Source: Nitrospiraceae bacterium UBA6898 (lineage in GTDB: Bacteria; Nitrospirota; Thermodesulfovibrionia; Thermodesulfovibrionales; UBA6898). From it: DNA of 42,454 nucleotides. The stretch covers positions 1 through 42,454 of the forward strand of contig DKBO01000079.1 in assembly GCA_002448975.1 (NCBI GenBank), read 5' to 3'. This document shows positions 1 to 42,454 of the stretch, piece by piece (positions within the stretch are counted from its first letter, which is position 1; every line of letters begins with the position of its first letter). The position numbers and the translations under genes are program-made. The notes beneath the pieces were generated by a model. The model saw only the letters and a program-made list of their open reading frames with translations, had not been told where the DNA came from and did not search any database.

Positions 1-19
1 GGCACAGTTTTTAGGGTAG

Positions 20-520
20 AGGTCTCCTCTATTACCACTCCGGGCATTGCCGACATTTCTGACCGTCACCGACGGGAAGAAACACGATGTGCGCGTGCCT
101 AAAGACCAGACCTTGCCCAGGCCCTCGGACAGCATCCAATCTCCGGCAAAAGGGTACTGCGATGAAAGCATTTCTCTCCAAGGACCGCTGACAAAGTCCA
201 AATACTCAAAAGAACACAGATTGATCAGGTATTACGATGAAGAAAGGCAGAAGACGCTGACATTCCTTACGAATAATTTCAGGCCGGCAGCAACGACGAT
301 AGCCCAGATATACAAGTCCCGCTGACAGATAGAGCTGTTTTTCAAATGGATCAAGCAGAACCTGAAGATCAAGTCCTTTCTGGGTACCAGCAAGAACGCC
401 GTGCTGACGCAAACCTTGGTGGCGATGTATTACTACCTGCTTTTGACCTACATCAAATACCAGACAAAATACGGCTTCTCGTTGCTGCAGATCAGCTGCG
501 TTTTTGGGATTGCTTTTTGA
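20..520 (+). pseudogene. IS4/IS5-type DDE transposase, degraded C-terminal remnant with an in-frame TGA
   Basis: A single frame reads ...HRLIRYYDEERQKTLTFLTNNFRPAATTIAQIYKSR, then TGA at 323-325, then QIELFFKWIKQNLKIKSFLGTSKNAVLTQTLVAMYYYLLLTYIKYQ... up to the stop at 518-520. This is the conserved YxxRWxIExxFKxxKQ C-terminal block of IS4-type transposases with the Trp codon replaced by TGA. No N-terminal catalytic part is present, and there is an upstream stop at 17-19. Confidence 0.8.
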
Positions 521-570
521 GTGGAAGACCCTCATTGATTTTTTTATCATGAACCCAGACAAACTGAAAA

Positions 571-1317
571 TCAAAGAAGAAGGGGCCCTTCAGGGTGTTC
601 TATTTTAACCGGACAGTAATGACTTCTACTTATAATTCCTAAATAATGAGTATTGATAATTCTTGAACACTCGAGAATATAGCACGCCAAATATGAATAG
701 GGGGCTATCATCCGAACAAGAGGTGGAGCAAGAGTAATTCTTTTAAGCTCTATGTCGCAGTCAAGAAAGAGCTCATAGATTTCACTCTTTTTCACCTTTT
801 TCACATTTCTGTTCTTAGGATTATTATAGTAGAAATCGTAGTAAATAATTAGTCCGCTGGGCTTTAAAACTCTTAAAGCTTCCATTGCGATATTTTTTTT
901 CATAGACAATTCAAAAATTGAAGTCAAGACTGTAAATAAAAGAATTATGTCGAAATAATTATCTTCATAAGGTAATCTTTCTGCATTTGCTAATCTAAAA
1001 TGAATATTAGGAGATATAGCACATGCGCTGTCAATTCTATCTTGTAAAAGATCAACTCCAAAACAGTTTTCAGGCATTGCTCCATATCTCACGAAATTTC
1101 TTATTTCACAACCTGTGCCACATCCAATGTCAAGTATTCTTTCACCTTTTAGTGAGGTAATGCCATATTTTTTGAGCGCACTAAGAATGTTCCTTTCTCT
1201 ACTTTGGTTGGTAAAAAGGTTACCAGAATTAAAAAAGGAATAGATATGGGGATTAATTGTCTCTTTCCTCTGTCGATATATTTTGGCAATTCGTTCGATT
1301 TCCCGCTGATTATTCAA
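571..1317 (-). CDS. class I SAM-dependent methyltransferase
   Basis: 248-aa ORF. It has SAM motif I (ILDIGCGTGCE), an acidic GVDL motif II, and the FDIILLFTVL and LKPSGLIIY blocks. It is visibly AT-rich compared with the right half of the window. Confidence 0.85.
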   Translation of the reverse strand: MNNQREIERIAKIYRQRKETINPHIYSFFNSGNLFTNQSRERNILSALKKYGITSLKGERILDIGCGTGCEIRNFVRYGAMPENCFGVDLLQDRIDSACAISPNIHFRLANAERLPYEDNYFDIILLFTVLTSIFELSMKKNIAMEALRVLKPSGLIIYYDFYYNNPKNRNVKKVKKSEIYELFLDCDIELKRITLAPPLVRMIAPYSYLACYILECSRIINTHYLGIISRSHYCPVKIEHPEGPLLL

Positions 1318-1384
1318 TTATTTCTCCACACAGTCCAAAGGTGATCTGGCCATTTTCCTTAATCATTTTCTTCTAACGTCCAAT

Positions 1385-1900
1385 GAATAACCCCGCGGCA
1401 GAGACCGCAGGGTATCTATTTACTTGAAAAGTCCCATTTGCCGATGTTCCTCTTTCGGCTCCTCCTGCTTTACTATGTAGTCCTCCACGACTGTCCAATT
1501 CCCTCTTTCTCCCACCGTTCCGACATAATATCCATCTGTCCAGAGCTCCCCACCCAAAGTGACTTCTTTATTGCAGGCTTCCTTTGAAATATTTCCTTCG
1601 CCGCGATGCTCTTGAATATCCTTACCAACTGCTCTGGTGCTCTTTTCGCATGGGCTGAGCACAGCAGATGGCTATGTTCTCTGTCGCATCCTGGTCGCTC
1701 CATCTCAATATCTTATCGCTCTTCGATCCCCTGGCCGTTTCGGTGATTATTTTCGTAACTTCTCCGTCCAATTGCATTTCCCGATATTTCATAGGAAATA
1801 CGACATGATAATGCTTGCCATACACAATGATGTCCTCTTCTTACATCCAGCATTAGATTCTACAAGGAGATCCCGTGGCAAGAACCACGGGGAATTGCAA
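1385..1900 (-). mobile_element. IS200/IS605-family (Y1 TnpA) insertion-sequence relic with subterminal hairpins
   Basis: The frameshifted tnpA (1420-1825) is bracketed by two similar stem-loops. One is CCCCGCGG-cagaga-CCGCAGGG at 1391-1412 (one mismatch). The other is CCCGTGG-caagaa-CCACGGG at 1872-1891 (perfect 7 bp). This is the layout expected for IS200-type end hairpins. Confidence 0.7.
1420..1825 (-). pseudogene. tnpA: IS200-type Y1 transposase TnpA, frameshifted
   Basis: Three overlapping minus-strand ORFs in different frames together rebuild one TnpA. They read YGKHYHVVFPMKYRE (1622-1825), DREHSHLLCSAHAKRAPEQLVRIFKSIAAKEIF with the HUH motif HSH (1473-1703), and LWTDGYYVGTVGERGNWTVVEDYIVKQ with the catalytic Tyr region (1420-1662). 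At least two frameshifts are needed to join them. Confidence 0.8.
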
Positions 1901-1922
1901 GTTAAAATACGCTAGACTCGTG

Positions 1923-3014
1923 CTAGAGACATTTCTCAGTATATTTTAACTCAATAATGTCTACCACCCTTTGCGCAGCATTACCATCCCACAACGGTAG
2001 TTTCTCTCCTTTCTTGAACTTTCCCGACAGTATTTTCTCTACAGACGCTAATATTTCTTGACGCTCATTTCCCACCAGTATATTGGTTCCCTTGTTAACG
2101 GTTGATGGCCGCTCGGTATTGTTTCTCATTGTTAAGCATGGAACTCCAAGAGCCGTAGTCTCTTCTTGAATACCACCCGAATCCGTTAAGACAAAAGATG
2201 CTTTAGCCATGCAGCCCAAAAAAGAAAGATAAGGCAACGGGTCACAGAGAATAACTCTTTCTGCCAGAGGTCTTTTACAAAACAAAAGCTGCTTCCTAGT
2301 ACGGGGGTGAACGGGAAAGATAAGCGGCAAGGTATTACTAACGCCATTAACAATGTCTATGAGATAGTCAAGGTTTTTCAGATCATCAACATTTGATGGA
2401 CGATGTAAGGTGATGAGCGCGTAGTGCCGTGGGTCAAGATTGAAGTTGCTCCACGGTTGCTGATCAATAGCTCGAGACAGGTATTTATACAGACTGTCAA
2501 TCATGCAATTCCCAACAAAATATATTTTTTCCTCGGGAATCCCCTCTTTCCGGAGATTTTCATTGCCGCTGACCTCGGTGGTAAACAGAAGATCGGAAAG
2601 GTGATCAGTCACAATCCTATTAATTTCCTCAGGCATGGTCCGATCAAAAGAACGAAGACCCGCTTCGACGTGCGCAACAGGTATTTGAAGCTTCGAACAT
2701 ACAAGAGCTACTGACGCAGTAGAGTTTACATCGCCGGCTACGATCACCAAGCCCGGTTTCTTCTCAAAACAGAATTCTTCAAATCCTATCATAATTTTAG
2801 CAGTTTGACGCGCATGCGTGTCTGCCCCGACGCCCATATATATATCAGGGGCAGGCATATTCAATTCGTCAAAAAATACCTGAGACATTTTTTCATCATA
2901 ATGCTGTCCGGTATGCACAAGTAGCTGTTCAAAGCCCCTCTTTCGCATCTCATGAATAATCGGGGCCATTTTCATGAAATTGGGGCGAGCTCCTACCACG
3001 CTGCAGATCATCAT
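1923..3014 (-). CDS. wecB: UDP-N-acetylglucosamine 2-epimerase (non-hydrolysing)
   Basis: 363 aa with the WecB motifs GARPNFMKMAPI, HTGQHYD, VAGDVNST, HVEAGLRSFDRTMPEEINR and TDSGGIQEE. It has a 4-nt overlap with the upstream gene. Confidence 0.9.
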   Translation of the reverse strand: MMICSVVGARPNFMKMAPIIHEMRKRGFEQLLVHTGQHYDEKMSQVFFDELNMPAPDIYMGVGADTHARQTAKIMIGFEEFCFEKKPGLVIVAGDVNSTASVALVCSKLQIPVAHVEAGLRSFDRTMPEEINRIVTDHLSDLLFTTEVSGNENLRKEGIPEEKIYFVGNCMIDSLYKYLSRAIDQQPWSNFNLDPRHYALITLHRPSNVDDLKNLDYLIDIVNGVSNTLPLIFPVHPRTRKQLLFCKRPLAERVILCDPLPYLSFLGCMAKASFVLTDSGGIQEETTALGVPCLTMRNNTERPSTVNKGTNILVGNERQEILASVEKILSGKFKKGEKLPLWDGNAAQRVVDIIELKYTEKCL

Positions 3015-4216
3015 GAATGTTCCTCCAGAAAATGTAACAGGTTTACAATAATTTTCTTTCGTTCGAATCTTTTCACCGCCGCGCTTCTTCCGTTTTCGCC
3101 AAGTCTTTGCCGAAGCTCCCTGCTCGAGAAAAGTCGCCTAATACCCTGAGCTATTGCAGCCACCTCACCTGGCGGCACGACGATTCCTGCATCAGCCTCA
3201 TGGACAATGGTCGCAGCTTCGCCCTTTGCTACGAGAATGAGAGGCAGTGCGCTCGCCATGGCTTCATAGATCTTGGAAGGAACTGCTCCCGGAATATATA
3301 TTTTTAACGGTATGATCGCTATGTCTGCCGAAGCAAGAAGTTGCGGTATCTCTTCCTTGTTTCGCGGGGGGAAGAAGGTGATGATATCAAGCCCCCGGGC
3401 CTGTTGCATCAGAGAACCTTTCTCCGGACCATCTCCAATGAAAACGATTTTCAGCTTTCCCTTCAGGTCACGCAGCATTCCTGCAGCCTCTATTATCTGG
3501 TTAAGCCCCTGCGCTATTCCGTGCAGTCCGGCATAGATGGCTACGCATTCAGCCCCTTCGCCCAACTGCCCATGAAGTTCGACTGACCGCATTTCGGGCG
3601 TAAAGCGGCCTGAATCTACGCCATTCGAGAAGTGATATGTCAGGGTTTTCGGTGCTTTCATGGTCACGCCCTTTAAGATCTCCTTGCTCTGGCCGCTTAC
3701 CAGCGCAGCCTTCCGATAGCAGAACAACTCAAGATGTTCGCTCAACGTCAGAGATAAACCTTTGCCGACCACTCCGAGTCGGACCGCGGATTCAGGCCAG
3801 AGATCAGAAACATTGAAAATCCATCGTGCTCCTTTGAGCCGGCTCAATAAATACCCGGCGATTCCTAAGAACAGGGGGGGGCTTTCCGTGAAAAGGAAGT
3901 CAGCCCTCGGCAGCAGTGCGGCACCCAAAATTAACGACGAGAAGACGAATGAAAAGTAGTTAGATAGTCGAGGTATCAGCTTTACGCTTTTCGTTGGATA
4001 AATCCAGGTTCTGATTATCGATACGCCATTTCGCATCTCACGCCTGAGCAGTCCTCCATATCCCGGATAGAATTTACCGATAGGATAGTTCGGTAGCGCA
4101 GTTATAACAGTGACTTCATGCCCGTTCAGCACCAGCCTCTCGGCCAACTCCGAAAGTCTCCCCTGCGGGGCGCCTGTTTCCGGCGGATAGTACTGGGTAT
4201 GAATAATAAATGTCAT
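3011..4216 (-). CDS. GT4-family glycosyltransferase (WbuB/WcaI-like)
   Basis: 401 aa. The N-terminus YYPPETGAPQGRLSELAERL..GHEVTVIT is typical of WbuB/WcaI-type GT-B enzymes. The C-terminal donor domain reads IPGAVPSKIYEAMASALPLI. Confidence 0.8.
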   Translation of the reverse strand: MTFIIHTQYYPPETGAPQGRLSELAERLVLNGHEVTVITALPNYPIGKFYPGYGGLLRREMRNGVSIIRTWIYPTKSVKLIPRLSNYFSFVFSSLILGAALLPRADFLFTESPPLFLGIAGYLLSRLKGARWIFNVSDLWPESAVRLGVVGKGLSLTLSEHLELFCYRKAALVSGQSKEILKGVTMKAPKTLTYHFSNGVDSGRFTPEMRSVELHGQLGEGAECVAIYAGLHGIAQGLNQIIEAAGMLRDLKGKLKIVFIGDGPEKGSLMQQARGLDIITFFPPRNKEEIPQLLASADIAIIPLKIYIPGAVPSKIYEAMASALPLILVAKGEAATIVHEADAGIVVPPGEVAAIAQGIRRLFSSRELRQRLGENGRSAAVKRFERKKIIVNLLHFLEEHS

Positions 4217-4250
4217 ATCATATCTCCATTATATTCATGACGCACCGGTT

Positions 4251-5456
4251 TTACGCACATATGGTTTCCATCAGATTCCGAGTGATTGTCATCACATTGA
4301 ATTCTTTTTCGACCTTATTCCTGCCCCTCTTGGCGACAGCCGCATAGTAGTCTGCAGTAACCGATAATTTCTCAATCGCAAAGGCAATTGCCATGGCATC
4401 CTTTTCCTCTACCATGATACCGCTGCCATCCCCGATTAATTCCGGAATACTGCCGGTCTTAGTAGATATTACGGGTATGCTGTATGCCATCGCTTCCACC
4501 AGGGCAACCGGGATTCCTTCCTTCTCCCCATCCGCTGTCTGAATGCTCGGTAGTATGACGGCATGCACTTCCTGCTGCTCGTAGAGGCTCAGTATTGTCT
4601 CATGGGCGAGACGTCCGGCAAACTCAACCATATCGGTAAGATCAAGTTCCTTAACATATGCCTTTAATTCATCCTGAAGCGGTCCATCTCCAGCAATAAG
4701 ACATTTAATCCTTCTACCTCTGTTCTTTAATATTCTGCAGGCCTCAATTAAATATTTATGCCCCTTGACCAGTACCAGATTGGCCGGGCACAATATAGTA
4801 AAAACGTTCGATATGTCACGTGTGGTAGTGTGCGACTCCGGCATAAACACTCCCATATGCATGACACTCACCTTATGAGCAAGTGAACCGTCCTTGATGA
4901 TTTGCAGCATTTCATCCCGGCCGGACTGACTGATCGTCCGGATGAACGCCGCGGTTCTGCACTTGATACTTAGAAGATTATTTTCCGTTATATCCCACCT
5001 GTGGGCAGTGAAACTCCAAGGGATCTTCGTAATCAGAGATATGATATACGCCATGGTTGAAGTGGTTGAAGCCCAATGACAGTGAATATGTGAAACATCG
5101 GCTTTTTCAAGAACATATGAAAGATATATGCTCTTGGGGAGTACTATTAGGTTTTTCATGGCGATCTTTATATTCCTCGCCTTAAGGATCACTCGATTGA
5201 GAATCGCTATAAAGGTAAGAGGTTGTGTTGCGATGAAGCGAAGTAATGCAGGGCAAATCGCAACACTGAGCAAAGGGGCACACATCGCATATTTTGCTAT
5301 ATCTTCGGCTTCCTTATGGAACACCTTAGCTGCCGTGTCTCTCGGTACTACAAGAAAATCCTCTCCCGCTTTTTTAATCGCCATTATCTCCGTCAGGATG
5401 AAAGTCTCCCCTGTGCCATAGGGTGTTCTTGCAGTGATAATCGCGAGCCTTTTCAT
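4251..5456 (-). CDS. GT4-family glycosyltransferase (WcaL-like)
   Basis: 401 aa. It has the E-x7-E region GEKEGIPVALVEAMAYSIPVISTKTGSIPELI and a GT-B layout. Confidence 0.8.
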   Translation of the reverse strand: MKRLAIITARTPYGTGETFILTEIMAIKKAGEDFLVVPRDTAAKVFHKEAEDIAKYAMCAPLLSVAICPALLRFIATQPLTFIAILNRVILKARNIKIAMKNLIVLPKSIYLSYVLEKADVSHIHCHWASTTSTMAYIISLITKIPWSFTAHRWDITENNLLSIKCRTAAFIRTISQSGRDEMLQIIKDGSLAHKVSVMHMGVFMPESHTTTRDISNVFTILCPANLVLVKGHKYLIEACRILKNRGRRIKCLIAGDGPLQDELKAYVKELDLTDMVEFAGRLAHETILSLYEQQEVHAVILPSIQTADGEKEGIPVALVEAMAYSIPVISTKTGSIPELIGDGSGIMVEEKDAMAIAFAIEKLSVTADYYAAVAKRGRNKVEKEFNVMTITRNLMETICA

Positions 5457-5484
5457 AGTCTAAGGACCGTAGTGCAATCCGGTA

Positions 5485-6615
5485 TTAGTCAGCCGCACAA
5501 TCGGCTCTCCCTTGTGTCCTGTTTCTTTTGCTGGATATTATTTCTTTTATTACATCAAGATAAGAAGTTGCCATGCTGTCAACTGAATATTTCGAATGAA
5601 AAACCTCATTTCCCCGTTTACCGAGGTCTCGTCTCAGCACGTCATCCGTCAACAATCTCAAAATGGCGCCTGCGAGCGCATCAGGGTCTCGTGCCGGCAC
5701 AAGGAGGCCGTTACAGCTATCCTTTATAACTTCGGGATTGCCGCCCACGTCTGTCACGACTGATGCAACGCCAAAGTACTGTGACTCCAGAAGGCTGATT
5801 GGCAGCCCTTCCCACAGCGAGGAAAGTACAAACACATCAAACGTCTTAAGTAGGGAAGGCACATCATTCCTGACCCCGATAAAACGACAGTATGATTCAA
5901 TATCGCATGAATGCACTCTCTCCTCAATCATCGGCCTTAACTCTCCGTCTCCGACGAATACAAATTCCACATTCTTATATGCGCGTACGATTATTGCCGC
6001 TGCATCTACAAAATATGTATGCCCTTTCTGTTCACTAAACCGCCCAACGATCCCCACCCTCAGCGTCCCGTCCCTCGCAACTGTCGTGTCTTTCTCATGC
6101 CCGAATCTGTCTGTGCTCAGACCATTGGGAATGACAACCACCTTGGAAGGGTCCGTCCTCTCGATCTCCAACAGAGAGGCTTGCGAACTTCGAGAGATGC
6201 ATACGATCTTGTCCGTGAAGAGCGTAAGCAATCTGTTAAGGAGAATCTGCATATATGCCTTAGTATGCGAAACATTATGTTCAACATGAATAAATGCAGG
6301 TACGTTCGAAAGTATTGCCGCAACTCTTGGAACCAGCCTGAAATTACCGTGTGTGATGACCGCGTCAACATTGAATTTCCTAATGTAACGGATGACGCTG
6401 AGTATTGACCTAACATCACAGCCTCCCTTAGCGTGAAAGCAATGAAAAGGAATGCCGGCTGCATCAAGTTCCTGAACAAGTTCACCCCCTGTTACCATGG
6501 TGCATACCATGGATATATGCCCCTGAGCGTGAAACGCCTTTGCGAGATCTACAGCAACTCGCTCCTGTCCCGCAAGTTGAAGACTTGAAGTAAACTGTGC
6601 TATCGTCAATTTCAC
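5485..6615 (-). CDS. GT4-family glycosyltransferase
   Basis: 376 aa. The N-terminus reads LAGQERVAVDLAKAF..GH and the C-terminus reads SLWEGLPISLLESQYFGVASVVTDVGGNPEVI. Confidence 0.85.
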   Translation of the reverse strand: MKLTIAQFTSSLQLAGQERVAVDLAKAFHAQGHISMVCTMVTGGELVQELDAAGIPFHCFHAKGGCDVRSILSVIRYIRKFNVDAVITHGNFRLVPRVAAILSNVPAFIHVEHNVSHTKAYMQILLNRLLTLFTDKIVCISRSSQASLLEIERTDPSKVVVIPNGLSTDRFGHEKDTTVARDGTLRVGIVGRFSEQKGHTYFVDAAAIIVRAYKNVEFVFVGDGELRPMIEERVHSCDIESYCRFIGVRNDVPSLLKTFDVFVLSSLWEGLPISLLESQYFGVASVVTDVGGNPEVIKDSCNGLLVPARDPDALAGAILRLLTDDVLRRDLGKRGNEVFHSKYSVDSMATSYLDVIKEIISSKRNRTQGRADCAAD

Positions 6616-6616
6616 T

Positions 6617-7987
6617 TCAATTATCCTGCTTTAAGGGGTCTTCATTCTTATTTCTTGCAGCAATATAATAGGATGAGGAGATAAGGGCAAGCAAAAACCA
6701 CAATATTTTTTTATGATCAGCTGAAAGGAAATAAGAAGTAATCAATATTGAGACAAATGACGCCTTCAGACAAATGACAAGATTCCGCATATTCTTGTCA
6801 TAATGCGTTTTCAACCTTAGTTTTCTCCAGCAGATTATTAAAATTATTAAAAATGGCGTAAAACTGAGCACGCCCCCACCGGTTAACATTTCAAGATAAG
6901 TATTGTGGACTACCAATAATTGTCCCGGAATACCGTAATCGTTACTATTAAACTTGAAGTTATAGAGCCCGACTCCGGCTATAGGATGGTCTACAAACAT
7001 GGCTATTGCGGCCTTGTAATTATTCAACCTTATCGAAATGGACGAATCTTCTCCGTGCGTTTGCGTGACCGTAGATGCTCGAACCCATAACTCCTCAGGG
7101 ATAAAGAAAAAAGCTGCAGTCGCCACCAGTATGAGCAACAATATTATCTGCCGCAATCTACCCATGGCGTAATGATAAATCAGGATTGCCGAAGCGCCCA
7201 GAAAACCCAATATTCCGCCCCTTGAACCGGTCATCCCAAGGAGCAGAATAAAACAGAAAAAGATTCCCCAGAGTAGTATTCTTCTAAGGGTACCGGAACT
7301 ATTCATGATCCGGTATAAAACGAGGGGAATTAATACCAATATATAAGATGCAAATTCATTCGGATCGCCCATCCCGCTGCTGATTCGGGATGAAGCATTA
7401 TGTCGAATTGAAAATCCCATAACCTGAACAACGGCAAATGCGAGGACGGTGCTGATAAAAATATAGCTTAACGCCCTATGGAGATCGTCGAGGTTCTTTA
7501 TAAAATATCGGGTAAAGATATAGAGAAAGAACAGTGAAATGTAGGTTATGTATATCTGAATGCTTACAGAGAGAACTTTCGAAAACGCGAACGAAACTAT
7601 GCTGCCAGCAAAAAAGAAGAAAAAATATATGTATGCATTGTCTTTGGGTATTGCTTCCCTGTTCATAGCCAGCCTTAGAGCCAAGCCGAGCGTTAAGAGA
7701 ACTCCCAGGATTTTTGGATAGGAAACGCTTTCGAGTGCTGAAAAACCCTCGATCGAGAACAGGCATATCATTAATAGAAAAATGATATCCGGCCGGAGCA
7801 GCACGGTCATCAGTAACACTATGGCTGCGAGGACGATCAACCCTATTTTTGCTTCTATGGTAAGTGTAGTAACGAGAAGCAGCAGCCCAAGGAAAAGGGA
7901 AACGGTAAGGCTGTTGTCATGATTCCTGCTCACGGAAAATGCTCCTGTCATATTTCTTATTTTATCCATGATGATCTTGTTCAACAC
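6617..7987 (-). CDS. O-antigen ligase/polymerase family (Wzy_C-type) polytopic membrane protein
   Basis: 456 aa and highly hydrophobic, with roughly 10 or more predicted TM segments. It has the central MTGSRGGILGFLGA block characteristic of the Wzy_C/O-antigen ligase domain. The gene is AT-rich. Confidence 0.75.
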   Translation of the reverse strand: MLNKIIMDKIRNMTGAFSVSRNHDNSLTVSLFLGLLLLVTTLTIEAKIGLIVLAAIVLLMTVLLRPDIIFLLMICLFSIEGFSALESVSYPKILGVLLTLGLALRLAMNREAIPKDNAYIYFFFFFAGSIVSFAFSKVLSVSIQIYITYISLFFLYIFTRYFIKNLDDLHRALSYIFISTVLAFAVVQVMGFSIRHNASSRISSGMGDPNEFASYILVLIPLVLYRIMNSSGTLRRILLWGIFFCFILLLGMTGSRGGILGFLGASAILIYHYAMGRLRQIILLLILVATAAFFFIPEELWVRASTVTQTHGEDSSISIRLNNYKAAIAMFVDHPIAGVGLYNFKFNSNDYGIPGQLLVVHNTYLEMLTGGGVLSFTPFLIILIICWRKLRLKTHYDKNMRNLVICLKASFVSILITSYFLSADHKKILWFLLALISSSYYIAARNKNEDPLKQDN

Positions 7988-8112
7988 ACATCGGCCTTGA
8001 GCGGACCTCTCCGCTTGGGGTGACCCGGTCTGGTCACCGTGCCGATACCCCTATGTGAACACCCACCCCCGTGGGGTAGTGAGTCGGGTAGTTAGGGTAA
8101 GAAACATCTATA

Positions 8113-9054
8113 CTATTTCGGGGTCCTTAATAATTCCCTGAAGGACCAGGTAAAGGTACTTTTATAGATGTTCATGAGTTCTTTGACCCGGGGACTTTTA
8201 CTCTTAAACAGGACGCTCCAGACATACTTTCCAAAGGTCAATATGCCTAACTCCAGAGAAAATAGCAGTGCGTACCATTGTCCGTTGTGCTTCCAGTAAT
8301 AATATTTTAGGGCTTTTTCAGCTTCAACGCCCGCAAACACTTTCACCTGGTTTGAACTCTCGCCGCCACAGTGGATGATCGATGCATCTGCATCATAGTA
8401 AATGCCCCACCCGGCATCAAGCAGTCTTCTGCACCAGTCTATTTCATCACCATACATAAACTGCTTTTCGTCCATCAAGCCGACTTCATCTATTGCCGTT
8501 TTTCTAACGAGCATGCACGCACCAAGAAGACCTTCAACATATCGCGAGGTCTGATGGTCCCAGTAGGACTGGTATTCGCCGCCGAACAGTTGCGTTCCGG
8601 AGAACCTTCTGGACAATCCTGAGAGACGACAGAAGTCATAATAGAGGTTCGGCAAGTTTCTTGCGCAAACATTCTGGACTGTCTTGCCGTCCCTGCATAA
8701 CACCTTAGGTCCGATAGCGCCAATATCATCATGCCGGTCAGCATATTCTACTAATGGTGAGAATACTTCCTCAATGAGGACTGTATCCGGGTTCAGAAGT
8801 GCGACATATCTTCCTTTTGAATCTTTTATCGCCTGGTTATTCGCCCTGGAATAACCGGCATTCTTCTCGTTTTGAATTAGCTTGACCTGAGGAAAGTCTC
8901 TATTTACCATATCAGCGCTGCCATCTGACGAGGCATTATCAACAACAAACACTTCAAACGTGATGCCTTTCGTAAATCGATTGAGGGATGCAAGACATTC
9001 TCTCAGTAACTCTCTTGTATTCCAAGAAACTATGATGACGCTTAAATCTATCAT
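8113..9054 (-). CDS. GT2-family glycosyltransferase (rhamnosyltransferase-like)
   Basis: 313 aa. The motifs are LSVIIVSWNTRELLRECLASL, VVDNASSDGS, LLNPDT and YGDEIDWCRR (the DxD / ED region of GT-A fold GT2 enzymes). Confidence 0.85.
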   Translation of the reverse strand: MIDLSVIIVSWNTRELLRECLASLNRFTKGITFEVFVVDNASSDGSADMVNRDFPQVKLIQNEKNAGYSRANNQAIKDSKGRYVALLNPDTVLIEEVFSPLVEYADRHDDIGAIGPKVLCRDGKTVQNVCARNLPNLYYDFCRLSGLSRRFSGTQLFGGEYQSYWDHQTSRYVEGLLGACMLVRKTAIDEVGLMDEKQFMYGDEIDWCRRLLDAGWGIYYDADASIIHCGGESSNQVKVFAGVEAEKALKYYYWKHNGQWYALLFSLELGILTFGKYVWSVLFKSKSPRVKELMNIYKSTFTWSFRELLRTPK

Positions 9055-9057
9055 ATG

Positions 9058-10302
9058 CTATAACAGTTCCAATACCCTTTCAAGTATTACATCTACCCTG
9101 TTATGCCAGGTGTTTCTTCGTGCAACTTCTATCCTTTTCCTGCGCATGTCACTATCATTTTCCCGGAGGGCATCCCTGATATATTGCGAGTATTGGAACT
9201 TATCTGATGTAACATATATCAGTTCTGCGAAGCGGTCGGCAGGTGGCATAGGTGTAGCTACTATCGGCTTCCCTGTCGCCAGGTATTCATATATTTTTAT
9301 AGCATCAGCCCCCGCTGTCGTTCGATCATTGTTTTTGATGTTTATCAGCACGTCGCATTTTCTCATAATCTCGGCAGCCTCATAATGGCCTTTCGGGCCG
9401 AGGTAAGCCAGGTTATCATATTCGGCAGTCAGCATGTTGATATCCTTTAAGCATTCATCTGTCGCCCAGCCTATGAGCATAAAATTAACCTCAGTATTAT
9501 TGCGGATGATAAATTCCAACAACTCCATATCCACTTCTTTGTTCAATATCCCAATATACGCAATTGTTTTGCGATCATTTTTCTTATCATGAGCCTTCTG
9601 AAGCGTCTCTATATGATCGCCGCAATCAACTCCATTGGGAAGATAATCTATTTCTCGCTGTGCATAATCTCGGTATTCACTCATGTTGAATGACGGTGAC
9701 GTTGCAAATATCCAGTTGCAGTTCGGAAGTATTTTTTTGTAATTGTCAACAAGCTCCTTCTTTTTAGCCATATCTTCTGTCCTGCTGATATCATCATCCA
9801 CCAGATCAGCGATGAGAACATCATGGTTAATAGCTTCTATTGCGTCGGGCATAAATATTGACGGCGGATACGCAAACAGTATTTTTCTGCCCGATGAATG
9901 CTTGATAAACCTATTAAGCATTTTGTATTGCTGCCGTTTCACAAAATCATTAATTCCTACGAATACTGCGCTCCTCCCTACATAGACGAGAACAACACTA
10001 TAGACAAATAATTTATTCGACTTATCGACAGCGACAGGCCATAGAGAAACCCCTTTTTTAATTTGCCCTGCATATATCTTTTTTAATGCGCTGTTCTTTT
10101 CCTGGAGCCATCTCAGCATCAGGTAGATAATGCCCTTTATGCTGATATGCTCTATATGCAATACTCTTTCGACACTATCTCTTTTTGCAATATCCCGTGC
10201 AAAAGCCTCATGTCTGCGGTTATAAAGCCCCCAATCATTGAGTCGCCATATAAATATAAACTGGAGCTTATGGTCTGCTTTCATTTCGTCCGGCATCTTC
10301 AT
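9058..10302 (-). CDS. putative GT-B glycosyltransferase (TuaH-like)
   Basis: 414 aa. It has WGLYNRRHEAFARDIAKR at the N-terminus, ADLVDDD in the middle, and KIYEYLATGKPIVAT at the C-terminus. These resemble TuaH/GT4-like enzymes. The assignment is by motif only. Confidence 0.55.
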   Translation of the reverse strand: MKMPDEMKADHKLQFIFIWRLNDWGLYNRRHEAFARDIAKRDSVERVLHIEHISIKGIIYLMLRWLQEKNSALKKIYAGQIKKGVSLWPVAVDKSNKLFVYSVVLVYVGRSAVFVGINDFVKRQQYKMLNRFIKHSSGRKILFAYPPSIFMPDAIEAINHDVLIADLVDDDISRTEDMAKKKELVDNYKKILPNCNWIFATSPSFNMSEYRDYAQREIDYLPNGVDCGDHIETLQKAHDKKNDRKTIAYIGILNKEVDMELLEFIIRNNTEVNFMLIGWATDECLKDINMLTAEYDNLAYLGPKGHYEAAEIMRKCDVLINIKNNDRTTAGADAIKIYEYLATGKPIVATPMPPADRFAELIYVTSDKFQYSQYIRDALRENDSDMRRKRIEVARRNTWHNRVDVILERVLELL

Positions 10303-10502
10303 TATAAATGGCCGTCGCCATTATCAACGATAACTGTCCTGTATCTTCCCGAAGCGCAGAAAAGCGTGGATGCAGTCATAGCTGTAATGCCTAAATGTAC
10401 GGCAAAACCAGGGTCTGCAGCAATACGGATTATGAGGTCAAGATATGTCTTCATGAGGGGCAACCCCGCACTTTCGTAGATACCTTCCCTGAGATACAGC
10501 AT
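10302..10502 (-). CDS. hypothetical 66-aa ORF, possibly a relic
   Basis: This ORF fills the 215-nt gap between two glycosyltransferase genes. Its TAA overlaps the next ATG (TAATG), which suggests coupling. YESAGLPLMKTYL vaguely recalls a GT4 E-G-x-G-L-P block. There is no firm homology. Confidence 0.25.
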   Translation of the reverse strand: MLYLREGIYESAGLPLMKTYLDLIIRIAADPGFAVHLGITAMTASTLFCASGRYRTVIVDNGDGHL

Positions 10503-10517
10503 ACGATCTTAAAGATA

Positions 10518-11765
10518 TCAGACCCTGTCATTCACGTGCGCCATCTCTTCGTAATACTGTATCTGGCTGTCAATTAATCTGTCGGCGCCATAATTATCCT
10601 GAACGTGGAGGCGGCCGAAGGAACCAAATTGCGGCCATATTTCGCCGTGCTCCATGAAGTACAAAATTCTCTCTGCCAATGCCTCATAGTCGCCTTCGTC
10701 CACTAAGAAGCCATTCCTGCCGTCAATAATCTGATCCGGCAATCCGCTGTGCCTCGTTGCGATGACAGGCATTCCTGTTGCCAACGCCTGAGAAATGATT
10801 GTATTCATGTCCTCTTACTCCATGTCTCCGTTCCGGGCTGTCTTAGATGGTTGGACAAATACATGCATGCCCATAAAAAAAGTTATAATGGCTTCCATGT
10901 TCATAAAACCCTTATACTCTACAATGTCCTTTAATTTCAATTGATCTGTCAGGGCAAATAATTCATCCTTCATCACCCCGTCTCCAATGATGTAGCATTT
11001 GAAAGCTTTCTTGCTTTTTTCCTTTACGATAGCGAGTGCACGCAAAAGATCATCAAACCCTTTTTTCTCTACAAATCTGCCCACAGAGATAATGTTAACC
11101 GGCTCTCCATCATGAGGGGTTCTCTCTTTGTAAGGATAGGATTGCAGATCAATGCTTACCGGCAGAACTTTTATTTTATTTTTTTCGAAGCCCTGAGCAA
11201 CGAGTCTCTCCTTCATGTTATGAGACATTGCAAAAAACAAGGTCGATTCTTCTTTCAGTTCGGCGTAATAATCAGACCGGTTTTCATTAAATATGCGGCT
11301 TGCGTCATAACCATAGAATGTTGTTACTATTTTTTGTCTTAGTCCAAGAATTTTTTTTATGCTTAAATAATTATTAGCGACAGTGCCAAAATGGCAATGC
11401 GCTAAATCAAACTTTTTGTCAAGAAAGGGTTCGATCCAGAACAATAAGCTCAGTGATAATGCTTTCCGGCGATATCTTCTTATGTTAAATATCTTAAATA
11501 GCAGAAGGGGATGAGTAACGAAAACATGTGCTATTTTGGGAATTGCACTACGCAGTCTTGTAACAATGTTTTTGGGTGTATCAAGATAGTGAACGAGCTC
11601 TGCCATGTTATAGGTATGGTATCTCTGAGAAATATTTTCCTTGTCCCCTTTGTGAAAAGAATATATTTCAACCTCAATCCCTCTATCCATCAAGTCGGCC
11701 ACCTGGTTAATGACAAACGTCTCTGAGACAACGGGAAAACGATCTACGATAAAAGCAATCTTCAT
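10518..11765 (-). pseudogene. WcaL-like GT4 glycosyltransferase interrupted by an in-frame TAA
   Basis: ORFs 10815-11765 and 10518-10808 are in the same frame. Together they read ...FVQPSKTARNGDME, then TAA at 10815-10817, then EDMNTIISQALATGMPVIATRHSGLPDQIIDGRNGFLV. The stop therefore falls just before the GT4 E-x7-E motif. Confidence 0.75.
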
Positions 11766-11768
11766 TTT

Positions 11769-12875
11769 TTACTTGCGCGAATAAAATGACTTTATAGCCG
11801 CACAGACCTCGAGCACTTCCTCTTGCCGCATCTCGGGATAAAGCGGCAAAGATAATATGTCGGCCATTACCTTCGTCGTAACCGGCAGTCCATTGCCGCT
11901 CTCACAGAGGAATTTATACGCTGTCTGTTCAAAAATAGGTTTCGGATAATGAATGGCCGTCTCGATCCCTCTGTTTTTCAAGTAGTCCTTCAATGCATCA
12001 CGTCGTTCGCTCCGCACAACAAAAAGGTGCCATACAACGTCATGATCCTTATCGGAATGGGGTGGCAAGATCAGCGGCAATCCCTCAAGCTCGCTCAGAT
12101 ATAACATTGCCAGCACTTTTCTTTTTTCGTTCCATGCATCTAATTTATCCAAACCCCAATGCAATATCGCAGCCTGTATTTCATCCAGCCGGCTGTTAAC
12201 GCCCTCCCTCTCATTGTTGTATTTCGAAACCTCGCCGTAGTTTCTCAGTTGTCTGACTGCGTCCGCTGCCTCCTTGCTGTTGGTAGCTATCGCACCAGCA
12301 TCGCCAAAAGCACCCAAATTTTTTGTCGGGTAGAAGCTAAAGCACCCGATATCTCCCATCGTTCCGACCATTTTATTCTTATATGCCGCACCCTGCGCCT
12401 GGGCCGCATCTTCTAAAACTTTCAGTTTCTCTTTTTGGGCGATTTCCGTTATCCTTTCCATATTTGCCGGATACCCATACAAATGTACCGGCAAGATTAC
12501 CCTGGTTTTCAGCGTGATCTTCTTTTCTATTAATTCCGGATTTATAGTGAAATCTTCTTTGTCTATATCAACGAATACCGGAACCGCCCCCGCCATTCTG
12601 ATTGCGCTCACCGTCGGGGTTGCAGTATTCGCAACGGTAATGATCTCATCTCCGTGTTCAATGCCCAACGCTTTTAATGCCAAAAAGATTGCATCGGTTC
12701 CTGAATTGAGACCAACTGTGTAGCGGGCACCCACATATTCAGCAAACTTTGCCTCAAACATCTCGAGCTCTTTCCCCAAAATAAACCAGCCACTCTTCAG
12801 AACGCGCCCAATGACATCATCTATTTCCTGTTTGTAGAGTGCATACCGTCTTTTCAAATCTATAAACGGGACCAT
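11769..12875 (-). CDS. DegT/DnrJ/EryC1-family PLP-dependent sugar aminotransferase (FdtB/QdtB-like)
   Basis: 368 aa. It has FSFYPTKNLGAFGDAGA (the PLP-lysine block), the N-terminus LKSGWFILGKELEMFEAKFAEY, and DAAQAQGA. It is adjacent to an FdtA-like isomerase. Confidence 0.85.
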   Translation of the reverse strand: MVPFIDLKRRYALYKQEIDDVIGRVLKSGWFILGKELEMFEAKFAEYVGARYTVGLNSGTDAIFLALKALGIEHGDEIITVANTATPTVSAIRMAGAVPVFVDIDKEDFTINPELIEKKITLKTRVILPVHLYGYPANMERITEIAQKEKLKVLEDAAQAQGAAYKNKMVGTMGDIGCFSFYPTKNLGAFGDAGAIATNSKEAADAVRQLRNYGEVSKYNNEREGVNSRLDEIQAAILHWGLDKLDAWNEKRKVLAMLYLSELEGLPLILPPHSDKDHDVVWHLFVVRSERRDALKDYLKNRGIETAIHYPKPIFEQTAYKFLCESGNGLPVTTKVMADILSLPLYPEMRQEEVLEVCAAIKSFYSRK

Positions 12876-12876
12876 G

Positions 12877-13308
12877 TTATTTGTCCTCTTTTACATATTC
12901 CATGAACTGTTTATAGTCCCTGATATAGTCGCTTTTGTCATAATAATCATCAGCCAGGACGAGAATAACGCAATCCCGGGAAAATTTCGTCATGGTATGC
13001 CACAATTTCGGACCCAGACGTATTCCGTAATAGGGACTGTCAATGATGAAGTTCTGTTTCGTCTCCCCATCATCAAGCTGTAAACGAAAGGAGCCGCTTA
13101 AACAGAAGATGTACTGGTCTAACTTCTTATGTGCATGTTTGCCGCGCACCGCTTTCCGGTTTGACAAGTTTGTAATATAATAAATTCTCTTGATCTCGAA
13201 GGGGACACTTTTTCCGGCTTCGCCGATTACCAACGCACCGTCGGGAAAATCGTCATAAAATTGCAGTTTAATTATTCCGGAATGTTTTACTTTTATTTTT
13301 TTGTTCAT
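12877..13308 (-). CDS. FdtA/WxcM-like cupin (NDP-4-keto-6-deoxyhexose 3,4-ketoisomerase-like)
   Basis: 143 aa. PFEIKRIYYITNLSNRKAVRGKHAHKKLDQYIFCLSGSF matches the FdtA-domain His pair region. There is a 1-nt gap to the aminotransferase and a 4-nt overlap with the upstream GT2. Confidence 0.75.
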   Translation of the reverse strand: MNKKIKVKHSGIIKLQFYDDFPDGALVIGEAGKSVPFEIKRIYYITNLSNRKAVRGKHAHKKLDQYIFCLSGSFRLQLDDGETKQNFIIDSPYYGIRLGPKLWHTMTKFSRDCVILVLADDYYDKSDYIRDYKQFMEYVKEDK

Positions 13309-14300
13309 TCTAATGATTTTCCTTGCTCCCTGCTCCCTACCATCATTCTTTTTATTGACTGTAGCCCCTTATATAGAGGGGTATCGTTCAACATATTATA
13401 GACAGGCGAAAGGAAATGATGAGCCGAAGGAAGGTACCGGTAACGAAAACTCTGAAATACGACGCCGTATGCGATAACACGCTTTATCGGCGCTTTAACT
13501 GCCGAGGCTCGTCTATAATTCAGCTGTGCGAAGAATCGCCTGCCTTCTTTTTTTATCAGATGCTTATTTTCTTTTGAAGCCAGATCACACATCAAGTCCA
13601 ACAACATGTGAGAATCTTCACACCATTGTCCAACCTTGACAGAATACGTAATTTCGCCGGGATGGGTTCGAAAGCCCGCCTTGATATCAGCAACGTCCGC
13701 TCTTCCGAATTTTGCTGCCAGTCGGAGCTCGGCCATCACGTCCTGAAAAAGGTTATGCTTTGACTTGAAGCCACCAATCTCTCTTAGCCTCTTCGTATTA
13801 AATAACGTGCTGCAAAGATAGAAGGTTGTCTTATTTGTAAACCATCCCCTGAATAGTTCATCCGTTGTAAATCCGGAAGCCATATTGGGGCAGAGTCGTA
13901 TTGCCTGGCCTTCTGCATCGGTTACTCGCGTGCCCGTTCGTATAAGTCCAACACCGATTTTGTAGTCAGCCGCTTTCATGCAAACGTCTATAAAATCACT
14001 GTCAATCAGATCATCGTCATGCAGAAGTAAGAAATAGTCGCCTTGAGCCTTTTCGAGACAAAAATTGAAGTTATTGTTCGCCCCGATGTTGGTGCTCTGC
14101 CGGAAGTACCGTATGCGCGGGTCATGGAAGCCTTTGACGACCTCTTCGGTGTTATCCGAAGAACAGTTGTCCGAGATCACAACCTCCACCTCCTGATAGG
14201 TCTGGCCCAGTGCGCATTCGATAGCGTTCCGCAGATACCCGTTCGCCCTGTTATACGTAGGAATGGCGATTGTGACTAATGGAAGTGTTTTATCCGTCAT
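13305..14300 (-). CDS. GT2-family glycosyltransferase
   Basis: 331 aa with the motifs VTIAIPTYNRANGYLRNAIECALGQTY, VVISDNCSSDNT and LLLHDDD. Confidence 0.85.
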   Translation of the reverse strand: MTDKTLPLVTIAIPTYNRANGYLRNAIECALGQTYQEVEVVISDNCSSDNTEEVVKGFHDPRIRYFRQSTNIGANNNFNFCLEKAQGDYFLLLHDDDLIDSDFIDVCMKAADYKIGVGLIRTGTRVTDAEGQAIRLCPNMASGFTTDELFRGWFTNKTTFYLCSTLFNTKRLREIGGFKSKHNLFQDVMAELRLAAKFGRADVADIKAGFRTHPGEITYSVKVGQWCEDSHMLLDLMCDLASKENKHLIKKEGRRFFAQLNYRRASAVKAPIKRVIAYGVVFQSFRYRYLPSAHHFLSPVYNMLNDTPLYKGLQSIKRMMVGSREQGKSLE

Positions 14301-14333
14301 GACAGATCAGAGAATTGCGATGTCTGCCCTTCA

Positions 14334-14371
14334 AAGGACATGGGCCGGCGAAAAGGCCGGCCCATGTCCTT
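14334..14371 (-). terminator. strong stem-loop terminator candidate after the 1213-aa gene
   Basis: A perfect 16-bp stem, AAGGACATGGGCCGGC / GCCGGCCCATGTCCTT, with a 6-nt loop. On the minus strand it starts 13 nt after the stop codon (14384-14386). The trailing U-run on that strand is only 3 nt (CCUUUG). Confidence 0.65.
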
Positions 14372-14383
14372 CAGGCTTGCGTT

Positions 14384-17300
14384 CTATGGCTGAATCGAAA
14401 AGAACAAATCGCTGGTATCTTTGCCTATGGTCTTCCCTGTGGCATCTTTCAGGACCACCATGACCCGACATTTATTCTTTTGTTTCGGGACAGTCGGCAC
14501 AGTCCCACTAAAACTACCCGGATCACCATCAATTTTTTGTAGAGTTTTCCATGTAATTCCACCATTCTTCGTATATTTCAGGATCACTTTTGCTACTGAG
14601 CCCTGAACAGATGGGCTGGTCTGCCATGTGATTGTTAAGGGAGTTCCTGCCGTCAGTGTTTCTCCACCATTCGGCGTCGTCAGCCTGACTGTTCCTTCTA
14701 TCGTGAAGAGTTCTGATAGGACCTTTCCCACTTTCACACCCTGCGCCGTATAGGCTACGACCTTGATACGACAGCTCATCTTATCCTTCTTTTGCGGTGG
14801 GGTGGGCCAGTTATAGGCGCGTTCCAAAATATTTTTGTCGATCAGGTTCCATGTTGTTCCGCTGTCCATTGAATAGAGCAATTTAAACTTTACCGCTTCA
14901 GGCGGCGCAGTCCATTGAATACGGTATGTCTCGCCTGAAGGCATCTTTTCAGCAGGCTGCGGCGTTATGAACGAAAAATAGTCAATGGCAGCAAAATTCG
15001 CGGTAATGTTCTTGTCGCCGTTCATCGTCACTGCCAATGGATTTGCCGAGCCCGTGGCATCACCGCTCCAGCCGGTAAACGTATATCCCGCAGCAGGTGT
15101 TGCTGTCAGCTGTACGTTCGTGCCATCAGCGTACACCGACTGATCAGGATTCTTGGCGACCGTGCCGTTGACGGCATTGATATCCAGTGAGCGCGGGATG
15201 GCCGTAAAGTTGGCGGTAATGTCTTTATCGGCATTCATAGTGACGGTAAGAGGGTTTGCCGAGCCCGAGGCATCACCGCTCCAGTTGGTGAATGTATAAC
15301 CCGCATCAGGTGTTGCTGTCAGCTGTACGTCCGTGCCATAAACATAGGTTGCCTGATTTGGACTCTTTGCAACTGAACCATGGACTGCCGGGACATTCAG
15401 CGTATACAGGATGGCCGTAAAGGTCGCGGTAATGTTCTTGTTGTCGTTCATGGTAACCGTACGCGGATTTGTAGTGCCGGTGGCATCGCCACTCCAGCCG
15501 GCAAAGGTCGATCCGGCCGCAGGTGTGGCTGTCAGGGTCACATCGGTATCAGCGGTGTAATCCTCTGTGCAGTCACTCCCGCAGCTTATCCCTCCGTCAT
15601 TGCTCGCTATCGTACCGGTCCCGGTCCCCGATTTCGAAACCGTCAGTGTATAGTTGTTTATACAGTATCCCTTCAAAAGCAGCCCGTCGTTATAGTGCTG
15701 CAGGACTTCGTAGCCGGGCAGGGACCGATTATAGAAGGCGACCTCGTCAAGACTTCCGTGAAAAAGATATTCGCCTGCGAGATGTCCCATATTGATCACG
15801 GTCGCAGCATCAAAACCGGATGAGTAGGTGAAATCCTGTGAATCTGTCTGTTCTCCGTCAACATAAAGAATGTTTTGCCCGAAGACACCGTCACGAACTC
15901 CCACAACATGATGCCAAGTCCCGTCATTGATGGCGGGTCCTGTCAAAGAAGCCGCCGGGCCATCACCGGAATTGTCGAGCAGAAGAAATTTCGCCGAGCC
16001 GGTTTCATTGCAGCCCAGATACCACTGGAGCCCCGGAGATACACCTGCGTCACGCCCAATGACAACCTCGAAATTTCCATTACAGGTTTGGCCGGCCACC
16101 CCTTTCAGCCAGAACTCTATCGAGAAACTGTCGGTTGAACCCCAGTCAAATGTAGTATCAGCTGCCACGTTCACTTCATTATTTCCGTTGAACAGTTGTG
16201 CATTATTGACACGCCCGGTCGTAAGCGAAGGGCAACTCGTACAGGTCGCATCAATACCTCCATAAAAGTCTCTGTAAGGAGATGTGTCCTCTTCAAGCGT
16301 CCAATAGTGAGACATGCCTGAAGGACATACGAGCGCATTTAAGATAATACTCTGTATATCGCCCCCTATTACGTTCGTGGCCTGAATTTCAACAGCGAAA
16401 TTACCGCTTGATGGAGGTGTTCCTGTGACAAGGCCTGTGTTGGTGTCGATATTCAGCCAATTGGGGGCCTTTTTAAGGCTGTAAGCCGGCGCCGGTTTTC
16501 CCGTGGCGGCAACGTCATACCTGATTGACTGCCCCACTGCTGCAAGCGTTAAAGGAGTTGAAATGATCACGGGTGCAGCATCTCCACATACCGGCAAGAA
16601 CGTATTCAGTCCGTTAAACCATACATCAGCCATCTTCTCATAACCCGCTTGTGTCGGATGAAGGGCGTCTTCCATATTATCTGGATAGGTAAGGGCATGT
16701 TCCTGATCAACAATAATAATTTTATCGCCATTGGCAATGCGGTTTTGAGCCATGCTCACGACATTATTATTAAATGTCGTAATTGCCCCGATGGGAACTT
16801 GCTCATTTATTATGCGGGAAAGAATAACAGTCACTTCCGAACTTGTATCTGCCTCATACTGGTCGATCTCATCTAATATTGCTTCAACATAAGCGGCGCT
16901 CGTATTGCCGGTACCATCTACTTCGTTGGTGCCGATATGCAGCAAGAGAACCTCGGCAGGATGCGTTGTCAACCAGGTATAAACACTACTTGACACGAGA
17001 GCTGCGGTATACGCTCCGTGCCCCTCATGGTCGATATCAAATGAAGGGATCGCCAATGCCCCGGATTGCTGGCTCCCGACAAAATTCACAGGGTAGCCCA
17101 AATTACTCAAGTCCAGGTACAGTTTTTGACGATACCCGATTTTGTAGTTATCATTCGTTACTGAAGGCCGGTAACCGCTCGTGATTGAGTCGCCGATCGG
17201 CATGATTCTGACCGGATTGGTACAGTCGGCACAATAGCCCTGGCGCAGACCAACAGACCCATCCCTATAATGCTGCAGAATCTCGACCCCTGTTAATGCC

Positions 17301-18025
17301 CTATGGTATAAGGCCACCTCATCAATGCTTCCGTGAAAATAATATTCGTTTGCGAGATGTCCTATGTTAAGCGACGCTGAAGAGTCAAAACCGGATGTGT
17401 AGGTTGTCGCCTGCGACTGTACTTTCTGCCCGTCAACATAGAGAATGTTTTGTCCCAGTATCCCCTGGCGAACTCCCACAACATGATGCCACGTCCCGTC
17501 ATTGATGACCGGCCCTGTCAAAGACACTGTCGGGCCATTACCGGAATTGTCATGTAAACGAAATTTCGCCGCGCCGGAAGTGTTGCAGCCCAGCCACCAC
17601 TGGAGGCTCCCGTCATCACGGCCGATGGCAACCTCGGTGTTCGTAGAACAGGTTTGGCCGGCTACCCCTTTCATCCAGAACTCCACTGAGAAACTGTCGG
17701 TCAATCCCCAATTGAAGGTTGCATCAGCAGGGACATCGATTCCATCATCGATTCCATCAAAGAGCAGTGCATTCAGAATCCTACCGCCGGCAAAACCCGG
17801 GCATGCAGGATCGATGCAAGCCGCATCATGACTTCCGACGAAATCCGCAAATGTTGTACCTGCAGTCTCGTCAAGCGTCCAGTAGGAAGTCAAGTTCGGG
17901 GGACACGTTCCTGCTGCCTGCGCTTGTGTTGCCCCTGCCAAAATAAATCCAGCGAGAAGGAAGAAAAAAGCTAAAGCGATAAAAAAATGAATCGAATACG
18001 GTCTTGAACATCCGAGTTTTTTCAT
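14384..18025 (-). CDS. secreted multidomain protein: signal peptide, LamG, SGNH/GDSL esterase, Ig-like, LamG, 3x InlB-type B-repeats, 2x C-terminal beta domains
   Basis: 1213 aa with AAGGAGA 7 nt upstream of the ATG.
- Signal peptide: FFIALAFFFLLAGFILAGATQAQA
- LamG-type blocks, present twice: WTLDE...FDG..D...VPAD..F.WG.TDSFS.EFW.KG...DGTWHHVVGVR..GQNILYVDG
- SGNH blocks: IGDSITSGY, GHGAYT, HIGTNE, DALHPTQAGY
- Ig-like segment: GKPAPAYSLKKAPNWLNIDTNTGLVTGTP
- Repeats: three YTLTV/..ATPAAGYTFTGWSGDATG..NP..VTMN.DK.ITANF units
- C-terminal domains: YSMDSGTTW (Asp-box-like) and YTKNGGITW. Confidence 0.85.
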   Translation of the reverse strand: MKKLGCSRPYSIHFFIALAFFFLLAGFILAGATQAQAAGTCPPNLTSYWTLDETAGTTFADFVGSHDAACIDPACPGFAGGRILNALLFDGIDDGIDVPADATFNWGLTDSFSVEFWMKGVAGQTCSTNTEVAIGRDDGSLQWWLGCNTSGAAKFRLHDNSGNGPTVSLTGPVINDGTWHHVVGVRQGILGQNILYVDGQKVQSQATTYTSGFDSSASLNIGHLANEYYFHGSIDEVALYHRALTGVEILQHYRDGSVGLRQGYCADCTNPVRIMPIGDSITSGYRPSVTNDNYKIGYRQKLYLDLSNLGYPVNFVGSQQSGALAIPSFDIDHEGHGAYTAALVSSSVYTWLTTHPAEVLLLHIGTNEVDGTGNTSAAYVEAILDEIDQYEADTSSEVTVILSRIINEQVPIGAITTFNNNVVSMAQNRIANGDKIIIVDQEHALTYPDNMEDALHPTQAGYEKMADVWFNGLNTFLPVCGDAAPVIISTPLTLAAVGQSIRYDVAATGKPAPAYSLKKAPNWLNIDTNTGLVTGTPPSSGNFAVEIQATNVIGGDIQSIILNALVCPSGMSHYWTLEEDTSPYRDFYGGIDATCTSCPSLTTGRVNNAQLFNGNNEVNVAADTTFDWGSTDSFSIEFWLKGVAGQTCNGNFEVVIGRDAGVSPGLQWYLGCNETGSAKFLLLDNSGDGPAASLTGPAINDGTWHHVVGVRDGVFGQNILYVDGEQTDSQDFTYSSGFDAATVINMGHLAGEYLFHGSLDEVAFYNRSLPGYEVLQHYNDGLLLKGYCINNYTLTVSKSGTGTGTIASNDGGISCGSDCTEDYTADTDVTLTATPAAGSTFAGWSGDATGTTNPRTVTMNDNKNITATFTAILYTLNVPAVHGSVAKSPNQATYVYGTDVQLTATPDAGYTFTNWSGDASGSANPLTVTMNADKDITANFTAIPRSLDINAVNGTVAKNPDQSVYADGTNVQLTATPAAGYTFTGWSGDATGSANPLAVTMNGDKNITANFAAIDYFSFITPQPAEKMPSGETYRIQWTAPPEAVKFKLLYSMDSGTTWNLIDKNILERAYNWPTPPQKKDKMSCRIKVVAYTAQGVKVGKVLSELFTIEGTVRLTTPNGGETLTAGTPLTITWQTSPSVQGSVAKVILKYTKNGGITWKTLQKIDGDPGSFSGTVPTVPKQKNKCRVMVVLKDATGKTIGKDTSDLFFSIQP
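14984..15655 (-). repeat. three tandem ~70-80-codon InlB-B-type repeats inside the 1213-aa gene
   Basis: The nucleotide-level repeat is visible. For example, ggcatcaccgctccag(c/t)(c/t)ggt(a/g)aa(c/t)gtata(t/a)cccgca(g/t)caggtgttgctgtcagctgtacgt occurs near 15055 and 15275, with a more diverged third copy near 15485. These cover residues 791-1014. Confidence 0.85.
15665..16327 (-). repeat. LamG module copy 2 (dispersed intragenic duplication)
   Basis: Residues 567-787 parallel residues 44-263. The DNA near 15901-15975 (catgatgccaagtcccgtcattgatggcgggtcctgtcaaaga...) matches 17481-17555 (catgatgccacgtcccgtcattgatgaccggccctgtcaaaga...). Confidence 0.8.
17237..17896 (-). repeat. LamG module copy 1 (dispersed intragenic duplication)
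   Basis: Partner of 15665-16327. It shows the same order of conserved blocks at both protein and DNA level. Confidence 0.8.
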
Positions 18026-18188
18026 GATTTGTCTCCTTGTTATATAGAAATATCAGTCTGTCTGAGTCATTTCACTGGCAATCTGCACTGCTCCGCCTCC
18101 TCAGTTACATTCCCTGTAACGAGCAGGTCATCATGGAGACAATGTTTGACCATATAAAATACGGAAAAACCAAACTCTCTCTTGTGTG

Positions 18189-18204
18189 AGCAATTGGTAT
18201 GCCA
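18189..18204 (-). promoter_or_regulatory. sigma-54 (-24/-12) promoter candidate for the 1213-aa gene
   Basis: The minus strand reads TGGCATaccaaTTGCT, which has the exact GG-N10-GC spacing of the consensus TGGCAC-N5-TTGCW. It lies about 165 nt upstream of the ATG at 18025, in a 646-nt non-coding gap. A sigma-54 activator is encoded at 38452-39918. Confidence 0.6.
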
Positions 18205-18671
18205 ATATCTATTGCGAAAGAGGTGAAACTGTTCGAAGGAATGCAGGATTATTTCTGGAGGGACAGGGGATGAAACTGCATTGTAACAGGCTGAATAATA
18301 AGCATTTATCTTGTTGGTTACTAAAAGCAACTCAATTACCTTTAGGATAAAAGGGAACCTACAATGTATCCCATAGCTACAACTTGAAAATCAAAGCTGT
18401 TTCCAATAGAAACAGGGCAAGGTCCTGTTATGCTTTCAGGATGATAGTTATCCTGATTATACTCGCTTTCGTACTAGCTGTTTGGGCACATGAATTTTGC
18501 CTAAGAGAAGTTCAGTTCTTCAACGTTGCTCGGTAACGGATCAAAATTCCCGCCCCAGCAATGTATTTTATAGGTCTCACTGCCTTCACCATCCATTGAG
18601 CGGGATATACTCTTAAAAGTATCCTGATTATCATGACCAGCCGGATGTCAGGCAATATCCTATGGTGCCAG

Positions 18672-19379
18672 TCAGATAAGGCCGAGAGAACGTTCAGCAT
18701 AACGCACCGCATCCACAAAACTGCGACATTTTTCCATGTTTTTCACGAGAGGACCGCCCGGTATACGGTCGCTGACACCAGATTCTACATCAACGCCAAA
18801 CGGTCGAACGGTACTGAGAGCTTCCCCGACATTCCCGGCGTTCAAACCACCTGCCAGGAAAACCGGGAGCAGTGTTCTCTTGACGATTTCCGCGCAATGC
18901 TTCCAGTCACCCACCTTGCCTGTGCCCCCAACCCGATAGCTATCGAGAAGGATGCCGTCAACCACGGGTTCATAGGTGCTTAGAAAGACCCCATCGTCCG
19001 GGCTGAAGTTCTCTTCGGGACAGGCCGACATCACCTTGAGGATCTTTAGATCGTCCGGGGCTTGTTGGCGCAGCAGTCGTATGTGATCTACAGGCCAATC
19101 CGGATAGAGCTGGATAGTGTCCATTCGCAGCCTGGGCAAAATTTTATCGCAAAGCACGTCAAACGCCACGTCGGTCAACAATACCTTGTCAATGGTCTGA
19201 GGAAGATACCTGAAGATCTCCTGGAACTTCGCGGTCTTTTCCTCGACATTCTGGTGTTTGAAGACGTGAAAACCGAGCGCATCCACGCCCAACGAGCATG
19301 CTTCGTAGGCCGGATCCAGGCATTCAAACTCGCAGAGCTTGATTCTGATAGACTTAGCGGATCGGTCCAATAGCGTCAT
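18672..19379 (-). CDS. phosphoribosylanthranilate isomerase (TrpF)-like TIM-barrel protein
   Basis: 235 aa with IKLCEF (N-terminal Cys region), ILLDSYRVGGTGKVGDW, VFLAGGLNAGNV and PFGVDVESGVS. These match the TrpF signature blocks. Confidence 0.7.
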   Translation of the reverse strand: MTLLDRSAKSIRIKLCEFECLDPAYEACSLGVDALGFHVFKHQNVEEKTAKFQEIFRYLPQTIDKVLLTDVAFDVLCDKILPRLRMDTIQLYPDWPVDHIRLLRQQAPDDLKILKVMSACPEENFSPDDGVFLSTYEPVVDGILLDSYRVGGTGKVGDWKHCAEIVKRTLLPVFLAGGLNAGNVGEALSTVRPFGVDVESGVSDRIPGGPLVKNMEKCRSFVDAVRYAERSLGLI

Positions 19380-19400
19380 GTTGCTATTATCTGCAGCTGG

Positions 19401-20165
19401 TCAACGGATTAGCGCGGTTTCGAGTGAAGACAGGTATTCAGCAACGTCTTGCGGACCTCGGCCCATCGTTTCCAAAAAAGCAGTGCCGATAATCACTGCG
19501 TCGAGCCCCGCGATCACGGAAAGGGTTTTAATGTCTTCTGCGCTTCGAATTCCAAACCCTGCAGCAATCTTGGCTGAAGGGCATATCGACTTGGTGGTTT
19601 CGATACATTTCTTCAGCTCGGCATTGCTGAACAACTCTGCTCCCGTCAAGGGTGCTGACATCAAATATACGAGTGGCTTGGGTATGGCGAGCGAGAGTAT
19701 CTCCTGAACCCTCTGCTCGGACATCCACGGGCCGACACACTGCACAAGCTCCATGCCATGGCGGTTGGCTGTTTCAACATAGGGAGCCTCATTCTCCTCC
19801 GACCATTCTAGAATGAGCCCTTCCCAAGCACCCTTGTTATCAATAAGTACCTGCTCGAACGAAGATTTCTCAACCGTCCCCTTGTACAATACGCATAACG
19901 CCGGTGTGGTCGGCCGCCTTAGGGGTATGGCAGCCGTATACCGACAGGCCTCGATGTGGGCACGTTTTATGGTATTGTTTGCATGGTTGGAAAAGCCGTC
20001 GCTTGTGGGAATTGTCGTCTCAATAATAGATACGAAATTGGCCGCATCCAGCTGGGAGAGTATGTTCTCGAATTGAGAAGGATCCGGATAATTCGGCACA
20101 ACATAGATGATCAGTCCCTGTCGGCCTTCCTGGTTAGCCTTTTCTATCGCATTATGAAACTTCAT
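19401..20165 (-). CDS. divergent tryptophan synthase alpha (TrpA)-like TIM-barrel protein
   Basis: 254 aa. LIIYVVPNYPD and IIETTIPTSDG align by eye with TrpA AGDPD and ELGIPFSDP. AAGFGIRSAEDI and DAVIIGTAF match the TrpA phosphate-binding GFGIS and G-S-A loops. The second catalytic Asp region looks altered (SNHANN). Confidence 0.6.
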   Translation of the reverse strand: MKFHNAIEKANQEGRQGLIIYVVPNYPDPSQFENILSQLDAANFVSIIETTIPTSDGFSNHANNTIKRAHIEACRYTAAIPLRRPTTPALCVLYKGTVEKSSFEQVLIDNKGAWEGLILEWSEENEAPYVETANRHGMELVQCVGPWMSEQRVQEILSLAIPKPLVYLMSAPLTGAELFSNAELKKCIETTKSICPSAKIAAGFGIRSAEDIKTLSVIAGLDAVIIGTAFLETMGRGPQDVAEYLSSLETALIR

Positions 20166-21400
20166 GGCTTTTTCTTACCATTATACCCTGTCCATTCCTC
20201 AAATTGTTCGGCTGGGGTGATATTTTCCACGGACCACGATTCGACGAATTCCCTGGCCTTGCTCCACGTTGGAATAGGTTTCGGGAGATACCATGAGTGT
20301 GCAGATGGAACCGGGACGTCCCATTTGGGAGCTGTGCCATTTTTCCTCTGTCGGCCAAGAATCTCCTTGGAATACCGCCCCAGAGCCCACATGAAAGCTG
20401 CCGAGCATATCAACGAGATGGGATCTCCCAACTCAATCTTGACCCGCCCGTCCGTTCCCATGGGCAGCTGGAAGGGTTTCAGAAGACATTCAACAGTATC
20501 CACATAGCGGACGACCGTCAGCGGGTCAGCATATTTTTGGGCTTGTATTCTCGTCTCAAGGCACTGATTGAGAAACCCCGGGAGATGCGGGTTCCTGCTG
20601 CCAAAGAAAAAAACCGTATTGACTGCCGAGAAATGACCCTTTTGGTATAGATCCGCAATCAACGTACCGTATAACCCTACGTCCAGAATGAGCGTCTGGC
20701 CAAGGGCCAAAGTCCTCGTGAGACGTATTTGTCCATTACGGTATTCATGAAACAGCAGCGGCGATTCGCCTCTGTCGCGCAGAGGCCGCGTGTATACGAG
20801 AAAATTCAGCGGGATGGGATTCTTACCCCTCTGCAATGCACGCAGAGCAGGCCAGAAAAGCAGGGCATCCCTCAAGAAAAGCATCATGCTGTCAACCTTT
20901 CCCTTGCAGCCGGCAGCTAAAGCATCCTCCGCAAAGCCATGGAGAACGGGTAGCAGATAAGATGTGCTGTCCAGATAGCGTCGCACAATCTCAACGAGGA
21001 ATCGCCTCGTCGGAAGACATGCAACTCGGTGATCCTGGATTTGCGCAAAGAGCGCGCTCGAAACAACATAGCCTTCTGCATCGTCTTCCCGGGAGAGATT
21101 CCGATAGAGCAGCGAGAGAAGAGCGCCGGGGTCGGCAGACCCTGTATCCAGGCCGATGTAATTGATGCAGGCGTCCACCAATGATGCCAAGGATTCTGCC
21201 TGATCAGTCAGGGCAAGAAACTGTATCAGATCCGGCAGTCCAACCTCAACGTCCCGGATGATCAAAGCAGGGGGAAGCTGGTCTAAATCGACAGATGAAC
21301 CGCGGTAAAGCAACGGGATGCGCTCACCTGACAATTTTTCCATCTCCGGCAGAAAATCGAGCCGGGATATATCATCTAAAGGTGTACCTAAAATACTCAT
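20162..21400 (-). CDS. hypothetical protein, 412 aa, no motif recognised
   Basis: A long ORF with a 4-nt ATGA overlap with the TrpA-like gene. It is the first gene after the sigma-54 promoter candidate. It has no TM segments or signal peptide, and I could not assign a family by eye. Confidence 0.6.
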   Translation of the reverse strand: MSILGTPLDDISRLDFLPEMEKLSGERIPLLYRGSSVDLDQLPPALIIRDVEVGLPDLIQFLALTDQAESLASLVDACINYIGLDTGSADPGALLSLLYRNLSREDDAEGYVVSSALFAQIQDHRVACLPTRRFLVEIVRRYLDSTSYLLPVLHGFAEDALAAGCKGKVDSMMLFLRDALLFWPALRALQRGKNPIPLNFLVYTRPLRDRGESPLLFHEYRNGQIRLTRTLALGQTLILDVGLYGTLIADLYQKGHFSAVNTVFFFGSRNPHLPGFLNQCLETRIQAQKYADPLTVVRYVDTVECLLKPFQLPMGTDGRVKIELGDPISLICSAAFMWALGRYSKEILGRQRKNGTAPKWDVPVPSAHSWYLPKPIPTWSKAREFVESWSVENITPAEQFEEWTGYNGKKKP

Positions 21401-21596
21401 TTAGCTTCTTTCCACGGGTGACTTAATCTCCATGTAGACCATCAATTCCCTACTTGGAGTGAAATCGTCTGGATGTCAAAGAAGGAATTGGGTTTCTGAG
21501 GAAATCGTACATTTCTTTTTTTTAAATTTCTTATGATGTATACCTTATATTTAAGTACTCTGTGAGTCATGCGTTCCCAATCTGTCTCTTTTAAGA

Positions 21597-21612
21597 AGCA
21601 AAATAAATGCCA
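21597..21612 (-). promoter_or_regulatory. sigma-54 (-24/-12) promoter candidate for the 412-aa/TrpA-like/TrpF-like unit
   Basis: The minus strand reads TGGCATttattTTGCT with exact consensus spacing. It lies about 197 nt upstream of the ATG at 21400, in a 332-nt AT-rich intergenic gap. Confidence 0.6.
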
Positions 21613-21732
21613 ACTGGAAACGTATTGATTTAAAAAGCACTATCGAATCTTTGTACATAAAAGAATTGTAGCGAAGGGGATCACATGTGTCGATATCAGA
21701 GGCAGGATATTGTCGATGTCAAAAAAAAATCG

Positions 21733-22542
21733 CTACATGAATTCAGCCATCGGATCACAGGTCATATCAGCCCGCATTTTCACCACTCGGGCGGGATTAC
21801 CGAGAGCGATCGCGCCATCCGGAATATCACGTGTGACCACGGAACCTGCGCCGACAACCGCTCCCCTGCCAATCCGGACTCCGCTCAGCACTATTGTCCC
21901 AAAGCCGATCCAGGCCTCATCTTCTATAATGATGGCTCCTTTCGATTGCACAGGCTGCTTGCGGATAGGTTTGTCCGGCAGGACACCATGATCATAGGAA
22001 TAGAAAGCACAGTTTGGCGCAATCATTACGCCGCTGCCGATCTCGACGGGGGCAACATATGCATTCACCTGGCACCGGGGATGAATACTGGAATCGTCTC
22101 CGATTTTCAGATAGCCCCCATGACCTGTTTCGAGAATGGTATCTCTGTATATGTAGACCCGTTCGCCTATTTCGATGGGACCTGCATCCTCTCTCTGAAA
22201 GATTACAACGCGTTCGTCCATGAAAATGTTTTTCCCGAGCCGCAGATCTGAATGATAAATCGTTACGCTCGGTGCAATATACCCTCTCGAATTCATATGA
22301 GCGAGATAAGGCCGTGATTTATGCGGAGGAGCAGGCAAGGCCGCAAATCGCGCTGCCATGCGCCCGAAGAAGCCGACTCCAGCAAACCTCATCCAAAAAC
22401 GCATCCAATACTTCGTCAGGACATTAAGACTGCTTGGGTGCCGATAGGTATTAATGATATAGTGTGCCCTTTTCTGTAAACCCATGTAATTTTCCAGAAC
22501 TTGGTCGATAGATGAAAGCGCAAGGGGAAGGTTGATCTGCAC
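21733..22542 (-). CDS. left-handed beta-helix (hexapeptide-repeat) sugar O-acetyltransferase
   Basis: 269 aa. The C-terminal half holds the hexapeptide repeats IGDDSSIHPRCQV, IGSGVMIAPNCAF, IIEDEAWIGFGTIVLSGVRIGRGAVVGAGSVVTRDIP..AIALGNPARV. The N-terminal extension is about 100 aa. Confidence 0.8.
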   Translation of the reverse strand: MQINLPLALSSIDQVLENYMGLQKRAHYIINTYRHPSSLNVLTKYWMRFWMRFAGVGFFGRMAARFAALPAPPHKSRPYLAHMNSRGYIAPSVTIYHSDLRLGKNIFMDERVVIFQREDAGPIEIGERVYIYRDTILETGHGGYLKIGDDSSIHPRCQVNAYVAPVEIGSGVMIAPNCAFYSYDHGVLPDKPIRKQPVQSKGAIIIEDEAWIGFGTIVLSGVRIGRGAVVGAGSVVTRDIPDGAIALGNPARVVKMRADMTCDPMAEFM

Positions 22543-22551
22543 TATAGCAGG

Positions 22552-23442
22552 TCAACAAACGGATCTGCTTTGCGGGTGCCCCATAAAAATACCCCTCAGA
22601 GAGTTTCCTCCCAAAATGACAAGAATTTTCTGGAACGCCACCCCACTGACCATGGCCAGGCCGGCCAATACAAACAGTGCATCCTGAAGATGCTTGCTCG
22701 CCATTTCATGTAAGCCCGTCAACGGGAGAAGCAGAATTAAGAAGATGCCAGGCACCAGATGCCCCAGGCCCAGAACAACTAAAAGAGACAGGGGATTGCG
22801 GAGAATCGCCGTAGCCGCGCGTAAAGCATGGTTCGCCTGAGGGATCCGCACATAAATACCGTATACAAATAAATTCAGAACCAGACATACAATCCCTGTG
22901 ACAACCATTTGGGTCGAAAATGCCAATCCGCTCAGGCCCGACACGATTAGCAGCAGCCCGCAACCTCCAACAATGCTCGAGGTAAAAAAGCTAATTGGTG
23001 CAAGCGGCACATTCCAGGCTGTCACTGCCCTGGCACGATAGACCATGCAACCCTGGCTTATCACATAGACAAGGACAGCCCCGACAGAGAGCACATGCAG
23101 GAGGGGGTGTGGGAATAGCCAGTTCATCGATGCCAACAAGACAAATACTGTTCCCGACAAAACCTCTCGCGACATCCAGGAACTCTTGAGGTTGCCCAAA
23201 ATGTAAACGCCTCGCAGCGGCCTGCCAGCTTCAAAGGTCATGAAAAGGAATCCCAGGACAATAAGGAGAGGAGACAGCAACATGGATATCATGTCCTGGG
23301 GTTCGCTGAAAGCAATCCCTTCCCGCAAAGATATATCGAAAAAGCGCAGCACGTAAAAGCCCGAAGCCATGCCCCCCATAAAAAAATTAAAAACTGCGGG
23401 CCAGCCCCACACCCTGTATTTTACTGGTTGAATATGTTCCAT
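22552..23442 (-). CDS. NrfD/PsrC/DmsC-family integral membrane quinone-interacting subunit
   Basis: 296 aa and polytopic. It has WGWPAVFNFFMGGMASGFYV and EAGRPLRGVYILGNLKSSWMSREVLSG, which are hallmark NrfD-family blocks. Confidence 0.8.
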   Translation of the reverse strand: MEHIQPVKYRVWGWPAVFNFFMGGMASGFYVLRFFDISLREGIAFSEPQDMISMLLSPLLIVLGFLFMTFEAGRPLRGVYILGNLKSSWMSREVLSGTVFVLLASMNWLFPHPLLHVLSVGAVLVYVISQGCMVYRARAVTAWNVPLAPISFFTSSIVGGCGLLLIVSGLSGLAFSTQMVVTGIVCLVLNLFVYGIYVRIPQANHALRAATAILRNPLSLLVVLGLGHLVPGIFLILLLPLTGLHEMASKHLQDALFVLAGLAMVSGVAFQKILVILGGNSLRGIFMGHPQSRSVC

Positions 23443-23463
23443 GCTCTGTTCCCGCGAATCTGC

Positions 23464-24105
23464 TCAGTCCACAATGTAGTAAACTGAGGGATCAGTTCCT
23501 AATTCCTCCTGGAGTCTGGCTGTTTTTCCCTCGCGCAACAGTTGCGAAACCACACTGTCGGGATCGTCTAAATCGCCAAATCGCATGGCTTTGGCACTGC
23601 AAGAGATCACGCACTGGGGAGAGGCGTCAGCATCCCGACCGGGCCGGCACCCCTTTCTCATGCCATCGGCAATCTTCGGCAGACAGAAATTACATTTGGT
23701 TGCGACACCCACGCGGTCGGGGTTGGTGTCAGACCCACCCAATCCATGAACAATATTCTTCACTTCCAAGTCATATTTGTCGTGAAATATAATACTGCGG
23801 GCTTGATACGGGCAGGCCACAATGCAGTACCCGCACCCTACACAACGCTCATTTCTGATAGCGACTATTCCGTCGGATCTCCGGTGTGAAGCGGCAGTGG
23901 GGCAGACCTCAACACACGGGGCTTTGCCGCAGTGCATACAGCTTATCGGGATAAACGTTCTTATCCTTTCAGGAGTGGGCGATAATCCACAATCAAAAAC
24001 GCGGCGCCAACTATTGACGGGGACCCTGTTTGTCTGCTTGCAGACAATAGTGCAGGCCTTGCATCCGATACACTTTCTCAGGTCAATGACCATTCCCAAC
24101 CGCAA
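23464..24105 (-). CDS. four-cluster 4Fe-4S ferredoxin subunit (PsrB/NrfC/DmsB-type)
   Basis: 213 aa with cysteine groups CIGCKACTIVC, CMHCGKAPCVEVCP, CVGCGYCIVACP and CNFC. There is no twin-arginine leader. Confidence 0.85.
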   Translation of the reverse strand: MRLGMVIDLRKCIGCKACTIVCKQTNRVPVNSWRRVFDCGLSPTPERIRTFIPISCMHCGKAPCVEVCPTAASHRRSDGIVAIRNERCVGCGYCIVACPYQARSIIFHDKYDLEVKNIVHGLGGSDTNPDRVGVATKCNFCLPKIADGMRKGCRPGRDADASPQCVISCSAKAMRFGDLDDPDSVVSQLLREGKTARLQEELGTDPSVYYIVD

Positions 24106-24140
24106 CGTATGTCTCCCTTCACAAAATGCGGCACATCACT

Positions 24141-25781
24141 TCATCCCATGATGCCCTTAATATGATCGGCAAGCCTAATCGCAAGAGCGACGGCAGTAAG
24201 CACCGGATTCGCATAGCCACCCGTCGGGAATAAGGAGGGCCCCGCTATGTATAGATTTGAAGTGTCGTGGACGCGGCAATTTTCATCAACGACTCCTTTT
24301 TTGGGATCCGTGTGAATCCGTGTCGTACCCATGTGATGCCATCCTCCCACAATTTTCGGGATGTCGTTTTCGTCCCTGAGGTCGATCTGCAGGCTGCCAA
24401 GACCGGAGGAACGAACTTCCTCATCCATTATTTCCTGTGCCCTCATAACGCTGCGTATGTCTAAAGGGCTCAATTTCCAGTCCAATCTGACGCGCCTTCG
24501 ACCCAGGGCATCACATTCATCAGAAAGTGATACACGACTATCGGGGTTCGGAATCTGTTCAGTCATTTGATCAAGCTGGTACACGATGACCTTCTTTTGC
24601 TTATGTAAGAAACGCCCGCATCTGCGCAGTGCATTCTTCCGAACAGCTGTGGCTACTCCGCCGAGATTGGCAGCCACATCCTTCAACTGGCCGGTAAAAT
24701 CATCTGGAAGCCGTCCGTCAACCATTACTGACCGAAGAAGCCTGCGTGCCTTGGCCCCTTCAGACTGGTCGGCCTGAAGGGGCAGGTTATCCGGCCGCAC
24801 ACGGGGAAGAATGGAAACGCAATAGTTTGCCAATCTCTCATTTCGCAGCGTATTTTCAGATAGAGTCAATTTCGCCATTATGGGAACGGACTTTGTCTTA
24901 TGGATTCTGTACAGGGCAGTCTCATTATAAGTGTCAGGCCTGTCCGGAAGGTAAAAGCCTGAGTAGAAGTGAAGATGCTCCATAAAAAATCTGCCAACCA
25001 GATCATTTTGATTGCCGATTCCGTCACGCTGCTTCTTGTTCGAAAGTAATAGGAGTCGGGGGGTATCGATTCCTCCCAGCGCCAAAATGTAAAGTTTTGC
25101 TGAAACCCGGAATCTATTGCCCTCCAGGCAGGCCGCATGAATATGCGATACGGTCTGAGCAGCCGTATCCGTCTCCATTTCTACTGCATTGGCGAAAACG
25201 TAAGCACTGATATTCTCTGCCCTTCCAATTTCTTCTCTATAATCATTGAAAAAAGGGTCGCGTGGACCGAACTGGAATATCGCGGTCTTCATCCTTTCCG
25301 AAACAAAGGGAAGTTTGGGGGTTATCTCAGGGTCTTCCCAATCTTCGACCTCGTATGTATAGGGACCTATGCGGCAGACAGAGTGAGCGCGTTCATAAAA
25401 GGGATCAAGATAGGACTTGTCAAAAGGCCATCCGCTGTGCGGGAGCCAGTCACGCTCCTCGAAATCGATCGCGTCCAGGGGCCTCAGACGCACCCCGATA
25501 CGGTTATCCCCCAGTTCAACACTCCACCGATGACTGGACCCACCGAAAGCACAGCCCCGTGCGGTATCAAGCTCATAGTAAGGGAGGCCGACATTTTCTC
25601 CCCAGTAAAGCGACTGTGTTGCCCTGTCAGGTTCAAGTCCGCCGCTTTCCAGAAGACAGACCTTGAATTCTTTTCCTATGAACTCCCTGGCCACAGTAAT
25701 GCCTGCTATACCGGCACCTACGATGCAGACATCAGCCCGGATTGTCTTGTTTGACGGCAATGTACGCGCGTCGATAATCAT
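24141..25781 (-). CDS. GMC-family FAD-dependent oxidoreductase
   Basis: 546 aa. It has an N-terminal DVCIVGAGIAGITVA Rossmann motif and a C-terminal GGWHHMGTTRIHTDPKKGVVDENCRVHDTSNLYIAGPSLFPTGGYANPVLT (GMC_oxred_C-type active-site block). There is no signal peptide. Confidence 0.85.
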   Translation of the reverse strand: MIIDARTLPSNKTIRADVCIVGAGIAGITVAREFIGKEFKVCLLESGGLEPDRATQSLYWGENVGLPYYELDTARGCAFGGSSHRWSVELGDNRIGVRLRPLDAIDFEERDWLPHSGWPFDKSYLDPFYERAHSVCRIGPYTYEVEDWEDPEITPKLPFVSERMKTAIFQFGPRDPFFNDYREEIGRAENISAYVFANAVEMETDTAAQTVSHIHAACLEGNRFRVSAKLYILALGGIDTPRLLLLSNKKQRDGIGNQNDLVGRFFMEHLHFYSGFYLPDRPDTYNETALYRIHKTKSVPIMAKLTLSENTLRNERLANYCVSILPRVRPDNLPLQADQSEGAKARRLLRSVMVDGRLPDDFTGQLKDVAANLGGVATAVRKNALRRCGRFLHKQKKVIVYQLDQMTEQIPNPDSRVSLSDECDALGRRRVRLDWKLSPLDIRSVMRAQEIMDEEVRSSGLGSLQIDLRDENDIPKIVGGWHHMGTTRIHTDPKKGVVDENCRVHDTSNLYIAGPSLFPTGGYANPVLTAVALAIRLADHIKGIMG

Positions 25782-25875
25782 TTCCTGCTACCCGTTCTGT
25801 TGCTTGCAATCATCAAAGTGCACACTTTCATTGTGGCCTGGGCTCCTTTTCTCGGACGGATTGCTGCCAGGCAAA

Positions 25876-27177
25876 TCACTGCGCGCCGGTACGTTTTTCA
25901 GCCGTAAGAGACCCAGTTCCGCCGGGCTGCAACAGACGCGCATCGCGTGAGGAAAAGGACCGTGCAGAGACATTTGCAATAACACCTTTTATTTTGCCTC
26001 GCCAGTAATTGATCATCTCATGTCTTCGGAAAATGGTATTTTTTCTCTCGATAATTTTTGCCAGATCGCCAAGGCCTTTATCTCTCAAATAAGGGAGCAA
26101 TTCCAGATAATAATAGGGGTCCAATTCTTTCTGGAGACTCATTGTCTTATGCAGGTCGCGTGCCTGGAAGACTTCTGTCCTGTCGAGAACGCCTACTATC
26201 TCGAGCGCCAGCATCGTGCGGAGACATTTCTCACATCTGCCGCAATTCAGCAGGCCCGGTCTATAGCTTTTATAATTGTTACAGACACGCAAATTCTGAA
26301 GTGCCGCTTCCGAGTCGGCGACTATTCTCGTCTTGTCCAGCCTTGACAGGGTGATACCGTCATGCCGAATTCTTAAATTGAGACTGCTGTAGTTCAGATC
26401 AAGGACGGGATGGGTGCCGTAAGGGCGGGGATGTTTTCCGTTTGTGGCTAACGCTTCTTCAGGAAGAGAGTCGGTTGCCGGGATGGATACAACCGTGAGC
26501 CGGCGGGAAAGTGCATGCGCGACAGCAGACAGCGCCGCAGACTGAAATTCATATGTCCAGAATTTGAATTTATTGCCCGCATCTTCCTGCCGGTAATTCA
26601 GGTAGACATTCGTATAGACAGGAATAAGCGTTATGTCCAGTGCATCGGCAGCCCTCTTCATCGGATCAAGAACATATTTGAAGATCTCAGGATCATCCTG
26701 TTCAAGCCCATAGATCAGCAGACCATCTTTAACTGATCCGGGGTGCTCCAATGGATAATCACGACGGTTTGTGAGCAGGGTTGCAAAGGAGTCTATTCCG
26801 CCGGAAAAAAACGACCCCGCACGCGCAGGAGGATGCGGGTGAGAACCGTTTGAGCGCAACGCCGCCTCAATCCGGACCGGCCGGCGTCCAGGTTCATAAA
26901 ACCAATGGCACAGCCACGTCATGGCGGTGAGCAGGCCATTCCTCAGTTCAGGGCAGATTTCACCATCAATGAAAACCCTTTCTTCTCCGAAGTGCAGGGC
27001 AGGGATAGCGCACCCGATTAAGAATGCATGGGGGTCGCAGGACAGGCTCTCTGAAAATTGCTCATCCACTTCAAAGAAAAGATCATAGGCCGGACGTTCA
27101 CAGTCCTCCCAGGTCACCGTCGCCGCGGCCCTCGCTTTGTTGCCGTTTTTTTCTGACCTCAGGTTTTCTATTTTCAT
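25876..27177 (-). CDS. PP-loop (SGGxDS) ATP-pyrophosphatase-like protein with a QueC-like Cys motif and an unknown N-terminal domain
   Basis: 433 aa. GSFFSGGIDSFATLL is the PP-loop. The C-terminal LNCGRCEKCLRTMLAL resembles the QueC-type CxxCxxC zinc site. The first ~120 aa have no motif I recognise. Confidence 0.55.
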   Translation of the reverse strand: MKIENLRSEKNGNKARAAATVTWEDCERPAYDLFFEVDEQFSESLSCDPHAFLIGCAIPALHFGEERVFIDGEICPELRNGLLTAMTWLCHWFYEPGRRPVRIEAALRSNGSHPHPPARAGSFFSGGIDSFATLLTNRRDYPLEHPGSVKDGLLIYGLEQDDPEIFKYVLDPMKRAADALDITLIPVYTNVYLNYRQEDAGNKFKFWTYEFQSAALSAVAHALSRRLTVVSIPATDSLPEEALATNGKHPRPYGTHPVLDLNYSSLNLRIRHDGITLSRLDKTRIVADSEAALQNLRVCNNYKSYRPGLLNCGRCEKCLRTMLALEIVGVLDRTEVFQARDLHKTMSLQKELDPYYYLELLPYLRDKGLGDLAKIIERKNTIFRRHEMINYWRGKIKGVIANVSARSFSSRDARLLQPGGTGSLTAEKRTGAQ

Positions 27178-27181
27178 GCAA

Positions 27182-28396
27182 TCATCCCCTCAGCGAATTT
27201 CCATGGGCTATTTGAAATTGAATGATGTTATCTACAACTTTGCTGTATTCCTCGGTAAATCTTTCTCTCGTGTGGTTTGTCCTCGCAAATTCCCAGGCGC
27301 TCCTGGCCATCGCCTTGAGTTCTTGCCCTGAGAGATCAGAGATCTCTTTCACTGAATTCTTTATCTCTTCGATGGAGCATTTCTCTAAAATCAAGCCGAA
27401 GCTCCCGTCAACGGCAATGCCACATTCATAACTGATAATAGGAATAAGGCCTGCACGCGAGCAATTTATTACAGCTCCTGACCCGCCTTCTGAACACGAC
27501 GGGCTTATTACCCCGACACAGGTATTTGCAACGTCGAGGAATTTTCGGCCGGCAACGTCAACAAACCCCAGATAATGAATATTGGGAGTTTGAAAAAGCT
27601 CTTTATGATAGGCGTCTGTAAAATCCTTTTCTTCTTCCAGCCTGCCGCAGACATAGAGATGGTAATTCGGCATTTCAGCAAAGGCCTCCAAAAGCAGGTC
27701 CAATCCCTTATGAACCGCTCCAAATCCACTGAAATACAAATAATTTGTCCGGGTGATGTCATAATCTTTATCCTCAGGGAAAGGACACATAATCTGTGAC
27801 GGAATGGGAAGGTAAAACACCGGTCTTTGCGCGATACCGTAAGTGCCGGGAGTAAACTGATTTGCGGAAGTAAGGACTATGTCAGCCACCCCGATGCCTT
27901 TTGTGGGTTGCAGTTGCCTTTTGGGTTTCAAGATCAGCTTTCTTCGCTGCTGCAGTTCTACGTGACGTTTATAATTTGCATAATTATGAAACAGCCAATG
28001 AGCCCAAACTATGAGCAAAACCTTTACGCATTCCTGATTAAGCAATGGCCCTATTCTCTCAAGATTTGAATGCACATCAATGAAAATATTATAGTCTTTT
28101 TCCGGCATGAAACGATCATTCTGGTAGTCGATTACATCTACATTATACCCGCGGTCCAGGAAAGCTTGAGCCATTTCCAAACACTGCCACGCAGAAATAT
28201 GCTTTTCCTTGACCGTCGGATCCAAAAAGGGATCCGCCCTGTAGGATAAAAGGACTTGGCCTGCACACGACTCCTTTGTTCTTAAAGATATGCTTTGCCA
28301 TTTTTCCCTTTCCGCTCTGGAAATTCTTCTGACCTCAATACCGGACTTCTGCAGCGCCTTTTTGATTAATCTCTTCACCACGTTATACCCTTTCAC
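27182..28396 (-). CDS. putative GT-B (GT1/GT4-like) glycosyltransferase
   Basis: 404 aa with YLYFSGFGAVHKGLDLLLEAFAEMPNYHLYVCG and ISPSCSEGGSGAVINCSRAGLIPIIS in the C-terminal donor-domain pattern. Confidence 0.6.
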   Translation of the reverse strand: MKGYNVVKRLIKKALQKSGIEVRRISRAEREKWQSISLRTKESCAGQVLLSYRADPFLDPTVKEKHISAWQCLEMAQAFLDRGYNVDVIDYQNDRFMPEKDYNIFIDVHSNLERIGPLLNQECVKVLLIVWAHWLFHNYANYKRHVELQQRRKLILKPKRQLQPTKGIGVADIVLTSANQFTPGTYGIAQRPVFYLPIPSQIMCPFPEDKDYDITRTNYLYFSGFGAVHKGLDLLLEAFAEMPNYHLYVCGRLEEEKDFTDAYHKELFQTPNIHYLGFVDVAGRKFLDVANTCVGVISPSCSEGGSGAVINCSRAGLIPIISYECGIAVDGSFGLILEKCSIEEIKNSVKEISDLSGQELKAMARSAWEFARTNHTRERFTEEYSKVVDNIIQFQIAHGNSLRG

Positions 28397-28398
28397 CG

Positions 28399-29715
28399 TT
28401 AGCTGTTTTTAACGGACTCCTCGGCGCTGTATGTTGTCGTCCACTTCAGAAGCGGCCTTACTGCCCCACCAATATATTTAGTCCAATCCCCACGCGCGGA
28501 ATCTGGATCCATATCATCGACAACGCGGAACGAGATAGCGTTGTCTTCGATAAAACGGGCGACGAATGGTTGCGGTGTCATCATGGCCGCATGGACAAAT
28601 ATTTCCCCATCAGATAGCAAATTGGCTGGAATCAGCGCGGCACTTATATAACGACCCGCCGGACGAGGACGCTGCCTCCACTCAGGATCGATATCTAAGG
28701 TTGTAAATATCTTCATACCTTCATCATTGTAAAGATTAAAATTGGGCACCAGCCAATTCCCCGGTTGAAGCACCTCATACTCCATTTCCAGACAGAACGA
28801 CTGGTTCGTAAGGACGGTATCAGCAACACTACCTTCTTCTGTTCGCATACGGACAGCGCAGAGGCGTACCGTTTGGTCACCTGGTGCATTGCCAAGTTCG
28901 TTCCATTCCCGGTGGGCTCTTTTTTGCGTTCCTTCGCTTAAATAACTGCTTACAACCGTAATCGGAGGACCGTCCATTACTATTTTCCCGTCTTTCAGTA
29001 AAATAATTCGTTCACATAATCGGCCTATGGAAAGTATGTTATGCGACACGAAGAGGACTGTTCTACCACTTCTCCCAATGTCCTGCATTTTATTGAGACA
29101 TTTCTTCTGAAAGCTCGCATCTCCCACCGCGAGCACCTCATCAACTATCAATATCTCCGGCTCTAAATGTGCCGCGACTGCGAAAGCTAATCTTAAATAC
29201 ATACCACTGGAATAATGCTTTACAGGGGTATCAATGAATTTTTCCACCTCGGCAAATGCCACAATCTCATCAAACTTTCTGCTGATTTCGCCTCTTGTCA
29301 TGCCAAGAATTGCACCGTTAAGGTATATATTTTCCCTTCCAGTCAACTCCTGATGAAATCCGGTACCCACTTCCAATAATGAACCCACCCGGCCCCGTAT
29401 TTCTGCAGATCCTTTTGTTGGCTCAGTAATTCGTGAAAGAATTTTTAATAAGGTGCTTTTGCCTGCTCCATTTCGTCCAATAATGCCTACTACCTCGCCC
29501 TGTTTGACATTAAAGGATACATCTTCAAGTGCCCATATGGATTGGTCTAATTCAGCAGCGCCTGCAGCATGTCCGTGCAATAATTTGCCTGCTTTTCTGA
29601 ATGGTGCAACAAAAGAATCAGCAATAGTATCACGCAGGGTTTTATAGCTTTCCTGTCTTCGACCTATATGATATTGCTTACTTAAATTTTCCACACGGAT
29701 TGCGATATTATTCAT
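28399..29715 (-). CDS. wzt: O-antigen/polysaccharide ABC exporter ATP-binding protein with a C-terminal extension
   Basis: 438 aa with Walker A GRNGAGKST, the LLEVGTGFHQELTGRENIYLNG block typical of Wzt/TagH, signature YSSGM, and Walker B ILIVDE. A C-terminal domain of about 190 aa sits where the Wzt carbohydrate-binding domain would be. Confidence 0.9.
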   Translation of the reverse strand: MNNIAIRVENLSKQYHIGRRQESYKTLRDTIADSFVAPFRKAGKLLHGHAAGAAELDQSIWALEDVSFNVKQGEVVGIIGRNGAGKSTLLKILSRITEPTKGSAEIRGRVGSLLEVGTGFHQELTGRENIYLNGAILGMTRGEISRKFDEIVAFAEVEKFIDTPVKHYSSGMYLRLAFAVAAHLEPEILIVDEVLAVGDASFQKKCLNKMQDIGRSGRTVLFVSHNILSIGRLCERIILLKDGKIVMDGPPITVVSSYLSEGTQKRAHREWNELGNAPGDQTVRLCAVRMRTEEGSVADTVLTNQSFCLEMEYEVLQPGNWLVPNFNLYNDEGMKIFTTLDIDPEWRQRPRPAGRYISAALIPANLLSDGEIFVHAAMMTPQPFVARFIEDNAISFRVVDDMDPDSARGDWTKYIGGAVRPLLKWTTTYSAEESVKNS

Positions 29716-29881
29716 TGGTCTTGGTTTATCCTCTCGGTTCTTTGTTTCACGTTTACGGAGAAAGGTACTTATTAAATGTCCCTGCCTCGGACGGCCGGCC
29801 GTCTCCGTTCACCACCCTTGTTTTGAACATCAGATCGAAGTCTATTCCCGGTCGGCTTCCTGTTAAGAAAGTAATTGCACG

Positions 29882-30175
29882 TTACGTCATAGCAGTCCCA
29901 GCACAATTATCTGGGTCATTAACGAGCCCCGTCAATGCTGCAACCTGACCCCAGGTCGATCTGGTTCTCATGCAGCGGCAAAGGCTCTGCCATGCACCAC
30001 TCCGTATACCGTTGTTGTCAAAACCTTTCACCGCAGCCCCGGGCTCGCAGACTGTCTCCTGGCCCTCCACGCACTTCAGACTCCAGTTCGTATAGGGAAT
30101 GGCGCTTGTCGCTGCAGCAGCCGCTACTGAACCGCTCACCGTCAAAAGAAAACTCAGCAGGCGAAGTACTTGCAA
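29882..30175 (-). CDS. hypothetical small secreted Cys-containing protein
   Basis: 97-aa ORF with a TTG start. It has a signal-peptide-like LRLLSFLLTVSGSVAAAAATSA and five Cys in the mature part. The RBS is weak, and an ATG-started ORF in another frame (30018-30203) overlaps its 5' end, so a frameshift or misassigned start is possible. Confidence 0.35.
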   Translation of the reverse strand: MQVLRLLSFLLTVSGSVAAAAATSAIPYTNWSLKCVEGQETVCEPGAAVKGFDNNGIRSGAWQSLCRCMRTRSTWGQVAALTGLVNDPDNCAGTAMT

Positions 30176-30277
30176 CCGAGGTAAACCTATTCATTATCAT
30201 CATTGTGCAGCTGTGCCATGTATTTTAGTTTTATTTACCGGGTACAATAAAAACACTATAGCACGCCGCCTCCGGCG

Positions 30278-31132
30278 CTAGACCACATCTGCGAAGGTCT
30301 TTTCCAGCCGTCTGAAATAGAACAATCCACTTACGAGTAATGCCAGCGCAACACCCGAAGACATCCATATCGTAGAACCGGGGGCGGTATCCGTCGCGAG
30401 GAGCGCCCACCGAAACCCCTCGACCACGCCAACCATGGGGTTAATCGCATAGATCGTTCTCCAGGGTTCGCTCAGGAGACTGCTCGGGTAGGCAATAGGC
30501 GTTGCAAAGAACCATAGTTGTGTTATGAAGGGAATGATATGCTGCACGTCTCTGAATTGTACGTTCATTGCGGAAAGCCACAAGGAAACTCCCAACGCCG
30601 TCACTAATGCGAGCAGCAGGAAGAAAGGCAAAAACATAACATTGATCGTCGGTACAATACCAAAATATAGCGTCATGCCAATAAGGGTAATAAGGGCCAG
30701 GACGAAGTCCAATATCCCGGAGAGAACATTTGCTATCGGGATAGCAAGACGGGGAAAATAGACTTTTTTGATCAGGTTTGAACTGCTGACAAGACTATTA
30801 GATGCCTTGCTCAATCCGTTCGCGAAAAAAGTCCAGGGCACAAGGGCAGCAAAACTGAAGATGGGATAGGGCACTCCGTCAGAGGGTATTTTTGCCAGAC
30901 GGCCAAAGAAGAGGCTGAAGACAACCATGGTCATGAAGGGTTGAATAATGGCCCAGGCAGCCCCCAGGACCGTCTGTTTGTAACGGATTTTGATATCTCG
31001 CCAGACGAGAAAATAAAGGAGTTCCTTGTATTCCCACAATTCTCTCAGTTTAAGGGAAACCCACCCACGGGAAGGTTCGATGCGGATTATCGGAATGTCG
31101 ATTTGAGCAGCGTTAACAGTATCTTTTTCCAT
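30278..31132 (-). CDS. wzm: O-antigen/polysaccharide ABC exporter permease (ABC-2 type)
   Basis: WRDIKIRYKQTVLGAAWAIIQPFMTMVVFSLFFG plus six hydrophobic segments. I chose the ATG at 31132 (MEKDTV...) because GAAAGG lies 5-6 nt upstream. The longer ORF to 31207 runs into a pseudogene fragment. Confidence 0.85.
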   Translation of the reverse strand: MEKDTVNAAQIDIPIIRIEPSRGWVSLKLRELWEYKELLYFLVWRDIKIRYKQTVLGAAWAIIQPFMTMVVFSLFFGRLAKIPSDGVPYPIFSFAALVPWTFFANGLSKASNSLVSSSNLIKKVYFPRLAIPIANVLSGILDFVLALITLIGMTLYFGIVPTINVMFLPFFLLLALVTALGVSLWLSAMNVQFRDVQHIIPFITQLWFFATPIAYPSSLLSEPWRTIYAINPMVGVVEGFRWALLATDTAPGSTIWMSSGVALALLVSGLFYFRRLEKTFADVV

Positions 31133-31204
31133 AGACCCTTTCTTTCTGTTGTGATGTCCTTTCGGATGTATGAGAATCCCGGCTTTGCTCTGCCCCAAGC
31201 CGGT

Positions 31205-31375
31205 CACACAGTCTGTTCTCAGGCAACTCCACGCGGCAAGTAAGCACCCGATCCTTTGCAGTGTTCCGTTTCAGATGGCGCCCCTCGGCCAAGCCCCTTG
31301 GAGGCAGCATTCGGAGTAAACTGTCTCGGAGTTCTGACACTGACCATAGATCATCACGACGCGCTTTCATGATCC
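31205..31375 (-). pseudogene. frameshifted C-terminal fragment of a SAF-type dehydrogenase, paralogous to 33202-33390
   Basis: The fragment translates as MIYGQCQNSETV, then a frameshift, then LLRMLPPRGLAEGRHLKRNTAKDRVLTCRVELPENRLCDRLGAEQ. The intact gene reads YMTYGQCENSDAVKGERLLPMGLAEGCRLKKDISRDHVLTYDDVDLPDNRLCDRLRAEQ. The DNA is alignable, for example gtcacacag(t/c)ctgtt and gagttctg(a/c)cactgaccatag(a/g)tcat. Confidence 0.75.
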
Positions 31376-31444
31376 CCTTAAAGGACACCTATTGCTTGCA
31401 GCCCTTGCGCGGAAAATCTCCCTGTATGAACGGCATGCTTTTCC

Positions 31445-32170
31445 TTATCTTGCACTGCAGGAATAAACTGCATCGAGTATTTCTTCCTGATTGCGGACGA
31501 AGATCCTCATGGCTGTCTCCTCGCCGAAGAGAGAGACTACTTCCCTGAATGCTTCCGAGAGTTGCGGTGGCCGCATCCGCACATCATGGCCATCAGATGC
31601 AACAAAATCAACAAGCCCCATTCTGAGCAATGCGTAACTGACATTTCGGATCTCTCTTCCGAACCCTCCCGTGATACTCTGGGCCGTTATCTGCGACATT
31701 GCACCGCATTCCCTCAATCTCCTCAGCAGTGCCGGACGCCTCGCGAGGAGAAGATGTCGTTCGGGATGCGTGATTATCGGGATGACCTTGTGCTGCCGAA
31801 GTTCAAGGATAAGGTCCTCCAATCGGGGCGGGAGTGCGAGGGAGGGGAATTCAAGAAGGAGATAGCCAGAGCCGTTCAGGGTCGGGATGTCTTCATTTTC
31901 TATCCTCTCCAGAAGATTATGACATATTCTTACGTCAGCGCCATACAGGAGCTGCAGACCGTTGGGAAGACTGCCTTTCAGTTTTTCACATGTCTCCTTG
32001 ATCACGGCCGTCCCATTCCGGTAGAGACCATCCAGAATATGCGGTGTTGCAAACATGTGGGTTATACCATCATCGATCGCCATCTTTGCCATGGCAACTG
32101 AATCCTGAACAGCCCCGGGGCCATCGTCTATCCCAGGCAGGATATGGCAGTGAATATCAATAAAGCTCAA
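31445..32170 (-). CDS. cpsB: CpsB/CapC-type PHP-domain protein-tyrosine phosphatase
   Basis: 241 aa with a TTG start overlapping the upstream TGA. It has IDIHCHILPGIDDGP, ATPH and ITHPERH metal-binding motifs. Confidence 0.85.
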   Translation of the reverse strand: MSFIDIHCHILPGIDDGPGAVQDSVAMAKMAIDDGITHMFATPHILDGLYRNGTAVIKETCEKLKGSLPNGLQLLYGADVRICHNLLERIENEDIPTLNGSGYLLLEFPSLALPPRLEDLILELRQHKVIPIITHPERHLLLARRPALLRRLRECGAMSQITAQSITGGFGREIRNVSYALLRMGLVDFVASDGHDVRMRPPQLSEAFREVVSLFGEETAMRIFVRNQEEILDAVYSCSAR

Positions 32171-32451
32171 AAGTGCCTCCCTGTTTGATATGAGCTGAGA
32201 TGCTTTGCGTCATAATCTGCTCCGGCTGTTCCAGGAGAGCACCTTTTTCGTCCCAGCCCTCTCTGATTTGCGTTGTTTACCGTAATCCTATCTCCGTTAT
32301 CCCGAAATTCCGCGTTCGTGACAGCGCAGCCGATTTTTCCCATAAACCGGAACCTATCGGTCACGATCAAGCTTTCAACCCCTGGACAGCTTTCTTCCTT
32401 CATGTCCCTCTGAACGCTTCTTTTCTGTTTCCCCTTATCCTCGAAGATCAT
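32167..32451 (-). CDS. hypothetical 94-aa protein
   Basis: Its start overlaps the upstream stop in ATGA, and its stop overlaps the CpsB TTG start in TTGA. No motif recognised. Confidence 0.4.
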   Translation of the reverse strand: MIFEDKGKQKRSVQRDMKEESCPGVESLIVTDRFRFMGKIGCAVTNAEFRDNGDRITVNNANQRGLGRKRCSPGTAGADYDAKHLSSYQTGRHF

Positions 32452-33227
32452 TGTGCAACAAAGACGGCATTCCTGTTTTCGAGGAATAATACGAAAAGGA
32501 TGAGAATACAGATCAGAATCACGAGCGGCAGAATTATCTTTGAAATCAGCTTTCTCGGTCCGGCCGGCATGACATAATGCACCCGCATCTGTGAAGCGTG
32601 TCTGAGCGGAGCTTTCTTTTTCATGCCCCCCGGCGGTTGAACTGAGACGGGTCTCTTCCGCATGAACTTTCTGTCATATTCCATTCTCTTTCCAGTATCT
32701 TTCAGAACACTATAAACCTCGTTGATTTTGCTCGTACAGCTGACCCAGTTGCCCCCATCACTACGGTGCCTGTCAGGGTGGTAGAGCATCATGAGGCTCT
32801 TCCAGCGATCATGGATCTGGTCAGCCGTTACATTATGGGGCAGCCCCAGGGTGAAATAGTAATCATTCTCGGGATTGAAATATACCCTGTCGAGAATCTT
32901 GTTCAGGTTATCAATCACATAACTCCGATCTATACTGCTCTGAGCCAGGAAACTCTTTGCCCCCGGCGCATCACCCAAGAGATCGATAAAGGCATCGAAA
33001 TTCCTGACAACCTTTATGCTGAATCGCTCCCAGGAAATACCACCCCTAACTTCCCCAATAAATTCAAGGGCATCCTGGTAGTTCACTTGCTTTTTCCCAT
33101 TGTCATGCCGGGATTTCATTCCTTCGTCTGGCCTGTCTTTGCAGATTCGGTCACAATAGACTGTCGGTGAGGCACCCTGTATGTTTCCCCTGAAGAAGAA
33201 CTTATCTCCGGCCAAAAAACAGTTCAT
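32448..33227 (-). CDS. J-domain (DnaJ-like) protein with a C-terminal transmembrane anchor
   Basis: The J-domain is DYYFTLGLPHNVTADQIHDRWKSLMMLYHPDRH...INEVYSVLKDTGKRMEYD, with the HPD tripeptide. The C-terminal hydrophobic helix is ISKIILPLVILICILILFVLFL. The start is uncertain: ATG at 33227 or 33119. The 33296 start would overlap the upstream gene by 95 nt. Confidence 0.7.
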   Translation of the reverse strand: MNCFLAGDKFFFRGNIQGASPTVYCDRICKDRPDEGMKSRHDNGKKQVNYQDALEFIGEVRGGISWERFSIKVVRNFDAFIDLLGDAPGAKSFLAQSSIDRSYVIDNLNKILDRVYFNPENDYYFTLGLPHNVTADQIHDRWKSLMMLYHPDRHRSDGGNWVSCTSKINEVYSVLKDTGKRMEYDRKFMRKRPVSVQPPGGMKKKAPLRHASQMRVHYVMPAGPRKLISKIILPLVILICILILFVLFLENRNAVFVAQ

Positions 33228-34503
33228 TCTGTTCCGCTCGCAGCCTGTCACACAGCCTGTTGTCCGGCAGATCCACATCATCATAGGTAAGCACATGATC
33301 CCGGGAAATATCTTTCTTTAGGCGGCATCCTTCAGCAAGCCCCATGGGGAGCAGTCTCTCGCCCTTAACCGCATCCGAGTTCTCGCACTGACCATAGGTC
33401 ATATAGTAGCCCATGCCATCAAGCACCTGCCCGGCCTTTAGATCTATCTTCGCGGTAGCCACAACATCGACTAACGGTTTGCCAAGCGGTGCGATGGCTG
33501 CGTCGTGGAAGAGCGCAGCCCTGGCAATAGTATTGTGTACCTCAAAGTGGCAGAGATGATAGGGGGTATAGAAACAATAAAGTGGGCCTTCGCCCAGCTT
33601 GTAGAGGTTCAGGTAGTGTTTCTGCATCGGGTGATCATGCGTACCAAGAACAAATACCCCCGGCCCGGGCTCAGCGCCGACTACATAGTCAACGACCCCG
33701 GGGCCTGACAAAAGATCCTCGAGAGGATACCAGGAAACCGCTTCCTTGATGGCAGTTCCTGCCGGCACCGTCGGTCCGTGCATGCCCCGCTTCGCCACCC
33801 TCATTCCCGTAGCATTCGCCACGATAGCCTGTTCAAAGGAGATCTTGGTTCCGTCGGCAAAAGACGTGACCATGTGCGCTTTCTGTCCCCACTTTCGTGC
33901 AAACCCCTCCTGGGTTGTCGGGTTGCGATAGGGGTCCTGAAGACCCTTTATGTTTCCGCACAAAACAGGGCGAACGCCGATCCCTTTGACAAAACGGTAC
34001 AGGTTCATGATTACGCCGGGTTGATCTCCGTCTGCATTCGTCAGAACAACCCCCGCCTTATCAGCATACACCTTCAATACAGGGCCTATTGTTCCGTCAA
34101 GTTCGGCATTCATCATAACGACATGCTTTCCGTGCTCGATCGCTTTCAGCACTACTTCGGCTCCAAACTCAATAGCACCCGTCACTTCGATAACAGCGTC
34201 TATACCGTCGGCTTTGCAGAGAGCCAATGCATCTTCAGTTACCGCGTAATCACCTTTGCTTATCGCCTCCTCCATCTGGGCTACCGTTTCAACGGTTTGT
34301 GTTCTTTCGATGCCCGCCTCGGCATATGCCCGGCGAGCACCTTCGAGATGCCGGTTGGCGATAGCTACCAATTTCATCCCCGGCACATAATTGCATATCT
34401 GTAACGCTATCCCCCTCCCCATAAATCCGGCTCCGATCATGCCGACACGGACAGGGGTCCCGGCTGCATGAAGCTTCTGCAATGCTGTATCAAGAATGAT
34501 CAT
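33202..34503 (-). CDS. NAD(P)-dependent oxidoreductase with a C-terminal SAF-like domain (predicted homoserine-dehydrogenase-like family)
   Basis: 433 aa. It has an N-terminal VRVGMIGAGFMGRGIA Rossmann motif and a C-terminal KAGQVLDGMGYYMTYGQ block. Confidence 0.65.
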   Translation of the reverse strand: MIILDTALQKLHAAGTPVRVGMIGAGFMGRGIALQICNYVPGMKLVAIANRHLEGARRAYAEAGIERTQTVETVAQMEEAISKGDYAVTEDALALCKADGIDAVIEVTGAIEFGAEVVLKAIEHGKHVVMMNAELDGTIGPVLKVYADKAGVVLTNADGDQPGVIMNLYRFVKGIGVRPVLCGNIKGLQDPYRNPTTQEGFARKWGQKAHMVTSFADGTKISFEQAIVANATGMRVAKRGMHGPTVPAGTAIKEAVSWYPLEDLLSGPGVVDYVVGAEPGPGVFVLGTHDHPMQKHYLNLYKLGEGPLYCFYTPYHLCHFEVHNTIARAALFHDAAIAPLGKPLVDVVATAKIDLKAGQVLDGMGYYMTYGQCENSDAVKGERLLPMGLAEGCRLKKDISRDHVLTYDDVDLPDNRLCDRLRAEQNELFFGRR

Positions 34504-34651
34504 ACGAAGTCCTCCGTGGTTTGATTCACCCGACTTGCCGTACCTACGAACTTTCCCGGTGCAGAGATATCAATGCCTTGATCCTCAGTGCCGGAAATTG
34601 CAGTCCTTCCTCTCTTAATCTGCATATAACTTGTCATCCGGATATAACACC

Positions 34652-35182
34652 TCACAGAGAATAATCAGGCCAGCTTCTGTCCTTGTCTGAAATAACCTGA
34701 ACTGCAAGCGGCCAATGTACCCGGAAGGCCGGGTCGTCATACCGTATTCCGCGTTCCGAACCCGGCGTATAAAACTGCGAAACCTGATAAATGACCTCCG
34801 TCTCGTCAACAAGCGTCTGAAACCCATGGGCAAATTTTTCCGGGACATAGAGCATCATATAATTGCCTGCTGTCAGTTCAACCCCGATCCATTGCTTGAA
34901 GGTCGGAGAACCGGGCCTGACGTCGATGATGACATCATATATGGCGCCTCTGGTGCACCTTACCAGTTTTACCTCTCCGTAAGGGTCCGCCTGATAGTGC
35001 ATACCGCGCAGGGTTCCCTTCTTCTTATTGAAGGATACGTTCGCCTGGGATACATTGCTGTTCAGTCCGTACTTCTCAAATTCCTTCTGACAGAACGTCC
35101 GCCCGAAAAAACCACGGTCATCTTCAAATTTCTGTATCTCAATTACATACGCGTCCTTCAGTTTTGTTTCAGTGAAAATCAT
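34652..35182 (-). CDS. NDP-4-keto-6-deoxyhexose 3,5-epimerase-like cupin (RmlC/RfbC family)
   Basis: MIFTETKLKDAYVIEIQKFEDDRGFFGRTF, LRGMHYQ, KLVRCTRGAIYDVIIDVR and YVPEKFAHGF. The start at 35182 is preferred because AAGGAG lies 8 nt upstream. The longer ORF extends to 35269. Confidence 0.85.
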   Translation of the reverse strand: MIFTETKLKDAYVIEIQKFEDDRGFFGRTFCQKEFEKYGLNSNVSQANVSFNKKKGTLRGMHYQADPYGEVKLVRCTRGAIYDVIIDVRPGSPTFKQWIGVELTAGNYMMLYVPEKFAHGFQTLVDETEVIYQVSQFYTPGSERGIRYDDPAFRVHWPLAVQVISDKDRSWPDYSL

Positions 35183-35244
35183 CTCATTCTCCTTATGCTT
35201 ATTTTGCGGTTCCGCAGAACGGCTGCAGCATTTTTCTCCTATAA

Positions 35245-36303
35245 TCAGAATGCCTTTCTGTGTGCCCACTCCAGCCGGTCATTCAAGAGATGCATGTTTC
35301 TGAGATGGGTAAGCATCTTGAGTCGCATAAATCTGGAGTTACGGAAATCACCGTCGCTGAAACCCATGCCTTCCAATCCCTCCTTAAGATCACGGATCGT
35401 CGTGATAAGGTCGACTTCCGGCTGATAACCCGGAGCGAGCTGTCGGAAGAGATTGAAGTTTACCCGGTAAGAACGTTTATCCGGCTGTGCATCCTTATTT
35501 ATAGAGATGTCCACGTCAGGTATGACCTTTGCAACAGCTTCCGCAAGGTCCTTGACCTGATAGTTCCACGCGTCGCTCCCTACATTGACCGCAACGAAGG
35601 CCCCCCCCTTGCCGGTATCCCGCGTCACTGCCCAATCGATTGCACGCGCCATGTCCTTGGTATTGATCAGCGGTCTCCAGGGAGTACCGTCACTGAGGAT
35701 CGTGATTTTCTTCGACATGACCGCCCCGGTAACAAAATCATTCAGAACAAGGTCGAGGCGAAGCCTCTCGCTCATGCCACAGGCCGTGGAAAATCTGAGA
35801 CTGGTTACTTTGAAATTTTCCGTTGCCATCGCTTCCAGGTCCCTCTCGGTATAAACCTTTGATTTTGCATATGCCGTAAGCGGGTTGAGCGGAGATCTCT
35901 CATCCCGCGGACTGTCGTCAGCTGATCCGTACATACTGCAGCTCGATGCAAAGACAAAAGACCGAACCCCTTTTTCCTTGGCTTTTTTCGCAAGGTCCAC
36001 ACTCGCCCGATGGTTAATGTCAAAGGTGACTTCTTCAAAGGTATTGCCCATCGGGTCGTTCGAGATGCCGGCAAGGTGCACAACAGCGTCTACGCCGTCC
36101 AGCAACTCTGCGGGAAGCTTTCTGACATCGGCAAAATACTGCTGATCAACCCGGCATTCGGGAAGGACCTCAGCGTTGGTCAGACAGTTTGCAAAGTACC
36201 CCGTGTCGAAGCCTGCAAGCGTTGCGGCAGGATATGAAAAACGCAGCCTTTCCACAACGCATGGTCCAATGTATCCCATATTACCGGTAACTAAGATTTT
36301 CAT
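35245..36303 (-). CDS. extended-SDR NAD-dependent sugar epimerase/dehydratase family protein
   Basis: MKILVTGNMGYIGPCVV (Rossmann motif) and YAKSK (catalytic YxxxK). The start at 36303 has GGGAG upstream. It lacks the GHTGFKGSW signature I associate with CDP-glucose 4,6-dehydratase. Confidence 0.8.
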   Translation of the reverse strand: MKILVTGNMGYIGPCVVERLRFSYPAATLAGFDTGYFANCLTNAEVLPECRVDQQYFADVRKLPAELLDGVDAVVHLAGISNDPMGNTFEEVTFDINHRASVDLAKKAKEKGVRSFVFASSCSMYGSADDSPRDERSPLNPLTAYAKSKVYTERDLEAMATENFKVTSLRFSTACGMSERLRLDLVLNDFVTGAVMSKKITILSDGTPWRPLINTKDMARAIDWAVTRDTGKGGAFVAVNVGSDAWNYQVKDLAEAVAKVIPDVDISINKDAQPDKRSYRVNFNLFRQLAPGYQPEVDLITTIRDLKEGLEGMGFSDGDFRNSRFMRLKMLTHLRNMHLLNDRLEWAHRKAF

Positions 36304-36366
36304 ATGCGGTTCTCCCTCATGCGTCTTATTTTTTTCCAGCAACCACTATCACGAGATGCCTTTGCC

Positions 36367-37470
36367 TCACGACACCCCTCCATTCAGGAGGCTTTTCACC
36401 CGCCGCGCTATGGCAGGAGCAGCCGTAAGTCCCGGGGATTCGATGCCGACGAGATTCACAAAACCGGGCTTGTCTTCACTGATAACGAAATCACGGAATG
36501 TTTCGCCAGGCCCCTGCAGTTTCGGGCGGATGCCCGACATATCGGCAACAATGTCCTCACGTTTGATAAACGGCAGGAACTTAACCGCCGCCGCGTAGAA
36601 GCGGTCAGCTTTGGAGGCGTCGACTTTGTATTCTTCGATACGTGCAATATAGGTAGCGTCAGGTCCCAACTTCAGACGGCCGCCAAGATCGAGCGTCAAG
36701 TGGACGCCTAACCCCACATGGTTCTTCTCGGGGACCGGGTATACCAATCTTTGAACCGTATCTTTCTTCACGTTTGCGATACTGAAATAGTCGCCTTTGC
36801 AGTAGTGGTGGTCATAGGTCTTTCCGATCATTGCGGCAATCCTGTCTGAGTACAGACCTGCAGCATTGACAACCCGTTCGGACGTAAAGGAGAACCGTTC
36901 ACCTTCCCGGTTCTGCGTTGAGATCATATATCCACCGGCGACAGGTTCAACTTCATTTACCTCAGTTCCGCAAGCGATCTCTGCACCCTTTTCCCTCGCT
37001 GCGTGGAGAAAATAATCCATAAGTGCATGTGCGCTCACAATTCCCGTATCCGGTGAATAGAGGGCTCCCACCGCACGTATATGCGGTTCCATTTCCGCTA
37101 TCCGCTCACGTGTGATCATCTCGACCGACGTCACGCCATTCCGAAGCGCAGCCGCCTCCAGCGATGCCACTTCCCCCATCTCGTCCTCGCCCGTTGCAAT
37201 GATCAGCTTGCCCGTCCTGCGGTGAGGAATCTTATACTCCCGGCAAAGCTCATACAGCAGTTCACGACCCTCGACACAGAGGCGTCCCTTGAGCGATCCC
37301 GTTGGGTAGTAGATGCCTGCATGAATGACCTCGCTGTTACGCGAACTGATACCACGACCATGCGTTTCGTTCTTTTCGACGATATACATGTTTGTTCGCC
37401 CATCGGAAAGTTCGGCAGCAATCGCCAAGCCGATGATGCCTGCACCGATTATGGTTATGTCAGCGTCCAT
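36367..37470 (-). CDS. FAD-dependent oxidoreductase (DAO family, LhgO/GlpD-like)
   Basis: 367 aa with ITIIGAGIIGLAIAAEL, GRGISSRNSEVIHAGIYY and SPGLTAAPAIA. Confidence 0.75.
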   Translation of the reverse strand: MDADITIIGAGIIGLAIAAELSDGRTNMYIVEKNETHGRGISSRNSEVIHAGIYYPTGSLKGRLCVEGRELLYELCREYKIPHRRTGKLIIATGEDEMGEVASLEAAALRNGVTSVEMITRERIAEMEPHIRAVGALYSPDTGIVSAHALMDYFLHAAREKGAEIACGTEVNEVEPVAGGYMISTQNREGERFSFTSERVVNAAGLYSDRIAAMIGKTYDHHYCKGDYFSIANVKKDTVQRLVYPVPEKNHVGLGVHLTLDLGGRLKLGPDATYIARIEEYKVDASKADRFYAAAVKFLPFIKREDIVADMSGIRPKLQGPGETFRDFVISEDKPGFVNLVGIESPGLTAAPAIARRVKSLLNGGVS

Positions 37471-37500
37471 GTTCCCCCATTTCTGTTGTTGTCTCGACGT

Positions 37501-38268
37501 TCACCACTTTCTCCATGGAGCCTTTCCGCAATCCCACATCTCTTCCAAAACGTTCTTGTCCCTCAGCGTGTCCATGGGGTGCCAGAACCCGTAATGACGA
37601 TATGCGGAGAGCATATCATTCTGTGCAAGCCTTTTTAGCGGCTCCTGCTCCCATACGCTGGCGTCATCGTCTATGAAATCAATCACTTGCGGTTCGAGCA
37701 CAAAATATCCTCCATTGATCCAAGCTCCATCTCCCTGCGGCTTCTCCCGGAAATTGACGACCTTGTCCTTTTCCAGGCTGAGTATTCCAAACCTGCCCGG
37801 TGGTTGAACAGCTGTCAAGGTAGCATAGGTTTTCTGCCCCTTATGAAAGGTTATCAACTGACTGATATCAACATCGCTGACTCCGTCACCATAGGTAAAG
37901 CAGAAGGTTTCCGATCCTATGTAATCCTTCACTCTTTTCAATCTGCCGCCGGTCATGGTCTTCTCGCCGGTGTCGACGAGTGTCACCTTCCAGGGATCCG
38001 CACCGTTCGTGTGAACGCTCATCCTGTTCTCTTTCATATCGAACGTGATATCCGACACCTGCAGGAAATATTGGGAAAAATACTGTTTGATCATATATCC
38101 CTTGTACCCGCAGCATATGATGAAGTCATTGATCCCGTATGTTGAAAAGATCTTCATAATATGCCAAAGGATCGGCTTTCCCCCGATTTCGACCATTGGC
38201 TTCGGCCGAACAGACGTCTCCTCCGAAAGCCTTGTCCCGTAGCCACCCGCAAGAATAACCGCTTTCAT
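37501..38268 (-). CDS. rfbF: glucose-1-phosphate cytidylyltransferase
   Basis: 255 aa. [57 protein letters not shown] matches RfbF/DdhA closely. GAGGTG lies upstream as the RBS. Confidence 0.85.
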
Positions 38269-38451
38269 AATATCACCTCACTAAAATTGATCACGCTTCT
38301 CCGGAGCCCTGCCTTACCTATAATAAGGCTCTATCTGATGCCTCTTATGCGAATCACGCTCTGCATGCTGACCTTCTCGCACGATGCATTACCTTCATAC
38401 GCATAACCTCCCGCGCATGACTCGGCGCAGTTTTGCGGACTCCCCGCACTA

Positions 38452-39918
38452 TCACTCACGCTGCTTGGCAACCACTGGACAGTATTCTGTCAGCACATCC
38501 GAGTTTAACGCTTGGCTTTGCTCTGTGGGATACAGATCCTTCAGCCTCTTATAAAAGGCTTTCCGAGAAATACCCAGCACCCTGCATGCCTTCGACTTGT
38601 TGCCATTACATACGTGGAGCGCATCACGCAAGGCCTGCATCTCCAGATCCTTAAGCGTTCGTATGGAACTCTGCATCGCTTTCTGTTTTCTGACGCTCAT
38701 AAATTCTTCTGGCAGCGCACTCGGCGTGATCACTTTCCCCTGTGAAAGCACAACAGCCCTTTCAATAATGTTCTTGAGCTGCCGAACATTTCCCGGCCAG
38801 GGATACTCCTGGAATAACCTGAGGACGTCATTAGTAACCGTAAGTTCTTTCTTCTCACGTATGCAGAATTCATTGATGAATGAAGAGGCAAGCAACGGAA
38901 TATCATCCTTCCGTTCCCTGAGCGAAGGGACCTTTATATCGATCACATTGATCCGATAGAAGAGGTCTTCCCGGAACCTGCCTTCGGACACCCACTTTTT
39001 GAGATCACGATTCGTGGAAGAAATGAGCCTGAAATTTACCTTGATCTTTTTATTGCTCCCGAGACGCTCGATCTCACGCTCCTGCAGCACCCTGAGCAGT
39101 TTAGCCTGAAGCGAAAGCTCGAGTTCACCGATCTCGTCAAGGAAGATTATCCCTTCTGCAGCCTCTTCGAACTTCCCGGTTCTTCTTGTAAAGGCTCCGG
39201 TAAAAGCGCCCTTCTCATATCCAAACAGCTCCGCCTCGATGAGCTCTTTCGGCATGGCGGCACAGTTTACCGCTACAAAGGGCCGCTCTTTTCTCGAGCT
39301 GCTATTATGCAGTGCACGGGCGATCAACTCCTTTCCCGTGCCTGTCTCCCCCCAAATCAGGACACTGGTCAACGATTCCTTGATCGACTCGATCGTCTCA
39401 AATATTCTCCTGATCTCCGGGTTATTACCGATGAGACGATGGCGGTATCCTTCGTCCAGAAGCCTCAGCTTCAGGGATTCGACTTCCCGTTTCAGGCGCC
39501 TCTGCTCAATAGCACGAACAAGGATTCCCTTAAGGTTCATATAATCCGGCGGCTTGATAAAATAATAAAAAGCACCACGTGTCATCGCAGAAACCGCCGA
39601 TTCGACGGTTCCATAAGCAGTCAGGAAGACAACAGGAATGTCAGGATAATTTTCGGAAATGTGCTCAAAGAGATCCATTCCGTCCTTCCCCGGCATTTTC
39701 AGGTCTGTGATCACGGCATCCACATCAACCTGTTGGATAATCGCAATCGCCTTATCGACGTTATCGGATGACGTAACGTGATAACCCTCTTCCGTGAGTA
39801 TGGCCGAGAGCACACGAAGCGCATTCGGCTCATCATCGACAACGAGGACTTTTCCTTTATGACTATTTCCGTTTTTCAAAATTACCTTCGCCCACCGACA
39901 TAATCTCTCCGAACGCAT
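38452..39918 (-). CDS. sigma-54-dependent Fis-family response regulator (NtrC-type enhancer-binding protein)
   Basis: The REC domain is VLVVDDEPN...DAVITDLKMPGKDGMDL. The AAA+ domain has GETGTGKELIARALH, ELFGYEKGAFTGA (GAFTGA loop) and FREDLFYRINV. The C-terminal HTH is NKSKACRVLGISRKAFYKRLK. The start may instead be the TTG about 39 nt downstream. Confidence 0.9.
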   Translation of the reverse strand: MRSERLCRWAKVILKNGNSHKGKVLVVDDEPNALRVLSAILTEEGYHVTSSDNVDKAIAIIQQVDVDAVITDLKMPGKDGMDLFEHISENYPDIPVVFLTAYGTVESAVSAMTRGAFYYFIKPPDYMNLKGILVRAIEQRRLKREVESLKLRLLDEGYRHRLIGNNPEIRRIFETIESIKESLTSVLIWGETGTGKELIARALHNSSSRKERPFVAVNCAAMPKELIEAELFGYEKGAFTGAFTRRTGKFEEAAEGIIFLDEIGELELSLQAKLLRVLQEREIERLGSNKKIKVNFRLISSTNRDLKKWVSEGRFREDLFYRINVIDIKVPSLRERKDDIPLLASSFINEFCIREKKELTVTNDVLRLFQEYPWPGNVRQLKNIIERAVVLSQGKVITPSALPEEFMSVRKQKAMQSSIRTLKDLEMQALRDALHVCNGNKSKACRVLGISRKAFYKRLKDLYPTEQSQALNSDVLTEYCPVVAKQRE

Positions 39919-40046
39919 CCATCAACAGGTATTCCTTTACCATAGCCGATATCAAACCTTCTGATCCTTTTGAGCCTGCAATCTGCATTCCGCCCTTTAT
40001 GAGACAGACCATATGCCTTGTCACCGTGAGAGGGCATTGCATGTCC

Positions 40047-42128
40047 TCAGTGGAAATAACTTATAACGACGCTCTCCGATGCGTTTTCGGCTGAGGGGTT
40101 ACTATAATTAGGAACGATCTTCTGTATTGCCGCCATCACTTCGTCTGCGCGGTATTCACGAGCTATGCGCTCAAAATCGTCAATACTCTGATACAGAACC
40201 TCGGAATCGGGGATTTCAGGAATTGCCATCATAAGCTTGCTGTGAAACGTGGGAAGCTTCTTCTCTGTTATATCAAAAAGTTCTTCATACATCTTTTCCC
40301 CGGGCCTCAGACCGGTATATATGATCTTGATCTCCTTATGAGGAATGAAACCGGAGAGGCGGATAAAATTTTCAGCCAGGTCGGCGATCCTGACCTGCTC
40401 TCCCATGTCGAGCACGAAGAGCTCACCTCCGTTCCCCGATGCAGCAGCTATGAGAACCAGCTGTACCGCCTCAGGGATGAGCATGAAGAACCGCTTGATC
40501 TCAGGGTGGGTCACGGTCAGCGGACCGCCCCTCTTCATCTGTTCCTTGAATATCGGTATCACGCTCCCGTTGGTTCCAAGGACATTCCCGAACCTCACCG
40601 TCGAGAATTTCGTCCGGCAGTCGGAATTCTTTTTTATGGTGAGAAACTCGGCAATCCGCTTTGTCGCACCCATTATGCTTGTCGGGTTTACGGCCTTGTC
40701 CGTTGAGATGAGAATGAAATTTTCCGCACAATGCCGGGATGCGGTATCGATGAGATTTTTCGTTCCAAAAACATTGTTCTTGACCGCCTCAACGGCATTT
40801 GTCTCCATAAGCGGGACATGTTTGTAGGCAGCCGCATGAAAGATGATCTGGGGTGCATGTCTGGTAAAGAGTTGTTCCAGAAATGCCAGATCCTGTACGT
40901 CTCCAATGATGGTTGTGATAGTCGTTTCACGCTCTTCAGTTCTCAGTTCGAGATCTATCTCATACGTACTGTTCTCATACCGGTCGCAGAGCATAAGATG
41001 GGATGGATTATATTTGATAATTTGCCTGCAGAGTTCCGACCCGATCGAGCCTCCTGCTCCCGTGACCATGACAGATTTCCCCCGGATGAATTCCCTCACC
41101 GAAGTAATGTCTGTTTTCACCGGTTCCCGCTGGAGGAGGTCTTCGAGAGAAATGGGTTCCATATGGGCAACACCATACTGTTTCTGGAGAAAAGAGAGCA
41201 ACTTTTCCTCGGTGATGGCGCCCAGCTTCACGAGCTTGGCACCGAGCCTTCCACCCTCCTTTTTCTGGAGCGTCAGGGCCTCATTGATCTGTGCCTCCGT
41301 CACAAGGCTCGCTTCGACCAAACGCTGTCCGAGCTTTGCCGCAACCGAGATGCTGCCATCAAGAAGATCGACTATCTCGGGAAGTTTCTTGATAGGTATG
41401 TTAAAAGGCTTGGAGATCTCATAGATCTCTCTGATCGATTTCTGCAAGGCATTTAATGAGGAGATCAGGATCTCGTCAGGTTTGTGCTTCTCGATGATGC
41501 GGGAGAGCATATCGCTCGTCCCGAGAATGGGAATATCATGTATTGTCAGCCCTTTTGTGTAGGAATGGTCATCAACAAAACCGATAGGTTCATAGGCGTG
41601 CTCCCTTTTGTTTTTCATCTCTCTTACGATCATCTCTCCGGCATCAGCTGCGCCGATCACCAGGATCCTTTTCCGGGGTATTTCCAGAGACATGTACTCC
41701 CTGAAGATTCGCATGAGAAGCCTGCTCCCCCCGGATATAAGAATAAGCAGCAGTAAATCCAGGACGTAGATAGAGAGCGGATAAGTCGCGTCATTAAAGG
41801 CATAGCGAACGACCAGGAAAAACATGCAGCTGCCGAGCGTTGAAGACTTGATGATCTTCACCAGGTCGGTGATGCTCGCATAACGCCAGAGACCTTTATA
41901 GAGACCTCCCTGCAGAAAAAAGATAATGCGAAAGCAGAGAAGAAAGGGGAGATACTGCAAGAACAGTCCCCGGTAATCTGCGTTAATATTCGCGTCGAAA
42001 CGTATGAGGAAGGCCAGGTAATTGGCAATAACCACATGGAAGAGAAAAACAAGCATGACAAAAATGCGCCGGTACTGCACAATTACCTTTTTGAGGGATT
42101 CGTATATGAGGGATGAGAATCGGCTCAT
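40047..42128 (-). CDS. membrane-anchored CapD/PglF/WbpM-type NDP-sugar 4,6-dehydratase with an inserted MshEN-like segment
   Basis: 693 aa. It has four N-terminal TM helices, an RILVIGAADAG Rossmann-like domain, and a catalytic SDR domain with VMVTGAGGSIGSELCRQI, YKHVP and STDKAVNPTSIMGATKR. About 60 extra residues lie between DLLDG and LEDLLQREPV. Confidence 0.85.
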   Translation of the reverse strand: MSRFSSLIYESLKKVIVQYRRIFVMLVFLFHVVIANYLAFLIRFDANINADYRGLFLQYLPFLLCFRIIFFLQGGLYKGLWRYASITDLVKIIKSSTLGSCMFFLVVRYAFNDATYPLSIYVLDLLLLILISGGSRLLMRIFREYMSLEIPRKRILVIGAADAGEMIVREMKNKREHAYEPIGFVDDHSYTKGLTIHDIPILGTSDMLSRIIEKHKPDEILISSLNALQKSIREIYEISKPFNIPIKKLPEIVDLLDGSISVAAKLGQRLVEASLVTEAQINEALTLQKKEGGRLGAKLVKLGAITEEKLLSFLQKQYGVAHMEPISLEDLLQREPVKTDITSVREFIRGKSVMVTGAGGSIGSELCRQIIKYNPSHLMLCDRYENSTYEIDLELRTEERETTITTIIGDVQDLAFLEQLFTRHAPQIIFHAAAYKHVPLMETNAVEAVKNNVFGTKNLIDTASRHCAENFILISTDKAVNPTSIMGATKRIAEFLTIKKNSDCRTKFSTVRFGNVLGTNGSVIPIFKEQMKRGGPLTVTHPEIKRFFMLIPEAVQLVLIAAASGNGGELFVLDMGEQVRIADLAENFIRLSGFIPHKEIKIIYTGLRPGEKMYEELFDITEKKLPTFHSKLMMAIPEIPDSEVLYQSIDDFERIAREYRADEVMAAIQKIVPNYSNPSAENASESVVISYFH
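41178..41336 (-). other. tandem MshEN-type (c-di-GMP-binding) 24-residue motif pair within the CapD-like gene
   Basis: Residues 265-317 read KLGQRLVEASLVTEAQINEALTLQ, then KKEGG, then RLGAKLVKLGAITEEKLLSFLQKQ. That is two copies of RLGxx(L/V/I)(L/V/I)xxG(L/V/I)(L/V/I)xxxxLxxxLxxQ separated by a 5-residue spacer. Confidence 0.65.
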
Positions 42129-42156
42129 AGGTTTCTGTATGCCTCTGCTGTCATGC

Positions 42157-42454
42157 TCACCCGAGCCTGGCCGCCTTCGCGACCGTTTTCAGGATCAGGG
42201 ATACGTCCGTGACCAGCGAATGGTTCTCGACATATTCGAGCGACAGCCTGATCTTGTCCGGCAGGATCCTCTTGCGGTATTCCTCTTCCCAGTTCGGAGA
42301 ACGTGCAAGAACTCCCTCTTCAGCGGCATACCGGAGAGATGCCGGATCTGTGATCCCGGGACGAACGCTGAGCAGTTTTCTGTATTCCGGTGCATATAAT
42401 TCCACGTATTCCCTTACTTCAGGCCTCGGTCCGACCAGGCTCATATCACCCTTC
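42157..42454 (-). CDS. undecaprenyl-phosphate sugar-phosphate transferase (PglC/WbaP family), C-terminal part; the N-terminus lies beyond the window
   Basis: (GD)MSLVGPRPEVREYVELY...VRPGITDPASL...DKIRLSLEYVENHSLVTDVSLILKTV is the Bac_transf catalytic C-terminus. The ORF is open to the window edge. Confidence 0.85.
   Translation of the reverse strand, partial: KGDMSLVGPRPEVREYVELYAPEYRKLLSVRPGITDPASLRYAAEEGVLARSPNWEEEYRKRILPDKIRLSLEYVENHSLVTDVSLILKTVAKAARLG

Follow-up and report, generated by a model that had tools for sequence, protein, structure and literature searches.

A rare, portable three-gene cassette with TrpA-like and TrpF-like barrels, proposed to make a small nitrogen heterocycle

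Three adjacent genes in a 42,454-nucleotide stretch of DNA from Nitrospiraceae bacterium UBA6898 (hereafter the window, meaning the whole stretch analysed) encode a 412-aa protein, a TrpA-like barrel and a TrpF-like barrel. The three genes form a self-contained cassette, predicted to be co-transcribed, that is both rare and portable, and tryptophan synthesis is not its role. We propose that the cassette makes a small nitrogen heterocycle, with 2-aminoimidazole as our best guess, from PRPP and a guanidine-type compound; we put the probability of this reading at about 0.5. Slightly better than even odds attach to the general scheme, in which PRPP-dependent N-ribosylation is followed by an Amadori rearrangement and by a cleavage that releases glyceraldehyde-3-phosphate (G3P), and which does not serve tryptophan synthesis. 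The specific chemistry from guanidine to 2-aminoimidazole is a tentative suggestion.

Layout and distribution of the cassette

The open reading frames, their coordinates and their strand are exactly as the first-pass annotation of this DNA gave them (Table 1), and the motifs that it listed are all found in the translations. The coupling it described can be read directly from the sequence: genes 1 and 2 share an ATGA stop/start overlap (aaaaagccATGAagttt), and a spacer of 21 nt separates genes 2 and 3. A sigma-54-type element lies 197-212 nt 5' of the gene 1 ATG, on the correct strand, with GG-N10-GC spacing and a TGGCAC-N5-TTGCW-like sequence expected of a promoter of this class. With the pattern TGGCAYN5TTGCW, the window gives two matches where 0.12 would be expected, and both are intergenic and 5' of minus-strand genes. 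An equivalent element stands at the matching place in two of three close relatives (L014 and L015; CTGGTATTAAATTTGCA) and is degenerate in the third (L016). These observations favour the earlier claim that the unit has a -24/-12 promoter of its own, from which it is predicted to be transcribed in the window. The window also holds a gene for an NtrC-type activator. A weak terminator-like hairpin lies 3' of gene 3 and 5' of the next sigma-54 site (18204-18189). The number of terminator-like sites in the consensus scan is not above shuffled expectation, so the hairpin marks a unit boundary only tentatively.

Table 1. Positions of the cassette genes and associated features in the window
Feature	Position	Strand	Basis
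Gene 1, 412-aa ORF	20162-21400	minus	ORF call
Gene 2, TrpA-like ORF, 254 aa	19401-20165	minus	Pfam Trp_syntA
Gene 3, TrpF-like ORF, 235 aa	18672-19379	minus	Pfam PRAI
Sigma-54-type -24/-12 element TGGCATTTATTTTGCT	21612-21597	minus	consensus match, intergenic
Weak terminator-like hairpin CTGTTTCTATTGGAAACAG then CTTTGATTTT	18397-18415	minus	consensus scan only
NtrC-type sigma-54 activator (enhancer-binding protein) gene	38452-39918		

The order of a phosphoribosyltransferase-like (PRT-like) gene, a TrpA-like gene and a TrpF-like gene recurs in about 40 loci from several phyla, and it is the same in every locus with enough sequence. Hosts include Gemmatimonadota, Myxococcota (Sorangium), 'Deltaproteobacteria' and Ectothiorhodospiraceae, together with many metagenome contigs. 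The neighbourhood survey that the first-pass annotation had suggested thus finds the triad kept in distant relatives amid unrelated surroundings, so the 412-aa frame is a conserved companion of the two barrels. A scan of ORFs of at least 150 aa across the window bears out the claim that it holds no trpB, trpC, trpD or trpE, and none of these genes accompanies the cassette in any of the about 40 surveyed loci. We found no description of the cassette in the literature searched.

The three cassette proteins

The TrpA-like protein matches Pfam Trp_syntA (PF00290) over residues 9-246 (E 1.1e-19). It scores 55.6 bits with TIGR00262 against an equivalog cut-off of 102.35, and 59.3 bits with NF009621 against a cut-off of 234. 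Its motifs include IIETTIPTSDGFSNHANN, GFGIRS and IIGTAF. Glu49 falls at the IE of BX1 and PDB TrpA chains in the alignment and is invariant in 40 subfamily members, and the GFG and G-T phosphate loops are invariant in the subfamily. The second catalytic residue, Asp60, had been judged absent by eye; the aligned residue in the window is indeed Asn, and the position varies among D, E, N, S, A, P and G across 61 members. A two-residue insertion near this position yields a conserved H-A-N within a subfamily loop of the form F-S-x-H-A-N. By these sequence measures the protein represents a distinct TrpA subfamily, and we propose that gene 2 encodes a G3P-releasing retro-aldolase acting on a non-indole substrate. 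Its top PDB match by sequence is BX1 (E 3e-11). Maize BX1/IGL and the cassette barrel are both TrpA paralogues without TrpB, and both release a free heterocycle, as proposed here for the cassette. However, BX1 keeps Asp60 and draws indole-3-glycerol phosphate from the normal pathway, whereas the bacterial subfamily carries a distinctive loop and works with upstream enzymes of its own.

The TrpF-like protein matches Pfam PRAI (PF00697; E 1.2e-16) and reaches 103.9 bits with its top NCBIfam equivalog, NF002298, against a cut-off of 215; His_biosynth is matched at E 0.0035 only. It carries the motifs ILLDSYRVGGTGKVGDW, FLAGGLNAGNV and FGVDVESGVS. In the numbering of T. maritima TrpF, the equivalents of Cys7 and Asp126 (in KLCEF and LLDS) are kept in at least 90% of 119 members, among which the GGTG, LAGGL and GVDVE.GVS loops are also conserved. 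Arg36, which we take to bind the carboxylate of anthranilate in the T. maritima enzyme, is lost: LGFH.F.H.Q replaces the 'S.R' motif, and the subfamily has no conserved Arg. In three TrpF-like proteins the barrel is joined to a Rieske domain. The protein belongs to a distinct TrpF subfamily, and gene 3 is proposed to encode an Amadori isomerase whose substrate is an N-(5-phosphoribosyl) compound different from phosphoribosyl-anthranilate. In the residue comparison that the first-pass annotation had called for, the catalytic Glu, Cys and Asp and the TrpA-type phosphate loops are therefore kept, and Asp60 and Arg36 are not. These losses and the low equivalog scores support its core reading, that TrpA and TrpF paralogues were recruited to work with the 412-aa protein in a new, non-tryptophan pathway.

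The 412-aa protein has no match in Pfam, NCBIfam or PADLOC, or in the PDB by sequence. Its family is rare (119 representatives in 1.84 billion proteins), and the window's protein is 35-46% identical to distant relatives. It had been described as lacking any recognisable motif, but two independent AF2 models (pLDDT 81.5 at full length, 86.8 for the domain alone) suggest a type I PRT-like core. This core (residues about 165-330) is preceded by a helical domain and followed by a C-terminal extension, and its modelled strand and helix order, beta-alpha-beta-hairpin-beta-alpha-beta, is compatible with a type I PRT core. In the Foldseek search that the first-pass annotation had proposed, type I PRTs account for 45 of the top 50 PDB matches of the full-length model and for all 50 with the domain-only model. 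The matches are weak (E about 5e-3, TM 0.3-0.48, probability up to 1.0) but consistent.

Four motifs are invariant in the family (LFLRDA, LDVGLYGT, GSRNP and VDTVECLLKP), with R177-D178 at the position of the PPi loop and D240-x-G-x-x-G-T at that of the PRPP motif. The latter stretch, TLILDVGLYGTLI, combines four hydrophobic residues, one invariant Asp, an invariant G..G and a near-invariant T, with the spacing off by one residue. Compared with type I PRTs such as HGPRT, OPRT, PyrR and the PurF C-domain, the model appears to agree in core fold and strand order, and where the PRPP motif would lie an acidic residue is followed by a Gly-rich loop. The family differs in that this motif has one acidic residue, against two in the 13-residue type I motif, and in that Pribosyltran (PF00156) finds no match among 22 members, even with the E limit raised to 10. 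A PDB profile search with the family likewise gave no match. The large N-terminal helical domain and the C-terminal extension are additions to the type I plan, and nothing in PRTs corresponds to the family's own motifs GSRNP and VDTVECLLKP. On the strength of the model, we propose that the 412-aa protein is a putative PRPP-dependent N-phosphoribosyltransferase and the founder of a new PRT-like family. Such a core would supply the missing TrpD-like first step.

A proposed route to 2-aminoimidazole and its alternatives

In the first step of the proposed pathway, the 412-aa protein, as its fold and the gene order suggest, would place the 5-phosphoribose of PRPP on an acceptor nitrogen. The most likely acceptor is a guanidino group, either of free guanidine or of an arginine- or agmatine-type compound. 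Guanidine nitrogens are weak nucleophiles at physiological pH, which counts against this choice. The TrpF-like protein, with its conserved catalytic Cys and Asp, would then carry out an Amadori rearrangement to a 1-amino-1-deoxyribulose-5-phosphate derivative; HisA performs such a rearrangement on an amidine N-riboside. On chemical grounds, a second guanidine nitrogen may next attack the C2 ketone and close the ring, as in the closures catalysed by HisF and TrpC, to give a 2-aminoimidazole with a glycerol-phosphate tail, an analogue of indole- and imidazole-glycerol phosphate. The cassette encodes no TrpC/HisF-like enzyme, so the ring would have to close spontaneously or through the action of one of the cassette proteins. 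In the last step, the TrpA-like barrel, with Glu49 and its phosphate loops, would remove G3P to free a 2-aminoimidazole-type heterocycle, much as TrpA splits a heteroaryl-glycerol phosphate.

This proposed sequence of PRPP N-ribosylation, Amadori rearrangement, ring closure and G3P release is the reaction logic of TrpD-TrpF-(TrpC)-TrpA. Two of the cassette proteins are homologous to TrpF and TrpA and retain the catalytic Cys/Asp and Glu. In contrast to the tryptophan segment, the transferase is type I PRT-like in the model, whereas TrpD has a type III fold; TrpC and TrpB are missing; the anthranilate-binding Arg and the indole-binding Asp60 are not conserved; and the TrpA-like barrel has the added F-S-x-H-A-N loop. 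By analogy, the established histidine pathway is the closest chemical precedent for forming a 2-aminoimidazole ring. HisG-HisA-HisF and the cassette would share a PRPP-derived amidine-type N-riboside, its Amadori rearrangement and an imidazole with a glycerol-phosphate tail. However, the cassette barrels are of the TrpF and TrpA type, not the HisA and HisF type, and the tail that histidine synthesis keeps would be removed.

Related cassettes bear on the identity of both acceptor and product. A sister type carries a variant PRT-like gene, and hhalign matches it to the window's family (E 6e-5, probability 65%) with the key motifs in register. Nine of the ten sister loci with a TrpA-like gene encode an SxtG-like amidinotransferase (E 1e-153 to 6u1r), and the tenth is a 3.6-kb fragment; two TrpA-less loci (L012 and L013) lack the enzyme. 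A SpeA-like arginine decarboxylase is encoded in-operon in three loci. The amidinotransferase may thus supply the acceptor in the sister type, sometimes together with arginine decarboxylase. For the window's own cassette type, we found neither an amidinotransferase nor a guanidine riboswitch.

A second link comes from HDO genes. In a Sorangium locus (L005), an inserted gene of this kind separates the TrpA-like gene from the TrpF-like one. Its product scores best against RohS (E 5e-49; 251 aa aligned at 39% identity, with the metal motif HxxxDxxH intact), and SznF comes second (6e-14). RohS is likewise the top match of the HDO in L040 (5e-37), and verified RohS orthologues are 39% identical among themselves. 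RohS-like HDOs are present in L005, L026, L040 and one further contig, a minority of cassettes, and are absent from the window. RohS is a 2-aminoimidazole N-oxygenase, and the azomycin cluster comprises five genes, rohPQRST (PMC13133933). The RohS-family HDO inside some cassettes suggests that they share an amine substrate class with the azomycin pathway, whose products include 2-aminoimidazole and 2-nitroimidazole. In these relatives, the in-operon enzyme may N-oxygenate the cassette product to a nitroimidazole. According to earlier azomycin work, 2-aminoimidazole is reportedly made from arginine via RohP, RohR and RohQ; none of the three is evident among Pfam-annotated neighbours in L005 or in the window. 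The cassette may represent an unrecognised PRPP-dependent 2-aminoimidazole synthase, assembled from a new PRT family and neofunctionalised TrpF and TrpA paralogues, an idea we offer as possible but doubtful.

The same three steps could instead act on ammonia, urea, an amidine or an aromatic or heteroaromatic amine, and the product would then be another heterocycle or an N-substituted aminoacetaldehyde. The window-type cassette does lack an amidinotransferase, RohS-family enzymes could take other amino-heteroaromatics, and genes for an amino-acid permease and a Peripla_BP_6 binding protein near some cassettes suggest an imported substrate. However, nine of the ten sister loci with a TrpA-like gene carry a guanidine-forming enzyme, and the similarity of the RohS-like partner to RohS equals that among verified RohS orthologues. 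We consider a non-guanidine acceptor unlikely, if worth bearing in mind.

The glycan setting in the first-pass annotation stands only in part. The window cassette does lie inside a large glycan locus, as do those of its closest relatives (L014-L016), and in L003 the cassette is found between glycosyltransferase and flippase genes. The glycan genes are nonetheless not part of the unit, because L017 and L018 carry triads 69-88% identical to that of the window in loci that otherwise share nothing with it; most other cassette loci also have no glycan genes around them. PRPP-dependent ribosylation of glycans is an established process, and the PRT-like protein could in principle move phosphoribose onto an (amino-)sugar of the locus polysaccharide, with the barrels remodelling the pentose. 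Such tailoring is quite unlikely, given these loci, the predicted promoter of the unit and the need of TrpF chemistry for an N-glycoside. Nor did Foldseek bring the model close to known ribofuranosyltransferase structures: the sole one among the matches, 8a0m, is at rank 49 (TMq 0.29, rmsd 14.9).

We find it harder still to credit a catabolic or salvage role, in which an N-ribosyl or Amadori-type compound would be degraded to G3P, or a heterocycle scavenged with G3P, and the PRT-like protein would be a phosphorylase-like enzyme or a PyrR-like regulator. In its favour, the reactions of TrpA, TrpF and PRTs can in principle run backwards, the Foldseek matches include PyrR-type regulators, and glycoside hydrolase and transporter genes neighbour one cassette (L001). 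However, the core has no kinase or phosphatase partner, and the partners in related loci are biosynthetic: amidinotransferase, arginine decarboxylase and RohS-like N-oxygenase, with an ATP-grasp ligase and an EamA exporter in some. A displaced part of the ordinary tryptophan pathway, with true trpA and trpF as the Pfam matches and the automatic labels of relatives in source databases ('tryptophan synthase alpha', 'phosphoribosylanthranilate isomerase') would have it, is highly improbable, since scores are about half or less of the equivalog cut-offs, Asp60 and Arg36 are not kept, none of about 40 loci has trpB or trpC next to the cassette, one Gemmatimonadota genome has two TrpA-like copies of the cassette subfamily, and the accompanying genes encode an amidinotransferase or an N-oxygenase.

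Implications for heterocycle biosynthesis

If the 2-aminoimidazole reading is correct, the PRPP/Amadori/retro-aldol logic of tryptophan and histidine synthesis has been reused for a different heterocycle, and the cassette would define a third 'heteroaryl-glycerol-phosphate' pathway beside these two. It would provide a clean natural case of pathway-level recruitment of (beta/alpha)8 barrels, together with a new family of phosphoribosyltransferases, one that profile databases fail to recognise. The automatic names now given to proteins of the TrpA-like and TrpF-like subfamilies would need correction.

2-Aminoimidazoles serve as anti-biofilm scaffolds, and nitroimidazole antibiotics derive from them. 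The cassette would add to the arginine-oxidation route another, independent way of making 2-aminoimidazole and nitroimidazole natural products, and would offer a short, three-enzyme biocatalytic route to 2-aminoimidazoles. Organisms such as Sorangium, in which the cassette occurs with a RohS-like N-oxygenase, would be candidate producers. Even with a different acceptor, the cassette would be a compact, testable metabolic unit present in several phyla.

A recurrent three-gene cassette

The phosphoribosyltransferase (PRT)-like, TrpA-like and TrpF-like genes of the window (genes 1 to 3) occur in the same order on a Gemmatimonadota chromosome (L001), in other Gemmatimonadota MAGs (L002, L009), in a 'Deltaproteobacteria' MAG (L010), in Sorangium sp. 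So ce1014 (L005; CP150356, at about 1.883-1.887 Mb) and on many metagenome contigs. HMMs for each of the three families were run against all 42 loci that we retrieved. Wherever a locus extends far enough upstream, a PRT-like gene precedes the TrpA-like gene, and a TrpF-like gene follows the latter in nearly every locus that is long enough. The neighbourhood survey that the first-pass annotation proposed, with the possibility that no relative would keep the 412-aa reading frame beside the barrels, thus finds the order conserved. A genome-collection scan with the 412-aa family returned only four loci because it required exact peptide patterns.

The triad lies among glycan genes in the window, its closest relatives (L014-L016) and L003; elsewhere the neighbours are glycoside hydrolases (L001) or housekeeping genes (L002). 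The triads of L017 and L018 are 69, 85 and 88% identical to that of the window and have no other gene in common with it, so gene content marks the glycan context as incidental and the cassette as autonomous. The unit was described as embedded between glycan genes, which is accurate for the window, but those genes are not part of the unit. Partial versions also exist. In L008 the PRT-like gene is followed directly by the TrpF-like gene, and L012 and L013 carry a variant PRT-like gene, a TrpF-like gene, a 2-hydroxyacid dehydrogenase and a cupin without a TrpA-like gene; transferase and isomerase are therefore the tightest pair of the cassette. The Gemmatimonadota genome with the full triad L001 (CP070666) has a solo TrpA-like gene at a second site (L006, 9635-10795), 54% identical to that of the window, with a 36-bit PRT-like remnant just upstream and no TrpF-like gene. 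It resembles a copy that has decayed or been re-used, beside an AMP-binding enzyme.

Re-reading of coordinates and junctions upheld the layout first proposed for the window: genes 1 and 2 share an ATGA stop/start overlap, and a 21-nt spacer separates genes 2 and 3. The sigma-54 promoter assigned to the unit also gains support as a prediction. Its pattern occurs twice in the window where 0.12 matches are expected, each time in an intergenic stretch ahead of a minus-strand gene. The element before the triad is kept at the equivalent position in L014 and L015 (CTGGTATTAAATTTGCA), is degenerate in L016 and is missing from distant loci. Close relatives show poor conservation of the 5' leader, and the long 5' leaders gave no Rfam riboswitch match, for guanidine or any other ligand, across about 230 kb of sequence from the window and the loci. 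A weak hairpin may end the unit, in a window where terminator-like sites are no more numerous than in shuffled background.

Features of the triad and its surroundings in the window
Feature	Position	Strand	Basis or remark
Gene 1, PRT-like, 412-aa ORF	21400-20162	-	ORF translation
Gene 2, TrpA-like, 254-aa ORF	20165-19401	-	ORF translation
Gene 3, TrpF-like, 235-aa ORF	19379-18672	-	ORF translation
Predicted sigma-54 -24/-12 element TGGCATTTATTTTGCT	21612-21597	-	GG-N10-GC spacing; ~200 nt upstream of gene 1 ATG
Weak hairpin, possible end of unit	18415-18397	-	Terminator scan
Second predicted sigma-54 -24/-12 site TGGCATACCAATTGCT	18204-18189	-	~165 nt upstream of gene 14384-18025
1213-aa secreted LamG/GDSL/InlB-repeat protein gene	14384-18025		Next gene after triad, behind second sigma-54 site
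NtrC-type response-regulator sigma-54 activator	38452-39918	-	Encoded within the same polysaccharide locus
Four-gene block: GMC oxidoreductase (546 aa), DsrO/NrfC-like 4Fe-4S protein (213 aa), NrfD/DmsC-like membrane protein (296 aa), hexapeptide acetyltransferase (269 aa)	21733-25781	-	Inside glycan locus; syntenic in L014-L016
433-aa ORF	25876-27177	-	Between GMC oxidoreductase and glycosyltransferase genes; no Pfam match
CpsB/CapC-type tyrosine phosphatase (241 aa) and DnaJ-domain protein (282 aa)	31445-33296	-	In polysaccharide locus

Outside the triad, the window forms a single large, co-directional polysaccharide locus with glycosyltransferases, Wzy, a DegT aminotransferase, Wzm/Wzt, a UDP-GlcNAc 2-epimerase and dTDP-sugar enzymes. 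Its four-gene block resembles a quinone-coupled module for sugar or alcohol oxidation, an unusual feature in such a locus, and the DnaJ-domain protein is also unexpected there.

The three protein families

The two barrels match Pfam Trp_syntA (E 1e-19) and PRAI (E 1e-16), and several source databases name their relatives as ordinary TrpA or TrpF. The TrpA-like protein scores 55.6 bits against TIGR00262 (NCBI equivalog cut-off 102) and the TrpF-like protein 103.9 bits against the best TrpF model (cut-off 215). As judged from sequence, both are paralogues distinct from the housekeeping enzymes. The TrpA-like subfamily is small (66 clusters). Neither Glu49 nor the GFG and G-T phosphate loops vary across 61 members aligned with Salmonella TrpA. 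The second catalytic Asp had appeared by eye to be missing, and the alignment agrees: the indole-binding Asp60 position is Asn in the window protein and varies among D, E, N, S, A, P and G in the subfamily. A two-residue insertion forms a conserved loop, F-S-x-H-A-N...TIR.AH, and a HMMER alignment to maize BX1 is consistent with these assignments. Among 119 relatives of the TrpF-like protein, the catalytic Cys ('RIKLCEFE') and Asp ('LLDS') and the GGTG, LAGGL and GVDVE.GVS loops are conserved, and LGFH.F.H.Q replaces the 'S.R' segment bearing Arg36 in T. maritima TrpF. Because catalytic residues and loops are kept and Trp-specific residues are lost, the barrels probably retain their chemistry, Amadori isomerisation and retro-aldol release of triose phosphate, and their substrate pockets are predicted to have changed.

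The 412-aa protein was at first said to have no recognisable motif. This holds for database matches: it has none in Pfam, NCBIfam or PADLOC, none of 22 family members matches Pfam at thresholds as loose as E 10 or has a PADLOC match, and searching PDB sequences with a family profile returned nothing. It does not hold for the family alignment, in which LFLRDA..FWP, TR, LDVGLYGT, GSRNP and VDTVECLLKP are strongly conserved, or for the predicted fold. The family is rare: a search of 5.8 billion proteins gave 22 clusters, and 1.84 billion representatives searched exhaustively with an HMM gave 119 at E up to 1e-3. In an AlphaFold2 model (pLDDT 81.5, pTM 0.85), a helical domain at the N terminus leads into a beta-alpha-beta-hairpin-beta-alpha-beta core. 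In the Foldseek comparison with PDB that the first-pass annotation had suggested, type I PRTs (HGPRT, OPRT, PyrR) make up 45 of the top 50 matches to the full model, and the top 50 matches to a second, domain-only model (pLDDT 86.8) are all PRTs. The best match to the full model has E 6e-3, probability 1.0 and a target TM-score of 0.48; because this TM-score is weak, we regard a type I PRT-like fold as likely rather than certain. In type I PRTs, the pyrophosphate loop follows the first core strand and the PRPP motif a later one. By secondary-structure order and general PRT architecture, rather than superposition, invariant R177-D178 after the first core strand would occupy the pyrophosphate-loop position, and invariant D240-V-G-L-Y-G-T, after the PRPP-motif strand, that of the PRPP motif.

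Two other roles were considered for this protein. An anti-phage defence system is rejected, given the lack of PADLOC matches and the metabolic partners. A glycan ribofuranosyltransferase (gPRT/CriT-like) is unsupported, the sole such Foldseek match being 8a0m at rank 49 with an rmsd of 14.9.

Partner enzymes

In about one-third of loci, the upstream position is taken by a gene more distantly related to the 412-aa family (for example L011, from Ectothiorhodospiraceae BW-2, and L027, L028, L031-L033, L035, L036 and L038). This sister type aligns with the window family by hhalign (E 6e-5, probability 65%, 179 columns), its FLLRDTLL and VE(S/T)G..GT matching LFLRDALL and LDVGLYGT. Of the ten sister-type loci with a TrpA-like gene, nine also encode an amidinotransferase that resembles SxtG very closely (E 1e-153 to PDB 6u1r); the exception is L032, a fragment of 3.6 kb. 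In three sister-type loci the operon includes a gene for a SpeA-like arginine decarboxylase. Both partners are guanidino-compound-forming enzymes. One metagenome contig (L028, 1-7610) carries two sister-type cassettes of differing order: PRT-like, TrpF-like, TrpA-like and amidinotransferase in the first, and PRT-like (split into two ORFs), TrpA-like and TrpF-like in the second.

Four window-type cassettes (Sorangium L005, L026, L040 and one further contig) have a heme-oxygenase-like diiron oxidase (HDO) gene between the TrpA-like and TrpF-like genes. A Rieske domain is fused to the HDO in L005, and to the TrpF-like protein in the further contig and in three TrpF-like clusters. The best PDB match of the Sorangium HDO is RohS (E 5e-49, 39% identity over 251 residues), followed by SznF (6e-14), and its HxxxDxxH metal motif is intact. 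RohS, encoded in the five-gene azomycin cluster rohPQRST, oxidises 2-aminoimidazole to this antibiotic, and its experimentally verified orthologues are only 39% identical to each other (PMC13133933). The L040 HDO also matches RohS best (5e-37). The arginine-derived azomycin route runs through RohP/R/Q, and genes for it are not evident among the Pfam-annotated neighbours in Sorangium. In short, the cassettes are linked to guanidine-forming and 2-aminoimidazole-oxidising enzymes.

Both L005 (6036-8363) and the further HDO contig, which have long flanks, encode an EamA-type transporter and an ATP-grasp L-amino-acid-ligase-like enzyme. These neighbours hint at a conjugated, exported final product of RohS-containing cassettes. 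In L040, the operon instead includes an APC amino-acid permease gene and is followed by one for a Peripla_BP_6 binding protein.

A proposed route and its alternatives

We propose that the PRT-like protein would use PRPP to N-phosphoribosylate an acceptor, most likely a guanidino group, and that the TrpF-like enzyme would form the Amadori product, a rearrangement that HisA performs on an amidine N-riboside. The second guanidine nitrogen would condense with the C2 ketone to give a 2-aminoimidazole bearing a glycerol-phosphate side chain, from which the TrpA-like enzyme, via Glu49 and perhaps the new His, would split off glyceraldehyde-3-phosphate (G3P). Alternatively, the open-chain imine could be cleaved to guanidinoacetaldehyde, which would self-cyclise to the same product. 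The net reaction would convert guanidine and PRPP to 2-aminoimidazole, G3P, PPi and water. The window cassette would end at the amine, and the Sorangium type would continue to a nitro compound. We give the general scheme of PRPP-dependent N-ribosylation, Amadori rearrangement and G3P-releasing cleavage, outside tryptophan synthesis, a probability of roughly 0.55. The guanidine and 2-aminoimidazole specifics are tentative. The TrpA-less variant (L012, 6099-11721; L013, Chitinophagaceae bacterium BSSC1), whose cupin is a Cupin_8/JmjC-like oxygenase and which also encodes an AAA_18 kinase-like protein and a 365-aa protein of no assigned family, suggests a branch in which the Amadori product is reduced or hydroxylated, not cleaved.

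No gene of the window-type cassette names the acceptor, and one could envision the same scheme acting on a compound other than guanidine, a possibility we hold at somewhat lower odds than guanidine itself. That the triad tailors glycans would fit its surroundings in the window, but this context is not conserved across loci and we consider such a role improbable. It is slightly less probable still that the cassette works in a catabolic or salvage direction, given partners that look biosynthetic. True trpA and trpF genes are effectively excluded by lost Trp-specific residues, sub-cut-off equivalog scores, non-Trp partners and the absence of trpB and trpC; as first reported, the 42-kb window has no trpB, trpC, trpD or trpE. 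The initial view of a new pathway rather than tryptophan synthesis is thereby strengthened.

The folds and reaction types of the cassette are already known. Pfam, NCBIfam and PADLOC have no entry for the cassette, its PRT-like family or the two barrel subfamilies, and we found no description of them in the searchable literature. There is a realistic chance that the cassette is a new route to 2-aminoimidazoles.

Follow-up and report, generated by a model that had tools for sequence, protein, structure and literature searches.

The analysed window, a 42,454-nucleotide contig of Nitrospiraceae bacterium UBA6898 (DKBO01000079.1), contains three tightly spaced minus-strand genes encoding a GMC-family flavoprotein (GMC), a four-cluster ferredoxin (FeS), and an NrfD-like membrane subunit. 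This triad lies in a glycan cassette together with CDP-sugar genes, a DRL-like oxidoreductase, Wzm/Wzt, a PP-loop-like protein, a hexapeptide acyltransferase, and a GT2 glycosyltransferase (Table 1). Gene positions and intergenic gaps (35 and 21 nt) given in a preliminary description were reproduced in an ORF check of the window, and profile searches (Pfam, NCBIfam) agree with its assignment of the three products. The length of 213 aa for the FeS protein applies to a TTG start; public gene callers use the ATG at 24093, four codons on, yielding 209 aa.

Table 1. Genes of the triad and of the surrounding glycan cassette.
Feature	Position	Strand	Remarks
GT2 glycosyltransferase	13305..14300	-	homologues in 13/28 triad loci, recurring downstream of cassette
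Hexapeptide-repeat acyltransferase	21733..22542	-	Pfam Hexapep; 21/28 triad loci
NrfD/DmsC-family 8-helix membrane subunit, 296 aa	22552..23442	-	proposed quinone site; predicted N-in/C-in (inverted)
PsrB/NrfC/DsrO-type ferredoxin, four [4Fe-4S] motifs, 213 aa	23464..24105	-	proposed electron wire
GMC-family FAD oxidoreductase, 546 aa	24141..25781	-	proposed catalytic head
PP-loop-like protein, 433 aa, uncharacterised	25876..27177	-	18/28 triad loci; often tandemly duplicated
GT4-type glycosyltransferase	27182..28396	-	Glycos_transf_1 3e-9
Wzt-type ABC transporter ATPase, C-terminal Wzt_C	28399..29715	-	22/28 triad loci
Wzm-type ABC-2 permease	30278..31207	-	20/28 triad loci
DRL-like (DXR-II-like) NAD(P) oxidoreductase	33202..34503	-	DRL_cat 2.9e-56; 16/28 triad loci
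RmlC-type 3,5-epimerase	34652..35269	-	TIGR01221 rmlC 6e-54, exceeds cut-off; 12/28 triad loci
SDR epimerase/dehydratase	35245..36342	-	Pfam Epimerase 3.8e-40; 4/28 triad loci
Glucose-1-phosphate cytidylyltransferase	37501..38268	-	TIGR02623 3e-138, exceeds cut-off; 9/28 triad loci

Genes Flanking the Triad

Only 9 nt separate the NrfD-like gene from the acyltransferase gene that follows it. The product of the latter had been called an O-acetyltransferase, of which the hexapeptide acyltransferase part stands, whereas the enzyme may be either an O- or an N-acetyltransferase; NCBIfam similarities are to NeuD/PglB/VioB, WbbJ, and WcaF, all below cut-off. The term “PP-loop enzyme” for the product encoded upstream of the GMC gene is likewise justified in part, namely by the motif SGGxDS, which is invariant, and by weak similarities of fold, while Pfam and NCBIfam searches return no match. 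This protein has more than 1000 homologues, none of them named, with the invariant residues S125-G-G-x-D129 and C299/C312/C315/C318; its AF2 model (pLDDT 88.9) weakly resembles Asn synthetase, TtuA, TilS, and GMP synthase (E at least 5e-3). The neighbouring GT4 gene fills the slot where other loci have a second PP-loop-like paralogue.

Outside transport, the DRL-like oxidoreductase is the strongest co-occurring partner of the GMC protein; its gene adjoins that of the GMC protein in L033, L034, and L042, loci that are basal; the neighbour-joining trees used here rest on simple distances and carry no support values. DLO families whose function is unknown have been described (PMC3847144).

The Flavoprotein and the Iron-Sulfur Subunit

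The GMC protein carries an N-terminal GxGxxG Rossmann motif for FAD binding and matches GMC_oxred_C above the Pfam cut-off (9e-22). H482 and N525, corresponding to the catalytic His/Asn pair, are invariant across 39 homologues. Fold comparison of the AF2 model (pLDDT 81.5) against the PDB places fructose dehydrogenase FdhL of Gluconobacter and FAD-GDH alpha of B. cepacia at the top, along with pyranose 2-oxidases and a C-glycoside oxidase. By structure, its closest relatives are dehydrogenases and oxidases acting on sugar rings. As a point against a coupling of the GMC protein to the FeS subunit, FeS-linked and FeS-less GMC proteins have equal region lengths and are distinguished neither by an insertion nor by a clear residue signature, and only six positions separate the FeS-linked set from a distant GMC clade.

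The FeS protein matches Fer4_11 and related 4Fe-4S families in Pfam, with its best NCBIfam similarities to DsrO, QrcC, NrfC, ArrB, and TtrB (1e-47 to 1e-37), none of which reaches the cut-off of its family, and PDB sequence matches to ArrB (6cz7_B, 1.4e-36) and PsrB (2vpw_B, 9.5e-32). All 16 ligand cysteines are invariant among 24 orthologues. In the GMC protein, C19 is the sole invariant cysteine among the 39 homologues. This, too, speaks against the proposed coupling, as electrons would have to pass straight from FAD to the first cluster of another subunit, the FeS protein; physical contact between the two proteins is a prediction.

Membrane Orientation

The NrfD-like protein exceeds the Pfam cut-offs for both DmsC (5e-10) and NrfD (1e-8) and aligns with E. 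coli NrfD in hhalign (probability 93%, E 3e-7), while NCBIfam and PDB sequence searches give no match. Its loops on the N-terminal side hold 13 Lys and Arg residues versus 3 on the opposite side. The same inverted positive-inside bias is present in 48/48 homologues (mean K+R 18.2 vs 3.1), opposite to that of the E. coli DmsC and NrfD controls.

Signal peptides are absent from all 120 GMC homologues, as are leaders from the 24 FeS orthologues, and the profile alignments of DsrO and NrfC to the FeS protein start past the Tat-leader region of these families. In several organisms, the FeS and NrfD-like domains form one fused, leaderless polypeptide, in which the first cluster motif lies right at the protein start. 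Leaderless N-termini, these fusions, and the charge bias together support the prediction that the FeS subunit and the flavoprotein face the cytoplasm with an inverted NrfD-like anchor, in agreement with what the preliminary description had deduced from the missing leaders.

PsrB and ArrB have no Tat signal of their own and hitch-hike on the catalytic subunit. By analogy, the soluble triad subunits might reach the periplasm with an unidentified Tat carrier, as in the Psr, Nrf, and Dms systems, and act on the glycan after export; the start of the FeS protein does resemble that of ArrB (MRLGMVIDL). However, the sole candidate carrier is the consistently leaderless GMC protein, the fusions leave no room before the first cluster motif, and the N-in bias is strong and uniform, which makes a periplasmic location extremely unlikely.

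Conservation of the Triad and Its Proposed Catalytic Head

The triad architecture is far beyond chance, given that GMC homologues number in the thousands and that the gene order is repeated in dozens of unrelated contigs. Synteny of the GMC gene with the FeS/NrfD pair was borne out from both seeds: starting from GMC (identity at least 47%), the FeS gene is directly downstream in 23/28 loci, and starting from the NrfD-like protein, the GMC gene is directly upstream in 22 of the 25 metagenome loci with enough upstream DNA. The order GMC-FeS-NrfD is kept even in homologues at 31-46% identity and spans Desulfobacterota, Nitrospirota, Nitrospinota, Chloroflexota, Bacteroidota, and Verrucomicrobiota; the larger glycan cassette, inside which the triad is invariably found, is conserved in at least six bacterial phyla. 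Every locus examined is a polysaccharide locus, as the expected association of such triads with glycan genes would have it.

This distribution bears on a rival view, in which the triad would serve catabolism or respiration as a dehydrogenase of a free sugar or polyol and would lie among glycan genes fortuitously or in a scavenging role. Its architecture matches a respiratory enzyme and the GMC protein is structurally closest to respiratory sugar dehydrogenases, but these are periplasmic, whereas the triad is predicted to face the cytoplasm. Moreover, virtually all loci of the six phyla have the triad placed between exporter and transferases, and sugar uptake or catabolic genes do not recur beside it. 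We regard a catabolic role as very unlikely.

The preliminary description had found no molybdopterin-sized ORF in the window. As to size, this does not hold, since two ORFs, of 1213 aa and 693 aa, encode a secreted protein of LamG/GDSL type and a Polysacc_synt_2 dehydratase, respectively; its substance stands, as the window is devoid of any molybdopterin domain. Domain and CxxCH scans confirmed that homologous triads, too, come without such a partner: the window and the other 27 GMC+FeS loci examined have neither a molybdopterin nor a cytochrome c partner, and the ORFs of at least 560 aa in 22 further triad loci contain no molybdopterin domain. CxxCH occurs in 3 of 477 ORFs, two of which are the FeS protein itself.

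Could the FeS/NrfD pair serve another enzyme, such as the Cys-rich PP-loop-like protein or one encoded elsewhere, with the GMC protein a merely adjacent oxidase? The four invariant cysteines of the PP-loop-like protein could bind a cluster, GMC proteins also occur without FeS/NrfD, and the GMC-FeS interface is a prediction. Against this, the FeS gene directly follows that of the GMC protein even in rearranged loci (L021, L049), and the two stay adjacent in loci without the PP-loop-like gene (L018, L020, L021, L023, L031); the FeS/NrfD pair tracks GMC, not other cassette genes. In loci L109 and L116, the same FeS/NrfD subfamily is found directly behind a Tat-less molybdopterin oxidoreductase that replaces GMC, with the L109 anchor predicted to be inverted as in GMC triads. 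Since a molybdopterin enzyme takes this slot, the GMC slot is the position of the catalytic head, and a different client enzyme appears improbable. Glycan loci with GMC but without FeS/NrfD (L032, L014, L027, L029) fit the view of FeS/NrfD as an optional electron-sink module.

Proposed Function

Taken together, the triad is probably a cytoplasm-facing, quinone-reducing sugar dehydrogenase for the tailoring of a glycan precursor or intermediate, of which we infer both the chemistry and the way in which electrons flow. The three gene products would assemble into a single membrane-bound enzyme that resembles a respiratory dehydrogenase in build but is used in glycan biosynthesis. The cytoplasmic GMC flavoprotein would oxidise a sugar hydroxyl, presumably to a keto-sugar or a uronic acid. 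Its nucleotide- or lipid-linked substrate would be either a CDP-activated precursor or, on the cytoplasmic face of the membrane, a polyprenol-linked glycan intermediate. FAD-dependent oxidation of a secondary alcohol or an aldehyde is exergonic towards menaquinone or ubiquinone. Two electrons would leave FAD, cross the PsrB/NrfC-type subunit through its four [4Fe-4S] clusters, and arrive at a putative quinone site of the inverted NrfD-type anchor, with quinone as the likely acceptor; PsrB-type subunits are known to wire a catalytic head to an NrfD-type quinone site (PMC8076601). Because substrate oxidation and quinone reduction would share one side of the membrane, energy conservation is not expected, and the role of the triad may rather be that of an oxygen-independent electron sink for the flavoprotein. 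The cassette as a whole would then make and export a modified surface glycan.

Electrons might also run in reverse, from quinol through NrfD and FeS to a flavoprotein that reduces a keto- or enoyl-sugar intermediate, by analogy with fumarate reductase versus succinate dehydrogenase. PsrB/NrfD modules do run both ways in known complexes (PMC8076601), and the 4-keto-sugar-type chemistry suggested by the RmlC-like and SDR enzymes requires a reduction step. Yet the close structural relatives of the GMC protein all oxidise alcohols or sugars and the oxidative His/Asn pair is present; the DRL-like NAD(P) oxidoreductase could already act as reductase; and in FeS-less cassettes a reductase would have no electron donor, whereas an oxidase could resort to O2. 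Reverse flow is, therefore, unlikely, and quinone reduction remains the preferred reading.

Comparison with Known Systems

A GMC-FeS-NrfD enzyme appears previously undescribed: full-text literature searches found no published characterisation of the architecture, and among the 14 complexes of a 2021 review of the NrfD family none has a flavoprotein head (PMC8076601). The earlier statement that no characterised example is known thus holds for the exact architecture and is tempered by partial precedents for orientation (SoeABC) and concept (DprE1). With no other catalytic partner detected, synteny kept in most loci, and no prior publication encountered, the earlier interpretation as a whole is supported. 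In such an enzyme, a sugar-oxidising flavoprotein would take the usual place of the molybdenum subunit on an iron-sulfur/quinone anchor.

Like the triad, the sulfite:quinone oxidoreductase SoeABC combines a PsrB-type four-cluster subunit with an NrfD-type anchor (SoeC), and it has been proposed to face the cytoplasm, with an inverted anchor, no Tat signals, and electrons delivered to quinone (PMC8076601). Its head is, however, a molybdopterin subunit acting on sulfite, as opposed to a GMC flavoprotein in a glycan locus, and the triad proteins attain no NCBIfam cut-off. The Psr, Phs, Arr, Ttr, and Dms complex iron-sulfur molybdoenzymes share a related FeS subunit (ArrB, PsrB; 1e-36 to 1e-32) and an anchor of the NrfD/DmsC family; the triad differs in lacking the molybdopterin subunit and in an orientation opposite to that of the classical periplasmic members.

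FdhSCL of Gluconobacter and the gamma-alpha-beta FAD-GDH of B. cepacia, the best structural matches of the GMC protein (E 1e-27 to 1e-23), couple flavoprotein sugar oxidation to the respiratory chain, as is proposed for the triad. They are periplasmic; their small subunit is a Tat hitch-hiker, another subunit is a multihaem cytochrome c, and the flavoprotein itself contains a 3Fe-4S cluster that relays electrons. The triad, in contrast, has no cytochrome c, no small subunit, no conserved Cys cluster, and a predicted cytoplasmic orientation.

In succinate:quinone oxidoreductase and in the anaerobic glycerol-3-phosphate dehydrogenase GlpABC, quinone is reduced at a membrane anchor with electrons that a cytoplasmic flavoprotein supplies through an FeS subunit, a logic proposed for the triad as well. 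None of the three triad parts is homologous to these systems; the triad is an independent assembly of GMC, PsrB-type, and NrfD-type parts.

Mycobacterial DprE1, a member of the vanillyl-alcohol-oxidase fold family, is not homologous to the GMC protein and operates without FeS or membrane subunits. Conceptually, it is close to the activity proposed here, as this FAD enzyme acts on a lipid-linked sugar in cell-envelope glycan synthesis, where it turns a hydroxyl into a keto group; menaquinone or O2 re-oxidises its flavin, and the NAD(P)H reductase DprE2 finishes the epimerisation (PMC11841060). By analogy, the GMC protein and the DRL-like oxidoreductase of the cassette could act like the DprE1/DprE2 pair.

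Genomic organisation of the triad

The three minus-strand open reading frames (ORFs) of the triad, encoding a GMC flavoprotein, a PsrB/NrfC-type ferredoxin (FeS subunit) and an NrfD/DmsC-type membrane anchor (NrfD-like), were recovered at the positions put forward in a preliminary description of the window, and the intergenic gaps of 35 and 21 nt were confirmed. The spacing of the flanking genes is equally tight, with 2 nt between the Wzt and GT4 genes, 4 nt between the latter and the gene of the 433-aa PP-loop-like protein, 94 nt between this gene and that of the GMC protein, and 9 nt between the NrfD-like and the hexapeptide acyltransferase genes. The entire 42-kb window represents a single co-directional glycan locus, comprising genes for GT4s, GT2s, a Wzy_C-type protein, UDP-GlcNAc 2-epimerase, Polysacc_synt_2, glucose-1-phosphate cytidylyltransferase, RmlC, an SDR, Wzm/Wzt and a sigma-54 regulator. 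A scan for sigma-70 promoters and terminators between 18 and 33 kb returned counts no higher than those of shuffled sequence, and an Rfam scan of the whole window gave no match.

The preliminary description had also stated that the window contains no ORF of molybdopterin-enzyme size. The wording does not hold, since ORFs of 1213 aa (a LamG/GDSL-type secreted protein) and 693 aa (a dehydratase) are present; the substance does, as PF00384 is absent from the window and no molybdopterin domain is encoded.

Coordinates of the triad, neighbouring features and comparison loci from other genomes and metagenomes (L-numbers)
Feature	Locus	Position	Strand	Remark
GMC flavoprotein	Window	24141..25781	-	546 aa
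Ferredoxin (FeS)	Window	23464..24105	-	213 aa from TTG; 209 aa from ATG four codons on (public gene calls)
Polytopic membrane protein (NrfD-like)	Window	22552..23442	-	296 aa
PP-loop-like protein	Window	25876..27177	-	433 aa
PP-loop-like family	L002	4380-6946		
PP-loop-like family	L004	5494-7966		
Molybdopterin oxidoreductase + FeS/NrfD	L109	1-5065		
Molybdopterin oxidoreductase + FeS/NrfD	L116	1894-6948		
Wzx-type flippase (Polysacc_synt)	L088	2855-4303		
NodU/CmcH-type carbamoyltransferase	L014	11611-13527		
NodU/CmcH-type carbamoyltransferase	L027	11107-12786		
DRL-like + GMC pair	L033	1678-4744		
DRL-like + GMC pair	L034	8019-11650		
DRL-like + GMC pair	L042	3-2060		
Periplasmic-type GMC system	L087	1-1710		
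Gap between wzm and wzt	Window	29716-30277		562 nt
23S_rRNA_IVP (PF05635) gene	L002	2422-2805		
23S_rRNA_IVP (PF05635) gene	L087	2843-3202		
PHP phosphatase + DnaJ-domain protein	Window	31445-33296	-	
TrpF-like, TrpA-like and 412-aa proteins	Window	18672-21400	-	
GDSL/LamG-type large protein	Window	14384-18025	-	
GDSL/LamG-type large protein	L011	2-2125		
GDSL/LamG-type large protein	L018	4136-8455		
GDSL/LamG-type large protein	L020	19678-21399		
GDSL/LamG-type large protein	L026	14838-16646		
GDSL/LamG-type large protein	L091	7845-11015		

The GMC flavoprotein

Profile-HMM searches bore out the family assignments made at first reading, with Pfam detecting GMC_oxred_C, 4Fe-4S dicluster families and DmsC/NrfD in the respective triad proteins. 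In the GMC protein, GMC_oxred_C (PF05199) is found at 9e-22 with 78.6 bits (cut-off 24.6); GMC_oxred_N (PF00732) has no match at E<=0.01 and is weak in some homologues, and DAO/Pyr_redox_2 match weakly over residues 17–48. The N-terminal FAD-binding GxGxxG motif is present together with the acidic residue (DVCIVGAGIAG...LLESGG). In an alignment of 39 homologues (53–77% identical), G22, G24, G27 and E45 of the FAD fold are invariant, as are H482 (GGWHHMGT) and N525 (GGYANP). The latter two are predicted, by motif position and not by superposition, to form the catalytic His/Asn pair, typical of pyranose oxidase-type GMC enzymes. C19 is the sole invariant cysteine, and the Cys motif for an internal 3Fe-4S cluster is absent.

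The predicted fold (AlphaFold model, pLDDT 81.5) matches GMC enzymes along its full length with a probability of 1.0. Best matches are the flavoprotein subunits of Gluconobacter membrane fructose dehydrogenase and Burkholderia FAD-glucose dehydrogenase, followed by pyranose 2-oxidases and C-glycoside oxidase; all top matches are sugar-hydroxyl-oxidising enzymes. A comparison of FeS-linked with FeS-less GMC proteins revealed equal region lengths and no FeS-docking signature, and the only 6 positions that distinguish the FeS-linked set from a distant GMC clade yield no interface evidence.

The FeS subunit and the NrfD-like anchor

The other two triad proteins belong to the PsrB/NrfC and the NrfD/DmsC family, respectively. 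All 16 ligand cysteines of the ferredoxin, arranged in four groups for four [4Fe-4S] clusters, are invariant among 24 orthologues. Its nearest solved relatives are ArrB (1.4e-36) and PsrB (9.5e-32); among NCBIfam models, it is similar to DsrO, QrcC, NrfC, ArrB and TtrB (1e-47 to 1e-37), but falls below every equivalog cut-off and, hence, belongs to no named equivalog. Its alignment to the DsrO and NrfC profiles begins past their Tat-leader part. A role as an E1/E3-type component of CDP-sugar deoxygenation was considered for the ferredoxin and rejected purely on family knowledge, the GMC and PsrB-type proteins being unrelated to the PMP/[2Fe-2S] E1 and FNR-like E3 enzymes.

The anchor reaches Pfam scores of 39.6 bits for DmsC (cut-off 22.3) and 35.5 bits for NrfD (cut-off 25.8), and a profile-profile comparison with E. 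coli NrfD by hhalign gave 93% probability; a PDB sequence search with the anchor returned no match. It contains eight hydrophobic segments, called at a lowered threshold and with 48 homologues, as the default setting misses helix 3 and gives the wrong parity. The loop EAGRPLRG...SWMSRE is almost invariant, and the protein is probably devoid of haem. At E<=1e-30, 281 clusters at 50% identity make up the NrfD-like subfamily. The FeS and NrfD-like parts are joined in one polypeptide in several organisms, and these natural fusions argue for their physical association. Leaderless fusions of the ferredoxin to the N-terminus of the anchor are seen in the homologous proteins P0131, P0155, P0159 and P0164 (about 500 aa) and at the loci L010, L020 and L024.

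Orientation in the membrane

An N-terminal extension for Tat or Sec export was found in 0 of 120 GMC homologues, 109 of which carry GxGxxG at residue 22. Leaders are likewise absent from all FeS subunits, which begin a few residues before the first cluster motif, and from all FeS-NrfD fusions, so that the claim that the soluble subunits lack a twin-arginine or Sec leader, originally made for the window, extends to 120 GMC homologues and 24 FeS orthologues.

In the suggested topology check on the anchor, lysine and arginine residues number 13 in the loops on the N-terminal side versus 3 on the other side, and the bias is towards the N-terminal side in 48/48 homologues (means 18.2 vs 3.1). The E. 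coli controls DmsC (4 vs 8) and NrfD (6 vs 13), the termini of which are periplasmic, show the opposite bias. The anchor is, on sequence grounds, predicted to be N-in/C-in, which would make the EAGRPLRG...SWMSRE loop face the cytoplasm, as would the FeS subunit; by this prediction, it deviates from the classical NrfD/PsrC/DmsC topology, in which the termini and the FeS partner are located on the P side. The same inversion has been proposed for SoeC of SoeABC in a review of the NrfD family (PMC8076601).

Conserved synteny and absence of other redox partners

A census of gene neighbourhoods, as recommended in the preliminary description, recovered a syntenic GMC-FeS-NrfD triad from both of two seeds. 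The GMC-seeded census, drawing on one genome per species, yielded 546 relatives, of which the best 80 loci were analysed; among these, the FeS gene lies directly downstream of GMC in 23 of the 28 loci with a GMC protein at least 47% identical, followed in most of the 23 by the NrfD-like and hexapeptide acyltransferase genes. According to record titles, the GMC-FeS loci belong to Desulfobacterota, Nitrospirota, Nitrospinota, Chloroflexota, Bacteroidota and Verrucomicrobiota. GMC proteins with less than about 44% identity (Gemmatimonadaceae, Mucilaginibacter, cyanobacteria and others) group in a clade of their own, with neither FeS nor NrfD-like nor hexapeptide acyltransferase genes as neighbours; all trees are simple NJ distance trees. 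The NrfD-seeded census, a metagenome scan with a narrow alignment, provided 25 loci with upstream sequence, in 22 of which GMC is directly upstream of FeS-NrfD, an order kept even by NrfD-like homologues of 31–46% identity.

No further redox partner was found in the wider sample: no molybdopterin domain occurs in any ORF of at least 560 aa in 22 further triad loci, and CxxCH is found in 3/477 non-overlapping ORFs of triad loci, two of the three being the FeS protein itself. A small Gluconate_2-dh3-type gene is not part of the triad. At locus L087, a classical periplasmic-type GMC system (Gluconate_2-dh3 small subunit plus split GMC_oxred_N/C) is situated just upstream of the cassette, placing both GMC architectures side by side in one genome.

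Proposed exchange of the catalytic head

Two exceptions in the NrfD-seeded census, the loci L109 and L116, are instructive: here, a molybdopterin oxidoreductase (PF00384; 5e-27 and 6.6e-28) precedes FeS and NrfD proteins of the same subfamily. The enzyme is Psr/Phs/Arr-like, below every NCBIfam cut-off, and its N-termini, MAEIRKVPEYCYQC (L109) and MATTKVPEYCYQC (L116), indicate that it has no Tat leader. The L109 anchor displays the same inverted charge bias (20 vs 1) and falls within the GMC-linked anchors in the distance tree. Among the loci checked, PF00384 is confined to these two GMC-less cases, and the two heads are mutually exclusive. The swap implies that one and the same position on this cytoplasm-facing anchor module can be filled by either the GMC protein or the molybdopterin subunit, which is the strongest available argument for GMC as the catalytic head of the complex. 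The L109/L116 system itself appears to be an uncharacterised cytoplasm-facing CISM; at L116, the molybdopterin oxidoreductase gene adjoins genes for hemerythrin, DUF123, an SDR and a 2-oxoacid dehydrogenase E1.

The glycan cassette

The triad belongs to a larger conserved cassette, carried mostly by uncultured Desulfobacterota, Nitrospirota, Chloroflexota and others. Among 28 triad loci, GMC and FeS are each present in 28, Wzt and NrfD-like each in 22, hexapeptide acyltransferase in 21, Wzm in 20, the PP-loop-like protein (often as two tandem paralogues) in 18, a DRL-like oxidoreductase in 16, GT2 in 13, an RmlC-like epimerase in 12, glucose-1-phosphate cytidylyltransferase in 9 and an SDR in 4. 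At locus L088, a Wzx-type flippase takes the Wzm/Wzt position between the DRL-like and PP-loop-like genes, indicating that the cassette is not bound to a single export route.

GMC cassettes devoid of FeS/NrfD (L032 from a gammaproteobacterium, L014, L027 and L029) are still glycan loci, and FeS/NrfD, hence, behaves as an electron-sink accessory that a glycan-pathway GMC may carry or lack. No alternative redox partners were found in these cassettes, where the neighbours are carbamoyltransferases, GT4s, GDP-mannose dehydratase and Wzz; at L014 and L027, the NodU/CmcH-type carbamoyltransferase follows GMC in the place of the hexapeptide acyltransferase. The most basal relatives (L033, L034 and L042, from Salinibacter, Bacteroidetes and Actinomycetota MAGs) are simple pairs of directly adjacent DRL-like and GMC genes without the rest of the cassette, which suggests that these two form the functional core. 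The DRL-like enzyme is a DXR-II-like oxidoreductase; the function of two such clades is unknown (PMC3847144).

The PP-loop-like family counts >1000 homologues, all annotated as "hypothetical". The window protein matches no Pfam or NCBIfam model, and a PDB sequence search returned noise only. Its SGGxDS motif (S125-G-G-I-D-S) is invariant or nearly so, four cysteines (C299, C312, C315, C318) are invariant, and its confident AF2 model shows weak fold similarity to PP-loop ATPases, with Asn synthetase, TtuA, TilS and GMP synthase matched at E values of 5e-3 to 0.2. In the window, a GT4 replaces the second of the tandem copies seen elsewhere.

Proposed mechanism and relation to known systems

The accepted view of NrfC/NrfD-type modules is that they serve energy metabolism as adaptors for molybdopterin, NiFe-hydrogenase or cytochrome c heads, and GMC enzymes usually depend on O2 or cytochromes. 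CISM complexes (Psr, Dms, Arr, Ttr, Soe) co-encode a molybdopterin (Mo/W-bisPGD) subunit, whereas the triad is without this defining component. Membrane FAD sugar dehydrogenases (FDH, FAD-GDH, sorbitol/gluconate 2-DH) have a cytochrome c, a small Tat subunit and a 3Fe-4S motif, all three of which are missing from the triad. Complex II and GlpABC follow the same logic of flavoprotein, FeS protein and anchor, but are built from unrelated parts. SoeABC is a precedent for the inverted orientation, and DprE1 for the idea of coupling sugar oxidation to quinone during envelope synthesis. In the DprE1/DprE2 system, an FAD enzyme oxidises a lipid-linked ribose, with menaquinone or O2 re-oxidising the enzyme, and an NAD(P)H reductase completes the epimerisation (PMC11841060). 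A 2021 review counts 14 types of NrfD-containing complexes, and none of these has a flavoprotein (PMC8076601); full-text searches gave no paper in which a GMC enzyme is connected to an NrfD or DmsC subunit, in line with the initial impression that the architecture has no characterised example. The triad would represent a known anchor module with a new head, in a new biological setting.

Against the background of the established domain identities, conserved gene order, FeS-NrfD fusion, mutual exclusion of heads, leaderlessness, charge bias and glycan context, the GMC protein would work on the inner side of the membrane, where its substrate would be a sugar hydroxyl in a CDP-sugar or a polyprenol-linked intermediate, which it would oxidise. 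Electrons would pass from FAD via the four [4Fe-4S] clusters to a quinone in the inverted anchor; since substrate and quinone sites would lie on the same side, no redox loop would be formed. The purpose would be flavin re-oxidation without oxygen.

A more speculative version, which we consider rather unlikely as a whole, holds that the triad is a new, widespread NrfCD-anchored class with a flavoprotein in place of a Tat-less molybdopterin head, and that it acts with the co-inherited RmlC-like and DRL-like enzymes in a DprE1/DprE2-like "oxidise, epimerise, reduce" route. Acting on a CDP-hexose or a lipid-linked residue, GMC would here generate a keto-sugar with no 4,6-dehydration and pass the electrons to quinone. 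Completing an L-hexose or epimeric sugar would fall to the RmlC-like epimerase and the DRL-like NAD(P)H reductase; this sugar would then be acylated and exported by Wzm/Wzt. If this were true, surface-glycan synthesis in anaerobes would rely on the respiratory quinone pool.

For the NrfCD module, a flavoprotein head in a locus of glycan biosynthesis means a broader range of heads as well as a broader biological role, and an anchor pair that occurs with a GMC head in some loci and a molybdopterin head in others is a clear case of modular evolution. The triad further suggests how GMC enzymes can function in strict anaerobes, and the cassette points to a conserved sugar modification that is not yet known. 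Should the quinone dependence be real, envelope biogenesis would be tied to the membrane redox state.

Further features of the locus

The gap between wzm and wzt in the window contains no convincing ORF and no Rfam match; in two other lineages, this position is taken by a 23S_rRNA_IVP gene. The interval from wzm to the DRL-like gene contains genes for a CpsB/CapC-type PHP phosphatase (1e-52) and a DnaJ-domain protein; the window showed no cognate CpsC/CpsD-type tyrosine kinase. TrpF-like (PRAI) and TrpA-like TIM-barrel proteins are encoded directly downstream of the cassette and within the glycan locus, together with a 412-aa protein without a family match; homologues of these three were not found in the other loci examined. 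The window additionally encodes a protein of very large size that is probably secreted and whose domains are of the GDSL/SGNH lipase-acylhydrolase, Laminin_G/PKD and related types. Large proteins of this GDSL/LamG type recur near the cassette at five comparison loci and may be extracytoplasmic esterases or acyltransferases acting on the exported glycan.

Follow-up and report, generated by a model that had tools for sequence, protein, structure and literature searches.

A QueC-like PP-loop protein in a bacterial polysaccharide export cluster, a candidate amide-forming enzyme of glycan tailoring

The window, namely the whole stretch of 42,454 nucleotides analysed here, is one long polysaccharide gene cluster on the minus strand. 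A confirmed open reading frame in this cluster encodes a PP-loop protein and lies between a glycosyltransferase gene and the gene of a GMC dehydrogenase, at the distances given in the preliminary description. The features of the locus are as follows, where residue numbers refer to the 433-aa ORF with Met1 counted.

30278..31207, minus strand: Wzm, ABC-2 permease.
28399..29715, minus strand: Wzt, ABC-transporter ATPase, upstream anchor of the module.
27182..28396, minus strand: GT1/GT4 glycosyltransferase, directly upstream of the PP-loop gene with a 4-nt gap.
25876-27177, minus strand: ORF of the PP-loop protein, 433 aa plus stop.
27175-27177, minus strand: its start codon, ATG.
26842..27177, minus strand: N-terminal domain, residues 1-112.
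26143..26841, minus strand: QueC-like PP-loop (adenine-nucleotide alpha-hydrolase) core, residues ~113-345.
26785-26811, minus strand: FFSGGIDSF, residues 123-131.
26788..26805, minus strand: PP-loop S125-G-G-I-D-S130, the loop for the pyrophosphate of ATP, flanked in the model by a beta-strand and a helix.
26224..26283, minus strand: four cysteines, C299-x12-C312-G-R-C315-E-K-C318, a putative zinc site, aligned with the zinc motif of QueC.
26215-26244, minus strand: CGRCEKCLRT, residues 312-321.
25879..26142, minus strand: C-terminal helical region, residues 346-433, with a basic tail at its end.
25876-25878, minus strand: stop codon of the PP-loop protein.
24141..25781, minus strand: GMC flavoprotein dehydrogenase, 94-nt gap from the PP-loop gene.
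23464..24105, minus strand: 4Fe-4S dicluster protein (DsrO/NrfC-like), without a Tat signal.
22552..23442, minus strand: NrfD/DmsC-like membrane anchor with at least 6 TM segments.
21733..22542, minus strand: hexapeptide-repeat acetyltransferase, the end of the conserved block.

The glycosyltransferase slot is variable at other loci, and the acetyltransferase is replaced or joined by a carbamoyltransferase at some of them. The Wzt_C carbohydrate-binding domain gives a weak match in the window Wzt (29.8 bits against a cutoff of 30.4 bits). A scan for promoters and terminators gave nothing above shuffle expectation. Only one other SGG.DS string appears in the six-frame translation of the window, in a non-coding frame that adjoins stop codons, and an unannotated 412-aa ORF at 20162-21400 was ruled out as a hidden paralogue of the PP-loop protein. 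The Pfam scan of the window covered the 30 largest ORFs; neither these ORFs nor the annotated neighbour clusters contain queD, queE, folE or deazaguanine DNA-modification genes, and no QatA/B/D or CD-NTase neighbours of the PP-loop gene were found.

The PP-loop protein belongs to a large family. A first search returned at least 648 full-length homologues and the family comprises 5,447 cluster representatives at 50% identity (E<=1e-3), so that the gene lies far beyond chance. Family members occupy at least 505 loci in species-representative genomes and span at least 7 phyla. Among 105 diverse representatives, which are 32-64% identical, G127, D129 and all four cysteines are invariant, and S125, G126 and S130 are conserved in at least 91%. 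The PP-loop of the preliminary description is thus conserved in relatives, with SGGxDS strictly present in 88 of the 105 members and [ST]GGxD[ST] in 94. N311, near the Cys motif, is invariant and K317 is 99% conserved. The N-terminal domain is also strongly conserved: A60 is invariant, E65-x-R67 is invariant or nearly so, and W23-E24 is conserved at 98-99%. The spacing after the first cysteine is x12 in the window protein and ranges from x8 to x22 across the family, the canonical x8 being found in 11 of the 105. Single-sequence and profile searches gave no significant match to Pfam, NCBIfam or PADLOC models or to PDB sequences. DUF6395 (PF19932) was rejected as the family of the PP-loop protein; its weak matches to 19 of 42 members stay below the gathering score (best E 0.0057), and the one match with coordinates is confined to ~20 positions of the model around the Cys motif (10.7 bits against a 25-bit cutoff). 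No paper on DUF6395 was found.

The predicted structure places a strand, a loop and a helix around SGGIDS, which is the arrangement of the PP-loop superfamily. The 7-cyano-7-deazaguanine synthase (QueC) of a phage is the only significant Foldseek match (E 3.5e-5, probability 1.0, TM 0.53). The sensible PDB matches are all PP-loop enzymes, namely the QueC-like YcfA (probability 0.92), Asn synthetase, TilS and NcsA, none of them at E<=1e-3; the PDB match of lowest E is human ASNS (E 0.02-0.04, TM 0.17-0.25). Profile comparison by hhalign aligns residues ~115-356 with QueC 1-231 in a collinear manner, the PP-loop falling on the PP-loop and C299, C312, C315 and C318 on the zinc cysteines of QueC. 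The global score of this alignment is 38-41; none of 30 column shuffles exceeded 7.3, and the reversed profile reached 12.9. In local mode the probability is 47-60% with P about 1e-4, and the similarity comes mostly from the two motifs; against the single E. coli QueC sequence, the PP-loop alone was aligned. Of 10 distant members, 4 match Pfam QueC below threshold, at that end of the model which carries the zinc motif. The structure and the profiles place the protein among QueC-like enzymes and not in an already characterised family, for instance one of tRNA-modifying enzymes, and the QueC-type zinc-like motif that had been read from the sequence is borne out by the four cysteines of all 105 members. 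Motif and modelled fold assign the protein to the ATP pyrophosphatase (adenine-nucleotide alpha-hydrolase/HUP) superfamily, so that ATP cleavage would be expected. The four cysteines may form a zinc site, or they could hold an Fe-S cluster instead.

The N-terminal region, described at first as ~120 aa long, is modelled with high confidence over residues 1-112 (AF2 pLDDT 96.2) and has the element order beta-beta-beta-alpha-beta-alpha-beta. When this domain alone was searched against the PDB with Foldseek, no structural neighbour was found at E<=1e-3, and a weak RNase-H-like topology appeared at TM<=0.34. A long helix spans residues 369-414 of the C-terminal region in the model. The last 45 residues have a median net charge of +8, compared with -5 for the body (42 members, alignment A1). 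The tail after the Cys motif is 107 residues long in the glycan-cluster clade versus 70 in a clade linked to ATP-grasp genes, a difference of ~37 aa.

Gene order divides the family. In the close clade, which has at least 44% identity and is found in several phyla, the PP-loop gene lies after wzm-wzt, often as 2-3 tandem paralogues directly behind them, and before a cytoplasm-facing GMC dehydrogenase, with FeS, NrfD and an acyl- or carbamoyl-transferase usually next in order. GMC adjacency on the same strand is found for 10 of 16 copies at this identity level and additionally at loci L099, L101 and L102, but for only 2 of 70 more distant copies. The expected synteny with the GMC module thus holds in the close clade and fails in distant copies: GMC linkage is a feature of one clade and not of the whole family. 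The GMC-adjacent loci come from Nitrospirota, Desulfobacterota, Chloroflexota, Verrucomicrobiota and one Bacteroidota-labelled bin. The adjacency is kept despite reshuffling of the two cassettes, as seen from identities of 83% for the PP-loop protein and 53% for the GMC protein at L101 and of 50% and 72%, respectively, at L002. The distant clade has other partners, a GshB-type ATP-grasp ligase and a GNAT; the ligase adjoins 43 of 70 distant copies, and about 43-48 Desulfobacterota loci carry a three-gene unit of a GNAT-ended ~647-aa protein, a GshB-type ATP-grasp and a family member. Other recurrent partners that act on carboxylates or amide bonds are ATPgrasp_ST, enolase-superfamily, pyruvyl transferase and PGA_cap genes. 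Some family members carry a fused sulfotransferase, FemAB-type GNAT or pyruvyl transferase.

The GMC dehydrogenase of the window has no signal or Tat peptide. Because the GMC and FeS proteins carry no export signals, all parts of the module face the cytoplasm, and electrons would pass from the GMC dehydrogenase via FeS and NrfD to the quinone pool. A cytoplasm-facing GMC enzyme wired to the quinone pool through an NrfC/NrfD-type pair is unusual for glycan biosynthesis, and no paper linking GMC, NrfD and polysaccharide was found. The closest solved relatives of the GMC subunit are FAD-glucose dehydrogenase, fructose dehydrogenase and pyranose 2-oxidase (E 1e-25 to 1e-11), which oxidise C1, C2/C3 or C5, not C6 to uronate, and yield lactones or keto-sugars. 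HMF oxidase is among the weaker matches. The 3Fe-4S motif of the FAD-GDH and FDH type is absent from the GMC subunit.

We give about an even chance to the reading that the PP-loop protein is an ATP-dependent, adenylating and amide-forming enzyme of glycan tailoring. It would be a soluble, cytoplasmic, metal-binding (probably zinc-binding) PP-loop ATP pyrophosphatase. By analogy with QueC, ATP would adenylate a carboxylate (or a carbonyl oxygen) of the substrate with release of PPi, and ammonia or an amine would then displace AMP to give an amide. The protein has no glutaminase domain or partner, and none of the modules yielded a glutaminase or a different nitrogen donor. PP-loop enzymes carry out thiolation and amidine formation as well. 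In the window and its orthologues, a sugar or a substituent of the glycan that is assembled on the cytoplasmic side and leaves through Wzm/Wzt is the most likely substrate. The synteny with a sugar dehydrogenase in exported-polysaccharide clusters suggests that the protein probably decorates a surface sugar polymer, and the terminal acyl- or carbamoyl-transferase would work together with the PP-loop enzyme and the GMC dehydrogenase.

A sub-case of this main reading, already proposed in the preliminary description, is that the GMC-FeS-NrfD module first oxidises the C6 alcohol of a sugar to a uronic acid, which the PP-loop enzyme would then adenylate and amidate to a uronamide. The PP-loop/GMC pair is conserved, its components are all cytoplasmic, and some GMC enzymes, such as HMF oxidase and choline oxidase, oxidise stepwise to acids. 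However, uronic acids normally arise from NAD-dependent dehydrogenases at the nucleotide-sugar level, and family members without a GMC neighbour would need another source of the carboxylate. Conversion of a carboxylate into an amide is QueC-type chemistry (PMC13329287), but the route is weakened because the nearest GMC relatives oxidise ring positions. We consider it rather unlikely.

In an amidine- or guanidine-forming reaction of the NASAT/WbpG or argininosuccinate-synthetase kind, the carbonyl of an N-acetyl or carbamoyl group would be adenylated and its oxygen replaced by NH. The hexapeptide acetyltransferase or a carbamoyltransferase belongs to the conserved block and could supply such a group. 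WbpG, WbuX and LpNASAT perform exactly this chemistry, and they have a zinc tetracysteine and a PP-loop at about residue 122 (PMC10607449). However, the NCBIfam model of NASAT, TIGR03573, does not match the PP-loop protein; the NASAT motif CxxC...[GN]xCxxC, located elsewhere in the sequence, occurs in 0 of 105 members and SGGxDSxY in 3 of 105, and structure and profile comparisons both gave QueC-like enzymes, not NASAT, as their best matches. Amidine or guanidine formation is improbable on these grounds.

An equally small probability is assigned to amidation or ligation of a small acid, derived from glycerate, pyruvate or an amino acid, that would be attached to the glycan later. The Desulfobacterota unit of GNAT, ATP-grasp and family member recalls NAGGN synthesis, in which a GNAT plus ATP-grasp enzyme (Ngg) is followed by the amidotransferase AsnO (PMC8070244). 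At L102 and L001, enolase-superfamily, His_Phos_1 and ATPgrasp_ST genes lie among the paralogues, as would suit such a pathway. However, the small-acid proposal rests on analogy, the window gene adjoins no ATP-grasp or GNAT gene, and the fusions are to polymer-decorating enzymes.

A sulfur-transferase is very unlikely; here an Fe-S cluster would be bound by the four cysteines, and thiolation of the adenylated substrate would follow the example of LarE, TtuA/NcsA and YcfA. The weak structural matches include YcfA (of the 6-thioguanine pathway), NcsA and ThiI. Fe-S clusters can be bound by a CxxCxxC pattern, a ferredoxin motif of sulfite reductase was a weak match of the profile, and an FeS protein is encoded nearby. 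However, the zinc site of QueC uses four cysteines, which is the arrangement that the PP-loop protein fits, whereas Fe-S PP-loop enzymes such as LarE and TtuA/NcsA use three cysteines at other positions (PMC13329287). The module also has no sulfur-carrier or cysteine-desulfurase gene. Hardly credible is an enzyme of nucleobase or tRNA modification (QueC proper or TilS-like) with no functional tie to the cluster around it, or a scaffold for chain length or termination that has no catalytic role: the fold is QueC-like, nucleic acid or membrane could be bound by the basic tail at the C-terminus, and terminator genes such as wbdD have a similar position directly after wzt, but the QueC catalytic motifs are missing from all 105 members, there is no Pfam QueC, TilS or ThiI match above threshold, no queD/queE context is seen, the conserved PP-loop argues for catalysis, and synteny and fusions are all glycan-related.

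The amide-forming glycan-tailoring reading would matter beyond this locus. More than 5,000 clusters at 50% identity carry no Pfam, NCBIfam or literature annotation, and their placement among QueC-like PP-loop proteins provides this unannotated family with a testable chemistry: the family is a new clade of a known kind of enzyme. A repurposed QueC scaffold would extend to glycan and possibly to osmolyte or peptide metabolism. To our knowledge, many amide-type decorations of bacterial polysaccharides have no assigned enzyme for their installation, and this family, with its tandem paralogues and its sulfo-, pyruvyl- and acyl-transferase fusions, offers candidates. A bolder extension, to which we assign a low probability, is that the family represents unrecognised ATP-dependent ligases that write amide (or nitrile) groups on glycans at the polymer level, the N-terminal domain binding the substrate. 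If so, the PP-loop enzyme and the quinone-linked GMC dehydrogenase of the Wzm/Wzt clusters would build a non-reducing-end cap that stops chain growth and is read by the carbohydrate-binding domain of Wzt, and each tandem paralogue would add a cap or decoration of its own, the set forming a serotype-like variable cassette.

This family is missing from a 2026 survey of the QueC superfamily, whose list comprises tRNA and DNA modification, the conjugation of proteins in anti-phage defence, LarE, enzymes of the WbpG type and GMP synthase. The PP-loop protein resembles QueC in having SGGxDS near the domain start and a C-terminal C...CGxCxxC four-Cys site, collinear over a domain of ~230 aa, and the adenylation catalysed by QueC (ATP to AMP and PPi) is expected of it by analogy. 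However, PF06508, the Pfam model of QueC, gives no match to the PP-loop protein even at E<=10, and family members match it below threshold at E 0.02-0.18. The CDG-binding and catalytic motifs of QueC, YxQxHxxE, VPxRN and YPDC (PMC13329287), each occur in 0 of 105 members, whereas its zinc motif C(x)8CxxCxxC is present in variant form. Because the substrate-binding motifs are absent, the substrate is not readable from homology. The PP-loop protein further differs from QueC by the extra 112-aa N-terminal domain and ~90-aa C-terminal region, and by its location in polysaccharide clusters rather than que operons.

QueC and Cap9 of type IV CBASS both activate a carboxylate by adenylation and join it in amide linkage to NH3 or a protein amine, Cap9 using the QueC scaffold to ligate the carboxylate to a macromolecular amine (PMC13329287, PMC13279940). 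Like Cap9 and QatC of the anti-phage system QatABCD, the PP-loop protein combines a QueC-like core with remodelled substrate residues and a variant Cys motif. QatC also has an N-terminal extension of ~150 aa with conserved residues, akin to the N-terminal domain described here, and a PDB profile search touched QatC collinearly at both motifs (E 1.4). No significant relationship to QatC emerged from hhalign, which gave 4.5% for the protein and 0.2% for the N-terminal domain against three plasmid QatC sequences. QatC is closer to QueC (93%, P 3e-7) than the PP-loop family is, the QatC motif C(x)19CGxCxxRR occurs in 0 of 105 members, and the PADLOC QatC/QueC models gave one marginal QueC match among the 105 and none for the window protein.

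The PP-loop protein falls into neither known class of amidotransferases of glycan assembly, as the preliminary description had recognised for both the WbpG/WbuX and the Asn-synthetase types. NASAT, WbpG, WbuX and PseA (TIGR03573; LpNASAT 8WEX) carry out nitrogen decoration of glycans, lie in O-antigen or capsule clusters, and share the tetracysteine and a PP-loop ~120 residues into the chain (PMC10607449). Their chemistry leads from amide to amidine, and they are absent from the structural matches to the PP-loop protein. Enzymes of the Asn-synthetase type have an N-terminal Cys2 glutaminase, and Cys2 occurs in 0 of 105 family members, residue 2 being K, R or I; ASNS has no four-Cys site, and Asn_synthase PF00733 does not match the PP-loop protein. 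In AsnB, WbpS/WbtH (uronamides) and AsnO (NAGGN), a PP-loop synthetase domain adenylates and amidates a carboxylate, and AsnO follows a GNAT/ATP-grasp enzyme (PMC8070244), as does the distant clade of the PP-loop family.

The PP-loop gene (25876–27177, minus strand; ORF listing and translation) encodes a protein of 433 residues. The PP-loop (FFSGGIDSF, residues 123–131) and the CGRCEKCLRT motif (residues 312–321) pointed out in the preliminary description are both present, and the gene indeed lies between a glycosyltransferase (GT1/GT4) gene, 4 nt upstream of it, and a GMC oxidoreductase gene, 94 nt downstream. Residue numbers are those of the true protein; the two family alignments (A1, of 42 sequences, and the larger A2) and the full-length model, made from a query without Met1, run one lower. 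A second SGGIDS string, found by six-frame translation at 25056–25073 on the plus strand, was rejected as a further PP-loop: it is antisense to the GMC gene, directly follows stop codons and is regarded as a chance match.

Past the GMC gene come genes for a 4Fe-4S dicluster protein (35-nt gap), an NrfD/DmsC-like membrane protein (21-nt gap) and a hexapeptide acetyltransferase (9-nt gap). The window is throughout a single minus-strand polysaccharide cluster with genes for Wzm, Wzt, numerous glycosyltransferases, sugar-nucleotide enzymes, a Wzy_C-like protein and a sigma-54 activator, and no promoter or terminator signal in it rises above shuffle expectation. A CpsB/CapC PHP phosphatase and a DnaJ-domain protein (32448–33296) are encoded in the cluster as well. 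The wzm–wzt gap (29716–30277, 562 nt) holds no coding-strand ORF of at least 100 residues; in L002, a homologous locus from another genome, wzm and wzt abut. Two features of the cluster are:

22552–25781, minus strand: GMC flavoprotein, NrfC/DsrO-like 4Fe-4S protein and NrfD/DmsC-like membrane protein
14384–18025, minus strand: 1,213-residue protein with LamG/concanavalin-like, GDSL lipase/acylhydrolase and He_PIG Ig-like domains and InlB-type B-repeats

The PP-loop protein has no match in Pfam even at E≤10 and none among the NCBIfam and PADLOC models, and sequence searches of the PDB gave only noise. It nevertheless belongs to a large family. A word-indexed search retrieved at least 648 full-length homologues, every source-given name being "hypothetical protein", and an exhaustive search gave 5,447 representatives of 50%-identity clusters at E≤1e-3, 408 of them at E≤1e-30. 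Species-representative genomes were scanned as well and yielded at least 505 confirmed family loci, from Nitrospirota, Desulfobacterota, Chloroflexota, Cyanobacteria, Verrucomicrobiota, Planctomycetota and Bacteroidota. Among 105 diverse representatives (32–64% identical to the window protein), A60, E65, R67, G127, D129, C299, N311, C312, C315 and C318 are invariant, and residues including W23, E24, S125, G126, S130, N137, H145, G157, N190, R279, K282 and K317 are at least 90% conserved. The family is thus marked by both the PP-loop and the Cys cluster, and conservation in the N-terminal region equals that in the core. In natural fusions (the P0140/P0153/P0220 set) the family domain is joined to a C-terminal sulfotransferase, a C-terminal FemAB-type GNAT (Acetyltransf_6) or an N-terminal polysaccharide pyruvyl transferase. 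Another member, P0168 (701 residues), has an additional region with no Pfam match.

The AlphaFold2 model built on the 42-sequence alignment has a mean pLDDT of 90 and a pTM of 0.87. Foldseek of the full-length model against the PDB returned nothing at E≤1e-3; the structurally sensible matches were all PP-loop enzymes, namely human Asn synthetase (E 0.02–0.04), the QueC-like YcfA (probability 0.92, TM 0.46), TilS and NcsA. The sole significant match to viral folds was a phage 7-cyano-7-deazaguanine synthase (QueC; E 3.5e-5, probability 1.00, TM 0.53), with ThiI and TilS ranking below it. Against a profile of E. coli QueC and nine viral QueCs (31–46% identical to it), the family reached 47–60% probability in local mode (P about 1–2e-4). 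The maximum-accuracy alignment of the core covers 180–206 columns and sets PP-loop on PP-loop and C299, C312, C315 and C318 on the four zinc cysteines of QueC. The global score was 38–41, compared with at most 7.3 for 30 column-shuffled controls and 12.9 for the reversed profile. With the same profile QatC, an accepted QueC-family protein, reached 93% (P 3e-7), so the family is farther from QueC than QatC is. The Pfam QueC model gave sub-threshold matches at the zinc-motif end in 4 of 10 distant members. DUF6395, on which no literature was found, matched 19 of the 42 A1 members weakly; it was rejected as an assignment, the sole match with coordinates shown spanning the Cys motif only.

A 2026 survey of PF06508, which names QatC, Cap9, LarE, WbpG-type and GMP-synthase clusters, describes QueC by SGGxDS, C(x)8CxxCxxC and the substrate motifs YxQxHxxE, VPxRN and YPDC (PMC13329287). 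The family has both hallmark motifs, with a first-Cys spacing of x8–x22 (x12 in the window protein), but none of the 105 representatives carries any of the substrate motifs that mark QueC, QatC or the WbpG/NASAT type. We conclude that the family forms a new clade of the PP-loop superfamily, QueC-like but distant, with a substrate pocket of its own.

Modelled alone, the N-domain (residues 1–112) has a pLDDT of 96 and the order beta-beta-beta-alpha-beta-alpha-beta. Foldseek found no significant structural neighbour; its weak matches (RNase HI, RuvC, hexokinase, EndoV and uS11; TM≤0.34) have only an RNase-H-like topology in common, and hhalign detected no relation to the N-extension of QatC. Because E65-x-R67 is invariant in both subfamilies, we infer that the N-domain helps to form the active site. 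The C-terminal region, which is helical, is about 37 residues longer in the glycan-cluster clade. In the 42 A1 members the median net charge is +8 over the last 45 residues and −5 over the body, and such a basic C-terminus would fit binding to an anionic polymer or to the surface of a membrane.

Open reading frames taken from 79 loci were searched with every protein of the window and also grouped by de novo clustering; genomic context follows phylogeny among these loci. In the close clade (at least 44% identity, about 400–430 residues), the copies sit in Wzm/Wzt polysaccharide clusters. A GMC gene lies within 3 kb on the same strand in 10 of 16 copies, usually followed by FeS and NrfD genes (7–8 loci) and then a hexapeptide acetyltransferase gene (6 loci). 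Loci obtained by exact protein look-up, L101 (83% orthologue), L102 (63%) and L099 from Ca. Nitrospira salsa, agree with this picture. L102 runs from Wzm and Wzt through ATPgrasp_ST, three family genes in tandem, an enolase-superfamily gene and His_Phos_1 to GMC, FeS, NrfD and the acetyltransferase, and L099 contains Wzt, the family gene, GMC and a carbamoyltransferase. Tandem arrays of two or three paralogues, 38–66% identical to the window protein, are frequent and stand right after wzm–wzt in L001, L003, L005, L007, L014, L025, L101 and L102; the window has one copy. The copy nearest the window protein adjoins GMC, or enolase-like/His_Phos_1/GMC, in L101 and L102. Identities are mosaic: in L101 the family protein is 83% and the GMC protein 53% identical (38–59% across GMC, FeS and NrfD), and in L002 the corresponding values are 50% and 72%, with neighbours at 62–77%. 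This suggests cassette exchange, which the adjacency of the family and GMC genes outlasts, and this persistence argues for a functional link. The L002 bin is labelled Cytophagaceae, and the near-identity of its neighbours to the Nitrospirota-like window may also mean a mis-binned contig. A PGA_cap (CapA-like phosphoesterase) gene often lies between wzt and the PP-loop gene or genes (L005, L006, L009, L026 and L101). Two genes recur upstream of wzm, one for a DRL-type oxidoreductase (PF21135) and one for an RmlC-like epimerase; the window has both (31445–32170, 33202–34503).

Right after the acetyltransferase gene of the window (18672–21400, minus strand) there are genes for a 412-residue protein with no Pfam or NCBIfam match and for divergent TrpA-like and PRAI (TrpF)-like proteins, the pair scoring below NCBIfam cutoffs. 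Such Trp-pathway-like TIM barrels are unusual in a polysaccharide operon. L101, the closest relative, holds the entire window block, including this trio (10351–13095, 78–84% conserved; its first protein is of about 415 residues and no known family) and, downstream, the giant LamG/GDSL protein; the trio is absent from the other 79 loci.

In the distant clade (35–42% identity, about 375 residues, mostly Desulfobacterota), in contrast, GMC is a neighbour in only 2 of 70 copies, and synteny with the oxidoreductase module thus holds at the level of the close clade. Directly upstream of 43 of the 70 copies is a GshB-type ATP-grasp ligase gene, itself preceded by a gene for a protein of about 647 residues ending in a GNAT domain. 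This three-gene unit of Desulfobacterota (L020–L079; e.g., L040 2747–3757 and L024 6540–8564) is conserved and has in its vicinity genes for an adenylate cyclase, a 1,073-residue TLC-like/HEAT/cNMP-binding protein and an FGE-sulfatase-family protein. NAGGN synthesis uses a GNAT plus ATP-grasp enzyme (Ngg) and then an amidotransferase (AsnO) (PMC8070244). The triad mirrors this order and could by analogy be a NAGGN-like amidated-peptide pathway.

No Tat or signal peptide was found in the GMC, FeS and NrfD-like proteins of the window. The GMC protein starts right at its FAD-binding motif and the FeS protein at its first Cys cluster, and the oxidoreductase therefore probably faces the cytoplasm. 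That is also the side of an ATP-dependent enzyme and of the glycan while it is linked to Und-PP, prior to export by Wzm/Wzt. Transmembrane segments in the NrfD-like protein number at least six. The solved relatives nearest to the GMC protein are catalytic subunits of sugar dehydrogenases linked to the respiratory chain, namely the FAD-glucose dehydrogenase of Burkholderia and the fructose dehydrogenase of Gluconobacter (E about 1e-25 to 1e-24), and pyranose 2-oxidases come next (about 1e-11). The 3Fe-4S Cys motif of these dehydrogenases is not present in the window GMC protein, which fits a separate FeS subunit; FeS and NrfD are absent in Ca. Nitrospira salsa and seemingly fused in L025. The module looks like a cytoplasm-facing, quinone-linked sugar dehydrogenase in a glycan cluster, and no literature on the combination of GMC, NrfD and polysaccharide genes was found.

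With its conserved PP-loop, four-Cys site at the QueC positions, QueC-like fold, cytoplasmic site and clade-specific linkage to GMC in an ABC-exported glycan cluster, the enzyme would, by analogy with QueC-branch chemistry (PMC13329287, PMC13279940), adenylate a carboxylate or carbonyl at the expense of ATP, and a nitrogen nucleophile would then capture the adenylate. This nucleophile would be ammonia or an amine, because the family has no glutaminase domain (Cys2 glutaminase in 0 of 105 members) and no glutaminase neighbour was found in the contexts examined. ATP-grasp ligases, pyruvyl transferase, enolase-superfamily and PGA_cap genes recur as partners across the family, and such carboxylate- or amide-bond-handling partners, like the NAGGN-like layout of the distant-clade triad, are circumstantial support for amide formation. 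We judge the chances evenly balanced that the protein is an adenylating, amide-forming tailoring enzyme which modifies the exported glycan together with the GMC module. Four less likely rivals are that it forms an amidine, acts on a small-molecule substituent, thiolates its substrate, or has a non-glycan or non-catalytic role. The preliminary description had suggested that the GMC module makes a sugar carboxylate which the PP-loop enzyme then turns into an amide, such as a uronamide. Its QueC-like assignment and the clade-level GMC synteny stand, but the specific chemistry is not yet supported. FAD-glucose and fructose dehydrogenases and pyranose 2-oxidases oxidise C1, C2/C3 or C5 to give lactones or keto-sugars, not C6 uronates. 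With these as the nearest relatives of the GMC protein, the uronamide route appears unlikely.

An amide-forming role would bear on the enzymology behind the amide-type decorations of glycans. The significance of the family lies in its size and spread, its novel N-domain and its unusual pairing with an apparently quinone-linked cytoplasmic sugar dehydrogenase. Compared with known systems, it is a new clade, so far unannotated, within a known kind of enzyme and does not amount to a system of a new kind.

Follow-up and report, generated by a model that had tools for sequence, protein, structure and literature searches.

An MshEN_N module in the hinge of a PglF-type sugar-nucleotide dehydratase of Nitrospirota

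The window (the whole stretch of 42,454 nucleotides that was analysed) encodes, on its minus strand, a membrane-anchored sugar-nucleotide dehydratase of 693 residues with an MshEN_N module set in the hinge that joins the Rossmann-like N-domain to the catalytic SDR domain. The explanation that we favour, at a probability of roughly two in three, is that this PilB-derived module binds c-di-GMP and in doing so switches the supply of an initiating sugar to the phosphoglycosyl transferase (PGT), which suggests control of surface-glycan synthesis by c-di-GMP through the provision of sugar.

The dehydratase and its inserted segment

The gene and the elements of its product are as follows.
40047..42128, minus strand: dehydratase gene (from the ORF list), 693 aa, with four TM helices, a Rossmann-like N-domain, the MshEN_N insert and a PglF-type SDR domain
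41691..42071, minus strand: four predicted TM helices, about residues 20-146 (AF2 helices 20-43, 50-73, 86-110 and 118-146)
41364..41681, minus strand: Rossmann-like domain of the CoA_binding_3 type (Pfam PF13727; AF2 beta-alpha pattern, residues 153-248)
41166..41342, minus strand: inserted segment, residues 263-321 (about 58 residues), missing from insert-less family members
41265..41336, minus strand: MshEN motif I, KLGQRLVEASLVTEAQINEALTLQ, residues 265-288, aligning to residues 9-32 of Vibrio cholerae MshE (VcMshE)
41250..41264, minus strand: five-residue spacer KKEGG, of which E291, G292 and G293 are unusually well conserved in the insert-bearing family
41178..41249, minus strand: MshEN motif II, RLGAKLVKLGAITEEKLLSFLQKQ, residues 294-317, aligning to VcMshE residues 38-61
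41118..41153, minus strand: element opening the catalytic domain, ISLEDLLQREPV, the start point of the PglF crystal construct
40224..41072, minus strand: SDR catalytic domain (Polysacc_synt_2), from Pfam, phmmer and Foldseek
41040-41063, minus strand: NAD(P) motif TGAGGSIG, residues 356-363, a GxGGxxG site
40695-40703, minus strand: catalytic T476-D477-K478, aligning with PglF T395-D396-K397
40659-40673, minus strand: MGATK, containing M486, which replaces the SDR Tyr and aligns with PglF M405

Pfam assigns residues 80-231 to CoA_binding_3 (PF13727) and residues 353-635 to Polysacc_synt_2 (PF02719, E = 1.9e-114), and the AF2 model of the whole protein has a mean pLDDT of 82.8. Foldseek places the dehydratase on PglF (5bju and 5bjw) with a TM score of 0.93 and 45 % identity, the phmmer alignment to 5bju starting at query residue 325, which is chain residue 3, and the T-D-K and Met catalytic residues are invariant in 85 sequences. 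The CapD/PglF-type identity given in the first-pass annotation is borne out by the Polysacc_synt_2 match, the catalytic residues and the similarity to PglF: the protein is a PglF/WbpM/CapD-type enzyme anchored in the membrane, and UDP-GlcNAc 4,6-dehydration is its predicted reaction. The TM segment is hydrophobic and basic residues precede TM1; since the number of TM helices is even, the soluble domains would lie in the cytoplasm. The N-terminal region of the NCBIfam EPS_sugtrans/WcaJ family matches residues 30-262, and the Rossmann-like CoA_binding_3 domain is common to large PGTs of the WbaP/WcaJ type too.

When the protein is aligned with 26 insert-less representatives, a clean gap of 58 columns falls between '...LLDGxxSV' and 'xxxxPISLEDLLxREPV', which agrees with the earlier description of about 60 extra residues at the domain boundary. 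The MshEN_N criterion of Wang et al. (2016) is a tandem of two 24-residue motifs, [RK]LGxx(L/V/I)(L/V/I)xx[GAS](L/V/I)(L/V/I)xxxxLxxxLxxQ, 5 residues apart. The published relaxed form of this pattern matches only twice across all six frames of the window (84,904 aa), both times in the insert and in tandem with the canonical 5-residue spacing, and residue shuffles lead us to expect just 0.08 chance matches. The pair of motifs had been placed at 41178-41336, and the minus strand encodes it at precisely these positions; the departures from consensus that had been listed are likewise all present, namely, in motif I, K for R (position 1) and S for G (position 10), and, in motif II, A at position 11.

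Identity, conservation and origin of the module

The NCBIfam model NF053729 ('c-di-GMP_motif, MshE-related') matches residues 265-317 over its full length (1-53/53, E = 3.8e-16) with 58.6 bits, compared with a cut-off of 38 bits, and six diverse orthologues all score above the cut-off (46.7-63.5 bits). Among proteins of known structure phmmer finds Thermus thermophilus PilF (6.6e-14), Myxococcus xanthus PilB (MxPilB, 4.5e-10) and VcMshE (1e-9), with the alignment in register with MshE residues 8-64. The four-helix fold that the first-pass annotation had proposed to model is indeed predicted: AF2 gives helices at residues 262-272, 278-291, 295-301 and 307-316, and a model of the insert alone lies 1.0 Å from c-di-GMP-bound MshE (5htl) over 54 columns (Foldseek, probability 1.00), followed by the c-di-GMP-bound GSPII-B domain of PilF (8pdk and 8pfa). 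The linkers beside the insert are modelled with low confidence (pLDDT below 50 at residues 257-260).

The Pfam scan for T2SSE_N/MshEN that had also been proposed turned out negative, with no PF05157 match on either the whole protein or the isolated insert. PF05157 corresponds to residues 57-143 of PilB, for which the dehydratase has no equivalent, and its limited coverage is also pointed out in the supplement of PMC5013675; the model is silent here because it covers helix 4 and MshEN_C, the latter of which is absent, and its silence does not speak against an MshEN_N module. Motif II and the ISLEDLL element lie no more than about 8 residues apart, and the MshEN_C subdomain, which in MshE and PilF provides one of the ligand contacts, is lacking, so the module is MshEN_N only. 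The earlier claim of an MshEN domain thus stands in part, as a genuine MshEN_N according to NF053729, phmmer and the predicted fold, and falls as regards a full MshEN. Pfam finds no match to the T2SSE ATPase domain (PF00437) on the dehydratase, which lies outside the MshE/PilB/GspE secretion ATPases and has only the sensor module in common with them.

Conservation of the insert comes close to that of the catalytic domain, the entropy per region rising from 0.75 bit in the SDR domain through 1.00 in the insert and 1.18 in the Rossmann-like domain to 1.40 in the TM segment. The set of ligand-contact positions that we considered comprises, in MshE numbering, R/K9, L10, G11, L25, L29, Q32, R38, L39, G40, L54, L58 and Q61, with the loop glycines G18 and G47. 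Across 120 orthologues the equivalents of G11, Q32 and G40 (G267, Q288 and G296) are invariant, those of L29, R38, L39, G47, L54 and L58 have the majority residue in 91-119 of the 120 (all substitutes at L54 being conservative), position 9 is always K or R, and position 25 is I or V. L285 of motif I is kept in 119 of the 120, and R294, L295, G303 and L314 of motif II are nearly invariant. The motif residues are therefore retained in more than 100 insert-bearing sequences, as would be expected of the module first described, with two exceptions: the loop Gly of motif I (G18) varies (N in 66, G in 24, K in 16 and R in 6, with S in the window protein), and the last Gln of motif II (Q61) is Q in just 74/120. 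K at motif position 1 occurs in the MshEN domains of highest affinity (PMC11731258), and Asn or Ser at the loop-Gly position is the same as in M. xanthus PilB in the phmmer alignment, a protein that binds c-di-GMP (PMC11656802). An isolated VcMshEN_N fragment (residues 1-62) binds c-di-GMP with a KD of 0.35 µM (PMC5013675).

The insert is present in 120/120 close orthologues from Nitrospirota MAGs, and a genome scan finds it also in three anammox loci. Among 8,833 family representatives, the best 150 include 147 in which it has no counterpart and the match splits in two at this point. In trees of both flanking domains the insert-bearing proteins are monophyletic; the insert has a single origin and is restricted to one clade, and independent insertions in several lineages are rejected by the same trees. 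Mis-assembly or a gene-fusion artefact was likewise rejected, since independent assemblies have contigs that encode the identical protein, and the insert recurs in more than 120 clusters defined at 90 % identity. The family consensus of the module is identical at 44 of 53 positions to the N-terminus of Thermodesulfovibrio PilB, as compared with about 25 of 53 for MshE, MxPilB and GmPilB, and the identity of the module to Nitrospirota PilB, at the N-terminus, reaches 83 %, so that this PilB is the likely donor. An FHA-domain protein in locus L060 appears to be a further recipient of the cassette.

Locus context and possible function

Two neighbours of the dehydratase gene are of note.
42157..42454, minus strand: C-terminal part of a small phosphoglycosyl transferase ORF (Bac_transf, PglC-like), upstream of the dehydratase and cut by the window end
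38452..39918, minus strand: sigma-54-dependent response regulator (Pfam Response_reg, Sigma54_activat and HTH_8), directly downstream

A block of aminotransferase, PGT and dehydratase genes is conserved and heads a large glycan locus; in locus L081 the order is DegT aminotransferase, Bac_transf (full gene, 202 aa) and dehydratase, and in the proteins P0122 and P0026 the PGT and the dehydratase are fused. The response regulator stands beside the dehydratase in about 20 related loci. The enzyme had been called the first committed sugar-modifying one of its pathway, and the catalytic T-D-K and Met together with the adjoining DegT aminotransferase and small PGT support its placement at the first committed step towards the initiating sugar. 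Neither the major ORFs of the window nor the 10 kb upstream include a GGDEF, EAL, HD-GYP or PilZ gene, and Rfam at gathering thresholds finds no RNA family, c-di-GMP riboswitches included, in either the window or L081; these negative results weigh against the favoured reading.

We propose that an ancestor of these Nitrospirota gained the 53-residue four-helix module in the dehydratase hinge, most likely from its own type IV pilus ATPase PilB, and that the module retains the residues by which MshE, PilB and PilF bind a single c-di-GMP molecule. The dehydratase would most likely bind c-di-GMP in the cytoplasm, with an affinity in the sub-micromolar range. In PilF the ligand unfolds the first turn of helix 1 (PMC11731258), and a like effect is expected here; since this turn forms the tether to the N-domain, the geometry of the catalytic domain or the oligomeric state would be altered. 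The altered catalytic domain could then switch the supply of sugar to the adjacent PGT, which would start glycan assembly on undecaprenyl phosphate; this initiating sugar is probably derived from a 4-keto-6-deoxy-HexNAc and of the bacillosamine, QuiNAc or FucNAc type. As to direction, we infer that activation at high c-di-GMP is more likely than inhibition.

The occupancy of an MshEN domain need not alter the catalysis of the attached enzyme, because c-di-GMP left the ATPase rates of Chloracidobacterium thermophilum PilB (CtPilB) and Clostridium perfringens PilB2 unchanged in vitro. The module might accordingly bind c-di-GMP with no effect on catalysis and act as a ligand-dependent element of docking, in a complex with the PGT and aminotransferase or with the pilus machinery, or of stability, through protection from proteolysis of the kind that c-di-GMP gives to PgaD and to the N-domain of M. 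xanthus PilB. Thermal stabilization of the MxPilB MshEN domain by c-di-GMP and the lowered PilB levels of many motif mutants speak for such a role, as do the partner-binding functions of the N-terminal domains of T2SS/T4P ATPases (for example in the PilB-PilZ complex, 7lkn) and the natural PGT-dehydratase fusions, which suggest tight coupling. However, a position in the hinge between two domains of one enzyme better fits intramolecular coupling, and near identity to the PilB module may merely reflect its origin, and we regard docking or stabilization as unlikely, though deserving of some weight.

The insert could also be a helical linker or dimerization element derived from MshEN_N that binds no c-di-GMP, like the domain of Xanthomonas XpsE. 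Degenerate, non-binding MshEN domains are common (PMC5013675), MshEN_C is missing, the loop-Gly position and Q61 are variable, and the motif is evidently able to decay, since the anammox copy in locus L053, which has a shortened spacer, has lost both Q32 and Q61. XpsE, however, lost binding through changes at G11, L29, R38, G40, L54, L58 and Q61 (PMC5013675), positions that, bar Q61, are invariant or nearly so across the 120 sequences, and a mere linker is not expected to have an entropy of 1.0 bit, close to that of the catalytic domain; the deviations K1 and N/S10 moreover occur in proven binders. Loss of c-di-GMP binding by the insert is therefore improbable in our view. Recognition of 3'3'-cGAMP or another cyclic dinucleotide in place of c-di-GMP has a basis in the binding of cGAMP, although more weakly, by VcMshEN (PMC5013675), but both Leu triads persist, as do the guanine-specific backbone contacts (positions 3 and 4 in each motif), for both halves of the ligand, and the characterized MshEN domains all prefer c-di-GMP, so that a different ligand seems very improbable.

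The favoured reading, in which c-di-GMP bound to the hinge module acts on the dehydratase, can be extended. The c-di-GMP sensor of PilB may have been copied as a 53-residue cassette into the dehydratase hinge and into at least one other protein (the FHA-domain protein of L060), gating the supply of precursors for undecaprenyl phosphate-linked glycans post-translationally, the sensor being tuned as in the pilus motor; we offer this tentatively, at somewhat less than even odds.

Relation to known systems

The direct post-translational targets of c-di-GMP in exopolysaccharide synthesis that one review treats (PMC8461298) are the polymerizing synthase complexes BcsA, Alg44/Alg8, PelD and PgaCD; the glycosyltransferase NfrB is a further such target, described elsewhere. 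No published description of an MshEN-dehydratase architecture was found in the open-access literature, an absence that is not proof, and it is not among the entries of Supplementary Table 4 of Wang et al. (2016); nor did that literature yield any second-messenger-binding element of PglF/WbpM/CapD enzymes. If c-di-GMP does act at the committed nucleotide-sugar step, the regulatory logic would be unlike that of synthase control. A second messenger would for the first time act directly on a sugar-nucleotide dehydratase, and c-di-GMP would for the first time exert post-translational control over a glycan pathway that is not synthase-dependent (Wzy or ABC transporter type). This would extend c-di-GMP control to pathways that depend on a lipid carrier, where a block at the first step avoids sequestration of undecaprenyl phosphate. 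The protein is in addition a compact natural case of a sensor cassette moved into an enzyme hinge, useful to protein engineering, with more than 100 orthologues as a ready set for in vitro work, and it offers a handle on the c-di-GMP physiology of uncultured Nitrospirota and anammox bacteria, whose aggregates and biofilms are important ecologically and for the treatment of wastewater.

The same 53-residue module of tandem motifs and four helices is found, in register, in V. cholerae MshE (5HTL) and at the N-termini of M. xanthus PilB, C. thermophilum PilB and T. thermophilus PilF (GSPII-B), and the module is 47-49 % identical to those of MshE and MxPilB. The dehydratase differs from these proteins in lacking MshEN_C (T2SSE_N1) and the T2SSE ATPase, in having the module internally rather than at the N-terminus, and in its output, which is a sugar-nucleotide dehydratase and not a secretion or pilus motor. 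Escherichia coli NfrB, a GT2 glycosyltransferase and c-di-GMP-activated exopolysaccharide synthase, is similar in that an MshEN-type receptor is fused to an enzyme of glycan biosynthesis, and the insert has weak NCBIfam matches to the NfrB MshEN region (NF008411); NfrB, however, is a polymerizing synthase with a full C-terminal MshEN, whereas the dehydratase has MshEN_N only and acts upstream, on the nucleotide-sugar precursor. MshEN_N-only architectures are on record in Supplementary Table 4 of Wang et al. (2016) for Methylobacillus chain-length-determinant tyrosine kinases of the EpsG type (MshEN_N with AAA_31), which join the module to a Wzy-type polysaccharide pathway and to whose model (TIGR03029) the insert has weak matches, and for CheA proteins in which the module is internal, between other domains, although the partner domains there differ and none is a sugar-modifying enzyme. 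Modules of this MshEN_N-only kind escape Pfam-based surveys of architecture.

With Campylobacter jejuni PglF, Pseudomonas aeruginosa WbpM and Staphylococcus aureus CapD the window protein shares the four TM helices, Rossmann-like domain and SDR domain with T-D-K and Met, as well as the adjoining aminotransferase and PGT genes. The nearest insert-less representatives have their two cytoplasmic domains joined directly, and the PglF crystal construct starts just past the point of insertion.

The dehydratase and its inserted module

The tandem motifs lie within a minus-strand dehydratase gene, with the following arrangement (ORF call, Pfam domains, and motif positions from the translation):

40047-42128, minus strand, dehydratase ORF, 693 aa
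residues 80-231, minus strand, CoA_binding_3 domain
41265-41336, minus strand, motif I KLGQRLVEASLVTEAQINEALTLQ, residues 265-288
41250-41264, minus strand, spacer KKEGG
41178-41249, minus strand, motif II RLGAKLVKLGAITEEKLLSFLQKQ, residues 294-317
residues 353-635, minus strand, Polysacc_synt_2 domain (E = 1.9e-114)

The first-pass annotation had described the host enzyme as CapD/PglF-type, and this is borne out by the Polysacc_synt_2 match and by the nearest solved structure, that of Campylobacter jejuni PglF, the UDP-GlcNAc 4,6-dehydratase of the bacillosamine pathway (phmmer E = 6e-87; Foldseek TM 0.93, 45% identity). Aligned with the PglF catalytic residues T395-D396-K397 and M405 are T476-D477-K478 and M486, which are invariant in this family. 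The annotated peptide and its coordinates agree exactly with the ORF translation, including two deviations in motif I, Lys for Arg at position 1 and Ser for the loop Gly. When the six-frame translation of the whole window was searched with the relaxed MshEN motif of Wang et al. (2016), [RKPN]hGxxhhxx[GAS]hhxxxxhxxxhxx[QNKRYWST], motifs I and II were the only two matches, against 0.08 expected by chance (residue shuffles). In an alignment with 26 insert-less representatives, '...LLDGxxSV' and 'PISLEDLL' are separated by a clean gap of 58 columns, which confirms insertion at a domain boundary and places the module exactly in the hinge between two cytoplasmic domains; the PglF crystal construct begins at 'ISIEDLL', the element immediately after the insert. 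The insert DNA (41166-41342) is 56% G+C, compared with 49% for the gene and 48% for the window, which may reflect its Gly/Ala/Leu/Lys-rich composition.

Residues 265-317 match end to end the curated 53-position NCBIfam domain model NF053729, 'cyclic di-GMP-binding domain-containing protein, MshE-related' (E = 3.8e-16; 58.6 bits, cut-off 38 bits). Pfam PF05157 (now named MshEN), the scan proposed earlier, has no match on the dehydratase. That model covers residues 57-143 of a PilB, which correspond to helix 4 and the MshEN_C subdomain, and misses the first three helices (PMC5013675); the insert is therefore an MshEN_N-only module. MshEN_C is dispensable for binding, since isolated VcMshEN_N 1-62 binds c-di-GMP with a KD of 0.35 µM (PMC5013675). 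Among all PDB sequences the segment has significant phmmer matches to MshEN-type domains only, including those of Thermus thermophilus PilF (E = 6.6e-14), Myxococcus xanthus PilB (E = 4.5e-10), Vibrio cholerae MshE (5HTL, E = 1e-9, in register with MshE residues 8-64) and Geobacter PilB. The expected four-helix fold is recovered in models: AlphaFold2 (85-sequence alignment, mean pLDDT 82.8) predicts helices at 262-272, 278-291, 295-301 and 307-316, flanked by linkers of low confidence, and the best PDB Foldseek match of an insert-only model (pLDDT 70) is c-di-GMP-bound MshE (rmsd 1.0 Å over 54 columns, 48% identity, probability 1.00), followed by c-di-GMP-bound PilF GSPII-B structures.

Conservation of the ligand-contact residues

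Across 120 orthologues the insert is conserved almost as strongly as the catalytic domain (mean column entropy 1.00 against 0.75 bit), and better than the Rossmann-like domain (1.18) or the TM region (1.40). In MshE numbering, G11, Q32 and G40 are invariant, and L29 and L58 (119/120 each), R38 (111 Arg, 9 Lys), G47 (115/120), L39 and L54 are nearly so; position 25 is Ile or Val, and position 9 is Lys in 91 and Arg in 29. Binding by Xanthomonas XpsE is lost through changes at G11, L29, R38, G40, L54, L58 and Q61 (PMC5013675), and these positions are retained in the insert with the exception of Q61, which is Gln in only 74 of the 120. On present knowledge the two deviations in motif I are harmless, since Lys occupies motif position 1 in the tightest binders, PilF GSPII-B, CtPilB and DgPilB2 (PMC11731258), and the loop Gly, which is Asn in most orthologues and Ser in the window protein, is also Asn in M. 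xanthus PilB, which binds c-di-GMP (PMC11656802). The K167R change weakened c-di-GMP binding in PilF (PMC11731258).

Genomic setting and a possible mechanism

The entire window is one minus-strand glycan locus, with genes for glycosyltransferases, a second DegT aminotransferase, FdtA- and RmlC-type isomerases, a UDP-GlcNAc 2-epimerase, a Wzm/Wzt exporter, a Wzy_C-family protein and a CpsB phosphatase. On a contig with an identical dehydratase (L081), which extends beyond the window end, the order is NusG paralogue, DegT aminotransferase, 202-aa PglC-like phosphoglycosyl transferase, dehydratase and sigma-54 response regulator, a block kept in about 40 related loci. In two orthologues, P0122 (897 aa) and P0026 (935 aa), a Bac_transf phosphoglycosyl transferase precedes the MshEN_N-bearing dehydratase in one fused polypeptide, an arrangement that favours physical coupling of sugar supply and glycan initiation. 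Given this block and these fusions, the dehydratase would be the first committed step, the one that supplies the initiating sugar.

An even number of TM helices would place the module in the cytoplasm. In PilF the first turn of helix 1 unfolds on ligand binding (PMC11731258). In the dehydratase this turn runs straight into the tether to the Rossmann-like domain, and helix 1 is extended and apo-like in the predicted models; c-di-GMP binding should therefore alter the hinge geometry, which could switch the catalytic domain through its orientation, its oligomeric state or its access to the membrane-bound transferase and so gate the supply of initiating sugar. Activation at high c-di-GMP is more likely than inhibition, by analogy with NfrB and synthase-type EPS systems. 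Alternatively, the ligand might promote docking or stabilization with no catalytic effect, for which PilB proteins with a c-di-GMP-insensitive ATPase rate offer a precedent, or might be a different cyclic dinucleotide; that the insert is a degenerate structural spacer is a further alternative, against which its conservation pattern speaks.

The 2016 catalogue of MshEN partners lists ATPase, GT2, REC, HD-GYP, CheA, CheX, cyclase, kinase, Peptidase_M23, TrxB and AAA_31 and includes no sugar-nucleotide enzyme (PMC5013675). The source annotations of the 120 orthologues are silent on c-di-GMP, full-text searches of open-access papers found none that connects PglF/WbpM/CapD-type enzymes with MshEN or c-di-GMP binding, and a review of EPS regulation by c-di-GMP at the post-translational level treats synthase complexes only (PMC8461298). 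We therefore regard the protein not as categorically new but as a putative link between a known, widespread sensor and a new class of output. The resulting prediction is specific, would be cheap to test and bears on c-di-GMP control of lipid-carrier-dependent glycan pathways.

Several other features of the locus deserve mention. A sigma-54-dependent response regulator (38452-39918, minus strand) comes immediately after the dehydratase, with conserved synteny, and upstream of the operon, just past the window (L081:4548-6975 and 7486-8022), are a PAS histidine kinase with a second sigma-54 response regulator, and the NusG paralogue; the locus thus seems to be under layered transcriptional control. 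The sigma-54 activators FleQ, VpsR and Nla24 are themselves c-di-GMP receptors. The export genes are of mixed type (minus strand; 6617-7987, 28399-31207 and 31445-33296): beside a Wzm/Wzt ABC exporter, which has a Wzt_C domain, there are a DnaJ-domain protein, a CpsB/CapC tyrosine phosphatase of the PHP type and a member of the Wzy_C/O-antigen-ligase family, to which O-oligosaccharyltransferases also belong. Given this mixture, the final glycan could be an O-antigen, a capsule or a protein-linked glycan. Other minus-strand genes are:

14384-18025, minus strand, 1213-aa protein with LamG/concanavalin-like, GDSL lipase/acylhydrolase, He_PIG Ig and InlB B-repeat domains, a possible glycan-modifying protein, secreted or at the cell surface
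18672-20165, minus strand, TrpA-like (tryptophan synthase alpha) and PRAI (TrpF)-like ORFs
20162-21400, minus strand, adjoining 412-aa ORF with no Pfam match
22552-25781, minus strand, redox trio among the glycosyltransferases, an unusual module for a glycan locus and apparently linked to quinones: NrfD/DmsC-like membrane anchor (22552-23442), 4Fe-4S dicluster protein (23464-24105) and GMC-family oxidoreductase (24141-25781)

Distribution and origin of the insert

All 120 best database matches (at least 59% identity; MAGs of Nitrospirota/Thermodesulfovibrionales) carry the insert. Searched exhaustively with HMMER, 1.84 billion representatives yielded 8,833 family members (E < 1e-30); the insert is present in only three of the best 150, and in each of the remaining 147 the match is interrupted precisely at the insertion point. 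A scan of GTDB species genomes, whose patterns were derived from the insert and so are biased towards similar sequences, found it in a dehydratase context at about 44 loci, nearly all from Nitrospirota, together with three from anammox Planctomycetota (L037, L039 and L053; Ca. Scalindua, Scalinduaceae and Ca. Anammoxibacter). The anammox copies, which lie on contigs as long as 315 kb, nest inside the Nitrospirota clade; that of Anammoxibacter has a decayed motif, a shortened spacer and neither Q32 nor Q61. In neighbour-joining trees of the SDR part and the N-terminal part separately, the insert-bearing sequences form one clade with no insert-less member inside, which suggests that the insert was acquired once, then inherited vertically and in some cases transferred. 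The lineages in which the clade occurs are all uncultured.

The remaining genome-scan matches are Nitrospirota PilB-type pilus ATPases (L043-L080, e.g. L044:11-1819), whose MshEN_N shares the conserved KKEGG spacer. Their N-terminus, MAAKLGQLLLAANLVTEAQLKEALNLQKKEGGRLGSKLVKLGYLTEEKLVSFLSKQYGVP, agrees with the insert's family consensus at 44 of 53 positions (up to 83% identity), compared with about 25 of 53 for MshE, MxPilB and GmPilB, and the lineage's own PilB is thus the probable donor. Such an origin would imply a common c-di-GMP threshold for pilus assembly and glycan initiation. An internal MshEN_N cassette is also found in a different protein (L060:7365-8360, from CAZXCW01, the MAG that also contains locus L026), the ORF of which is cut by the contig end. 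The sequence scanned, 319 aa counted from the Met at ORF position 14, has an N-terminal FHA domain (residues 27-89); the region after it, otherwise unassigned, matches NF053729 (residues 205-257, 64.8 bits). The cassette shares 67% identity with the dehydratase insert, which suggests that MshEN_N has been transplanted more than once in Nitrospirota.
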